DNA from: Octopus vulgaris
Taxonomy: Eukaryota
NCBI GenBank assembly: GCA_951406725.2
Contig: OX597819.1
Span: 86,118,001 to 86,182,000 of the forward strand
Reading direction: 5' to 3'
Length of the DNA: 64,000 bases
Shown here: positions 1 to 64,000 of the stretch, in pieces
Layout: each line of letters opens with the position of its first letter
Numbering within the stretch: the first letter of the stretch is position 1
Notes under the pieces: model-generated
The model's database searches: none
What the model saw: the letters and a program-made list of their open reading frames with translations, nothing else
Told to the model about the DNA's origin: nothing
Program-made: the position numbers and the translations under genes

Positions 1-1396
1 GAGAAACCAATGACGGTCTTGAGAAAGGTGTATAGTATAACAGCAGCCTGAGAGGGACATCATCCACCCATGAACCCCATAAAAACTTGAGGGCCTGGCT
101 ATACAGAGTGAACGGTAAAATCTTCCTGGGAAGTTTAAGGTCCGGATTTAAATCATGGCACCCTCCCATGGATCATTTTGCATGTGAGATTCCGAATCTA
201 CAGCGAAAATCTTTCAGAGGTGAATCAGTGGAGTCGTGAAGAAACTTCGTAATTACAGTTCAGCGATATGTATGCGATTTGATGAGTTTCTTGTAAAATC
301 TCACACGAAACCTTAGTTTTCGTGTAGTATTAAACATTGAACTACTTATTAACTGTTTTGAGTATTAATAAATACATATTACTGGAAACAGTTCCAGAAA
401 AATAAATAAATAAATAAATACAATGACTGTTATACTTGTTTGGCAAAGGACTTGATTTATAAATGGTTTCTGAAACCACTAATAACAGTTCAATGCATAA
501 CTAACAATACACCAGTTTGCGGCACTATTCATAGCATCCATTGTGAAAAATATAAAAAACAAAAATACACTAGCAATAATGAAAAACCAGAAAAGCATAT
601 TTCTCAGATATTTAAGAGAAAAATAAATGAATTAACTGGTTAATTAATTACACCCTACTAACTTATTTACTACTAAATACATTTAAAGTCTACTTCAAAC
701 GCATTTTAAACCATTAACAGACTACAACGTGAAGTTAATGTTATGTTAATACTCGTTTTTCATTTCCACCAAGATAGTGAAACATGCTAACGTTTGCAAC
801 AAAATCAGTAAAAAGCTTGATTCATTTTCTTATCAAAGATCATTCGTACAAACCGAAACTTTCACAAAGTAATAAATATAGAAATGACTATATTATCTTG
901 TGCGTTAGCACGTGAAATAAATCGAGGTCTTGTAGGTCATCGACTGCGTTATGTCATCTGACTCCATTTCATACACTCACTATCTGCATCATTAAAAACA
1001 AACCCATATCCAGCTGATTCCTCCGTCGTTCAATATATTCAGTCAGCAATGGATTACGATAACCACCAACACAAATTCAATAACAGAGAATAAAAAGCAA
1101 ATCCCACGCTGAAAACAAAAAGGAAGAAAATTTAATATAAATGCCAGTTGCACAACAAGGCTGTTTCCAGATGTTGATGTAATAAAACTATAAGCACTAT
1201 TTCTTTCTTTTTCATCCTACACTATACCGGAGAATTTTTTGTATAGGTAGCCTTTCTTGAGAAGCGAGCTGCATAAGATGTGACTCATCATCAGGCGGGC
1301 CGCACTACTAAAAATTCAAGGCGTACCATTTAGATAGTCCCAGGGGCCGCAGTTTGCCCTTGACTGCGGTTCACTTACGACCGACATCTGTTCATA

Positions 1397-1617
1397 TGAG
1401 GGAGTGCTAAAAAGGTCCCGGCTTTAAGGGTATTGTGAAAGGCCTAGTTGGAGGCCCAACCTACTGAGTTCTTTTACAGGTCTTAGAAAAACTGAAGGGC
1501 CACTGTAATAAGTGTGTGAATCTGAGAGGAGAACATGTTGAATAAAAACATAAGTAACTAATCCTCCTGTATATTCTTTTTACTCAAAGCCAGAAACTTT
1601 TCAACACCCCACCCTCG
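1397..1617. mobile_element. Mariner-type MITE
   Basis: Imperfect TIRs (TGAGGGAGTGCTAAAAAGGTCCCGGCTTT ... AAAGCCAGAAACTTTTCAACACCCCACCCTCG) with TA on both flanks and no ORF. Confidence 0.7.
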
Positions 1618-1826
1618 TATAACATTATTAGAAAACTAACATTATCAACAGCATTTAATCCCAAATATAAAACCTTTGGCCCAGATTTTAAATATATTTG
1701 CACATAATTCAACAAGTGTAATTTCTTCAGTCCAAAACTGTTCTGCCAGAACTAATTTGAACGAATAATGTATTTGTGAATTATAAATATGTATTATACA
1801 TGAATATAAATTATAAAAATACTTAC

Positions 1827-2013
1827 GATCACTTCCTGTTTTACCCAAATACTTCTCGCTCAGATCACTAAGTCCTGCTGTATTGAACACTTGCACTGTC
1901 ATCCAATAGTAACCATTTGGCTTTAAACCAATAATCATCGCAGAAGACATTTGACCAAAGAATGACTGGAAGTAGGTCGGTGCGTTTTCTATATCTCTGT
2001 CAAAGTAATTGAC
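1827..2013 (-). CDS. CNTN: Contactin-like exon (end of FN3 repeat 3)
   Basis: Acceptor ataaattgcag| and donor |gtaagt; 187 nt, phase 0 to 1. Encodes VNYFDRDIENAPTYFQSFFGQMSSAMIIGLKPNGYYWMTVQVFNTAGLSDLSEKYLGKTGSD. The next exon is not found in 1-1826. Confidence 0.9.
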
Positions 2014-2202
2014 CTGCAATTTATAAGGTAATCCATGTAAATGGCATACATCTATAAAAGTTAAATGCCAAATGTAGTTTTCAAGTTTCAAGATCAGTTT
2101 TTAGGTTTTCTCAAAGGTTCTATAGGAATCTACTAGCGAACTCTAGGTGTACGTCAATACTCGAAAGGCTGACTTCTAAGATAGTGATTTGTTCTTTCCA
2201 AC

Positions 2203-2325
2203 CCCATGATGACGGGTTCAGGCCCACTACGTAGCACCTTGGGCAAGTGTCTTCTACTATAGCCTCGGTTCGACCAAAGCCTTGTGAGTACATTTGGTAG
2301 ACGGAAACTGAAAGAATCCCCTGGT
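2203..2325 (+). mobile_element. tRNA-derived SINE fragment (family with ccttgggcaagtgtcttctactatagcc body)
   Basis: B-box-like GGTTCAGGCCC. The body is shared with copies at about 4286, 29650, 34500 and 50175. Confidence 0.7.
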
Positions 2326-2539
2326 ATATATATATATATGTAAATGAATGAATGAATTATCCTTTGTTTACCGTTAACATGGAAAATTCAATAAACAGTT
2401 ACCAGGGTAGCAAAATTCACGCAAGTAACACTTATGAAGCGACCTATTCAAAGGTAGAAACTCCGGGTTAACGTGCAGTAATTTGTGTTGTATAAGTAAA
2501 TAAATGGAGTTGAACGCAGATGTTGTTAAAATTCAATTA

Positions 2540-2622
2540 CTTTCGACAAATATTTCGAAGACAGCATTGGTTTTATTCCAAAGGAATAAACGATGTAAAA
2601 TGGAATCTTCTCATCAGGAAAG
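2540..2622 (-). ncRNA. Type I hammerhead ribozyme, copy A (variant stem III)
   Basis: Minus strand: CTTTC-CTGATGA-GAAGA..TCTTC-GAAA-TATTT-GTC-GAAAG. Stem I and stem II are each 5 bp and the core is intact. Confidence 0.7.
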
Positions 2623-2644
2623 CAAGAGAGCCTATCTATTTACT

Positions 2645-2795
<151 letters not shown>

Positions 2796-3123
2796 GAGAG
2801 TGTGGTATAAGAGATGAATACATATATATACAGATCGCCAGATCCCTTCAAGATATAGATAAATCCACGTGGCAAAATCATAGGCGTACTCCGATTCGTG
2901 GGAAACAGCGTATACACGTTAATATGAATTAAAAGTGAAGGTTATCCCAAATTCTTTCCACCGAAGATTGATAAGTAACTCCTCAAACTCTAGTGAAGAA
3001 ACAAGCAAGATATAACACTTTTGCTATGTAGAGTTGTATGCATATACAGAGAAGGAGAAACAGACACAGACACACACAGAAATACATACATACACACACA
3101 CACATATATATATATACACATGC

Positions 3124-4203
3124 ATATATGGGTACAGGACGTCTCCAACAGTAAGCAAACAGGAAATGCGAAAAAAAATGAGTTCAATACGCAAACAACG
3201 AGAGAAACAAATGGAAAGCAGGACAAATAACATAAAAAAACGACCCTTTATCTATTAGCGGCTGTCTATCTACTCCTCATTCCTAGCATTGAACGACAAT
3301 GCTCGTCTTCGAAGACAGTTGCTCCCATAAGTACCAAAATAAGATTTGGGATTTATGGAGGGTCAAAGTTGGGAACAAAAACAGGACAGTGGAGATATAC
3401 AAGGAAACCGAAAGAAAACAAACATGGAGCGTTGTCAGGCCGGAACGAGGATAAAGTAGCGAACGCTGGAGAAATATTTTCTTTGACAAGAGAAAAGATA
3501 GAAGGGAGAGATAGGATCTCTCCAGTTCTAAGGACAGTCCTGAAAAAAAAGAAAGATAATCACTTGAGGAAAAGATAGATGGACGATGGTCACGTGTGAG
3601 CAACAAGAGAGAAAATGAGAGGAGAGAGAGAAGCCGTTTTCTCTCTCATCCTTTCTCTAATTCCCTTTCCCCTCACCGTTTTCTATCTGTGTTTCTCTCC
3701 CCTTCTTCTTTTCTCTCTCTTCCTGCTCACACGTGACCATCGTCCATCTTTCTTTTCTTCTCGTGATCATCTTTATTTGCTTTCAGGACTCTCCTAAGTA
3801 GTGTACGTATCCTGGCTCTCTCTTCTATCTTTTCTCTTGTCAAACATGATATATCTCCAGTGTTCGCTATTTTACCTTTGTTCTGCTCTAACGACCCTCC
3901 ATGTTTATTTTCGTTTGGTTTCCTTGTATTTCTCTACTGCCCTGTTTTTGTTCCCAAATTTGATCCTCCGTAAATCTCAAATTTTATTTTGGTACTTATA
4001 GAAGCAACTGTCTTCGGAGACTCATATTGTCGTTTAATTCTCGAGATGAGGAGTAGATAGACAGCCGCTAACTGACGAAGGCTCTTTCTTTATGTTACTT
4101 GTCCTGCTTTCCATTTGTTTCTCTCGTTGTTTGCGCATTTAACTCATTTGTTTTCGAATTTCATGTTGTTTACGGTTGATGACGTCCTATACCCATATAT
4201 ACA
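3124..4203. repeat. Long inverted repeat (fold-back / MITE-like)
   Basis: About 3124-3606 is the reverse complement of about 3722-4203, e.g. ttagcggctgtctatctactcctcat vs atgaggagtagatagacagccgctaa. The spacer is about 115 bp, purine-rich then pyrimidine-rich. Confidence 0.9.
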
Positions 4204-4285
4204 TATGTATACGTATACAGACACACAAATTCATAATACATACATACATACATACATACATACATACATACATACATACACACAT

Positions 4286-4436
4286 ACTCAGTTTCCGTCT
4301 ACAGATCCACTCACAAGGTTTTAGTTGGCCCGATGCTACAGTAGAAGATACTGGCTCAAGTTGCCACGCAGTGGGACTGAACCCGGAACCATGTAGTTGG
4401 GATGCAAGCTTCTTACCACACAGCCACTCCTGCCTA
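4286..4436 (-). mobile_element. tRNA-derived SINE (5' part)
   Basis: Minus-strand head has A-box TGGCTGTGTGG and B-box GGTTCAGTCCC. Confidence 0.8.
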
Positions 4437-4440
4437 TATA

Positions 4441-4825
4441 GTGGAGGCGTAATGGCCCAGTGGTTAGGGCAGCGGGCTCGCGGTCATAGGATTGCGGTTT
4501 CGATCCCCAGACCGGGCGTTGTGAGTGTTTATTGAGCGAAAACACCTAAAGCTCCACGAGGCTCCGGCAGGGGCTGGCGGTGATCCCTACTGTACTCTTT
4601 CACCACAACTTTCTCTCACTCTTACTTCCTGTTTCTGTTGTACCTGTATTTCAAAGGGCCGGCCTTGTCACTCTCTGTGTCACGCTGAATATCCCCGAGA
4701 ACTACGTTAAGGGGTACACCTGTCTGTGGTGTGCTCAGCCACTTACACGTTAATTTCACGAGAAGGCTGTTCCGTTGATTCGGATCAACCGGAACCCTCG
4801 TCGTCGTAACCGACGGAGTGCTTCC
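4441..4825 (+). mobile_element. tRNA-derived SINE (second family), divergent from the adjacent SINE
   Basis: A-box TGGCCCAGTGG and B-box-like GGTTTCGATCCC; the tail ends accgacggagtgct and is shared with the 42830 copy. Confidence 0.8.
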
Positions 4826-4951
4826 CTGCCTATATATATATGGCATATGTGTCTTAGTATACCGAAAAAAACATTCACTGTTTGGGCTCCCTGATGTCAT
4901 CCACAGTTAGGGTATAATTTTCCCTGGACCTACGTCCATGTCCTTCATGAA

Positions 4952-4992
<41 letters not shown>

Positions 4993-5004
<12 letters not shown>

Positions 5005-5393
5005 TGAGGTTGTGTGGTGTCTGTCTCCTACGATTTAGATTCCTAACTACTCCCACATTTTGCGGTGCAGTTTAACCAAAAGCGGGTATCATAGAGTCGT
5101 GATTCATATCGAACCCATCTGGGTATTAGCGCGCGTCTACGATGAGTTACGATTTTTAAAAAAAATTACCATCATTTTTTTTCCATTTTTAATGCATTTT
5201 TGTGCTATTATATAAGGGAAATAACTCTCTAAAAATGTCTACGATGAGTCTACGATTTAAAAAAAAAATTTAGCATCATTTTTTTCCATTTTTCATGCAT
5301 TTCTTTGCTATTATATAAGGGAAGTAACTCTCTAAAATGCTTATATAGTTATTTCCCTTACAAACCTGAGCAACGCCGGGCGATACTGCTAGT
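4993..5393 (+). mobile_element. Non-autonomous Helitron-like element, copy 1
   Basis: 3' GC hairpin (cctgagcaacgccggg), 8-nt spacer, then CTAG|T; carries an internal ~100-bp tandem duplication. Confidence 0.6.
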
Positions 5394-5452
5394 ATTTATA
5401 TATATATATATATATATATATTTATAATAAGAGTAGATCGTGTACGAGTGGG

Positions 5453-5580
5453 TATATATTTGTAAAAAAGAAGTTTGATAAGGTTCGTTTTTTCAAGAAC
5501 CGAAACATGTAAAATTCATAAGAAAATTACAATTGATATAATATAGTGGCGTTTTCAAACTTCTTTTTTACAAATATATA
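5453..5580. repeat. 128-bp element with perfect 26-bp terminal inverted repeats and an internal hammerhead-like motif
   Basis: tatatatttgtaaaaaagaagtttga (5453-5478) is the exact reverse complement of 5555-5580. Confidence 0.8.
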
Positions 5581-5586
5581 TATTTT

Positions 5587-5963
5587 TATATATAAAAGAG
5601 AGGTTGTGTGCTGTCTGTCTCCTACGATTTAGATTCCTAACTACTCCCACATTTTGCGGTGCAGTTTAACCAAAACCGGGTATCTTATAGTCATGATTCA
5701 TATCGAGCTCTTCTGGGTATTAGCGCGCGACTACGATGAGTCTACGATTAAAAAAAAATACCATCAATTTTTCTCATTTTTAATGCATTTTTGGCATATA
5801 TAAGGGAAGTAACTCTCTAAAAATTTATTATTAAATCTCAGAACGTAAAAAGCTACAGTAACACCCCCCACATATTGAGATGGCTATTATACTTTACATC
5901 TCTAAAAATGCTTATATAGTTATTTCCCTTACAAACCCGAGCAACGCCGGGCGATACTGCTAG

Positions 5964-5964
<1 letters not shown>
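5587..5964 (+). mobile_element. Non-autonomous Helitron-like element, copy 2
   Basis: Homologous to 4993-5393; 3' cccgagcaacgccggg hairpin followed by CTAG|T. Confidence 0.6.
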
Positions 5965-6005
<41 letters not shown>

Positions 6006-7301
6006 ATTTATTTATGGTTATGCACATATCTGTGTTTCACCATCGTGAGTTAAAATAGGAAACTACGAAAAAGAAAAAAACTGTGTGATTAAGACAACTG
6101 AAAGTTAAGCGTGAAACGAAGAAGGTTTGTGTATTTACTTATTTGGGAGTAAAGGCCTGAAGAATAGAAGTGCGTGGAAAGCATGAATGAACAAAGACTG
6201 TAGCCAACATCCTGATCGACAGTGGAGAGAATAAGATAGAAGCGTTTGAGTGTTAGTGGGTTCCTTTTGGAAAGGTGGTATTAGTATTTGCAATGCTTTT
6301 ACCATCATAATGAATCACAGTGAGTTTAAGGAATATGATGAGAAAGTACATTGCAGACAAGCTAACATTATTCTTTGGTAGATCAAGCAATTGAGACGAG
6401 TTCGAATCTTACCATTGCTGTTAATTGCAGATTTATGATTAATGTATAATTTAATTACAAACAGACGCTTGACACATGTTTGTGTAATAAAAATGTGGGT
6501 TCGATTGTTAGAAATGTGTTCAACCTCTGGAATAAAAATTGTAAGGTTAAATGCAGCGATTAAGAAAAATATAAGGGATTAGATTTTTAACAGATAATAA
6601 TATTATTTGCATATGGTGTGTATTAAAAACTGCTGCACAGATTTATAGGTGGCAGAATAGAAATAATGACGTATTTTAACCTGAGTAGAATGAATGTAAG
6701 TGAAAGGTTATTAGCCTTGATCTTGAAAGACACACTAATTAAAATTTAACCTTCGTCCAACGGTATTAAACATACACAGCTGAATTTCTTAAGCGAATTT
6801 CTTTCAACTTTGTTATCTCACTTTTTTCTCACCTTTTTACTTCTTTACTCACGTACAACAACACGGGGTTAATTACGTTTAGTTTGGAGGAATTGAAATT
6901 TATTGTGGAAACTTTAATCTTTTATCGTTATAAAATTATATCTTTTGGCGTTATAGATGCTTCGCGAGAAGCTTGGTCTAAAACGGCAATTACTTGATAG
7001 AAGAGTAAATATAGCCATATCAAAGTATATAAAAACGGTAATATTAAAAGTTTTTGTCACAGATACAATTACACTACGTCGCAATAGAATATGTCATACA
7101 TATATAATTTACTCAGTAACTAGAATATATATGTGCAGCAAAATTTCGATATTTGAAGAAATAAACGACATATTATTTTAGCGGATTTTGTGTCCTCTAA
7201 TGGCCTCCAATGTGACGTTAACAATAACACCAACACACACATATATATGTGTGTGTATATGTGGGTGTTTGTGTGTCTATGTGTGTATGTACGTACATAC
7301 A

Positions 7302-7339
<38 letters not shown>

Positions 7340-8490
7340 GTGGTCGCCGTTTGTGAGGCACGCATTCCCGCAACTTGTCTCCATGACCGAACTGCAGTCG
7401 TGGATCAAAAAGAGGCCGAGGAAGGGCGAATGGCACCGCGAGTGTCGCGTTGCTCTCAAGCAACTCTGCCGTCCCGGGTCGACCTTGAGTGACTTCAACA
7501 CAACCAAAGCATTCTATAGGGGATTAGTGGAGGGGAGGTACGATGACGAGCTCGGGGCGAACCTGGACGTCGACGAGGAATACCTGACCCGCCTGTTCAG
7601 GACGACTTTTGGGCCAGGGCCCATGGACAACTTCCAGAGATCCCTGGCAGTGCTACCGAGAAGCGCGACCCGTTCGGGATAAGCTCTACAGACACGGCTC
7701 GAGAAACACGGGGCCGACCTGCCCGAGATGCGGTCAGAGCGACGAAACCGTTCTGCACGCACTCGTACAGTGTCCAACAACTTCCGACCTGTGAGCTTAT
7801 GTCGATCAACTGCTGTCACGTGTGGGACGAGTCGGTTTATCAGCCAAGTCTATCGTCAATATTGTCACGCCTCCTTCCTTCAAACGGGAAGGAAGAACTA
7901 TTTTCATCATCATTGTGGCTATGGCGAAAGAATGTATCTGGTGGACGCGTCTAAAAGGATTGGAGACAAACACTTTCCTCTCTGGTCAATCTCTCATCAA
8001 CTTCTTCAAGTATCACTTCAAAAGGAAGGTGAGAGTAGAGAGGCAAGTTTTGTCTAGCGAATGTTTTACAAAAACATGGGTGAATGTAGCAAGGATGGCA
8101 CGTATGAATGACGAAGCCACCTTGAGCATAATCCTATGAACCCGAAATTTAAAACAGAGGGTTACCTACTTGCAAACAAATGTGGTAACATGTAACAATA
8201 TTGACTGAGGTTACCGTGGTCTTTTCCGTAGGCTTTTCTTCCCACGGATGAACCTTATCTGCTTCCCCCTTTACATCTTACATCATGACACTGTGATACA
8301 CGATCCCTATTGATCGTTTTTTTTCTTTTTTCTTTTGTGGCTTTTTTCTTTTTTGTTTTTTTTTTCTTTCCCTTTTACGATCCCTTTTGATCGAAAACCT
8401 ACCCCACAGTTTTTCCCTCCCAGAAAAAGAAAAGCTCTATTTTGTAATCTGTCCCGTCTGTGTGCAGCCCTGTGTGGCTAATAAAGAAAC
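7340..8490 (+). mobile_element. 5'-truncated Tx1/L1-clade LINE
   Basis: GC-rich frameshifted ORF end with the CCHC finger CPRCGQSDETVLHALVQC; T-rich 3' UTR with AATAAA at 8480-8485; (ATCT)n on both sides. Confidence 0.75.
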
Positions 8491-8491
8491 A

Positions 8492-8550
<59 letters not shown>

Positions 8551-8935
8551 TTGTCCGTCTGTCTATTCATTTATCTATTTATCTGTCCATTTATCTATCT
8601 GCCTGTATCTCTTTCTGTCTATCTCTTTATCTGTGTGTCACTCTATCCAGTTATCTATCTATCTATCTAACTACCTACCTACCTACCTACCTATCAATCT
8701 ATCAATCTATCAATCTACTTATCTATCTATCCATTCATCTACCTATCCATTTATGTATGTATGTATGTATGTATCTATTTATTTATTTATCTATATATCT
8801 TTCTATTTATCCAGTTATCTATCTATCAATCTATTTATTTATCTATATATCTAACTATTTATCCAGTTATCCATCTATTTATCCATTTATCTACCTATCT
8901 ATCCATCTATCTGTCTGTCTGTCTGTATCTATATA
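8491..8935. repeat. Degenerate (ATCT)n tetranucleotide array
   Basis: Read directly from the sequence. Confidence 0.95.
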
Positions 8936-10398
8936 TACGTATACATAATACATATTTATTGAATTAGGGGAGAGCCACATTTAATACACTCCATGTGTGT
9001 GAGAGCTGCAGCACATGAACAAAACTGGAAAACCCAGTTTTATTTGTACATTTCACATCTTGTTGTTAGAATTTCATTTGAATATTTTTAAATGCCATAA
9101 TATTCATTCATTGATGTTTGTTTTAAAACTGTTTAATTGTATTAGTTTCATTAAGTACGAAGTACATATATATATAGGAAATATTTTAAAAACCTTTGAG
9201 TGTTTATCAGTTTAACTATACTGTGTTGGGACGCCTATATTGAATATCGGAATTTGCCTTTCAGCAAAACAAAATTATACTGCTATATATAATGAAAAAT
9301 GAAAAATTAAACAAAAATAAAATGGTAAAAATGAAAGCCTGCTTATGATATCCATGTGTTTGTAGGTAAAACATGCAGTATAATAATAATTCTCTTTATT
9401 TTAGGCATAAAACCTCAAATTTGGGGGTAGGGCATTAGCCTTGGTTGAGAGTCGATGAACATGCAGGCTGATACTAAACCAATTTATTCAATCATGATAT
9501 ATTTCTAATAATTACGCGATGCCTCGATTTCACGAACTTTGTTGAAGAATACGGGATTCACAGCAATAAGTTGTGTTGAAAAATGTTGTCGCTCTCTATT
9601 TTTTTGCAATTCAGGATATTTTAATTTTGGACTCAGACTGGGATTTGTGTAACATATTCAATCCAACTCTTCCTATAATTCCGTGTGTCAATATACATTG
9701 AGGATGATTGAGTAGCTAGAAGGCAAAGAATAGGACAACCATCACCGACTACACCCATCCATGAATGTATTTACAAGAAATCTAGTACATAGCCTCAGTT
9801 TCTGCAATACATCAACCTAGCTAGGAAATTATCTAACCGCCCTTACAATTTATCTTTTTCTTCTTTCAGTTTGTATTCTTTTGTTTCAATATTAGGAAGT
9901 TATTTTCACTCCTATAGCGATTGGAAGTATGAATGAAGTTGCTAAATAATATATATCTTTTAGAACATTTACTTTATTCTAAAACTGCAAATAGCCGGAC
10001 TAAGCGCAAAAAGTACCTTATCTATACTGTTGAGCACCAGGTTGATTTATTATGTCAATAAGGAAAATAAGAACTTGCATTCATTCATCATTATCCAATT
10101 GAAAACAGGAAACCGGAACTTTTCTGTTAAAGTAATAAGAAAAGCTATGAGACACCAACAGATGCACAAACTTACTCTAGAAATTGGTGTTTGACAGCAA
10201 CGTCTTTCTTTCATCGCCAAGTTCCAGTTCTTAAATAGCATTTCTAAAATGCACATGGGCCTTCTCATTTGAGTCTATGGGACTGACAATTTGAATGACA
10301 AATTAACTAATTTTAAACTAAGTACTGTTCATTATGTCGCTAACTTATTTACACTTTCTCAAAGGATTCTCTCATATAATATACATACATACATACAT

Positions 10399-10526
<128 letters not shown>

Positions 10527-11039
10527 TCAGATGAATATGGCACTAAAGTTAAAGGCACCAGAATTTAGTATGGTATTATCCATATAATTCAAAATGGGGT
10601 GATTATAATTAAATAAGCAACAAGGATATCCGGAGGTAATGCAGTACGATCGTTTCATGCGACTCCATTTAATTGGGCAATGCAAATATTATATCAATTT
10701 AAAATGTAGAGCAAACTTCAGCTGCGTAAAAATATAGAATTTGGTAAAATTCGAAGGACTCATTTGTATAATTTTCTTTTTATCCAAAATCACCAAGAGG
10801 ATAAGTAGGTAGACAAAGAACATGTTTTATCAAAAACATCACACTGCTTATCACTGATTATTTCTGTTATTTAGATTTACTAGGAGGTGGGATGGTTTTA
10901 ATTTATAGACTAGTTTAACAAATCTAAGAGAAACCAGAGTGTATCCTTTATGGATAGGGCAAAATAGATAGACAATTTAAGTGCCAGAGTCATAAATCAA
11001 GATTTCTTTGAAGTAAAACCATTTGGTTCAGTAAGAATA

Positions 11040-11400
11040 TACTTAAGACAAAATGGGCTACCATGCCCTTCCTGGTATCTCCTTCAGTGCTTGGTTTCGA
11101 GCTTTATCTCAGTTTTTCCAATTACTCACGTAACCATTCTTTTAGCCATTTCTTCTTCGGATGCCCTCTCTTCCTGGATTCCAGCGGAGTTTATCGAAAA
11201 CAGTGGTGCAGAAGTCAGGAGTATCGTTTCTGATCACATGTCCAATCCATTTCACCCTGTTTCGGGTCACAACCTGACTTGGTGCAAGAGGACCTTGATA
11301 TTCCTAGCAGTTCGAGGCTAATGAAAAATCTCTGAAAGAAATATTGTGTATATGACGCTAGCATCTTTGCTGTAAGATGTTCAATTTCCTCTCAGTTAAA
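11040..11400 (-). mobile_element. Old RTE-type LINE 3' remnant
   Basis: The minus strand gives fragments such as KWIGHVIRNDTPDFCTTVFDKLRWNPGREG, resembling the RTE C-terminal W-x-G-H-V-x-R motif; stops and frameshifts are present. Confidence 0.55.
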
Positions 11401-14048
11401 ACCCATGACTCACTACGTTAGGGAAGATTAATGAGAACGGTGTTTGACAACTAGATTTTGATCGTTATATTAATGTGAGTTTTCAAGATTCTTCTTAATT
11501 TGAGAAATTACTATTAGCTTTACCAATTCTGATGTGAACTTCCTCCTCATCTCAATCACAACTTATGTTGGTGCCAAGGTGCATGAAGTCTTTGCATCCT
11601 TCCAGACATATTTACTTTCTATATGGCTCGATTTCTTGACTGACAATTGCTTTTGAGTGTCGGAAGAAATAGATATGAACTATGTATAAGAGAAATGTAT
11701 CAAATCTTTACATCCAGACACAAATTACTTAATAGCTGGCTGAAACAGGCACCGAGAAGCTTACATAAACATACCAAACCCTTTAAGAAATTTAACACAC
11801 GTTCTAGTAAACTCAATATCCCATCCACAGATGGATGAGAAAGGAAGGGTAGAAGCATATGCTCTCAACTCCCCAAATGCATGGCCTTTTCTTAACTAAC
11901 CTGGTATATAGTTTTTCTCCTTTCTACAACCCGTCATAAATGTCATATCCACGAAAATATCTGGGTAAGTAAGGACCTTAAATAGAACTGAACCACCGTA
12001 AAATATTACAAGAGCCCTTCTTGAAAGTAAGGTTATTAAGTGCCTATCTACTACAATACACAAAGAAACCGGCCAAACCAGACAGTAACATAAACTTCGA
12101 CCTAATTAGATAGAATCCTGACTTCGTCCAGTAACTGGCATGAAACCGGGATTAACCACACAAGCTTACAAACAGATAAGATTTCACATTAAAAAGCCTC
12201 CCTCATTTCCCCCAGAATCCTAACCAACAAACAACTAACTGTATTCAGTTCGCTTCGAGCCTAGCTAGACGAAAATGCCTGAGCAGCGAAGATGCATAGA
12301 AACTTATGCCCGCTTCCATGTGCAATTTCCCATACTTTGTGCAGTGAAAACACGTGTAGATCATCATAACCATAAAAGTATGCGGTATGAAATTGTAAAG
12401 TAAAAGAAAATAAACACTGAGTATGCACCAGTTTTCATATTCTCGATCGTTATAATTATTGCTAATATACACTTCAGATAATATTATCATCTAGTGAAGC
12501 GATCACGGAATTACCAGTCCGATAAGTTTACAGAGTGAGTGACAGCCAATAGTACTCATAGACGTTAATTTCTAATCAGTGCGTTTAGCCGTAAACTGCA
12601 GCATAACTGAAAGCTACCACGGTATCTGTCCGCATAATATATCTCTCTAAATTCACAATAATATATATATATATATAGAAGAGAGAGAATGTTATATTAA
12701 ATCTCTGAGCGAGATATAAACAGTAGCAGTACGGAACCGTAACATATATTTGCCAACTAAGTGTGGTGTCCTATACAGGGCAGTGCGACTGATGTTTATA
12801 GCCCCAGGAAAATATCTCCTCCGGCTGGCTAACGACACACATTCTGGGTCCGATTAGTATTTGTGAGGGAAGGTCATCGCTCCCATCTCTAGCCTTACGA
12901 GACATGGCTGGTTACCCATCCTCAGCGTGTGTTAGTTACCATCTAGTAATGGCAGTTCATTTCACTTGCAAATTACTGTATACTTTTCTAAAACAAGAAA
13001 ATTTGGACTTAAAATATTGCGGCTAAGATTAAAATTTCAAAAGCAAAAAATATTTAGATTTAGAAAAATACTAGCTTTAATTAAAACTAAAACTTTTATT
13101 ACAAGTTATTACTTCTGTCTGTTATTACATGTTAATTCTATTAAAGATAAAATATAACTCAACTAAAATATTTTTTGCACTTTAAAAAAATTCATTATTA
13201 ATTAATAATTAGAAATTTGAAAATAGTTTATAAAAATAGTAGTAGTACATAATTACTAAGTACAATAAATAGAATAATACAAAAATTAGTTATATATTAC
13301 AGCAAAATCTACCTAGGCTTATAATCGTAACAATATTATTTTTCTTGCTCGCATTTTTCCATGTATTCCATGTTTTTTTCAAAGTTATGCTGTTATACTA
13401 ATTAATAATGTGTCAATTAATAATTTAAGATTTTACCTTATTGAAAATTGAATAATAAATTTAATAAATTTCTCAATAATGTTTTAATGTTTTTATTTTT
13501 AAGGTATGATTGCATTAAGTCAGGTGACTAATTGCAAATAGCGGTGTCGTTGATAATTTTATCCTCACCTCAATGATACCGGTGACGTATAATAAAACTC
13601 CCCTTATAGAACTATATTCATATAAAAATTATAGAACTATAGTATCATCTTCAAATTTGAGAAACAAATACTCAACTTTTTGCTTGTAAAACTCATTGCA
13701 TGAGACTCATATCATGAAATTCCTCGTATTGAGCTCTATCATTTAAGCTTAATTAAAATATATCTGTGTCCTTATATTTTCGAACAGGGAGCTCAGCACT
13801 CCCATCCAGTGCAAAACAACATCTTTGGACCGGAAAATATAAGGACATAGATGTTGTATCGTATAACCAGCTAGAAACGGTGTTTACTGGGGCTAAACAA
13901 CAGTAAAATCATCCCTTTCAGGACAGCCTTTACTTTAACGAGCTTGTACTGAATATCTCTCTTTGAGTGATTTAGAAACAGTAATATTTCTACAGTTCTA
14001 TATTTAAGAGATGAAGAATTATGTACATTATTTACATTCTTTGTTGTT

Positions 14049-14094
14049 AACACAACGTTTCGGTTGATATATCCTCCAGTCTTCTTTAGGTGTC
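14049..14094 (-). ncRNA. Decayed minimal hammerhead motif
   Basis: GACAC-CTAAAGA-A-(degenerate stem II)-GAAAC-GTT-GTGTT. Stem I pairs, but the core has G5 changed to A. Confidence 0.4.
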
Positions 14095-16589
14095 TTGCGG
14101 AAATTTCGAACCTGAGTTCTTACTCGTAAGGTATTTTTCGTTGTTATTATCTTGTGGTTAGTAGCCCGCGCTCTTAACCACTACGTCATATGCCCGTGGG
14201 TAATTATAGAGTGAATTTTATGGCTTATAAATCTAATATTTTCCTATCTTTCCATAATACCAGTTCCCATATGCTGCTCATATTTGCACTCGGTCTGCTT
14301 AGGAGGTTGTTGTGTCCTAGCAAATGTACCTTTATATTGCAAACCATCCGTCTACCATTGTCTACAACTTGTAAATGGTCTGTAGAACAGATTCAATCTA
14401 TACTTGTTTTAAAATATGATCAGAGTTTCCTGGAAGTGTTATCGAAATGGGAAGACATAAAACGCTTTAATAAATTAGTAGCTGGGAGAAATATCAATAA
14501 TAAAGGGAAAACTAAAAATACAAATGATATAACGTTAAAGTCAAATTGAAGAAAGCCAATCTATAATTGGATTCAGGTTAAATTTGTGGACGAAAGAAGT
14601 TATAGACACTATAAGGGGAAATCCATATAAGAATGTATTGAAATATAAAATCTGTAAAGGATTAGTTTATGTAATAAGAGAGTAATAATTAATAAAGCAA
14701 ATACTTCATTGGGCTTAAATTAAATTACTGGATATCTCATGCTGTAATTATTGGGATTATGGATGAAAATCTTCAAATAAATTGAAATAAATATTCGTGA
14801 AGATGATTCAAATTTTATGATGAGGAAAAAATTACATGTATACAAGAAATAGCATGTATTTGGAATCAAATTAAATTAAAGGATAAATGAAGTTATAAAT
14901 ATTATGAAAGATAATGTAAATCTGAAAGCAAAGTGAAATAAAAATACATACAGAATGATGATATCAGTAATATATACTCCTTAAGATTCTAAGATACGGA
15001 TTTATTTGTAGTTTTAGTCCCTATTCAAGAAAGTTTACTTTTTTTTCTGTTGAGGATTCGAAAGAAAGCATGTTAAATTGTATGAAAATTTGATGGTCAT
15101 ATCAATATATGTTTGAGAATGTAAGCAATAAGATAGTACCTAGTTATGGTACCACATTAAGCCATTCAACTTACACAACTGAAGGTCTATTACATATTCA
15201 CGGAATTTACTGACGATTGCAACTTAAAGCTGATGAACTGGAAACATTCTACACAGATATACTTTTTAACAGAGAGAGACTAAGAGATATTTTCATTATT
15301 ATGCTAGATTCTTAAAATATGATTAGTATTGTTCGATTTTCCATGCATATATTTTAGTGATTTATTCAGTTAAAGTTTGGAAAATATATGGAATTAGTCA
15401 GATATAAGATCACATATATGCATTTTGGTATATTGTTCACTTTCCTTTTGATTTATCCAACTCAATATTATATAATGACTGCAATATTATACAATGCAAT
15501 AGAGACAATTGGCATTTCAGTGAAATAAACAAAAATCTTCAAGTAGTTTTATGGAGGACATAAAATTTCATTCGGCAAATTCAATGGTGCAAAAACTTTT
15601 ATAAATCTCAGAATACTTCTAACATTAATATCAGGATCGGATTTAAATTCGGTAAAAAAAATAACAACCTTGAATACATTACTTGTCTTACTTGAAGACC
15701 TCTATCTATTAAAATAAATGTGAAAATTAGAAATCTCAACAATGGTTTCCCGCAAAAGCCAACAGCTAAACTAGGTGAAATAAATGGAAAGCAGGTGCAA
15801 TATGTGATAAATTCGACAAGACGAACGATCTGTTTGAAATATATTATAAACTTTCTCCAGATTTCTTTTCAATTCTGTTGTTAATGCTTGATGCAAAAAC
15901 ATCAAACGGAGAGATCTAGTTGATAAGTTTGTTATGGATAGAGAGTCAAGACTAAATTTTGTTTTGAAAACTTATTGACGATTTTGAAGCTGATGATCAT
16001 GAACATCTTGATGGTGAAGTGGGGAGGATGAAGATAAGGGTGGCGACAAATATGAGAACGAGAAAAAGGAAAGAAAAGGCAATATTGATGGTGTCCATGC
16101 ACAAATATCCTTATATGTGTGTGTTAGAAAATATGAAATGATTGTAAGATTACAGAATTGGAACCTATTTTTGTAGATTATATTTCAATATCTAATTGTG
16201 AAATCCTAAAATGATTAACATAATATTCATTAATTTCAGTTTACAATTTTCTCTGTTTATTTTCAAATAACCTACAGATATCAAGTAGATGTGAAATGAA
16301 TTTTTGAAATTGCGAGTTTTTTTCAGTTCAAAGCTGAATATTTTCGTTTTCTTTCCAATTATTTTATTGACTGTATCAAAGAGAACTTGATAATGGAAAA
16401 TTATTTTATCGAAACACGATCTACAATAACGATATATACATCGTTATTTCATTAATTTCTTTTGTTTATTTCATCGCGAGTATCACACTTTATTCAAGAA
16501 AACAAAATCATATGATTAAATTATTTGAAATTAACTGAAATAAAGCTACTGTTGTTAATATATTTGTTAATGTGAAAAGGCGGAGAGAA

Positions 16590-16790
16590 TCATAGCACGC
16601 CGAGCAAAATGCTTAGTAGCATTTCATCCGTCTTTACATTCGGAGTTTAAATTCCGCCGAAGTCGAGGTTGCCTTTCACCCTTTTGTGATCAATAAAATA
16701 AATGCCAGTTGATTGCTAGGGTCGACGTGAACGACTTACGCCCTTCTCCGAAATTTCTGACCTTGTGCCAAAATTTGAAGCCAATATTTT
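16590..16790 (+). mobile_element. SINE (family with aaattccgccgaggtcgactttgcctttcatcc body)
   Basis: Homologous to copies near 17150, 18520, 20925, 25990, 27740, 33540, 53240 and 54495. Confidence 0.75.
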
Positions 16791-16832
16791 GTTAAAGAGA
16801 CACATTTATATTAGTGGAGCATTTATACTTAC

Positions 16833-16954
16833 TTGGTATCCTTGGACAACCCCTTTCATGTCTGCATGCGTATCAGGTACTGGGGTCCACAATACAGTAA
16901 CAGCAGTGCCATTGTATGTAACCACGTTAACATTATCTGGAACCACGGTAGGCA
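16833..16954 (-). CDS. CNTN: Contactin-like exon (start of FN3 repeat 3); absent from the ORF track on this strand
   Basis: Acceptor ttccatttttag| and donor |gtaagt; 122 nt, phase 1 to 0. Encodes (M)PTVVPDNVNVVTYNGTAVTVLWTPVPDTHADMKGVVQGYQ; the junction gives SAEG-M-PT. Confidence 0.9.
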
Positions 16955-17147
16955 CTAAAAATGGAAATTTATTCTATAATAACTTTGTCATCACGTTTTA
17001 TCTTCGTATTCTCATTCTCGTAATAGTTAAAATCTGTTCAAACAATATATAATAATTTTTATTATTTCAATGTTCAATCGTAAAAGAAACATTTTATTAA
17101 CAGTAATAAAGGACTCCTCGCCAAAGAGAATATTTTAAAGTATCAGT

Positions 17148-17335
17148 TTCAAATTTTGGCACAAGGCCAGCAATTTCAGAAAAGGGGCTAGGTCAATTAC
17201 ATTTACCCCAATGTTCAACTGATACTTATTTTATCGACCCCGAAAGAATGAGAGGCGAAATCGATTTTGGCGGAATTTGAATTCAGAACGCAAGGCCGGA
17301 CGAAACGAAGCTAACCAATTATGGCCGGACATGAA
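17148..17335 (-). mobile_element. SINE of the same family, inverted relative to 16590-16790
   Basis: Begins gtttcaaattttggcacaagg, which is essentially the reverse complement of ccttgtgccaaaatttgaagc at the end of the 16590 copy. Confidence 0.75.
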
Positions 17336-19589
17336 GCTTACCAATTATGGTATATCAAACAGTTGTAGAGCACCGATTTATTTTCCCAACCTCAGTGAAG
17401 TTTTAACTGAGGATGAAGAAGGGCGTGGCTAAATGCTGCAGAGTGGGCAGGAGAAAGATACACATCACAGAATTGCGTGCGTATTTAGAAGTGAGCAGCT
17501 CTATCTACTAAACCATTTTGTCAAATAATGGCAATTAAGTTTTTGCAGTGCCTCATCTGCACTAAAGATTCATTTTTAACCTCTTACTTGAATTAGTAAC
17601 AAACATTCTGGCCAGTAAACCAACAGTTTTAGTAAAATTAGTTTTAAATTTTGGCACTTGCTGCTCTCATTGGAGTCCGGCCATGCTGGGACACCGCCTC
17701 GAAGTGTTTAAGTGTTTATTCGAACAATTTGATCTGCGTATTTGGTGTTCTTTAAAGCCTGGCATTTATTTTATCGATCTGTCTTGTCAAACTGCAAAGT
17801 TACAGGAACGTAAAAAAGTCATGATTGACCGTTAGGCGGTGATAGGTGACAATCACAAAGACCCCCCTACCCACCCACGCTTATATAGATACATATAGCA
17901 GGTTTCTTAAAGATCTTATCTTCATTGATATTTTCATATAATTGAGCATCAAAAAAGTTTATAGACCAACTCACTGAAAGTTTAGGACTCTGAATATAAA
18001 GGCAATCAATTAAATTTTACAAGACATTTCTAAGAAGCTACCTTAAAAGCTATCGTTCAAGTATATCCATGATCTATATATGTTGATCTATATATTCCTA
18101 AATCATTTGGTGTCAGTATAACATAAATGTGCATTAGAGAGTAATGCAATAATTTTATGCATCATTTGAATTTGAAGATACACAAATTTGAATTTCTGTT
18201 TGAAACACAATACTTTTCTTTCTAATCATTGCGATATTGGGATGATTATGCTCTTATGTTCGTTCATGTTAATGTAATAGAACTAATATACAACATGATT
18301 TAAATTTGGATTATACAAAGTTTGGAAGTTCTCTGTCTTATTTTTAAAGTTATTTTCGTGGCATTATAAAGATATTACTTTTTAATAATCTTTTATCGTC
18401 GTTACGAACAGGCAATAATTGATCTACCTAATTCTTATTGGAAGCCAGTAATATCTTTTAATAGTGGTGAGCTGACAGAACAATTATAACGTCAGGAAAA
18501 ATGTTTAACTGCATTTCATATGGCTCTTTGCGTACAAGGTTCAAATCTCGCCCAGACCAACTTTTTTTATATTATCCATTGAGGGTCGATAGAATAAGCA
18601 CCAGTCAAGTACTAGGGAGAATGTAATCGACTAATGCCTCAAAATTTCTGGCTTTTTGCCAAACTTTGAGGCAAATTAAAGCAATAAAATTTTAATTTCT
18701 AAAAGTTTCAAAAGTGAAACTGGCAGTTTTAATGCTTACACAAAATGTAGTTTCTATATTAGATGCTCTTTCTAGCATCATACAACAGAATAGAATATAA
18801 TTTGACATACAGACAGACGTGCAAGCTCCTATTATATTTCATTAAATTTAAACCTCTTCATCACACATTGTTTGACAGCATTTAAGACAAAACGCAATGG
18901 TGACTGTCAAATGTAACTGAAAGAATATTAAATTTTGAGATGTAAATAATTCGTAAAATTACACCAATATCCTTAGCAAAACGTAAACATCAAATCATCT
19001 AAATCATTTCATACATTTTTACGGAGTTTTAGTAAAGTTAAATCATTATTTTAGAAAATGCAGAAATATAGTTTTCCCGGCATATTTCAGCTTTTAAAAT
19101 TATCGAATACTTTTAAAATTACTGACTAAAGCTTTAGGAAAGTTGACTATAAACTTCTTAAAAATAACATTGGAGAAGTTTTAATTAACTCTGACAAGTT
19201 TTACTTGTATTGGATTCTGATCAAAGTCTAAGAAAATTATCTATGCGGTCGTAAGGTAGAAGAACCTTTTCCCATCTCTTTCCCCAGGATTGACGTAAAT
19301 GATTAAATGTCAAATTTGTATTAAAAATACCACAAATAAAACCACAAACAACTAAAGAGGTATTTTGTAAGATATATTATCGTTAATTTACTGTTCCAAT
19401 TGAATGTTGAGGATAAGGAAGTGAATTCGGTAAACATACAAACTTTAAATTGACAGATTATGAGAAGTGTTAATCAAATTTTCTTAGATATCATAGAAGT
19501 ATTTCTATGATTTCATTTATCAGCTTTATGGCAGTAATTGTATGGAAGTTAAATTGAAGGTGGGGGAATTATCAAATTCAGATACACAC

Positions 19590-19737
19590 TTCCTTCAGCG
19601 GAGTAAACTTCTACAACTGTAGAATTCGGTCCATCCCCATACAAGTTGAATGCTTGTACTTTGACTTCATATTTAATGTAGAAGTTTTCTGCTCCGACTA
19701 AGAGAAACAATTCATCTGCATCCTTATGTATGACGTG
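19590..19737 (-). CDS. CNTN: Contactin-like exon (end of FN3 repeat 2)
   Basis: Acceptor gtgtttcttgcag| and a weak donor |gtgtgt; 148 nt, phase 0 to 1. Encodes HVIHKDADELFLLVGAENFYIKYEVKVQAFNLYGDGPNSTVVEVYSAEG; YEVKVQAxNxxGxGPxS...SAE is contactin-like. Confidence 0.9.
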
Positions 19738-20924
19738 CTGCAAGAAACACATAAACAAAACACTTAGATAATACGTGAAACTTACAAACTTTTCTCTAAA
19801 AGAAAAATGCTTTTTGTTATGTTTCTTTTAGTTTGAAATAAATTTTATAGTTTTAAATATAAACTGATATAAGTTAGCGTATTACAGTACAAAAATATAA
19901 TTGGTTTCACAAGGGATTTTTCTATTTTTTAAATCTAAAATGAGATAGTTCTCAACGCTGAATATTTCCATCATATGTAATTAAATAATGAATATCTTAA
20001 ACCAAACAATGTTATCACTGCTTTAACTAACCCAAAGTTAACTAAACTCCAGCAAGAACCATCGAAATATATTTGAAGCAATTTCTGAAATATCTAAAAT
20101 TATCATCATCATCATCATTGTTTCGAATAAAGATAATAGATTACAGGTTGAGCTGTCAACAAATTCCTAAGTATTAACTTTAAACATATACTAGAAAAGC
20201 GGTTTGAGGCTAGATTTGTTTATTAACTAAAGTTTGATACGAAATTCTGTTGAATGTTTGTTTTCTATGTTAGAAACCTATTAAAATGTTATTAACGAAA
20301 TAATTCAATCACAAACTATATTAATTCAGTCATAATTAAAAGTTTGTATATCAAATTTGGCAACAGTTGTAAAAAAAGATTCTACGAAATGACAAGACTT
20401 ATTTTAAAGAGGTATATCTATCTATATAAAAAGACATATTGACAACGTTTAGCTGAATAAAGATTACGAAATCGTGAATTTTTTAAAACAATTTATATAT
20501 ATTTATATAAATATTGTAGAAAGGGGAAAAAAAAACAATGAATATTGAAAACTTATGTTATTTCTTCCTTCACATCGGATTTAAAAGGAATTTCTCGCTA
20601 TACTTTTGCGAACGTGTTCATTTTCTTTATATGATAGAAAAAAGGTTTAATTTGTAAGAGTTAATGAGTCATAAAATGGACTATATAATTAGCTAGATAC
20701 TGATTTATTTTCCATAGATTGCTGAGTATTGACTTAAGTTGTTAATCACCAAATATAGGGTGTTGTATTATGAGATCTAATGAAATCCACTTTTTATCTT
20801 CAGTAGAAATACGATGATCGCCGCCAAAAACTTCACCCGTTTTCTACTGGACAATTTCTCTTCAGTAATCACTGTGATACGAGGTGTACTAATTTCCTAT
20901 GTAATAATCCTATCTACTATAGAC

Positions 20925-21115
20925 ACAAGATATGAAAATTTGGGGAAGGGGACTAGTCGGTTATATCGATCCCTGTGATCCATTGGTACTTAGTTTATCG
21001 ACCCTGAAAGGATGAAAGGCAAAGTCGACCTCGGCGGAATTTGAACTCAGAACGCAGCGAATTACCGTTAAGCATTTCGTTCAGTTCGCTAATGATTCTG
21101 CCAGCTTGCCGCCTT
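20925..21115 (-). mobile_element. SINE (same family)
   Basis: ccctgaaaggatgaaaggcaaagtcgacctcggcggaatttgaactcagaacg. Confidence 0.75.
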
Positions 21116-23187
21116 AATTTCTTAAGTAATAATAAACTTAATTTTGTCGCATAGATGATAGTCAGAACACAACCGTACGCTCAAAGTTAAGCGGAGCATT
21201 TTTATCGCTACAATGGTTCTGTCAATTCACTGTATTTTCTATATAACATTTACAGTAATTTATAAGATTTATAATTTCGTGTTGCACAACTAATAATTTG
21301 TTGTTTCATGTCTCTGACTCAATAATTACGAAGAAAATTACTTCGCTTTCATATGGAAAATTCAAAAGGAGACGAAGGAAAAAAGTTTTATTTGTAACTC
21401 TTATGAATATACCTTCTTCGAAGCCTATTCTTCTATTCCAAGGATATATTTCATAGCTGTAATATCTTAATGACATCGATATTTACATAACAAAATGACG
21501 CACAAATACAACAAAGGAATGCATGATTTGCATATATGAATATTAGAATGTAAATTAAAGCAAATTAATTTCCATTTCCGAGAAAGAAATTACTGATGTT
21601 AACATAAACTTAAAAATCCGAATAAGAAATTCTATACTAAGTCGAATATATTACTTGTCTCCTTTGCTGTAAGTAATTCTCCCTCGGGAAGTGATCAATT
21701 TTCCTTTTACCGGCGATACACAGTAGTCAAATGTTTTGTTTTGTTCTGTTTTACGACAAAATTTTACTTTATTGCGGGATGAAATTCATGAGTGAATATA
21801 ATTTGGACGTCTACAAAGCAGATTTAGTTTTCTCAACGTAGAGATGATGGACGAGTACGTTTTGCTGCGGAATACGATAAAGCACAGTGTAGGTTCTTAT
21901 AAACTTCTTATTTGTCATTTTCATCCTTAATATTACAACTATAAAATAGAACCTGCTTCTATATAGTCATATCCTGAGCAGTACCTTAAACCTTTCACTG
22001 GAAAACAAATACAGTTCTCTCCGTTCGTAATTGCAGAAAGAGGATTAAAATCATTTTAGAATTGGTTCGATGGAGAACTTACTGGCGGTCGGTCGATTAC
22101 AACTACAAGGGTTCCAGATGATCCGACAAGGTTGGCCCCTTGAAAGACAGGTACTACATATTTTTGACGGCTGAGTGGATTGGAGCACTGTGAAATAAAG
22201 TGCCTTTCTCTAGGAGCCGAATACCCTAAACACTAAGTGAGCTGAATACCCCAATCACTAAGACACGAGCCTTCTCGATGGAGAACTACTGTGTGCGCAG
22301 TCTTATCCCTCCAGTTACCCCAGTGAATCTTTTGTAGATATTTGATGCTAACGGCTTCATTGGTCATAGTATGCTTATGATATGTGTCCCTTTCTAAAAT
22401 TCAGACAAAAGAGTGGACACACATTGCAAAGTACCGAAACTTTAATGTACAAACTGAAATGATTTGTTGAAAGTTCTCACTTTGAGCAGCTCAAATATAT
22501 ATGATCTAACAGATGGGAATTTAGAATTTCCTTGACCAGTTGTTCGAAATGATGTTGCCTATATATCTAAAATGGTAATGTGCAGCTACTTTGTGAAGGT
22601 GGGAATGTAACATAATAGTACATGGTGACATTGGCGAATGATAACAGGTTCCTGGATTTTACCAACAAGCTTATGTTTCATAAGCTCTAAGGGCAACCGA
22701 AATTGTTATATGCATATACATATATGCACACAGACACAGACGCACAAACACACACACAAACACACATACATACATAATACTTTCATACATACACACGAGC
22801 GCACGCGTGCCAATACAGATACATACTGTACGCGTGGGTATGCGACTGTATGTATGAGAGTGTGCGTGTATTCATATATATATATATATATATGTGTGTA
22901 TTAATTTATGTGCGGATTAAACACGGAATACTTATCTAAATCTAAACCACGTATTCGATCAATTGATCTTTCGATTATGAGTGTCAGTGGATTTAGCGAA
23001 CTATTAAAACATGACTGCTCATACTCGCTTCATTAACAATCACTTCCCTTCTACTTGGAGTCATGATCGCATAACCCATTAAACGAAACCTTGGTTGGGA
23101 AAAATTAGCCTTGTTTACTCTAGAAAAACTTTATCATATTCTACTCTCTTTTAACACAAAAATATATCTGACACTGGTATGTTTCTA

Positions 23188-23243
<56 letters not shown>

Positions 23244-25189
23244 ACAGTAGCAGTAGTACTATGGAAGCATTCGCTGAAACAGTGTTTTGCTACATCCACC
23301 ATTTATTAGTGATTCCTTAGTCTTGGAGGATGGATCCCTTTGTACTACTCAGGCGACAACCCACCGCCTCAAGGGTCTGTTTGTGTACTCGTTGCTAATG
23401 AAGATTTTACGAGGTCAGAGTGTAACACCTACTTCAACCTCTTTTAGTCGCCCTTCACGACACGCAGAAGTTGAGTTTATTTTTTGACATGCCAGTGCCC
23501 CCACATATACTAGAAAAGAAATACACTATGTGTGCATATAAGCACATATAAGTACACACATTACGTATATAAAATCTATATAAGGAAGAGGGAGACAGAC
23601 ACATACACACAAACACATATGTATATACGTGCACAAATATATCGCATATATATATATATATATATATAATTGATGTTTTCCATTCTCGGTGTAAGCATAA
23701 ACAGTTATCTGATTATATGAATACCAGTGTTAAAGCACACGAAGCAAGTTCTGTTTTATGTTATTGGCTGATTCATTATCTTATTACCTTCCTTCATATT
23801 TTGTTTTAGAATTACAGATTTTTCATGATAATGATAATAAATTACTTTAAGTTTAGTATTTTCTCCTAAGAATTATACACTTCATATATTGTTAAAACGT
23901 CGTGGTTTCTTCAATATCCCATGAAAAGGAATTCTTACGTTAAATGTCCTCTCTCACAGCCTGTTTATGAAAAGTAACTAAAGCAATTTTAGGATTAACT
24001 CTTTCATAACGAGAAGGTTTTTCAGAAGCTTCATACTTACATTTAGAATGCTGTGATATAATCCATTTAACATATGAGTATGTAAATAACAGTTAGTATT
24101 TGTAGTGTTCTGTAAATTAATTTTTTTTTTTTTACATTTACTGTGGTATTATGTAATGAGGTGTCTAAAATATGAATTACCTGTCCTCTCAAGGATGCAA
24201 TTATTGCTGTCCCTTAACCCCACGGTGGAATTGTGTATAACTAAAGTTGCAGCTCTTGATCACTTCGCTTTTAATGGATTTGGCTGCTTGTCTGTGTACA
24301 ATCACTTTAAGGTTACCTCATGGTGTTGTAGTCTAGTTACAAGTGAGATGGATGGAAGGTTCGATAGAGAACCAATAAAAATGCCTTGTGATGTTTAGTT
24401 AAGTTTTCATGCGCCTTCACACGTAGTGTCTAATAGAAATATTTCACCAAGAAAAATTCATACAGCGATATCCTTTTAAATTCAAGTGTATAAGGGGTTA
24501 AAATTATGTATACATATCTTTTTTCCGTATTTTAGCCGCTTTATATGAGTCCTCTTACTACGTATATAATTAAATTAATGCCATTTTTGTTTCACATGGT
24601 AGATTTAAAAGAACGGTTATGTTTCAAACCCAACTGAAATAAGCCACGATACTATCTAAGTGTATACATTTTAAGACCTGGTATTCTTCTTGAAGTAATA
24701 TAACAAAAATCTTATAAAGTATAAGAAAATTATATGAATCATATATAAAACACATGTAAAATTATATAAAACAAAAACGAAATAGTCTTATAACCTGGAT
24801 AAATTAAAGATTTTGCTTTGCAAATTGATGAAAGATTTAAAAACAGTCGCTGCAGTTAACATTTAATATTTAAAATAAACCGAACTTATAGCACATAACT
24901 TAAATTGTTATCTAAACCAACAGATTTTTAAATATATTTTCAACCGCATATCTATTATACATTACATTCATATTCAATCTATTCGCCTCCAATATGGTTA
25001 CATATTAGGATCACTTAAACACTTCCAGACTTTTGCAAATATAACACTGAGGATGATAAATCCCTTTGAATATATTGGCACAACTTAGAACATGAAAACG
25101 GACGAAATACCGCTACGCATTTTGCCACGCGTTCTAACGAATCTGCCAAGCTCGCCACCTTTGGTATTTTTCTGCTACTTGACAATGTG

Positions 25190-25985
25190 AATTTCAATTC
25201 CAAACTCTTTCAGTTTTTTTTGGTAGCAGTTTGGGTGTCATGACAAGTGCACTAATTGCCACAGGAATAATTGTTGTTTTAATCTTCCACAATCTCTCCA
25301 GCTCTCAGGCTCGGTCCCGGTATTTCTCATTTTGTTCAATTCATTTGGTATCGACTCTATTATCATAGGGAATGGCAAATACTATGATCTTACACTGTTT
25401 CTTTATTTTGTTCTATATAATCATATCTGGTCTTACTTCAATAGCATAGTGAGTGATTATGGAGACGTCTCATACGGTCTTGTATTTTATATTCTCTAAC
25501 ATAGCCTCCAGTTCCTGCTCATACCACTTGCCTGTTATTTCGAAGCCACACACTTGGCTGATGTCCCAATAGTTTACCTGCAGAGTCATGTTCACGTTTA
25601 TGCTCTTTTTGTGCTAGCTACTACATTCGCCTAAGCAGTGACTGATGGCTTCTTTTCCTTCTCGATAGATTCTATGTTCGCTGCCTGACTGAGTTTTGTC
25701 GGTTTTTGCCTTTATTAGCTTCGTCTTAACGGTGTGATCTTGATCAGCTATACTCAGCGCTTCGATCTCTCGTTTCAGCTTTCGTTTTGTCAGCTTTAGC
25801 CAGTATTCTTCTAACAGCTACAATTTATTGTGCGACTTGGCCTTGCAATTCCATTTCTCCCCATCGGCCTGTTTTATTGTATTTCCTCCCGTTCTTGAAT
25901 TCCCGTACTATTTCAGTTTCCTTTTAGGAATATCTAGCTGTAGAGAATTTTCCTTCTTCGCTCCACACACCACAATTTTTCAATC
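25190..25985 (-). mobile_element. Degraded R4/Dong-clade non-LTR fragment
   Basis: The minus strand gives LWKIKTTIIPVAISALVMTPKLLPKK, the restriction-like endonuclease C-terminus; many lesions. Confidence 0.6.
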
Positions 25986-26195
25986 CAATATTCTTTTCTA
26001 CTCTAGGCACAAGGCCCGAAATTTTGGGGGGAGTGGGGGGGAATCGATTAGCTCGACCCCAGTTCGCAACTGGTACTTAATTTATCGACCTTTAAAGGAT
26101 GAAAGGAAAAGTCGACCTCGACGGAATTTGAACTCAAAACGTAAAGACAGACGAAATACCGCTAAGCATTTCGCCCGTCGTGCCAAAGTTTTTTA
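25986..26195 (-). mobile_element. SINE (same family as 16590)
   Basis: aaaggatgaaaggaaaagtcgacctcgacggaatttgaactc. Confidence 0.7.
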
Positions 26196-26453
26196 ATACC
26201 CATAATGACATACATAGAAAGGGCTGCACAATCAAATCGAATGATTTTTACATGAAATGCGATTGGGGACCTTTTAAAAATTCTAAATACATTATGTATA
26301 ATACGGATGATAATAGGACACAATAAGACATAAAAGATGGTGTGGAGGAGGGTTTATAACGGACACCACTAATCGTTGAGAGGACGTAGGTGTTGCCTTG
26401 GTGGAGGTTTGCGCTCCCTGAGTGTTCTTCTTCTTCTTCTTCTTCTTCCTCTT

Positions 26454-26510
<57 letters not shown>

Positions 26511-26513
<3 letters not shown>

Positions 26514-27681
26514 TAGTTTTATTTTTATAGCGTGCTTTCACTTCACTACCGAGCGCAGCTCTGTGTGCCTTGGGTATGTGCTGTGATTTGTTGTGATGCT
26601 CTGATGGTTATTGTATGTAAAGTGTTCTGCGTAGGATGTGTGCAGTGCCTAGTAGTGCAATTTTCTGTATGTTATATGTGTTTGTAAGTCCGGGTGTTTT
26701 TGTTATGTATTTGTCTGAATATTTTTTTATCATGCCTAATGCACCTACTATGATAGGAATTGTTTCTGTTTTCAGATTCCACATTCTAGTTACCTCTATT
26801 CCCAGGTCTTTGTATTTTGAGAGTTTCTCCATTTCTTTTAGAGACACGTTGTCATCTGCCGGTATTGATACATCAATTACAAAACATTTTTTTTCTTCAG
26901 GATCTCTGACAACTATATCTGGTCTGTTGGCCTTAATTTCTCTATCTGTGTGTATCGGCATATCCCAGAGTATGGTTGCTTTCTCGTTTTCTGTGACCTT
27001 TTCTGGTGTGTGCCTATACCATCTTTTTTCTGTTGTTATTCCATAATGTTGGCATAGCTTCCAATGTATGTAAGTTCCAACTCTGTCATGTCTGTGAATA
27101 TATTCCTTCTTAGCCAGGACTGGGCAGCTAGAGATAATATGATTTATTGTTTCTTGTCCATCTCCACATATTCTGCAGTTACTTGTAATATTTCTTTTCA
27201 TTACATGTTTTTGGTAATTTCTGGTGGGGAGACTTTGGTCTTGTGCTGCAATTAAAAATCCCTCTGTTTCTGCTTTGAGTCCTGAGCTTCTCAACCATTG
27301 CTGGGATTTTTCTTTGTCTATTTCTTTTGCGTTTAGTTTAGTCCAGTATTTACCATGAAGGGGCTTTTCTTGCCATCGTTTTATCATGGTTCGTTGCTGT
27401 TCTATTTTTAGTTTGGATTTCATTTGTTTTATAGCTTTTGTTGTTTCTTCATCTACTTCTTCTTCTTCATGTTTATTAGGTGGTATGATTTCTTGTTTGT
27501 ATTTGTCAGCTTCCTTAGATACTGAGAACAGTTTTTTGTTTTGCTCGTGTTTTGCCGCTATCTGGATCAGTTTTCCTTCCTTCTGAAGTAGATATTTTTG
27601 CAGTCCTATTGGTGGTTATTTTATAGTAGTTTTCCAGCTGTATAAGGCCTCTACCACCTTCTATACGTTGTATATATAGTC

Positions 27682-27683
<2 letters not shown>
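26511..27683 (-). mobile_element. 5'-truncated R4/Dong-clade LINE with restriction-like endonuclease
   Basis: 271-aa ORF with the CCHC-like motif CRICGDGQETINHIISSC, RHD, RPD..D and the VGALG C-terminus; (TTA)n on both sides. Confidence 0.9.
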
Positions 27684-27738
<55 letters not shown>

Positions 27739-27739
27739 T

Positions 27740-28122
27740 AGGCGACGAGCTGACACAATCGTTTGCACGCCAGGCGAAATGCTCAGCGGTATTTCATCTG
27801 CTGCTACATTCTGAGTTCAAATTCCGCCGAGGTCGACTTTGCCTTTCATCCTTTCGGGGTCAATAAATTAAGTACCAATTACGCACTAGGGTCGATATAA
27901 TCGACTTAATTCGTTTGTCCTCTCTGTGTTTAGCCCCTTGTGGGTAGTAAAGAAATAAGTATTTCGTCTGCCGCTACGTTCTGAGTTCAAGTTCCGCCGA
28001 GGTCGGCTTTGCTTCTAATCCTTTCGAGGTCGATTAAATTGACCAGTTTAGTATTGGGATCAATTTAATCGGTTTAACCCCTCTCCACAAATTTCAGACC
28101 TTATGCCTATAGTAGAAAGGGT

Positions 28123-28125
<3 letters not shown>
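27740..28125 (+). mobile_element. SINE with partial tandem duplication of its body, ending in (TAA)n
   Basis: Head ggcgacgagctgacacaatcg; the body ttctgagttcaa.ttccgccgaggtcg occurs twice (about 27810 and 27980). Confidence 0.75.
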
Positions 28126-28169
<44 letters not shown>

Positions 28170-28179
28170 TTATAAGGAC

Positions 28180-28223
<44 letters not shown>

Positions 28224-28255
28224 TGATGATGATAATAATGATAATAATAATAATA

Positions 28256-28300
<45 letters not shown>

Positions 28301-28303
28301 TAT

Positions 28304-29640
28304 TGCTTTTGCAGAGCTTCTAACGCTGGAGATGTACTAGAGTGCCAGCTGTTCGCAACCAGTGAATTTGGGTAATATACCTTATTTTTCCGGAGTATTC
28401 GACCGGTTCAAAGCAGTACTGTTTTCTGCAAGTGTTCACCCTTATTGCAGCCCCTGTTTGTTCCATGTTCTTCTAAAGATTTTTACTCACAATTCCCAGG
28501 GCTCCAACAATTATTGGTACTGCTGCCACTTTTTTCATCGACCACAACTGCTTAACCGGCCCCGCTAACCTGTCATATCTATCGACTTTTCTTTCTTCCT
28601 TATCGCAAATCTTGTTGTCAGTTGGGCATGCTATATTTATGATCCAGCATTCTTTGCCTTCTTTCTCAATTTACACAATGTCTGGTTTCCTATTCTCTAT
28701 CTCATGGTTGCACTGAATTATAAAATCCCATAGGATCTTTGCATTATCATTTTCGATGATGCACTCGGGTTTATGTTAGTACCACGTTTTTGCTTTGTCA
28801 AGTCCATACTTGTTGCAAAGTGTCCAATGGACAAGCCTGGCTATATTGTCGTGGCGTCTTTTATATTCTCCCTGGGCTAGTGGCGTACATTGACTGGTAA
28901 TATGCCATAACGTTTCACCATTTTGTCCACAAATTCTGCACTTGTCACTTTCTGATGTGTTGTCTATTCTGTATTTGATGTAAATCGTTTATAGTGCTTG
29001 CTCTTGGGTAGCACAGATTAAATAACCCGTTTCCGGTTTTTAAATCACTTTTAGTCATCTATAGCCATCTTTTTTCTCTGGCTGTTTTATCGTCAACATT
29101 CTTATGAAAAGTCCATGCATTATTTTCTTTATCCACCTATTTTCAGTTTCATTCATTCTCAAGTGTTCGTGCAGGGCATTATCTTTGCAATATATCTTAC
29201 ACATGCTTGACCTTCTTACTTTCAATGATAGCAGGTCTGTGGCATTTTTATATACCATGCTACGTTATTTTCTTCTGCTCTAATGCTGTGTTCGCATCCA
29301 ATAAGTCCTCTTCCCCCTCTTTTTCTTGGTACATACAGTCTGTCTGTATCACGCTTTGGGTGGAGTATCCCATATCTAGTCAGCAACTTACTTTTCTTTC
29401 TGTTTAGTTCGTCTACTGTTCATGTGATTACCCCTGCGCCATATCTAAGGAGTGAAATCGCCCAGGTATTGATTGCTTCAATCTTATTCCGTCCGGTTAA
29501 TTTCGACTTAAGGATCAGTCTTAGTCTGCGCATGTACTCTACCTTAAACTTTTCTTTCATTTCTTTGTCCATCAATTTATCCATTTCCAATATCCCCAAG
29601 TAATTGTAGCCTGTCTCTTCTATTTATCTTTATCTTTTAT
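28304..29640 (-). mobile_element. Degraded R4/Dong-clade LINE (RT end plus RLE)
   Basis: Minus-strand fragments YNYLGILE, NKIEAINTWAISLLRYGAG, HDNIARLVHWTLC, ILWDFIIQ..RKPDIV and VPIIVGALG; (TAA)n tail. Confidence 0.8.
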
Positions 29641-29814
29641 CTTTTACTTGTTTCAGTCTACCAAATCCATTCACAACGCTTTGGTCGGCCCGAGGCTATA
29701 GTAGAAGACATTTGCCCCAAGTGACAAGCAGGAGCACTGAAACCGGAATCATGTGGTGGGAAATCAAGCTTCTTACAACACACCCCACCTATGCATATTT
29801 ATAGAGACACCTAC

Positions 29815-29904
29815 CTTTTTCCATCGAAGATATTTGTCACTCGTTCGTCGCCAATACACATTGTAGCCTATTCCTTTGCCACCTTGTTCAGTGGGTAAGA
29901 GAGC
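29815..29904 (-). CDS. CNTN: Contactin-like exon (middle of FN3 repeat 2); absent from the ORF track
   Basis: Acceptor tttttctttttcag| and donor |gtaggt; 90 nt, phase 0 to 0. Encodes ALLPTEQGGKGIGYNVYWRRTSDKYLRWKK. Confidence 0.9.
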
Positions 29905-29966
29905 CTGAAAAAGAAAAATTCTTTGTCATTGCGGAATAGAAAATTTACCTTTTTGTTCTGCTAATA

Positions 29967-31224
29967 CAACGTGTTCAAAAAGTCTCTCCGCAGTGAATAT
30001 TTTTCCTCCTGCGCAAGCGTAACTGGGCTATCACTGCGTGGGCAGCCTGGTGTCTGCTATTGTCCCTCAGTCATTGTGTACCCTTCAGCGGGTCGACATG
30101 CTAACCATTGAAGAATGTACGTTTTTAGTTGAATGGGTGTTTCGAGCTGGGAACAAATACACACATACTGTGAAATAGAAGTTCAGTGAAACTTTTCCAA
30201 ATACGTGTCACTGTGCGCGATTTGATTAGAAAATTTAGAAACATAGGCTCAGTGGAAGACGCAGAAAGAAGTGGTAGTCCTACTGTTCTTTCAGACGAAA
30301 CACTCTCCAATATTTCCAATAAGCCTGTCACCGTCCGTACGCAAACTGTCACAGGAAACGAATATCAGCCTAGGAAGTGCTTACATGGCAGTAAAAAAGA
30401 AATTGAATTTCTTTCCGTACAAAGTACTGGCCATTCAAGAATTGAAGACTACAGATCATGCTAAAAGGCTTCATTATTGTCATTTGTTCCAAAACTTTGT
30501 TGCCGAAAAAGGCATAGAAGTACTGGATTGGATAGGTATTTTACACCAATGAGGCTTGGTTTCATCTGTCGGGGCACATAAATTCGCAAAACACAAGGTT
30601 ATGGAGCACTGAGAATCCACACGCGACGCATGAGCAACCTTTGCATCCCGAAAAAGTTGGAGTATGGATAGCAATTTCGAGAAAGTGTATTGTGGGACTG
30701 ATATTTTTTGAAGACACCATCAACACCGAAAGATATTGCTCGAATATTGTCTATCCATTTGTAGGCCAACTCACTGAAAGTGAAAATATTAATGCATACT
30801 TTCAGCAAGATGGAGCTACAGCACATACTTCACGCATTACCATGGTGCTACTTCAAGAGCTTTTAAGTGAACTGATTATTTCGAAGGGACTTTGGCCACC
30901 AAGATCACCTGATTTAACACCGCCAGACTTTTTTTTCTTGGGAGCACGTAAAGGATCAGTGTACAAGAATCGCCCGAAAACCATTAATGAGCTAGAAGAC
31001 GCAATCGTAACCTTCACACGATCCATACTGCGTCAAACTCTCCAAGATGTATTTCAGGACATGTGTAGAAGAGTCAACTTATGCATTGAAAATGAAAGAC
31101 GACACTTTCAAGTTTTTTTAAAGTCTTGTAAAGTCTAATATATTCTTTTGTAGTCCTATACCATCTTATAAATATTTATTTTGCAATAAAATACTTACAG
31201 CGGAGAGGCTTTTTGAACACCCTG
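29967..31224 (+). mobile_element. Full-length mariner-like DNA transposon (rosa-like), frameshifted
   Basis: 28-bp imperfect TIRs (CAACGTGTTCAAAAAGTCTCTCCGCAGT) with TA on both flanks; transposase motifs QQDGATAHT and WPPRSPDLTPPD across several frames. Confidence 0.88.
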
Positions 31225-33195
31225 TACATATTACAGAAATTTTATTCATGTTACCTGACAGATTGTTTAATATATTCTTGTATTTTTAAAATTGTTTTAC
31301 GTCTTTCAGTCATTTGACTGCAGCCATGCTGGAGCACCACCATAAAGGGTTTTAGTCGAAAAAATCGACCCCAAGACTTATTCTTTCTAATCCTAATACT
31401 TATTTTATTGGTCTCTTAGGGCTAAACCGCTAAGTTACGAGTATGTAAACACACATGCCATCACATGGAATCCAGACATGTGTACCACGAGTAGGCATTG
31501 CCAGTAATGTACATATGCCTATATTAAATGCAGTTCCTGACAAACAATTTTGCATTTACTGCCAAAAGAGGGAAAAATTAAATCTAATCTATTCTAAAAC
31601 TACCCATTGTATATTACTATGTTGACAAAAGATATTCGAAAAGGACCTCTTTTCCCCACCCCCTTTCTGCCTGACGCAAACAATCTATAGGCAGCATCCT
31701 ACATAAAAGTGAAGTTGGAGACAAATTCTATGGGAAGATATGTACGTGTGTTCTTCTCTCGTCTAGACCACCTCAAGTTGTAAACATTAGATGATAAAGC
31801 GCTAGAAACACCAAAGGTGTGATACTGGTGTACTAAAGGAACTGATATGAGATTGGAGTTAGTAAATATGTACTATGTCAAATCTGCTGACGGGAAATCG
31901 ATTAATAACACTAACGTCAAAGTTAGATATAGAATTATAAATAATTGAAATAGACTGAACACAAACTTATAAGGAAGAATGGTCGTATATAAAAGGACAA
32001 AATACAAAAAAAAAATACCTTATAAATCAAATTTACAAATAAATGGAAAATAAAGAAACAAAACGTACAAAACTTCTGATACTATGACAGAAAATGACTT
32101 CCAAAAGATGTGCTATTATGTTTGTACTCACGTCACGGAAGTGCGACGCCGCAGAAATTCTTAAAAAACAAACAAATGAAATGTAATATATTATTTTCAA
32201 TGTAATCTTAAATGACATCGCTAGTCTCTAGATCAATGAAATGCGAAAATTCCTTTTTATCGTATTTTATCCGTAATAAGTATTTCATTGATCCGGAATC
32301 AAGGAATATATTTGGTAAAAACTTCTGACCTCAACATACACCTAGACTTTATTTTTGCGTATTTATGAACCCCGAAAAATATCCCTTCAACATTTATATA
32401 TTCTATTGTTAGACGAATCGAAACAATGTTTTCTCAATATATTAGGATGTGTAAGATGAAAATGTGAAATATAAATTCCTTTAAATTTCATTTGAACTTG
32501 AACAACCATACATGCAATAAATTTTGGAAGTTTTTCATCTCTAAAAAATTGCTTCGTATTGTTAATTGGGATTCATCTCTAACACTCCAGAGTTCATAGT
32601 TTCGGGTTCTATATCAATATTTTAGTAAACATATTCAGAATGACCAACGGATAAATGCCAAGCCAGCTTGTGCCATACAGTTAACAAATAAAATTAAATA
32701 TTTTGTTTATATTCAACATTATTTATTTGGTATAGAAACATAAAGTTGTTTTAAATAGAAATAGACGCAGTTTTTAAGTTTCAACTCCAAACATAAAATT
32801 TATAAGTAGTAGCAAACGAATAGCTCTTGGCGGTTTTCTTTTAGTTTATATTTTCGTATTTTTATATACGTTGAACAACAGTCTCCAGCGTGTCTTTTTC
32901 TCACGAGCTTAACTTAGCTTCTATTTATAACAGCTTGAGTTTCTGGATTTTGTAAATGTTTTTTTTTATGCTTTACTAATGGAAGGTGAGATGTGTGATA
33001 TCACACATCTATCTAACCATCAATCTACGCACACATACACACAGACATTCACAAACAAACGCACGCGCGCATATATATGTGTATGTGTGTGTGTCAGTAT
33101 ATATAGGAGGGGCGTATGAAAAGTTCTGAGCCTTGAAGTCTCAAAGGCCTTGAAGTCTTGTACTATGTTTTGCTTTTTAGACGCTCGATTTTTCA

Positions 33196-33262
<67 letters not shown>

Positions 33263-33305
33263 AAATTCAAAATGCGATAAAATAAAATAAATTATTTTCG
33301 CTGGT

Positions 33306-33344
<39 letters not shown>

Positions 33345-33391
33345 TATGTAAATAAATGGAGTTGAACGAAGGTGTTATTCAAATTCTTTTA

Positions 33392-33475
33392 CTTTCGACA
33401 TGTTTCGAAGACAACATTGGTTATATTCCAAAGGAATAAACGGTGTAAAATAATGTAATCTTCTCATCAGGAAAG
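33392..33475 (-). ncRNA. Type I hammerhead ribozyme, copy B (canonical core, palindromic ACATGT stem III)
   Basis: Minus strand: CTTTC-CTGATGA-GAAGA..TCTTC-GAAAC-AT-GTC|GAAAG. All core nucleotides and the GUC site are present. Confidence 0.82.
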
Positions 33476-33902
33476 AAAGAGAACCTATCTCAACAAAAAT
33501 ACATTATAACAATTTTGATGACTGCATAAATGATAAACAGAACGCTATTAAGTATTTTTGGTCTTATTACTGATCCCGAAAGGATAAAAGGCAAAGTCAG
33601 CCTCGGTGGCATTTGAACTTGGAACTTAAAGTCGGAAGAAATGCGGCTAAGTATTGTGTTTGGCGTGCTAACGTTCCTGTCAGCTCGGTCCCTTCGACGG
33701 GCCCAGAGATAATGATGCTTGTATATGACCATCTAATATGCCAGAAGTAGCAGCTAAACATCCCTCCAATCACGCGTTACCGTCTAAAAATATGAATGTG
33801 GCATGAATCCAGGATAAGGTAGTCCTTTTAAGCATTATACCTGATACAAGTACAAGAGGATCACGGTTTAGACGTCTTGACCAGATATGACCTGGAGCTA
33901 CA

Positions 33903-33959
33903 ACTCCTCCTCCTCCTCCTCCTCCACCACCACCACCACCACCACCGACGCCGACGCCG

Positions 33960-34055
<96 letters not shown>
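33903..34055. repeat. Compound trinucleotide array (CTC)n(CAC)n(CGA/CGC)(TAC)n(TGC)n
   Basis: Read directly from the sequence. Confidence 0.95.
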
Positions 34056-34281
34056 ACATTAAAAAATTACACGCAATGAACAAAAAATTGTATATGATTT
34101 ATTCTATGATTGTATTAAATATTTTAAATGTTATTTCTTTTATGTTTAAAGTTGTTGGTGTATAGCCCCAGGTCAGCTTTGATCGAGCAGACAAACATGT
34201 TAACTCATCCAAAGAATTGGTCATTGAAAGGTCAGCGATTTCAGTAAAATTACCCACTACCCTTTTCAAATACTATTGATT

Positions 34282-34640
34282 TTCTTTTACTTGTTTCAGT
34301 CATAGAAGTGCGGGCCATGCTGGAGCACCGCCTTGAAGGGTTTCATTAAACAAGTCGACCATAGTATGGTTCTTAGTCTCTTCTACTGAACTGCAAAATT
34401 ACGGAGACGTAAACAAACCAAAACCAGTTGTCAAAGGGTGGTGGGGGACAAACACACACACACACACACACACACGTATACGATGGGCTTCCACACAATT
34501 TCCGTTTCCCAAATTCACTCAGCAGGCATTGGTCGACCCGGGGCTATAGTAGAAGACACACGTCCTATGTAGATACAGCGCTGTGTGACTAAACCCGAAA
34601 GAGCATGGTTACAAAGTGAGCTTCTTAACTACATTGCAAT
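34282..34640 (-). mobile_element. Near-complete tRNA-SINE with internal (CA)n
   Basis: The head near 34640 resembles the 4286-4436 copy; the tail ttttacttgtttcagtcat..ccatgctggagcaccgcc is also present at about 17670 and 31300. Confidence 0.7.
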
Positions 34641-35059
34641 GCTTGCGCCGAAGTAGATCTCGGCGTGATTTGAAATCAGAATGTGAAGAGCTCCATGAAA
34701 TAAATGCTTCTAAGCATTTTGTACAATTTGCAAACGCTTCTGTCGGCTCATCCATTTTTGCAAAGTTAATAAAAATTTCGATACATCCTTTATACACTTA
34801 GTGACTAATAATAAGTAGAGAACAAATAAAGGAGAAACATAGAGGGATATATTGGTTGAAAAAATGTTCAAAGGCTTAGAAGTAGATTCCTCTACTGAAG
34901 TAAAGTGCAAGGTGAACTAAATGTTCAAGCTATACAGACTGGTAAAAATCACTTATATGAGCTAAAGGTGCTTACATTTGTAAGATCACTCTATAAGTGT
35001 GTTAACAAGGTGATTCTTAGAGAAGAGAATATGGAAGAGTTCAGAGTTGCAAATGTTAC

Positions 35060-35880
35060 AAAATCATTTGCCCTTGTCATAAGGGAAAGAGATGGAGAGG
35101 ATGAACCAATCTAACTTAAAATACAATAAGGATTTTAAGTTAGATTGGTTCATCCTAGATATCTCCCCTGTGTATGTGATGTTCATGTCTTCACAAGCAC
35201 CTTCTATGCATCTTATGCTGTAAACTACATTCCTAGTTCTACAGTTAATTCCAGGGCTAATCCTACATACCATGCAGTTATCATTGGTGCATATGGTATT
35301 CTCAAAGTGGTACGTCGTACATAGTTGTGATCTGACGGATTTCCCTGGCTTTTCAACAATCTTAATGTTGAGTTTGGTCTCATTCAGAGGTTTCCTAAAT
35401 CTACGGGTTAGTTCTCTATGGGCTGTGGCCTGTCAGTTTTATACCACGTGTTCACCTTGTTTCCTTTGTTACAAGTTCTTTGTATCCTATTCCAGTCTTT
35501 GTTTCAATATTTAGGGCAGGTACCACTGGTATCATTGCATATAATGTTAGCTAATTTCTTTCTAGCTTTCCCCTCACCCGTATACTCGAACCCTATCTTT
35601 CTGATCATATCCAGAGAATTGCATACGGTGCATGAAGTTCTGTACGTGTTTTTTCGTTTCATAGTAGGGACACGTTGTTCATTATCCTAGCTAAATCTAC
35701 TATCAGTATGTTAATTTTCATGTTGTGTGACAAAGCTGAGTTCTTGTGAAAAACATATTTTGAAGCTATAGGTTTCATGTAATAGGAGTGGAGGAACTGC
35801 ACTCTATTGTTCACAGTTTCTAACCAAAGTTCAGTATCAAGGACGGGGTGTCTATTGTTGTGGGGCTTAAACAAACATTA
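35060..35880 (-). mobile_element. Penelope-like element remnant (RT thumb plus GIY-YIG)
   Basis: HSYYMKPIASKYVFHKNSALS and CRTRNVVYSIRC...YTGEISR. Confidence 0.75.
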
Positions 35881-36295
35881 TTGCAAATTGTAAAGAGCAG
35901 AAACAATATAGAGAATCAAATAATACTTCTTAATGTTTCATGTTTAAAGTGATTTCGTTTGGAGTATATTATCTTGCAACAATATAAGAAGTTCAAATGC
36001 TGGAAGTTTCAGTAGTCTTCCTTATATAAATTGAAAACCATTTATCCACAGTTAGCGTTATTCATATGACTAGCACCAAATTCCAAAGTATGAAAAATAA
36101 GGTATATGATGATTGTAGTTTTCAATAAGCACTTATATAAAGAATGAAAAAAATTCCATAAAGTGGTAAAGTTTAAAATGGAATCTTTACATGAGTGGAG
36201 AATGCCCCATGAGACTGAGAATACTTGTGTTTTGTTTCTGAGATTAAGCTTTCAAGTAGGTTGGGTATTATTTATGAGTGCACATAAACGATGTA

Positions 36296-36721
36296 CCGTA
36301 TTTGACGGCATATTAGACGCACTGGCATATTAGACTCACCCTTATTTCAGCAGGTCAAATTCAGGAAAAAAGTTTTAAGTGTATTTAAGCATATATTGTT
36401 GAGAGCAGTCTAGCAGTACATTACAAAAGCAGAAAACATTGCTGTATAAAAGCAAGCACACAAAAGGAAAGCATACAAATTACAATAGTAATCATCTTTA
36501 ATCATCTTTTTAACCAGAAAACTCTTCATCATCTTCTACACCAGAAAAGTCTTCATCATCTTCAAAACAAGGAACAACTTCATCACTACTGCTGAAATCA
36601 CTGTCTTCAAATAATGCATCATCTTCTGTGCCATCAAGGGCATTGCTAATGCCACACTTCTTAAAAGCCTTCACAATGATTTCAGGCCTAACATCATCCC
36701 AAGATTTCTTCACCCACTCAC
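36296..36721 (-). mobile_element. pogo/Tigger-type transposon 3' end
   Basis: [33 protein letters not shown] plus an acidic tail; TIR-like TA|CCGTATTTGACGGCATATTAGACGCAC; broken by a (TA)n tract. Confidence 0.8.
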
Positions 36722-36938
<217 letters not shown>

Positions 36939-36990
36939 ACTATATATAAATATATATATAAATATATATATATATATAACTATATATAAA

Positions 36991-37342
36991 GGGTAAAGAC
37001 CCCCTTCGGTCATGAATGACCATGGGATTGCACCTAGAAAGTTACCCTCCTAGACACAAGTCCGGGCAAGGTTGTTTATGGAAGACCAGCAGTCGCCCAT
37101 GCATACCAGCCTCCCCTCTCCACGCCACCAGTGTTATCCAAGGGAAAGACAAAGGTCGATATAGCTTGGCACCTGTGACGTCGCAACTCATTTCTACAGC
37201 TGAGTGAACTGGAGCAACGTGAAAATAAAGTGCTTTGCTCAAGAACACAACACGCAGCCCGGACCAGGATTCGAGCTCACATCCTCACGATCGTAAGCTC
37301 GACGCTCTAGCCACTGAGCCATGCGCCTTCACGGCTAGAGAT
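36991..37342 (-). mobile_element. tRNA-derived SINE inside a (TA)n tract
   Basis: A-box TGGCTCAGTGG and B-box-like GCTCGAATCC; TATAACTATATATAAA at 36975-36990 and 37343-37358 may be a TSD. Confidence 0.8.
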
Positions 37343-37348
37343 TATAAC

Positions 37349-37380
<32 letters not shown>

Positions 37381-37396
37381 AATATATATATATAAC

Positions 37397-37480
<84 letters not shown>

Positions 37481-37483
<3 letters not shown>

Positions 37484-40400
37484 TTTGATACTTTGATAGG
37501 TTTCGGCCATTATTGGCCCAGGCCATGTCTAACTTAATAGCACCACCTGGTGAAGTCTTTCAAGTCAGAATTTGGGCACTATGGCCCACTCAAGTAGAGA
37601 GTTATTGTTTACAGAGACATATCCGGGTGTAGGGGGTTTATCCGGGATTTCTTGAAGGAATCTGTCCAAAGACTTCTTGAACCCTATAGGGTCAGTTTCT
37701 GTTTTAATGTGTTTTGGTGTAATGTTAAAGAGAGCGGGGCCAATTGAGGTGAAATAATTGTGCCGTATTGTTGTTATGAGATGAGAGTGCGATTTTTGTT
37801 TTGGGCGGATGGCACGGGGCCCAAGCCTTGGATGGACCTTAAAGGTGATGCCAACATCATTTGGGCAATGCTGATGGAATATTTTCCACAACATGCAGAT
37901 GATGTAGCGCTCACGACGACGTTGGAGAGAATAAAGTTTTAGCTTTTCTAGTCGACCCCAATAGTCGAGGCCTGTCATGCCATCTATCTTTTTTGTGATT
38001 GCCCTTTGAGGTGCTTCAACTTTTATGATACTTTGTTTTGTGTGGGGAAACCACAGTGGACAACAGTATTCAAGGTGGGGTCGGGCATAAGTGGAGAAGA
38101 GAAGGATAATGGTGTGGATATCTCTCGACTGGAAAGTTCTGAGAATTCAGGAACACATTCTGCGGGCCATGTCAACTTTGGTGTTTATATGAGTGGCCCA
38201 GCTTATGTTGTTGTCCACAATTACTCCCAGGTCTCTGATGTTGTTGGATGCCACGAGAGTTTCACCTGAAGGAAGGGAGTATGGGAGTTTCAGGGCATCC
38301 TCTTTTCCAAAGTGGATTAACTCAAATTTATCCTCGTTCAGCAGCATATTGTTTTTTTCTGCTCATTGGATAACAGCCAGTAGATCTGATTGAAGGCATG
38401 TCCGGTCACTCGCCTCATTTATGACCTTCTGTAGCTTGGAATCATCTGCAAAGATTTTTATGTTGCTGTGCTTGATGATGTCATTAATGTCATTAATGTA
38501 GATGATGAAAAGAAGTGGGCCCAGCACAGTGCCTTGCGGAACGCCACTACTGACTTTGGCTGGGCTTGATTTTACCCCTTCAACTACAACGCGTTGAGAT
38601 CTGTCTGTCAGGAAACACTTGATCCATTTCAGTAACTTTCCAGAGACACCAATGTTGGATAGTTTTTTCAATAGGATCTTGTGATCAACCCTGTCGAAGG
38701 CCTTACTGAAATCAAGGTAGATGACATCGGTGTTGGAGCCCTCTCCCAAAGCTCTCAAAATGTCATCAAAGTGATGCAGGAGCTGCGTTAGGCAGTCCCT
38801 TCCATTACGGAACCCATGTTGGTTAGAGATCAGCCGTCTGTTGCTTTCCAGAAATTGCGTTATTCGAGATCTCACCACCCTCTCAAATACCTTGATGATA
38901 TGAGAGGTGAGTGAGATCGGACATTAGTTCACTGCAAGGGACTTGTTTCCCTTTTTGAAAACTGGGACAACAGACTGGGACAGAAGGTTTTTTGGAATAT
39001 AGCCAGCATCCAGTGAGTTTCTCCACAGATTAGCAAGGGGAGATGCAAGTTGGTGTCGACACACCTTCAGGACACAAGCAGGGAACCTATCGGGCCTACT
39101 GCTGAATTGTGTTTTATTTCGTTTATCGCCGCTAAGACATCAGGGGCACTAAACGTTATGTCCGATATAGTGTGTTGGGGGTTGACATCACTGATACAGC
39201 CCAGATCGGCCATATCAGGATTGCTGAAAACAGAGCAGTATTGTTTCTGCAGTATCTCGGCCATGGATTTGGCATTATCTTGGAGAGTGCCAGTTTCATC
39301 AATTAGAGGGCCAACAATGGAGACAGTGACCCTGCGCTTCCTCACAAATGAAAAGAACACTTTGGGGTTGAGTTTGATTTTTTCAATGGCCCACTTCTCC
39401 TCAGCTGATCTTTGGTTATTGATGAGGGTCTTCATGCATTGTTGGAGGTTATATTTTATGGATTCAAGCAGTGCGATAGCCGTCGAATGTGTGTGTTGCT
39501 GTTGGCAGTACTTTAGTTTGTTAATTTTTTTGTTTGTTCTTTTTATTTTTCTGATAATAGTTTTTCTGTTTTGGGGGATTCTGCACTTTTTGTTCACAGG
39601 TCTTGGTGGGGAGTGTTTCGCACATATGTCTGTGACGGTGTCTACAAAAATCTGCCAAGATGTTTTATGGTTGGTGGAGATGTGTGTATGTGTAAAGGAC
39701 CAGTCAACATGTGATAGCTCGTTCCTGATTGCATCCCAGTTGGCATTATGGAGATCCATGTTATCAAATGGGTGGGCTGGAGGGAGGTCACTAGGATTAG
39801 CTTTCGGCTGGTGGAATTTCATGTTACAGAGAACCATGTCATGGTCTGAAAGAAGGGTTTTTTCCACTGTAACGTTATGTATAGTGTTAGTGTGGCTACT
39901 AAACACTAGGTCCAAAATGTTCTTCTGATGTGTTGTTGGTGCAAGGACAAGTTGGAACAAGAAAAACTCATTCGTAAAGTCGAAAAGTGACTCTGCTGCT
40001 TCTTTGTCAGCGGTTGAGGCGGGAGTGCTTGGTTTCAAACAGTTTGTAGTCCAGTCAACACAGGGTAGATTGAAGTCTTCCATCATGAGTAGGTTCCTAG
40101 AATGGCACTGTTGAATAAAGCACTTAATGCTGTTGAGGCATTCTTTAAAGCACAGTATGGGTGTTTGGGGCGGCCTATAGAGCCCAATTACTGTCAGGTC
40201 ATTGGCTTTGTTGTGCACGGTGACTGATTCACAGTAGCCGTTGGAGAATATACTATTTCCATCTGCCGTAAACCAATCATGCAGGAAAATGGCAGTTCCA
40301 CCCTTCCTTCTGCCGATACGATCCGCGCGGATGGTTGTGAAATTCTTCACTCTCACTTCGGCTTCCAAGTGGGAGTTGTCAAGGTGGGTCTCAGTGAGAA

Positions 40401-41870
40401 TGAAGAAAGGGATGTGGTGTGGATGGTTACCAACCCAGTCTTCAATGAATTGGACCTTCCATTTTTGTGCATTGATGGAAGGGCTGACACCTTGTGCATT
40501 GAGTAGAAATGTGGAGGTTAGTGTAGTGGCTGGTTTTGACTGTTGCAGGGGGCTTGGATTTTTTGTGTGTGTTAGTGGCAGCAATGTGGGGAATTGGTGC
40601 ACTGGGGTAATAGCATAGGATTGTGTTGAGTGATGGCTAGAATATTTTTGTGTATCTCTTTTGCCATGTTCAACATGGCTAAAAAAGAATTTTCCTGCTT
40701 AGGGAGCAGTTTTTGGCTGGAGGTGTGGTTGCACTGTTGGATAGGGTTGTAGTTTCCACTTTTGTTGTTGTTGTTTTTGTGTCTTCCTGAAAAGACTGGA
40801 CCAGCATTACTGCAGCATGGTGTGTTTTTATTTTTATTTTTATTCAGGTTTGTGTGTTGGCTTGAAGCCCCGTTCTGTTTGTGCGTCGGGTCCCTGGAAG
40901 ATGAGTGAAGGGACAGTCACTCAGCAGACATATTCTCTCACGTTGGGAATACCGGCAGATTTTAGGACTCCGAGTTGTGTGTGTTTTGAATTTCGATTTA
41001 CTATTTGGTGGTGTTGATGTTATTGTGGGATGCGTGCTTTGGCCTTGGCCGGTAGTGCGTCTAGTGCTAGGTAGATGTGTGAAGATGAGGTCACTATTTG
41101 TGCAGAGTCTCTGACGCAGTGAATAACGGCATATTTTGGGGTTTCTTGTTTGTGCCGTGGGGGGCGCATTCTGCTTCATATGTTTCTTTAAGTTTTTGTT
41201 ACTGCAGTACTATTGAGGTGGTGATGTGGGGGAAGAGAGCAGTGGTTTCTTATTTGGTTTTTTGTTGGTATTTTGGGTGATAGAAGACGATGGTGGCAGC
41301 GGTGGTGATGATGATAATTGTGGTGGTTGCCGTGAGAGCGGTGAAAAGATACTGGCATTTAGTGAATCATCTAGTATGCTAGAGTTGAGGAGTGGTTGTT
41401 GTTGTTGTTGTTGTTGTGCTTGACCGATGTTAGGGTCAGCTATTGTGCTGGGAACTAGGAGTGGCTCATTCTGTTGTTGTTGTTGTTGTGGCTGTTGTTG
41501 ATTTTCTAGCTGTTGCTGTTCTTGAACAGTGAAAATATAAAGAAGTTTTTCAAAATGGCTTTTTGTTAGTTTGAAAGAAGCTTCGATATGCTTCAGTTTG
41601 CTACGAATCTGTTTGACGGATCGTGTGTTGATTATTTGTGATGTTTTTTCGGCAATCTCATTCAAACATAAAACATTTAAATTTTCTGTTTGGGAAAGAG
41701 AGAACCAAGTGTTTATTAAAACATCAATTTCATTATCAGACCAATTTCGTCTGTTCAGTTGTTGTTGTTGTTGTGGCTGTTGTTGATTTTCTAGCTGTTG
41801 CTGTTCTTGAACAGTGAAAATATAAAGAAGTTTTTCAAAATGGCTTTTTGTTAGTTTGAAAGAAGCTTTA
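37481..41870 (-). mobile_element. Near full-length CR1-like LINE (ORF1, APE endonuclease, RT), frameshifted
   Basis: APE (ETHL, GLYRPP, ILDLVF, SDH), RT (YLDFSKAFDRVDH, SGVPQGTVLGPLLF, IFADD), C-terminal YSLQRRRERY, and a 3' octamer repeat (TATCAAAG)2. Confidence 0.9.
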
Positions 41871-42119
41871 AAAGAAAAACAAGTGTATATAACAATTTGT
41901 AGTTAAATAAAAACGTACTTACGGGTTTGTAGGCAAATACGTGGTTACAAATATATATATATGTAAGGTCAGTTAAGTTTTGAAGCTGTGTAGCTTGCTA
42001 CTGACTTGGGAGAGAGAAACAAAAACACGTCCGTCCAGTTCAACAGAGGCACTATATATATATAAATATATATATATATACATATACATATATATATACA
42101 TATACATATATATATATAC

Positions 42120-42175
<56 letters not shown>

Positions 42176-42732
42176 ATATACATATATATATGTTAATAAA
42201 ATATATATATATATAAACATATATGTACTCCTACTTCTACATGTACATATACAGTATATTGTACGGACACCAAAGGACGTCGAACACATGAGAGATAAAA
42301 ACATAGACACAAACCAAGGAATATAGACAAGCAAAAAAAGGAGATACAGGACAATAAGCACAACGAAAAATCCTCTTCAGTCGCTAAAGTTTCATCTACT
42401 AAACGTTTCAAAGGATAAAAGCGATACGTATACTTCGAATGAAAATTCTTTGCAAAAGCAAATCAATTAAAATTCTGAGATCTTGTCGCAGAGGGAAAAA
42501 AAACAAGACGTAACGACAGTACAAACATATAAACAGTAAAAATATATATATAAATATAAAAATATATATACATATACAGGACATATAGAACAAGATAAGA
42601 AGGTATATATATACAAACATATATATATATATATATATATATATGTCGACCAGTATAGAAGGCAGGTAGAAAAGATATAGCAGTTATACGGAAGTTCGTC
42701 GCAGATGGACATATAGAAATAGACATATACAT

Positions 42733-42821
<89 letters not shown>

Positions 42822-42829
42822 TATGTAAA

Positions 42830-43100
42830 GGCGCGTGGCTTAGTGGTTAGGAGCATTCGGCTCATGATCGTGAGTTCAATTCCCGGCGGCGCGTTGTTTC
42901 CTTGAACTAGACGCTTTATTTCACGTTGCTCCAGTCCACTCAGCTGGCAAAAATGAGTAGTACCTGTATTTCAAATGTACACGTGTTTGTGTACACGTGT
43001 TTGTGGAGTGCTCAGCCACTTGTACGTTAATTTCACGAGCAGCCGTTCCGTTGATCGTATCAGCTGGGACCCTTGTCGTCGCAACCGACGGAGTGCTCGA
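42830..43100 (+). mobile_element. tRNA-derived SINE (mosaic head and tail)
   Basis: A-box TGGCTTAGTGG and B-box GAGTTCAATTCC; the core is shared with the 36991 SINE and the tail with the 4441 SINE. Confidence 0.8.
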
Positions 43101-43151
43101 CCACATATATATATATATGTACATATATATATATATGTACATATATATATA

Positions 43152-44769
43152 CAGTTGCGGCCAAAATGTTCGGAACGGCATTGTTTTTGTCAGAAAAGTA
43201 GGTATAAGTTTTTATCAAAGTTGTTTTATATTCTATAATTTTCACAGACAATAAATACGATATAATTGGTATTGTCTGAGATTTTGGTGTAATTTGAGTG
43301 GATAATACAAAAGTTATGGATGATCTAGTGATTTACTGCAAAAGCCAAGGCGGCCAAAATGATCAGAACGGTTGAAAAAATAACAAAATAATCAAAAGGT
43401 GACAGAGAATGCTGGAATTATTTCATATTTAGTGTGAAGCCCTTTAGCTTCAATCAAGGTTTGACATTTTCGACTGCATGGGTAAATGAAATTTTCAATT
43501 TCTTGCTGGGTGATCTTATTCCATTCTTCCTGAAGAGCATTCCATAACTGCTCGGTTGTTTTAGGATTTCTGGCTTTCAAACGTTCTCCTAGAATATTCC
43601 ACACATTTTCAATAGGATTGAGGTCTGGGCTTTGAGCAGGCCAATCCATAACAATAACCTTTTCAGCCTTGAGGAAGTTTATGACCACCTTAGCCTTGTG
43701 ACATGGGGCATTGTCCTGCATGAATATGGGTGGTCGCTTAGTTGAATTTCTCAGCACAGGCAAGACATGATCTTTTACAAGTTGTTTATAAACTCCTGCA
43801 TTTATCTTTCCATGTAATCGCTGCAAAGGGCCCACAACATCTCAAGATATCTCCCCCCACAAACCATGACACTTCCTCCACCGAATTTAACACTAGTCTT
43901 AAGGCATTTAGGTGACAATTTTTCTCCTGCTTTTCGACGAACGTACCTTTTCCCATCTGAGCCAAATAACATAGACTTAGATTCATCACTGAAATGCACC
44001 GTTTGCCATTTTTCTTGAGACCACAACACATGTTCGGTTGCAACGACACTTTTTATTCTTGGAGCTAATCAGTGGCTTCACTGCAGGTGCTCTTGCTTGT
44101 AGGTCATGTTCAACTAAAGGACGAGACACAGTTTTTCGAGATAAAGTTTTCTTCAGTACAATGCTCATTTCCCGAAAAACAGCAGCAGCAGTTTTAAATC
44201 TGTCCTTTTTAACCAACTTTACCAGAGCACGATTTTCTCTCTTGGTCGTTTTTCGTGGCCTACCTGTAGACTTTCTTGCTTCACGCGAACCACAATCATC
44301 GTAGACCTTAGGAATACCGTGAACAATACTTTTTGACTTGTTAACGATCTTTGCAATAGACCTAATACATAAATTATCCTTCATTCGAAGCTTAATAATC
44401 TGCCGACGAATTGGTAACGGAGTAAGTGGCATTATATTAACAAAGTACACTGCAGATATTCTTACTAATGTCTAGTAAACGAACTGTCACGTAAACAAAT
44501 TCAAAACAGAGTTCGACGGGTTAAATATACTAAAACATGGAGTAAAAGCAACCGTTTTGATCATTTTGGCCGCCGTGGGTTTTGCAGTAAATCACTAAAT
44601 CATCCATAACTTTTGTATTATCCTCTCAAATTACACGAAAATCTCAGACAATAACAAATAATATTTTATTTATTGTCTGTGAGAATTATAGAATATAAAA
44701 CAACTTTAATAAAAACTTATACCTACTTTTCTGACGAAAACAATGCCGTTCTGAACATTTTGGCCGCAA

Positions 44770-44772
<3 letters not shown>
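43152..44772 (-). mobile_element. Tc1 DD34E transposon with IR/DR-type long TIRs, copy 1 (two frameshifts)
   Basis: Termini CAGTTGCGGCCAAAATGTTC with TA flanks; TIRs of about 225 bp; SDES / QDNAPCH / SPDLNPIE. Confidence 0.93.
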
Positions 44773-44830
<58 letters not shown>

Positions 44831-44864
44831 TGTATGTATGTATGTATGTATGTATGTATGTATA

Positions 44865-45200
44865 TAACCAGAGTGCATAAGGTATTTGAGGATATATAAC
44901 AGATAATAACTTTAATGATCAAAAAATGCCATGAGGATAAAAGTAAACCTTCTCTATAACGTTATTCAGTAAACCCACCTTCTATACGAGATCTAAATCA
45001 TCTACATGCTCGGATCAAGTGGCCCTGGTTCATTTTGTACATTACTCTGACTATTGCAGCTTTCAAAGAATCTTTGGGTTATGGGCGTGTTCATTGACCT
45101 CTCTCAACAACGCTTGACGTGTAATAGTCCAATAGATTGACATCTGAGGAATTAGGAGGCCAAATGTTAAGGGTCGTGTGATCATAACGCCACAAAAATT
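44865..45200 (-). mobile_element. Mariner/maT-like transposase 3' remnant
   Basis: The minus strand gives WPPNSSDVNLLDYY...SLKAAIVRVM...LIRAC. Confidence 0.6.
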
Positions 45201-46426
45201 GAACCTAAATGGTTCAATTATCCCTATAATCTACTCCCACCTTATAGTCCCGTCCGAAAAAGTGATTCACGAGGACGTTACGTCTGAGACGTGAAGGGTT
45301 TCTGTAGCTTTGAGTGGGGGAGTTTTGTCTTGTGGTGAAGGGTGTATTGCAATTTCCTCAAAAAACAACCAGATACAACAGACGTAATTAAAAAAACTTT
45401 AGTAACCGTCTTTCACGCAGCTTTCGAAACTGCAACTCCAAATCACCATACAATAACACTAGACACCAGTTGCTGGCGTCCCCTAACTCTAGAACAATGA
45501 AATTTGCCTCCGATCCAAACCAAACTTCAATAAATACAACAAAATGACCCTTTAAAAGAATCAGCCAACTGTAACGGCTGATGAACGTTCTCCAAATGGA
45601 TGTCAACCAGGCAGACCGACAAACGTGACCATCGGAAAAATAAGACGTCATCAGTACTTTAACGAATCAAAAAGCAGATCCGTTCACGGAAAAAAATTAT
45701 AAATATACTGGATTCCAAAATGACGCCGTTACAAGCAAAATTCCCTGCACACGATAGAAAAAGAATCACAGAAACTGTAACAAAACACATTTTACTATCT
45801 TCATTTCTCCATTGTTTTTCTCCCTCTTAATTCAGTATGACCGAACCTTTGGTGATCCACATTTCTTCTCGATTACTTCTAACACTATTGAATTTTGTGC
45901 ATTTAAACAAGATGATCCACATTTTTTATATTATTGATATTATTGAATGTTATGAACGTTTAAATCATATGTGATATTATTGAGTCTTGACTCAGAATGA
46001 TCGAAACTTTGAAGGCCCACATTTCTTATCGCCACTTTTAACACTATTGAATTTTGCGCATTTAAACAAGATGATCCACATCTTTATATTATTGAATGCT
46101 CTGAACATTTAAGTCATATTTGATATTATTGTATCTTGTAAGCGTTAAATATTTTAATGAACTTCTTAAACTTTTTTATATTTTCCCAAGATTTTCCCTT
46201 GTAAACTGTTCTTAACATGTTCTTATTATCAAAGAATGTATTTATATATTGTAATACTTTGTGACAACCAGTACCTAACACAACCAAGCTTTTACATGTT
46301 ACTTTTGACAATCTTTTTCTAATAAAGTGAAACCGGCCTAGTAAATAAACATCTTTTAAAATTGCATTTTCAAACCTTCTTTCATATATATATTTATAGA
46401 ATAATAAAGAGAACGTTCTTGGTAAA

Positions 46427-46478
<52 letters not shown>

Positions 46479-46479
46479 A

Positions 46480-48345
46480 TACAATATGTTACATTACTCG
46501 GTAGTCAAGATAAAACTCTGAGTTTCAGATGCCGAAGTGGAAATCCACAACACCATCTCTTCGGTTATCTGGCTATTTGAAAACGTTATGAAAAAATACC
46601 GTTAAAAATGAAGGGAAATTACTCTGTTATAACTCTGCTTTGCCTGCGTACTTATACATCACTCGCATTTTTCGTCATAAAAATTATATAAAAATACATA
46701 AAAATATATAAAAATATATAAAATCTTCTTGGGACATAACACAGAAAGCATGTTCTATCCGTTTTCTTTAGGGGACCAAAAACGTAACAGAAATTTAGTC
46801 ACATGTGGGCATGATCCGAAAAGCTCTGTCCTTGTATTTAGACATGTGGTAGGGTCTAAGCTGCTTTTCCAGATAAGCCATCTCTCCATGTCGCATAAAC
46901 CGCACCTTCCGCTGCCGTTAGTGTAGGGCTTACATCTGGCCAAAATCTTCCATTGTATGTTATAATCGACACCTTTATCTCTTAAAGACCAAATATGATT
47001 GGATAATTGTGTCGCTTTTCTTTTGTTCCAGTGCCTAAAGCTCAAAGTGTGGTTATTGAACCTGGCCTTGAAATTACCCTCTGTCAGGTCCACGTATTTC
47101 TTCGTCGAAACGGTGTCTTTAGTGGTTATAGAGTTTACGGTAGCTTCATATATGATGGTCTTGGACATGCAAGCTCCATTTAGCGGGCACAATTCTTTAT
47201 TCCTGCATGAACAGCTGTTTTCTTCTTGTGTTTTTTGTATGTTATGATTGATTATGTTTTTAAAATTGGTAGTTGAACTAAAACTAATTTTTAAATTGTG
47301 TCTATTGAAGAGTTTCCTATAAGCATGGTTAACTGGAAAATGTCTATCTATCAGTGCTAGGAAATATTTACCTATATTGAAGGCCACCTCGGGTGAGTAA
47401 GGGGGCGTAAACCAGATGACCTTCCTATTTCTATTATTCCTTTTCCTTACTGTTGGGCTGGTGATAGGTGTATATTTTATTTTTTCGCTAAAACCACTAT
47501 CTTTTAAAGCTTTATTATAAACTGGGGCAACGCTATTGAAGATGTCCTCATTAGATGAGAGGCTAGAAATCCTCTTACTAATATTTTTAACTAAATTTTT
47601 GAATACTATAGGGGGATGGCATGAACCTACATTAATATAACTTAGTCTATCATTGGGCTTCCTATAAGGCTTATAAATATTATTATTAAGATCTAAGGAA
47701 ACGTCTAAGAAATTGACAACCGTCAGGTTAGTGTCTATAGTTATACTAAGTCCGAAGTGTTTCATTAACTGGATAATATCCTTCCTAAAACGATCTTGTG
47801 CTGGTCCATTTGTATTAGCTGTTAAGGCGAGGGCATCATCTTTGTAGATGGCGAAATGTACGTTAGGGAATGTCTTACCGAAGGTATCTAGGAGAAAGAG
47901 TCCAATTAGATCACAGATGCCTGTCCCATCATATGAACCCATGCTCACATCGAAAGCGCCCTCCGTGTCGGTGTTTTTTACCCACTTTGCATTCTCACTG
48001 AAAAGTAATGTCTTTCTAGCATGGAAAATTATATCCTTATCATTGGTACTAATTTCTATGAAGTCACTAGCGAAGATTAGGGCTTTATCTAGCAGTTCTT
48101 TAGAGATAGAGGCATAAAAATCAACAATATCGAATTGTGTAAACCTCGCTTTTTTCTTATTCTTAATAGCTTTAAACCAGTCTACGACTTCTATACTATT
48201 GGACCATTGCACTAGCCTAGTATCGGTCTTAATTTTCGTATTTATTTTATCTAAAATTTCTTTGCTAATAATCCCTAGTTCTGACTTGGCTGGGTTGATA
48301 AGCCTACATTTAGGGTTGGAACATAATATTGAGGTCTCTTTCTTT
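46480..48345 (-). mobile_element. 5'-truncated Penelope-like element (RT plus GIY-YIG) with an uninterrupted frame of about 530 aa and 3' flank
   Basis: CRLINPAKSELG, FDIVDFYASI, MGSYDG, YKDD, WFTPPY, CSCRNKELCPLNGAC, IIYEATV..YVD. Confidence 0.9.
46508..46570 (-). ncRNA. Atypical hammerhead-like motif in the 3' flank of the Penelope-like element
   Basis: AGATAA-CCGAAGA-GATG..CATC-T-GAAACTC-A-GAGT-T|TTATCT; stems I, II and III all pair. Confidence 0.5.
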
Positions 48346-48368
48346 CTTTTGTTATCTTACCGTTTTAT

Positions 48369-48405
<37 letters not shown>

Positions 48406-48427
48406 CTCAAACACACACGCGTACGTA

Positions 48428-48481
<54 letters not shown>

Positions 48482-48868
48482 AACAAATATATATGTACAT
48501 ACACCTGCGAAAACAAACATATATATCATAGCTAAATGTATAGACATATACAACAAATTTCTACATGTTCTCTGTGTATGAAACTTCACCCAGATGGCTG
48601 AGGGAACAATAGAAAATATTTCACCAATGAAAAATGCAGTGACGTGGCAGCGAATACACCATCTCAACCATAATGTTTGGGAGTTGTTTTTTCTGTTAAA
48701 TAACAACTCGAAAACTTCAAAATATGACTATTTCTGTAATATTACTGATATTGACTCTTTTTTTTATGAAAGAAATGCACAGTTTCAAAACCTAATTTGT
48801 TTTCTTTTATTATTTCGGTGCAATATTTACTAATATCCAAATTATGAGAAGAGAAAGAATTTACTTAC

Positions 48869-48963
48869 TTCCCAAGAAATGTGTAGTTGGCCAACTTTGC
48901 CACCCCCGCCTCCAACCAACTTTGGAGCCGCTTGAGGATTAGAAGGGTCCATTTTATGAAACC
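48869..48963 (-). CDS. CNTN: Contactin-like exon (start of FN3 repeat 2, GGGGGKVG motif); absent from the ORF track
   Basis: Acceptor gtattttttag| and donor |gtaagt; 95 nt, phase 1 to 0. Encodes (R)FHKMDPSNPQAAPKLVGGGGGKVGQLHISWE; the glycine-run GGGGGKxG is characteristic of contactin FN3-2. Confidence 0.92.
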
Positions 48964-49469
48964 CTAAAAAATACAGAAATATACACAACTTTCATTTTAA
49001 TATTCTTACTCTCATACCTTATCGCCGCTTTTTACTCTTTTAATTTAAGCACGCACACGCACTCGCACACGCACACGCACACGCACACACACACACGCGC
49101 ACACAAATACAAGCACATACACGCACACACACACACACACATGCACGCAAACACACATTGTGTTTTATTGCTCAAGGTAGAGATTCGTGTCGCGTTTAAA
49201 GGTTTATATTCTATATTATAATAATGAAAATTAATTTTTTGACGTGATTTGTATTAATCTGAAATGTAAGTCATAGAGAGACTGTTCAAATTTATTTAAA
49301 GTTAAGTAAAATATATTGTTGTTTATTTTCCCATTATTTGTAGAGCCGCGTTTGGATACCTTTATATTTCATCAGTATAGCTTTTGGGCAATTATTTGTA
49401 TATCTAAATTTTTTAGTTGAAACCAAGTTGTTTTGCAAAGTTATATACATATACATACATACATACATG

Positions 49470-49590
<121 letters not shown>

Positions 49591-50001
49591 CATTGGTGCG
49601 CAGAAGAAATAATTTGAATAGAGGAGCAGAGGTGCTTTCATCCACCAGGCTGCATGTTTGAAGTAACAATTATATGCTTTCAATCTGATGAGGATTTTTG
49701 AGCAGTTATATATATATGTAGTCGAGTAGCTCTGACCACTCTGACCACAGCACATGCACCATCATCCACACACCTACACACGCACACATCCACACGTCAA
49801 GGTCACCAGCCATTATCCACAACGCACACACACTCTCAAATACACACGCACATGCACCTTTGTTTTGGGATCACCACTACATTATTATCTCCCTTTCTTC
49901 CTGGCTCTCCTCACTGACCACCTCTGCCCAGCCAGCTGCCATGATTGACCGCTAGCCTCTAAAGCTTTTTTCATTCTCTCTCTGTTTATTTTCTCGTGTT
50001 C

Positions 50002-50037
50002 CTTTCTGTTGAAGAGCGTAGGCTCGAAACGTAAAAG
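50002..50037 (+). ncRNA. Atypical minimal hammerhead-like motif
   Basis: CTTT-CTGTTGA-A-GAGC-GTAG-GCTC-GAAAC-GTA|AAAG. Confidence 0.45.
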
Positions 50038-50128
50038 ACTTTCTCACCTTTCCGAGCGTTAAACTAATACACCAGTTTGTTGTTTATACATCAGTCTTCG
50101 TCTTTTGTTGTTTTTTTTTATAAATTCC

Positions 50129-50170
<42 letters not shown>

Positions 50171-53100
50171 GTCGTACTACTTTCAGTTTCCGTCTACCAA
50201 ATCCACTGAATGATTTGATTGGCCCAAGGCTATAGTAGATATTTGCCAAAGATGCCACGCATTGGGAGTAGTGTCGTAACGATGCACATCTCTGGGATCC
50301 TAACAGACAGAATGCGGTTATTAAGTCTGCTTTTAAAGTGGTTCTCTGTTTCTCAGATCTATTTCGCGTGTGAGTCCTTACATTGTTGATGTTACATCTG
50401 TTGTTGTTTCTGCTGCTGTTGGTTACCTCTTCTACTTCGTAGACCACGTCTCGGAGTTGTATCATCGACCATCAATTGGACACTCATTGTTAACCTACAT
50501 GAACATCATACGTCAGTGCTGGGTTTGGAGCATTCTCTAATATATTTTTCACGCTAGGCACACAGCTGAAGGAGACCCTTAAGTTATGTTTCTTAAATGA
50601 TTATCCATACGTATGGAACTCTGCGAAATGCTTATCTATTAATCTAAAAATAAAAAGATCTTCCCACGCTGGCTTTAACGTTGACTGAGAAGGCTGGGTT
50701 AAACCAAAGTATCTCATGGCAGTATTTCATTTGCGAGTGTTAGCTCCCGACGAATCGTTAACGCGATCCTCAAACTCGCTGGTTGGCAAAGCCACGCTGT
50801 AGTATGAGGCCGCAGCGTCGAAAATATCTTCACTCAATGGCAGGTTCAAAATCCTCCCACTGATACCGTTTCCAAGTTAATAATATGTGTAGTCTTAAAT
50901 GCAACACAAGTCTTAAACTTGCCAGAAGATTCTGTGTGCCTATAAGTGAAACTCAGAACAACAAGAGGCTGACTCGACCAGAATAATACATATATACAGA
51001 CAGGCAGGCAGACATACATAAATACTGGCATACAGTTGTGTGTGTCATATATGTTTGTGTGTACATTGATTTATAACAGGACATCTGGCAGTGAAGTTGA
51101 TAGTTCTTCTATTGGAATTATTATTGTTATAGTTGTTGTTATCAATGCCATTGTAATTATTGGAGTGGTTACTGATGGCATTTCATAGCACACAATATTT
51201 TGTACTTGCCCCTTTGTTTCTCTCCCTCCCTCTTCGTTCTTGCCTACTTTGGAAATTTTACGAGTGTTTAAGAATGTGTAGGCGTGGATATTTCATTAAT
51301 CATAAAATACTCTATGAGTTTTTTTTTTTGTATTTCATTAATACTTTTATGTGGCTTGTATTCCGTGCCTTAGCCTATCCCTTGGTTTGATATCCCACGT
51401 CGAACCGCACTGGCAGTAGGGGTGGTGTGATGGACCTTCGAATGAATTTGATATTTGGTTAAGTACTATGCTTCACAGTGCACCCCCCCACACACACACA
51501 TTTTACGAACCCGTGTTGCATTTAAAATCATATCCGGAATGAGAGAGTTTGTAACGTTCTTTTTTCAGTAATATTGAAACCTTCCTGATATTGTCTATGT
51601 CTAAATAGACTGGTAACAATTCGAATAAGTGAGGAAGCTTGTCCCAACATTTTCCGATACAGCCAGCTTAATCATGGAGCAGAAAGTTTTGGAAACCTGT
51701 CTTAAAGTAAAAAAATAATCTAGAACCGAATTTATCTAACTCAACACTATCAATAAAACCTCTCAAAAGAATGGTTTAAATCGCATATGATAGAGAAAAA
51801 TATGTTACAATTCACAAATAGATTTTTTAATCTTCAATGATTTCGATGGTTGGCACGCTAACAGAAAAGAAAGAAAAGCTAAAGCTCGGATTCAACTTCT
51901 TATTATGCATGACAAGGCATGGTATTTTTGGACGTTTCGAGACCAGTATTTTTGGACGTTTCGAGACCTGTCAGAACGATTCCATTGGCATCACTTTTGC
52001 ATATAGACAATATAAACAAAGTAGAACTTCCTAAGGTCTGGAATTAGTGGCCTTTCGCTGGACAGACTCAAGGTGTTTTTATAGTTTACTTAAGATCTTC
52101 TCATCTAGGGATGCATTCGCCTTCACTTTATTATCTAATTGGTAGAAAGATTTTACACCTTTTAAAATCGCGGCCATCTACATTTATGCGATATTTTGGG
52201 GTGGTAAAGTTTGAGGAGGTAAAGTTTATGCGATATTTTTGGGGAAGTAAGTTTTCTTTGAAGTGTTGCTTAGAATTGTATATGCATTTACCTTTAGGTA
52301 CAAAATCACAAATGTGAAGAGAAATATGATTGTGGTTGTTTCTATATCACTCAAAGATATCAATAACTTAAGTGTAAAATACAAGCGTAAAAAAAGATAT
52401 AGAAATCAAGTCGTCATACTACATTTTTGATAGCATATTACTATTTGTTTCGTTTATCACGAAACATACGTGTATGAGTATTTAAAAAGAATGATTGATA
52501 ACTTATTGATCTGGTAATGTTTTTTTATTAATATATAAAGGAATTATTAATATATAAAGGAATTGGCAAATAGCTCCCTTTGTCAGAAAAACAAAATTCT
52601 AAATATCTAGATCCAATTTGGTAAATAATATTACATCGAAAATTGATGCATTTAAAACGGTAAAAAACATTCATGCAAGCAGAAGCTGATTTAATGCAAG
52701 GAAGAAATATGATGACAATTCTTTTCTTCTTTTTAGTTCGCATATTTGAGTGGTTAAAACGCACAACACCTGCTTGACAAATACCTTTTAATGATATGAT
52801 ATTTTCATATCAGATAGGGAAATATTTTATGTAAGAGACAGTGAAAGCATAAGAACGCCTGTTTTTAAGGTACTCTTTCTCACTTCAACCGATTTTACTT
52901 TTTAATCCTGCTGGATGTCTACACACAAACTTTTTTTCAAGCGAACTGGGAAATGGTTTAGGGAACTTTTTGCTATATGTCGATTAGATTGGATCTATTT
53001 TACAATTAAATCAACGAGAGTTGATTTGGCGCGCACAATGAGTTTTGCGCTCGTTACTTTGTAGAAAAAGTCGGCCCTTGAACACTACTCCAATATACTA

Positions 53101-53670
53101 CATCTTTTCCCAGCTTGCATACTTAATATCCCATTTTAACATAAGACTAGGTTTATTAGGGTTTATTAGATGTATTAGGTTTATTAGGGAAAGGTACAGA
53201 CGATTATATCTATCTCCACCTAGCACTTGAGGAATACTTATTTTTATCGACGACATATAGTGACAAACTTAACCTTCATCAGATCTGAACTTAGAACGTA
53301 AAAAAACTAAACACTGCAAGACATTGTCTTCGATCCACTACCGTTATTGTCAATCCATTGCCCACGATCAGAAAAGTAGCAAGTTAACTCCTAATTCTGG
53401 AGATGAACTACCGGTGTGTTTTTCTCAAAACACGATTCAGTACCTTCAGAAAAGTACGTACAAATATAATCCTCTTCACTTATATACATATGTTTTAAAA
53501 AATTATAGAACATTGTAATTAGACATTTTGTCTTCTTTGCAAAGCCTTATCTTTATTTTGAAAAGGAAGTATTGCATATATCTCAGTGCATGTTACAGGC
53601 TTGTAGAATATACTAATTAAATTTTCAAAGCGTCTAGATTTTCACTTGCAACACTTTTCCTTCACAATAA

Positions 53671-53765
53671 TCAATATCTATAAAGCTGAAATGCGAAAAA
53701 ATTCTTTGATTTATTTGTTGTTTGTCTCATTTAGGGATGGAGTCGGATTGGCGCCAAAATTTACA
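53671..53765 (+). mobile_element. Helitron-like 5' fragment related to 54256-54486
   Basis: Shares A|TCAATATCTATAAAGCTGAAATGCGAAAAA and gattggcgccaaaatttaca; no 3' hairpin. Confidence 0.5.
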
Positions 53766-54255
53766 GGGCCATGTAAAAAGAGGCGAAGAAGCGACTGGAC
53801 TAGATTAGAGACCCCTATCTCAAAAGCTGTGGTTACTAGGGCAACAAAACCCAGAATTTGACAAGTGTTTGTCGTTTCTCCCTTTCGTTTATCATCCTGT
53901 CTTCCTCGATCTCTCTCTTTCTTTCCTTCCCTCTTCTTTCTCTCTATAACGACGTTTGACAGCTTCCACTCCCATTCCCTCTCCACCTTCACCGTCTCTC
54001 TGTCACTCTTTCTCCCACCACCTCTCTCACTGTACGTCTGTCTGTATCTATAGAGAAAAGGCGTTGACAGCCGCAAAAGTTTAAATATTCCCGCCAAAGG
54101 TCTTTTAGAACGGTGAATTATTATCGCCCACCACCACCGTACAATCATAACAAATATTATTAATCAGAATTATTGTGTTAATTTATATATATATGTGTGT
54201 ATATAAATATATATATAATGTGTATACATATATATGTGTGTGTGTATATATATAA

Positions 54256-54486
54256 TCAATATCTATAAAGCTGAAATGCGAAAAAGTTTGATTTTGATTT
54301 CTTGGTCCCATTTTGGGATGGGAACGGTTTAAGGAGCGGTAGATGGGGTCAGATTGGCGCCAAAATTTACACTAGGGGGTAAAATGGGGTGGGTAATGGT
54401 ATGAGGAGTGTTGCAAGACGCTCGGGGCTACCGTTTGGTTGCTATCACCACCAAAACTCGAGTGAAGCACGGGTCAAAATAGCTAG
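54256..54486 (+). mobile_element. Non-autonomous Helitron (231 bp)
   Basis: Canonical A|TC ... CTAG|T boundaries and a subterminal hairpin (actcgagtgaagcacgggt). Confidence 0.7.
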
Positions 54487-55689
54487 TCTATATATAATTC
54501 CGCCGAGGTCGACTTTGCCTTTCATCCTTTCGGAGTCGATAAATTAAGCACCAGCTGCGTACTGGGTCGATCTAATTGACTGGCCCCTCCCCCCAAAATT
54601 TCAGGTCTTGTACCTAGCGCAGAAACGAATAATCTATATATAATTGAAGAAGGTACCATAAATGCAGTTGCTTTCTTCTAAAAGTCTCACACTATCATTC
54701 GTCTTAACAAGACATTATTTTTGTACATACATGCTAAATACTCTTTTGTATTCTGGTGTTCTGAATTAAATATTTGCTGAATTAATTCTTATAGTATACC
54801 ATCTTTTGGTTTTCCTTCACTTGTTAATAAAATAAATACCACTAACTAGTGCCTGTTAAAAACACTGACACCTTGGAAAGAAAAGTTAATATATTATATA
54901 CCTTAATTGTTATCCAGTTTTTTTAAAACTTGCTTGACCATTGTTATTTAAGCGAAGTGATGAAAGCCTTCACATTCCTAAAGAATTAGAACTAGAAATT
55001 TATTCAATGCTTCTAGTCTGTATTTATCTTAACAGAGAAATTTATCATTCCAGATAAACTATATCAGAACCATTCTGAAATGCGCAAAATCGTTCACGTG
55101 ACGAAGTTAAATATTAAATCGCATGACTTTCTATCCACCCAAATAGTATCTAAAAACCTGGAAATTCTTGAAGGTTGTTAATTAATAATGATTAATTATG
55201 GCTTGGTTCTAATTTATTGTAGTAAAGCTATCGAAAATAAATGCTCCAGGGTAAATACAGCACTTTTACCAACTCATTATCATCGTTAAGTTACCGCTTG
55301 CAAATCAATTAATCGACTAATGTAAATATATACTACATAAACTCATCTCAGAAATAGAAAATTGTATTATCCAATCGGTATGGAGCTGATATAAGATACT
55401 AATAAGTTTATATGCCTTAAAAATTCACTTACTCCGTCATTGTCGATAGGAATAGCGCAGTTTATAAAGGCGTCGGTTAATGCAACTTTTGAAGAAATTT
55501 ACTGAAAGCAATACTCAAAATGAGGACACCAATCCCACTCATGTAAAGAGTGTATATAATCCTGAATGTAGATCTCTATAGCTATAGCATTCAGTGTGTG
55601 TGCCTGTGTGTGTACTATCGAAAATATTTTTGAGTATTTTGAGCGTTATGAATATCATATAATAAAACAATCGAAATATCGCAACTTAC

Positions 55690-55830
55690 TAGATGGGTGG
55701 CTGTTTTCTCCGACGCCGTAGATATTAATAGCACGTACACGAAAACTGTAGGTAGCATTTGGTATCAATCCCTCCATATTTGCGAATTTCATGTTAGTGT
55801 TCTCTTTCAACGTTGAGGGTTCTTTGAGAG
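55690..55830 (-). CDS. CNTN: Contactin-like exon (second half of FN3 repeat 1)
   Basis: Acceptor tatattgcag| at 55831 and donor |gtaagt at 55689; 141 nt, phase 1 to 1. Encodes LKEPSTLKENTNMKFANMEGLIPNATYSFRVRAINIYGVGENSHPS, with the FN3 L-x-P-x-x-x-Y-x-F-R-V-x-A signature. Confidence 0.9.
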
Positions 55831-55929
55831 CTGCAATATATATCATAATATATACACATAGGCAACAAGCTAACAATATACAGATTTATACAAGAAAATG
55901 ATAATACATACATACATACACACACACAT

Positions 55930-57158
55930 GATGGCTGACAGTTATTGGTGCTGTGATCGAATGTGACTTTTTAGCCGGCTGTAGTTGTAACTGGGCTTCA
56001 TGTACCGTTGCATGTCGTTTAAGTCCTCCTGCCAAATTACACTCTCTTCCACATACCTAACAGATATGATTAGTATGGTGTGTAACGCCACCATCAGTGG
56101 CCATGTTGTCACTCATCTATCTCGCTTTATGACTACGAATATGACTCTTGAGTCCAGCTTTGCTGAGGCAGGATCTTGCACAGACACTGCATGTCAGCAT
56201 CATAGGAAGACCCTTCTCATCTGGGAGTGTAACAGCGATGCTCTTCCTGACATCCCTCCTTACTTTCTCATGCGCCACTCGAGATTTCTCAAAAGTAGCT
56301 GTCCCCTCGTGCACAATCCTTCTCCACCTGCTACGATCAATAGCTATGTCATCCCATGTCTCAGGAGAGATGCAAGCATCTCTTAAAGAAGCCTTCAGCA
56401 AGTCCTTTTACCTCTTTTTTGGTTTATGTGTAGGTCATTCTCCTTTAGCTAACTCTCCATAAAAGAGTTGTTTTGACATCCTTGAATCCTTCATCATGAC
56501 CAGATGACCACTCTATCTGAGCCTTTGCTTTAACGCTAGAGCTTCTATACTTTCGCACCGAGAGCCTTCCAATATTTCAAAATCAATGATGCGGTTCTCC
56601 CACTTAATGCCATAAATCCGTCTGAGACACATCTGATGGAAACGTTCCAGCTGTTTAAGGTGGTATCGATATGTGACCCACGTCTCGCAGGCATAGAGAA
56701 GAGAAGGGAGCACACATACCTTGTACACCTTTATCTTTGTCTTTCTGCGTATGTCTCGCCGACTCCAGAAGCCCCTTTCTAGCCTTCCGAAAGCAACACT
56801 TGCTTTCCTAATTCTGTATGGAATTTCATCATCCAAATTGCTATATCTATTAATAGTGCTACCCAGGTAGATAAACTGATCAACTACATCAAGTCGTTGA
56901 CCATACACATAGATATTTGGTACACTATACTGCTTACCAGGGGCAGGTTGGTACATGACAACAGTTTTCTTGGGATTAACTGTCAATCCTAAGGCGGTGC
57001 AAGCATCAGAGAATGCATTCAAAATGTGTTGCATATCAATCTCTGTGTGCGCTACTAGCTCACAATCACTGCATACAAAAGGTCTCTTATGATAGAGGTA
57101 TATACCTTTGCTTTTGCAGCAAAGCGCCTGATATTAAATATGCTGCCAGAGGTTCGAT
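55930..57158 (-). mobile_element. 5'-truncated RTE-clade LINE
   Basis: GLTVNPKKTVVM, FIYLGS, LPSLLYACETW, RLRWSGHLV and C-terminal C2H2-like CSVCARSCLSKAGLKSHIRSH; truncated at (TACA)n. Confidence 0.88.
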
Positions 57159-58329
57159 AATACATACATACATACATACATACATACATACATACATACA
57201 TACATACATACATACATACATACATACATACATGCATGCATATATATGCGCGCCCGCGTGTGTGTGTGTTTGTGTGGAAGGAACATTTATTGTAGTTTCA
57301 CGTAGTTTCAGTGGGTTTCTTCTTGTATTTAAGTGGGAATATCAATAAAAGCTGAATTTTATTGAATAAAGAAAATATTTTCTCAGTATTAATTAGCTTT
57401 TCTGAATCACAAAAAGTAGTTTTTATTTATATTACATATTCCAAAAATAATATGCACAGTTTCAAAATTGTGGCTTTTATCATTTCAAATTCCTTTTGTC
57501 TAATGACAGTTGCTTGCCTTAAGATTCAATGGAGTACTCAACTCCCACTACCTCCCCAAAATAAGTGAGCACAGAAGATAGACGGATGACCTCAAGCATA
57601 TTTATTTTGTGCTAATAACGGTATGAAGTTATTGGTATGAAACCAAGATATATATATGTGGTGGGAGGATGTCATACAAATTTATAGGACGAAACTGACA
57701 AATGGTAAACGATTGACAAAAGGGGAGACCAAGAGAACTTTCAAACTTCATCTTGTCTGTTAGTTGAGAATCTACAAAATTAGGTTATGTGATTAAATCG
57801 CTTCGTATCAATAATATGATCCTGCGAACTTTTTGTAACAACTTGTACTTTAATAAGAAATTGTTGATGCATGAACGTATATTTGATAGATATCTTTGTT
57901 AATGGGCGATGTTATATTCTTTGAAAGAAAATATATTTCTGAAAACTAGTAATTTTTCATTCGCTCTTTCTCTTTCTTTCTCTATCACTATTATATGTAC
58001 TATACTTACAGTATACATACATACTGTTGAAAGGTATAACATGGTGGTTTTGTTCTAGAGAAAATCTCTTCATAGACATATATATATATATCATAGACAA
58101 TATATATATATAACCCAGCAGCAACCTGCAAGAACGCCCCACACACTCACTCAAATATATGTCTATATGTATGCAAATTATCGCATTATATCGAGTTATA
58201 ATAAAAAGAAGATATTAAACTAAAGAATTGCTCAATATTTTCGTATAGCGCATGTTTATTATAATACTTAAAGAGTAGTGCTGACAATGACTTCGAAGTT
58301 TTGGCCTGCGAGCCTTCACTGGATTGGTA

Positions 58330-59554
58330 TGTGGGGTATAATGGGCTATTTGCCTAATTTTCATCATTTGTCTCAACTTCAAATTAGGAAGCATGATGTA
58401 GCAGGTATTATGAATTGATCATCCCTCCTGCTAACGTAAATTTAGTATTATTCCCGGCGACTCTTTTACAAACTCTTCATTCTGGATGACAGACCTCAGT
58501 CACTAGACCAGCCGCCTTTTGCCCGTCAAATAAATCTTCACTGTGTTGCAAGAATCCCTTTATATTTGGCTTTTTTTCTTGTACTAGAGATACGTTCAAA
58601 GCATCTTCTTTGCTTATGTTACGTTGGATAATTGAAATATACTTGAACATTTTGAAATTCATAGACATTCAAAAGCAAGGCATAATACGTCTGATGTTTC
58701 CTGTAATAATATGTCTCAGAATTGTTTCCTGAAATTATTGATATTTACACAGAATCAAGGTGCGGTAAGATGATTTTAGCGTTACTTCAAGAAGAAAAGA
58801 AATAAAATTGCACTAAAGAAGCTACTAAAAGTAAAAGAGTAGAAAGGAAGATGGTTCACTTGCTCTAGAATGGCACGAAACAAGTATTGATGATGACCAT
58901 GATAGAGCAAATGATTCGGAGGAAGAGGGCGCTGAATGGTATGCCTGCGAAAGATTCTGGAACAAATGCCAGAACAGGAAGACTGAAGTTTGGTTACTGT
59001 GTGACCTTTGTGATGATTATATCTGTCGTAAGCGTACACGAAGGGGAAACTATATTAACCAAGAGTCTTGTGGAAGAAGCATACTGCTTAATCTGGGCTC
59101 TGTATGCCGAATGGAGGAGTTTCTCATGATTTATTTAACCGTGAAAGTGATTGTTTTTCCGTAAACGTGGTTGTTATTTTTCTTTATTATTTTGATGAAG
59201 TTTGAATTTATTTAACTTGAGATGTTTCATGTTTCTTTATTAACGATTTTCAACATTCAGACGCAACTTGCCTTATCTTTATTCCAATACTGCTTTACTT
59301 TTAGCTCCTTTTGTGGATGACCTATTATACACCATAAACTATTGAATTTTTATACAGTAATACAAATATGATTTTTACAGGCGTTCCGATGGATTGGGAA
59401 GCAATTTTGAATGCCTCTCAATCAATCGGAATCAGCTTATCAGAACTATGATGCACTTTTTGAGATAGCAAATCTATGTTAACTGCTATACTTCGGTTTT
59501 TATTTCACATTGCTTTTAAAATTTTGGAAACATTTGACCCAATATGCCCCACGT
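58330..59554 (+). mobile_element. Possible internally deleted pogo-like transposon with a PHD-like finger
   Basis: TIR-like pair GTGGGGTATAATGGGCTA / TGACCCAATATGCCCCAC; the plus frame near 58870-59060 gives an acidic run followed by C..C...EVWLLCDLCDDYIC. Confidence 0.4.
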
Positions 59555-59700
59555 TATATGTATGTATATATGTGTTATTGTCCAGTTTTATTTCAAGTTT
59601 TATTGCCAATCTAGATCCAAGTCTCCTTCATTGGAATTTCAACATGAACAACAGGGTATTTTTGTTTGTGTGTATATATGTATGTATGTACATGTGCAGA

Positions 59701-59776
<76 letters not shown>

Positions 59777-59779
<3 letters not shown>

Positions 59780-59874
59780 GAGGATGCTGAAAAGTTCCTG
59801 GCTTTGCGTTAAAGAAAATACAGGAAGACTAGGCCTTTCACGACACCCTTAAAAGAACTTTTTAGCCCCCCTCG
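59777..59874. mobile_element. 98-bp deletion derivative of the 1397-1617 MITE, opposite orientation
   Basis: Both ends match the reverse complement of the 1397-1617 ends; the middle is missing. Confidence 0.65.
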
Positions 59875-60066
59875 TATGTATATATATATATGATAGATTG
59901 CCGTCAATTCATTCTCTCTTACCTGTTTGTGTTTGCCTTTCAAATGCTGTGTTTTTACTGAGATCTCCCTTTTAGTAGAAGAAATGGCTATAATCTCTTT
60001 GACTCCTATTTCTAAATTCGGTGTGCGGTAAGGCAATTCGTTGCTAAACCCTTAATTGCTTAGTAT

Positions 60067-60106
<40 letters not shown>

Positions 60107-60173
60107 AGAGTTTACGAAAAAAACAAAAGACGAAGACAGATGTATTAGTATAACGCTCAGAAATAGAAAAAGT

Positions 60174-60209
60174 CTTTTGCGTTTCGAGCCTATGCTCTTC
60201 TACAGAAAG
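60174..60209 (-). ncRNA. Second copy of the 50002 hammerhead-like motif (cleavage-site U changed to C)
   Basis: CTTT-CTGTAGA-A-GAGC-ATAG-GCTC-GAAAC-GCA-AAAG; the surrounding ~130 bp is homologous to about 49985-50130. Confidence 0.4.
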
Positions 60210-60276
60210 GGACACGGGAAAAACAAGGAGAGAAAAAAATGTGTTAAGTGGCTAACGAACTATATATACATATATA

Positions 60277-60735
60277 CTAACAGTATAGCCCGGCTTTGTC
60301 CGGGATTAAGTTAGGATAGTTAAGCTAATCAAGTTCTTTATTTCAAACCAAACTAAATAACATCGATGTCAAATTTGAGCGAAATCCGTTGAAATTGGTA
60401 AATTTTTGGCTGAAAATGAGTTGCAGACAATTTGATTGGGAAATCCCATAAGAAATCGGTTCATCGATTTTTTCCCACTCAACGATTTTTTTTTTTTGAG
60501 ATCTTAAAGCATTCAAAGATTTCATGAGTCCTAAGTAATGCTGGCACCACATTTATACAAAATACATCAAAATTGGTAAAAGTTGTTTGAAAATGGGGTG
60601 TAACCAATTTTAGTGGTAAATCCTATAAGGATAAAATGGAAAACCCCATAAGGAATAAGTTTATTTATTTTTCACCCCAAATAGGACTGAACCGAACACA
60701 ACATTGCTGATACAAAAACATCTATATTTATACTT
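60277..60735 (-). mobile_element. Helitron-like non-autonomous element
   Basis: Minus-strand 3' end cccgggacaaagccggg-ctatactg-TTAG|T resembles the 5393 and 5964 termini; the 5' end is uncertain. Confidence 0.45.
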
Positions 60736-60986
60736 TAAAGTTAGTTTTCATACCCAACCCAGTTCTGCAGAATCAGTGTCGTGACGGGAGCACATGTGTT
60801 GGGAGTTTGATCGACAGAGATGATCAGGTTGCACAAAGCAGCTCTTTTGAAAACACCACCCCTTCATCTGCACTCCCCCTTTGCCCACGGGTTGGGAACC
60901 CTTCCTGCAAGGAAAATAGAACACCCCAAAGGGCTCTCAATCGTCTGTGTTAGAAGCGGTTGTTCAGATCACAACTAAATCTTAAG

Positions 60987-61021
<35 letters not shown>

Positions 61022-61032
61022 TATATATATAT

Positions 61033-61117
<85 letters not shown>

Positions 61118-61226
61118 ACACACACACACACACAGACTTATACCTACTTTTCTGACGTAAACACTGTACACCTATTACATACATGTTTTTGTACGCATAT
61201 ATGTTGGTGTGTGTGTGTGCATGTGC

Positions 61227-61397
61227 GTGTGACTGAAGCCATTCACACTTACATAACAACCCCTCTCTCTAATTTTGTCTGTCAATCACTCACTAAAAAG
61301 ATAACTTTTTTATTTCGTCTTTTTAGTGTGTGATTGACAGACAAAAAGAGAGAGGGTTGTTACGTATGTATTTATGTGTAAATGGCTTCAGTCACAC
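61227..61397. repeat. Compact near-perfect palindrome (arms of about 75-80 nt, 16-nt loop)
   Basis: gtgtgactgaagccatt...ttttgtctgtcaatcac.cactaaaaaga / tctttttagtg.gtgattgacagacaaaa...aatggcttcagtcacac. Confidence 0.85.
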
Positions 61398-61438
61398 AAA
61401 TTCACACACATGAACATGTATGCAATAGTTGTGCGTAC

Positions 61439-61480
<42 letters not shown>

Positions 61481-61686
61481 GTGTTGCCCGTATATCGACA
61501 AAACACTTTTTCCTCGATGAAAGAAAAAACAAATCTCTTAAAAATTTAGCCGTCGCTAGAAGGGGACTTAACTCATGTTTGTAAACAATGGTGATTTCTC
61601 CGCCGTGGAAATTAAGTTATGGTTGAATTGGAGCGACATGCGTGTTAATTTGGGGAAATTCACGTACACACACACACATATCCTGC

Positions 61687-61752
<66 letters not shown>

Positions 61753-61755
<3 letters not shown>

Positions 61756-63383
61756 TTGCGGCCAAAATGTTCAGAACGGCATTGTTTTCGTCAGAAAAGT
61801 AGGTATAAGTTTTTATCAAAGTTGTTTTATATTCTATAATTTTCACAGACGATAAATAAATACAATATAATTGGTATTGTCTGAGATTTTGGTGTAATTT
61901 GAGAGGATAATACAAAAGTTATGGATGATTTAGTAATTTACTGCAAAACCCATGGCGGCCAAAATGTTCAGAACGGTTGACAAAATAACAAAATAATCAA
62001 AAATGACAGAGAATACTGGAATTATTTAATATTTAGTTTGAAGCCCTTTAGCTTCAATCACACTCTGACATCTTCGACTGCATGAGGAAATTAAATTTTC
62101 AATTTCTTGCTGGGTGATCTTATTCCATTCTTCCTGAAGGGCATTCCATAATTGCTCAGTTGTTTTAGGATTTCTGGCTTTCGAACGTTCTCCTAGAATA
62201 TTCCACACATTTTCAATAGGATTGAGATATGGGCTTTGAGCAGGCCAATCCATATCAATAACCTTTTCAGCCTTTAGGAAGTTCATGACCATCTTAGCCT
62301 TGTGACATGGGGCGTTGTCCTGCATGAATATGGGTGGTCGCTTAGTTGAATTTCTCAGCACAGGCAAGACATGATCTTTTACAAGTTGTTTATAAACGCC
62401 TGCATTTAACTTTCCATGTAATCGCACTAAAGGGCCCACACCATCTCCAGATATCATTCCCCATACCATGACACTTCCTCCACCGAATTTAACACTAGTC
62501 TTAAGGCATTTAGGCAACAATTTTTCACCTACTTTTCTACGAACGTACCTTTTCCCATCTGAGCCAAATAGCATAAACTTAGATTCATCACTGAAATGCA
62601 CCGTTTGCCATTTTTCTTGAGACCACAACACATGTTCGGTTGCAAAGGTAAGACGACACTTTTTATTCTTGGAGCTGATCAGTGGCTTCACTGCAGGTGC
62701 TCTTGCTTGTTGGTCATGTTCAACTAAAGGACGAGACACAGTTTTTCGAGATAAAGTTTTCTTCAATACAATGTCATTTTCCGAAAAACAGCACCAGCAG
62801 TTTTAAATCTGTCCTTTTTAACCAACTTTACCATAGCACGATCTTCTCTCTTGGTCGTTTTTCTTGGCCTACCAGTAAACTTTCTTGCTTCACACAAACC
62901 ACAATCATCGTAGACATTAAGAATACCGTGTACAACACTTTTTGACTTGCTAACAATCTTTGCAATAGATCCAATACTTAAATTATCCTTCCTTCGAAGC
63001 TTAATAATCTGCTGTCGAATTGGTTACGAAGTAAGTGGCATTATATTAACAAAGTACACTGCAAATATTCTTACTAATGTTTAGTAAACGAACCGTCACG
63101 TAAACAAATTCAAAACATTAGAGTTCGCCGGTTAAATATACTAAAACATGGAGTAAAAGCAACCGTTCTGATCATTTTGGCCGCCGTGGGTTTTGCAGTA
63201 AATCACTAAATCATCCATAACTTTTGTATTATCCTCTCAAATTACGGGAAAATCTCAGGCAATAACAAATAATATTGTATTTATTGTCTGTGATAATTAT
63301 AGAATATAAAACAACTTTGATAAAAAGATATATCTACTTTTCTGACGAAAACAATGCCGTTCTGAATATTTTGGCCGCAACTG
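61753..63383 (-). mobile_element. Tc1 DD34E transposon with IR/DR TIRs, copy 2 (early stop plus one frameshift)
   Basis: Same termini and TIRs as 43152-44772; 246-aa ORF with the intact DDE domain and 34 residues between D2 and E. Confidence 0.93.
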
Positions 63384-63445
<62 letters not shown>

Positions 63446-64000
63446 TCAAATTGAAACGGTTGTGTACGGTATAATATTACTGGTTTATGTGTAGCGATTA
63501 ATAATATGTGGGAGCAAAATCATACTATATTTTTTTTTACAAAGGTACATGCTTAAGCTACTCTTAATAATACTTATGTTTCAATAACATGAGGTCACCT
63601 CTTTCAGAAGTCAGCTGGATAGGTAATCTCTTCTATTTTCTTTAATGGCTGAGAGATACAGCTTTCTCAGAAAGAATACCAATCTCACGCATGTTACTGA
63701 CACAAGCTAAGTTTGAACTATCCCCGTATGTCAGCCAAACAGTCATCAATTTCACAGTCCTTGTTGCAATGATGATCGATTCTATAGGGCGTTATATTTT
63801 GTTATAGCCTTGCAGATTTATGAACTGATGTCTTGGGCATGGATGCAGCGTAAGCTTTGACAGTTATGTCAAACAGATACGGCCGACTTGCTCAGCAATT
63901 TACCAACTGGGTCACTCGCGTGTCTCAAAGAAAATAGATCATTATCATATTTGGATTATTTTGTTTGACAAGAAAACAGAAATATTTTCTTTTAAAATAA

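What the first reader, a model, noticed from the sequence alone, without database searches (positions are those of the whole stretch)
33392..33475. Canonical hammerhead ribozyme on the sense strand of a contactin intron
Seen: the minus strand reads CTTTC-CTGATGA-GAAGA[loop]TCTTC-GAAAC-AT-GTC|GAAAG. Every core nucleotide (CUGAUGA, GAAA, GUC) is present. Stem I is 5 bp, stem II is 5 bp and extends (ACATT/AATGT) to an apical TATTCC-TTT-GGAATA hairpin, and stem III is the palindrome ACATGT. Predicted cleavage is between 33397 and 33396. Established: minimal type I hammerheads with palindromic stem III are typical of Penelope-like elements and cleave best as dimers. Inference: here the motif lies in a ~145-bp ORF-less unit (33348-33490) next to a (TA)n tract, on the strand of the contactin pre-mRNA, so the 19-kb intron could self-cleave. 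The long structured stem II is unusual for minimal hammerheads and may supply tertiary contacts for monomeric activity.
Basis: partly seen in the sequence, partly recalled or inferred. Interest (0 to 1): 0.82.

Follow-up and report, generated by a model that had tools for sequence, protein, structure and literature searches.

The report
Penelope-like retrotransposon hammerhead in contactin intron
The hammerhead ribozyme motif is real, but it is the standard ribozyme of a very abundant Penelope-like retrotransposon, a broken copy of which landed in a contactin-like gene's intron, so it is ordinary and probably does not cut the pre-mRNA.

Summary
On the minus strand, 33475..33392 reads CUUUC-CUGAUGA-[57-nt helix II]-GAAA-CAUGUC|GAAAG, with cleavage predicted between 33397 and 33396. 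A general minimal type I hammerhead descriptor finds 2 hits in the window against 0.03 per shuffled window.

It is not a 145-bp stand-alone unit. It lies in the 3' terminal region of a 5'-truncated Penelope-like element (PLE) of the Hydra type. [quoted passage not shown] The copy is inserted in (TA)n and split by about 1.24 kb of foreign DNA (33348-33560 plus 34807-35122).

The family is very abundant in this 2.8-Gb genome: the exact 22-mer around the cleavage site occurs 731 times. It forms tandem and inverted arrays. Across subfamilies the core is conserved and the stems covary.

The gene context is also confirmed. The motif is on the sense strand of an 18,964-nt GT..AG intron of a contactin-like gene.

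Helix III is only a palindrome (ACAUGU here, ACAUAUGU in the family consensus), so a monomer cannot form it. Published PLE hammerheads are inactive as monomers and weak as dimers. Intron self-cleavage is therefore unlikely and is untested. The long helix II is a conserved trait of this lineage; its proposed tertiary-contact role has no support.

Verdict: a new member of a known kind, of low interest.

The parts
33392..33475 (-). Minimal type I hammerhead ribozyme motif. Stem I CUUUC/GAAAG (33475-33471 with 33396-33392); core CUGAUGA 33470-33464; helix II 33463-33407; GAAA 33406-33403; helix III palindrome ACAUGU 33403-33398; C17 at 33397; predicted cleavage between 33397 and 33396.
   Evidence: Covariation across subfamilies. 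Core conservation.
33407..33463 (-). Extended helix II (57 nt): a 6-bp base including G10.1-C11.1, a U/U mismatch, a 5-bp middle helix, an A/C-rich internal loop, and an apical UUAUUCC/GGAAUA hairpin.
   Evidence: The same architecture is found in subfamilies A-F of this genome with compensatory changes. Relatives from other samples have short helices II.
33348..33560 (-). 3' terminal piece of a Hydra-type Penelope-like element, ending at the family's usual terminus ...CTCCATTTATTTAC. It differs from the family's 211-nt 3' consensus by 4 mismatches and one 2-nt indel (about 2%).
33306..33347 (.). (TA)n microsatellite abutting the element's 3' end. This is the preferred target of this PLE type.
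   Evidence: The same junction is seen in other copies. (TA)n preference of Hydra-clade PLEs is described in PMC8557442.
33561..34806 (.). About 1.24 kb of unrelated DNA (SINE-like sequence and (CAG)n/(GTA)n/(GGT)n/(GGA)n runs) that splits the PLE copy and replaces about 60 nt of it.
34807..35122 (-). Upstream piece of the same PLE copy: the C-terminal end of the GIY-YIG-like endonuclease ORF (from ...FKLDWFILSISFPYDKGK), the stop codon and the proximal 3' UTR. The 5' truncation point is at about 35122.
35112..35156 (+). A 45-bp inverted duplicate of the element's own sequence at the 5' truncation point.
29905..48868 (-). Intron of 18,964 nt (GTAAGT...TTTCAG) in a contactin-like gene. The hammerhead lies inside it in sense orientation.
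48869..48952 (-). Upstream FN3 exon (approximate 5' limit) ending ...HISWE|gtaagt.
29815..29904 (-). Downstream FN3 exon: cag|ALLPTEQGGKGIGYNVYWRRTSDKYLRWKK|gtaggt.
2341..2637 (-). Second, older copy (about 8% diverged) of the same PLE 3' end, in a downstream intron of the same gene. Its hammerhead is at 2540-2622, with an intact CUGAUGA/GAAA core, C15.2 changed to U and a broken palindrome (AUAUUUGU).

Best explanation
The motif is the hammerhead ribozyme that every copy of a very abundant Penelope-like retrotransposon (PLE) family of this genome carries in its 3' region or pseudo-LTR.

The family is of the 'Hydra' type. [quoted passage not shown]

How it is inferred to work in the element: tandem units are transcribed together. 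Two ribozymes pair through their palindromic helix III (ACAUAUGU) into a double hammerhead, and this may cut the multimeric RNA into units. This step is inferred from published work on PLE hammerheads and was not shown here.

The window copy is a young (about 2% diverged), 5'-truncated, interrupted and therefore dead insertion. It happens to lie in sense orientation in a 19-kb intron of a contactin-like gene. As a lone monomer with a 6-nt palindrome it cannot build helix III. It is most likely a passenger with little or no effect on the pre-mRNA.
For: Shown here:
- The sequence has the complete core plus stems I and II.
- The 143-bp stretch has at least 1,991 first-look candidates; the 40 scored matches are 94-97% identical. 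The 22-mer spanning stem II, GAAA, helix III, the cleavage site and stem I occurs 731 times, and the window's own variant 29 times, against 0 for reversed controls.
- Copies extend upstream into an ORF ending in a GIY-YIG-like domain and show variable 5' truncation.
- Intact ORFs of up to 899 aa exist, in tandem with a period of 3,624-3,625 bp and with one hammerhead between consecutive ORFs.
- Inverted head-to-head copies are common.
- An AlphaFold model of the window's own related ORF (46758-48356, pLDDT 88) matches only reverse transcriptases in the PDB, including telomerase, at E around 1e-7.
- The protein family's consensus carries the diagnostic Hydra-clade motifs RWK, DKT, CxCX5C, CxxC-E-N-CxH, and no CCHH (compared with PMC8557442 section 11).
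- Across subfamilies the core is invariant and the stems covary: 95.9% of cells paired against 30-48% for slid controls, and 5 pairs with double-sided changes against 1.1 in shuffles.
- Core positions change 7.5-fold less than flanks in 41 copies (p=1.6e-4).
- RNAcofold of the family consensus gives the double hammerhead with an 8-bp intermolecular helix III as the minimum-energy dimer.

From the literature:
- PLE hammerheads sit in pseudo-LTRs and have a short helix I, a large helix II and a palindromic helix III. They show no monomer cleavage and weak dimer cleavage (PMC4209133; PMC6765202).
- In an Anolis PLE, hammerhead mutants do not affect insertion, and RNA-seq shows no ends at the cleavage site (PMC11167929).
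Against: - No cleavage assay or RNA data could be consulted, so activity of this copy is not excluded. Its core is intact and the copy is young.
- Transcripts of hundreds of sister copies could in principle supply a dimer partner in trans.
- All four Hydra-type PLE fragments in the window, and one other PLE fragment, are sense to the gene. If anything this argues that sense copies are tolerated, but the sample is too small to judge.
- Rfam hammerhead models do not score the motif.
- The endonuclease domain is assigned from motifs and predicted secondary structure only.
Confidence: 0.85

Rival explanations
1. The intronic hammerhead is active in place. It would cut the nascent contactin-like pre-mRNA, either as a monomer helped by the long helix II or as a dimer with transcripts of sister copies, and so lower or modulate gene output.
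For: - The core is intact, the strand is sense, and the copy is young.
- Hundreds of potential trans partners carry ACAUAUGU or ACAUGU.
- The helix II architecture is conserved between active subfamilies.
Against:
- The only partner in the same transcript is 31 kb away and has a broken palindrome.
- Stem I is an open 5-bp helix with no loop or bulge to receive a tertiary contact.
- PLE minimal hammerheads show no monomer activity and low dimer activity in vitro (PMC4209133), and an Anolis PLE shows no RNA ends at its cleavage site in vivo (PMC11167929).
- Several sense-oriented copies are tolerated in this one gene.
Confidence: 0.07
2. It is a metazoan retrozyme: a short non-autonomous tandem repeat with a hammerhead that makes small circular RNAs.
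For: - Type I hammerheads of animals are often in such repeats (PMC7229834).
- Retrozymes derive from PLE pseudo-LTRs (bioRxiv 10.64898/2026.07.22.740005).
Against: - There is no same-orientation tandem partner in the window.
- The repeat is contiguous with the PLE ORF in many copies.
- Close pairs elsewhere in the genome are inverted, not direct.
Confidence: 0.03
3. In this PLE family the hammerhead-shaped RNA, and especially its long conserved helix II, serves mainly as a protein-binding or reverse-transcription-initiation signal near the 3' end rather than as a nuclease.
For: - Genomic copies never end at the cleavage site. They end about 55 nt or about 245 nt downstream of it, both at ...CCATTTA.
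- In an Anolis PLE, reverse transcription starts internally downstream of the hammerhead, and hammerhead mutants still insert (PMC11167929).
- Helix II pairing is kept across subfamilies.
Against: - The catalytic core is the most conserved part, which is what selection for cleavage predicts.
- No binding data exist.
Confidence: 0.05

Closest known systems
Minimal hammerhead ribozymes of Penelope-like elements (Cervera & de la Pena 2014, PMC4209133; Lunse, Weinberg & Breaker 2017, cited in PMC6765202)
   Same: - Type I topology.
- An open, short (5-bp) helix I without a loop.
- An enlarged helix II.
- Helix III reduced to a palindrome that can only pair in a dimer.
- Location in the pseudo-LTR or 3' region of an RT plus GIY-YIG element.
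- Thousands of mostly solitary copies from truncated elements.
- Inverted pairs 100-700 bp apart.
- Consensus families with covariation.
   Different: - Helix II is far longer (53-58 nt with two internal loops, against 7-8 bp).
- There is no unpaired nucleotide between A9 and G10.1.
- The host element is of the divergent Hydra type, not Penelope/Poseidon/Neptune.
- Cleavage was not tested here.
Hydra clade of C-terminal EN+ Penelope-like elements (Craig et al. 2021, PMC8557442)
   Same: - A single ORF with the DKT and RWK motifs.
[quoted passage not shown]
- Insertion into (TA)n.
- Hammerhead present.
- An RT too divergent for Pfam RVT_1.
   Different: - It was described mainly from cnidarians, with only 'a small number' of mollusc families, and as generally <3 kb. 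Here the unit is about 3.6 kb with an ORF of up to 899 aa, and there are 10,000-17,000 first-look candidate copies in one genome.
- In the youngest subfamily the linker cysteines and the RWK motif are degenerate.
- No phylogeny was made.
Conserved intronic hammerheads of amniotes (cited in PMC4209133 as De la Pena & Garcia-Robles 2010a) and the CPEB3 HDV-like ribozyme (bioRxiv 10.1101/2022.09.22.508989); the comparison rests partly on my own knowledge
   Same: A self-cleaving ribozyme motif on the sense strand of a large intron of a neural gene.
   Different: Those are single-copy, conserved between species, and fold as stable monomers with tertiary contacts. This one is one of hundreds of young transposon copies with a helix III that forms only in a dimer.

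Membership tests
Hammerhead ribozyme (general) | Conserved core C3 U4 G5 A6 N7 G8 A9 / G12 A13 A14 / A15.1-U16.1 / H17 | tested here: met
   CUGAUGA, GAAA, U16.1 and C17 are all present. The core is invariant across subfamilies except N7 and H17.
Hammerhead ribozyme (general) | Three helices around the core, with a G10.1-C11.1 closing pair | tested here: inconclusive
   Helix I (5 bp) and helix II (with G10.1-C11.1) are present and covary. Helix III exists only as a 6-nt (window) or 8-nt (family) palindrome that pairs in a dimer. The window monomer cannot form it.
Hammerhead ribozyme (general) | Site-specific self-cleavage 3' of position 17 | not testable with these tools
   No biochemical or RNA-end data are available.
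Rfam hammerhead families (Hammerhead_1 and relatives) | A score at or near the family covariance model's gathering threshold | tested here: not met
   There is no hammerhead hit at gathering threshold or at E<=10, either in the window or in four sister loci. The likely cause is the 57-nt helix II and the minimal helix III.
PLE minimal hammerhead (Cervera & de la Pena 2014) | Located in the pseudo-LTR or flank of an element encoding RT plus GIY-YIG endonuclease, with tandem or inverted arrangements | tested here: met
   The RT fold is shown.
PLE minimal hammerhead (Cervera & de la Pena 2014) | Short open helix I (4-5 bp), larger helix II, palindromic 15.2-16.2 and loop 3 | tested here: met
PLE minimal hammerhead (Cervera & de la Pena 2014) | An unpaired nucleotide between A9 and G10.1 | tested here: not met
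   A9 is followed directly by G10.1, which pairs with C11.1.
Hydra-clade PLE (Craig et al. 2021) | DKT and RWK motifs, CxCX5C linker, GIY-YIG without CCHH, CxxC and CxH around the conserved E and N | tested here: met
   All are present in the consensus of 26 homologues. All except the DKT/RWK region, which is missing because the ORF is 5'-truncated, are present in the window's own ORF at 46758-48356. The youngest subfamily ORF has DKT, CNLC-E-N-CPH and no CCHH, but RWL in place of RWK and a degenerate linker.
Hydra-clade PLE (Craig et al. 2021) | Phylogenetic placement of the RT within the Hydra clade | not tested
Hydra-clade PLE (Craig et al. 2021) | Insertion into (TA)n | tested here: met
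Metazoan non-LTR retrozyme | Head-to-tail tandem repeats of a short ORF-less unit, each with a hammerhead | tested here: not met
   The unit continues into a PLE ORF.

The most novel reading that the evidence does not exclude
The 53-58-nt helix II, whose architecture is conserved and covaries in every subfamily of this cephalopod-type PLE lineage but is absent from related Hydra-type elements elsewhere, is a functional add-on. It might be a built-in stabiliser or a protein-binding arm. It would let the ribozyme act without the usual loop-loop contacts, so that the many sense-oriented intronic copies, including this one in a neural adhesion gene, cut host pre-mRNAs at a measurable level.
Probability: 0.06. 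Interest if true: 0.6.

Novelty: new member of a known kind. Interest (0 to 1): 0.22.

Why it matters
The finding mainly matters for annotation.
- A whole, very abundant hammerhead family in a large invertebrate genome (probably an octopod) is invisible to Rfam models, and its host element is invisible to Pfam. Such motifs will keep turning up as apparent 'intronic ribozymes'.
- Tying the motif to a Hydra-type Penelope-like element removes the need for a gene-regulatory explanation.
- It adds a lineage with an unusually long, conserved helix II to the known range of PLE hammerheads.
- It suggests that Hydra-type PLEs are much more abundant in this genome than the few mollusc families reported so far.

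If sense intronic copies did cleave, thousands of host transcripts would be affected. Current evidence speaks against this.

Tried and rejected
- Rfam at gathering and at E<=10, on the window and on four sister loci, gave only microsatellite-driven microRNA false positives and no hammerhead.
The second found only one site because the second copy reads GAAAU.
- I built a covariance model R1, but the genome cannot be searched with a model. I used exact patterns and a small sample of loci instead.
- Pfam found nothing for the 899-aa, 833-aa, 785-aa and 533-aa ORFs or for 26 homologues.
- PDB sequence and profile searches found no RT.
- A single-sequence AlphaFold model was useless (pLDDT 34). The alignment-based model worked.
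- My first core-versus-flank count was biased, because copies had been picked with a regex that required an intact 5' core. I repeated it with BLAST-defined copies.
- The Lunse et al. paper and the supplements of Craig et al. are not held.
- My strict descriptor found no hammerhead in five related contigs from other samples. By eye they carry CUGAUGA/CUGAAGA...GAAA motifs between ORFs, with an extra U before G12 and 9-nt quasi-palindromic helices III. I did not pursue this.
- Chance origin was rejected.
- A tRNA-derived SINE origin for the flanking insert was not supported by ARAGORN.

Full report
**1. The observation**

The minus strand of 33475..33392 reads CTTTC-CTGATGA-GAAGATTACATT...AATGTTGTCTTC-GAAA-CATGTC-GAAAG.
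- All hammerhead core positions are present: C3-A9, G12-A14, A15.1, U16.1 and C17.
- Stem I is CUUUC/GAAAG.
- Helix II starts with the canonical G10.1-C11.1 pair. It runs for 57 nt: a 6-bp base, a U/U mismatch, ACAUU/AAUGU, an internal loop, and an apical UUAUUCC-UUU-GGAAUA hairpin.

I wrote a general minimal type I descriptor (core, stem I >=4 bp, stem II >=4 bp, U16.1, H17). It finds two sites in the 64-kb window, this one and 2540-2622, also on the minus strand. In 200 dinucleotide-preserving shuffles the mean was 0.03 hits, and none had the strict form with a palindromic helix III. Rfam does not score the motif at any threshold.

**2. What it belongs to**

The 143-bp stretch is a dispersed repeat of the window's genome (2.8 Gb, 227 contigs). 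It has at least 1,991 first-look candidates, and the 40 scored matches are 94-97% identical. The exact 22-mer TCTTCGAAACATATGTCGAAAG occurs 731 times and the window's shorter variant (ACATGT) 29 times. Reversed controls give 0.

- Upstream it extends for variable lengths, which is 5' truncation.
- Downstream it runs to one of two termini, about 55 nt or about 245 nt past the cleavage site. Both end in ...CCATTTA and are followed by (TA)n or (CA)n.
- About 300 nt upstream of the ribozyme an ORF ends with SIYQC...YIGASS...R..NH...CNICNSE...CKH, a GIY-YIG-like domain.

Searching the genome with this peptide and with the upstream part of the ORF gives 16,966 and 10,496 first-look candidates. Open frames reach 899 aa. 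One array has three copies 3,624-3,625 bp apart, with one hammerhead between consecutive ORFs, about 250 nt before the next start codon. Inverted head-to-head copies are frequent.

**3. Identity of the host element**

Pfam and PDB sequence searches find nothing. The ORF nevertheless has RT-like motifs: FDIxSFYPSI, MGSxxSAQIADL and YRDD.

An AlphaFold model was made of the window's own related ORF (46758-48356 minus, 533 aa) using 89 homologues. It has pLDDT 88. In the PDB it matches only reverse transcriptases, at E around 1e-7: retron RTs, DRT2, DRT9, telomerase TERT and group II intron RTs.

The consensus of the homologues shows RWK, ADKT, CNCRxxxxC (that is, CxCX5C), a GIY...YIG core without cysteines, and CxLCLxEK...LNxR...CRH. 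These are the features Craig et al. list for the 'Hydra' clade of C-terminal-endonuclease Penelope-like elements, along with (TA)n insertion and the presence of hammerheads (PMC8557442 section 11). One homologue is named from Argonauta hians. Together with the genome size, this suggests an octopod host; I did not verify it.

**4. The window copy**

BLAST of family members against the window, the sequence itself and comparison with the family's 211-nt 3' consensus give this layout, read along the minus strand:
- 35122 to 34807: the end of the endonuclease ORF, the stop codon and the proximal 3' UTR.
- 34806 to 33561: about 1.24 kb of unrelated DNA that replaces about 60 nt of the element.
- 33560 to 33348: the distal 3' region with the hammerhead, ending at the proximal family terminus and followed by (TA)n.

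There is also a 45-bp inverted duplicate at the truncation point (35112-35156). The distal piece differs from the consensus by 4 mismatches and the 2-nt helix III indel over 211 nt, so the insertion is young.

A second, older copy (about 8% diverged) lies at 2341-2637. Its core is intact, but C15.2 is changed to U and the palindrome is broken.

**5. Gene context**

Minus-strand ORFs encode FN3 segments. Joined, they match the FN1-FN3 region of contactins as the twelve best PDB hits, with contactin-2 at E=9e-26.

The exon ending ...HISWE is followed by GTAAGT at 48868. The next exon is preceded by TTTCAG at 29905. The intron is therefore 18,964 nt long, and the hammerhead is on its sense strand.

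**6. Is the ribozyme under selection?**

Subfamilies that differ widely in their flanks all keep CUGANGA, the base of helix II, GAAA, a palindromic helix III (ACAUAUGU, ACAUGU, ACACGUGU or ACAUGUGU) and a stem I that changes by compensation, for example CUUUC/GAAAG to UUUUC/GAGAA.

On a 23-sequence alignment, 95.9% of cells pair, against 30-48% when the partners are slid. Five pairs have changes on both sides, against 1.1 in shuffles (1 of 500 shuffles reached 5).

Among 41 copies defined by BLAST, core positions carry 2 substitutions in 451 cells (0.44%), against 81 in 2,449 (3.3%) in the flanks (Fisher p=1.6e-4). Helix II as a whole changes at the flank rate, 3.7%. The signal most likely comes from selection on active source elements, not on dead copies.

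**7. Mechanism**

In the window copy helix III would be A15.1-U16.1 and C15.2-G16.2 closing a 2-nt loop. That cannot form.

In the family consensus the minimum-energy homodimer is the classical double hammerhead with an 8-bp intermolecular helix III.

Published PLE hammerheads show no detectable monomer cleavage and only weak dimer or trimer cleavage (PMC4209133; PMC6765202). In an Anolis PLE, hammerhead mutants still insert, and RNA-seq shows no ends at the cleavage site (PMC11167929).

The most likely role is therefore dimer-dependent processing of tandem PLE transcripts; this is inferred. The intronic copy is a passenger. The only other hammerhead in the same transcript is 31 kb away and has a helix III sequence that does not match. 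Dimerisation in trans with sister transcripts is conceivable but untested.

**8. The long helix II**

All subfamilies of this genome keep the same architecture: a base, a small mismatch, a 5-bp middle helix that covaries (ACAUU/AAUGU, CACAA/UUGUG, CAUUG/CAGUG), an A/C-rich internal loop and a UUAUUCC hairpin.

Hydra-type relatives from other samples have much shorter helices II. The long helix is thus a trait of this lineage and probably functional for the element.

Nothing supports a tertiary contact with stem I, which is an open 5-bp helix with no loop or bulge.

**9. Verdict**

The motif is real and the annotation is correct in detail, and the gene context is right. It is, however, one of many hundreds of copies of a known kind of transposon-borne ribozyme, and the proposed self-cleaving intron is unlikely. 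The only new elements are the unusually long conserved helix II and the abundance of Hydra-type PLEs in this genome.

Noticed in passing
window 2341-2637 (-), hammerhead at 2540-2622: A second copy of the same PLE 3' end lies in a downstream intron of the same gene. It is 5'-truncated just 20 nt before the core. The core is intact, but GAAAC has become GAAAU and helix III is AUAUUUGU, which is not a palindrome.
   Followed up: yes
window 46758-48356 (-), and about 46510-46575 (-): A 533-aa open frame of a different Hydra-type PLE (FTQFDIVDFYASI, IYKDD, CSCRNKELC, CGLC..E..N..CPH) lies in the same intron. Downstream is a hammerhead-like motif GATAA-CCGAAGA-G..CATC-T-GAAA-CTCAGAGT-T|TTATC, with U4 changed to C and an extra U before G12, followed by (TA)n.
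   Followed up: partly
window 50500-50876 (-), 35157-35432 (-): There are further PLE fragments. One is a weak Hydra-type RT match at 50.5-50.9 kb. The other is a canonical-type PLE endonuclease piece (CTNDNCMVC linker, VVYSIRC...YTGE) directly upstream of the hammerhead-bearing copy. All PLE pieces in the window are on the gene's sense strand.
   Followed up: partly
L001-L030 and L046 (genome loci), about 55 nt and about 245 nt downstream of the cleavage site: Copies of the family end at one of two alternative 3' termini, both ...CCATTTA, and never at the ribozyme cleavage site. This recalls the 'tail' and the two internal reverse-transcription start sites reported for an Anolis PLE (PMC11167929).
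   Followed up: partly
L048-L052 (contigs of ENA assemblies ERZ27277065, ERZ27257412, ERZ27276946, ERZ27276943 and ERZ27276922): L048 and L050-L052, related Hydra-type elements from other samples, carry hammerhead-like motifs between tandem ORFs. They have short helices II, an extra U between helix II and G12, and 9-nt quasi-palindromic helices III (ACUACUAGU, AUAGACUAU). A strict descriptor misses them. I found no such motif in L049.
   Followed up: partly
window 37568-41902 (-): A long non-LTR retrotransposon lies in the same intron. It has a 543-aa ORF with an endonuclease-like N-terminus and RT motifs (YLDFSKAFDRVDH), preceded by a glutamine-rich ORF.
   Followed up: no
window 62029-63023 (-) and 43395-44471 (-): Two related transposase-like reading frames look like Tc1/mariner by eye, with the same peptide strings in both.
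   Followed up: no
window 33900-34060: A compound trinucleotide microsatellite (CAG)n(GTA)n(GGT)n(GGA)n lies inside the DNA that interrupts the PLE copy.
   Followed up: no
G000:C1:119514500-119524499 (L046): A tandem array of three PLE units with a period of 3,624-3,625 bp. It has open frames of 899, 867 and 737 aa (the last is cut by the locus end), and the two ribozymes that lie within the locus are identical (CUGAAGA core, GUA cleavage triplet, ACACGUGU helix III). Dozens of loci gave the same BLAST score, which suggests very recent activity of that subfamily.
   Followed up: partly
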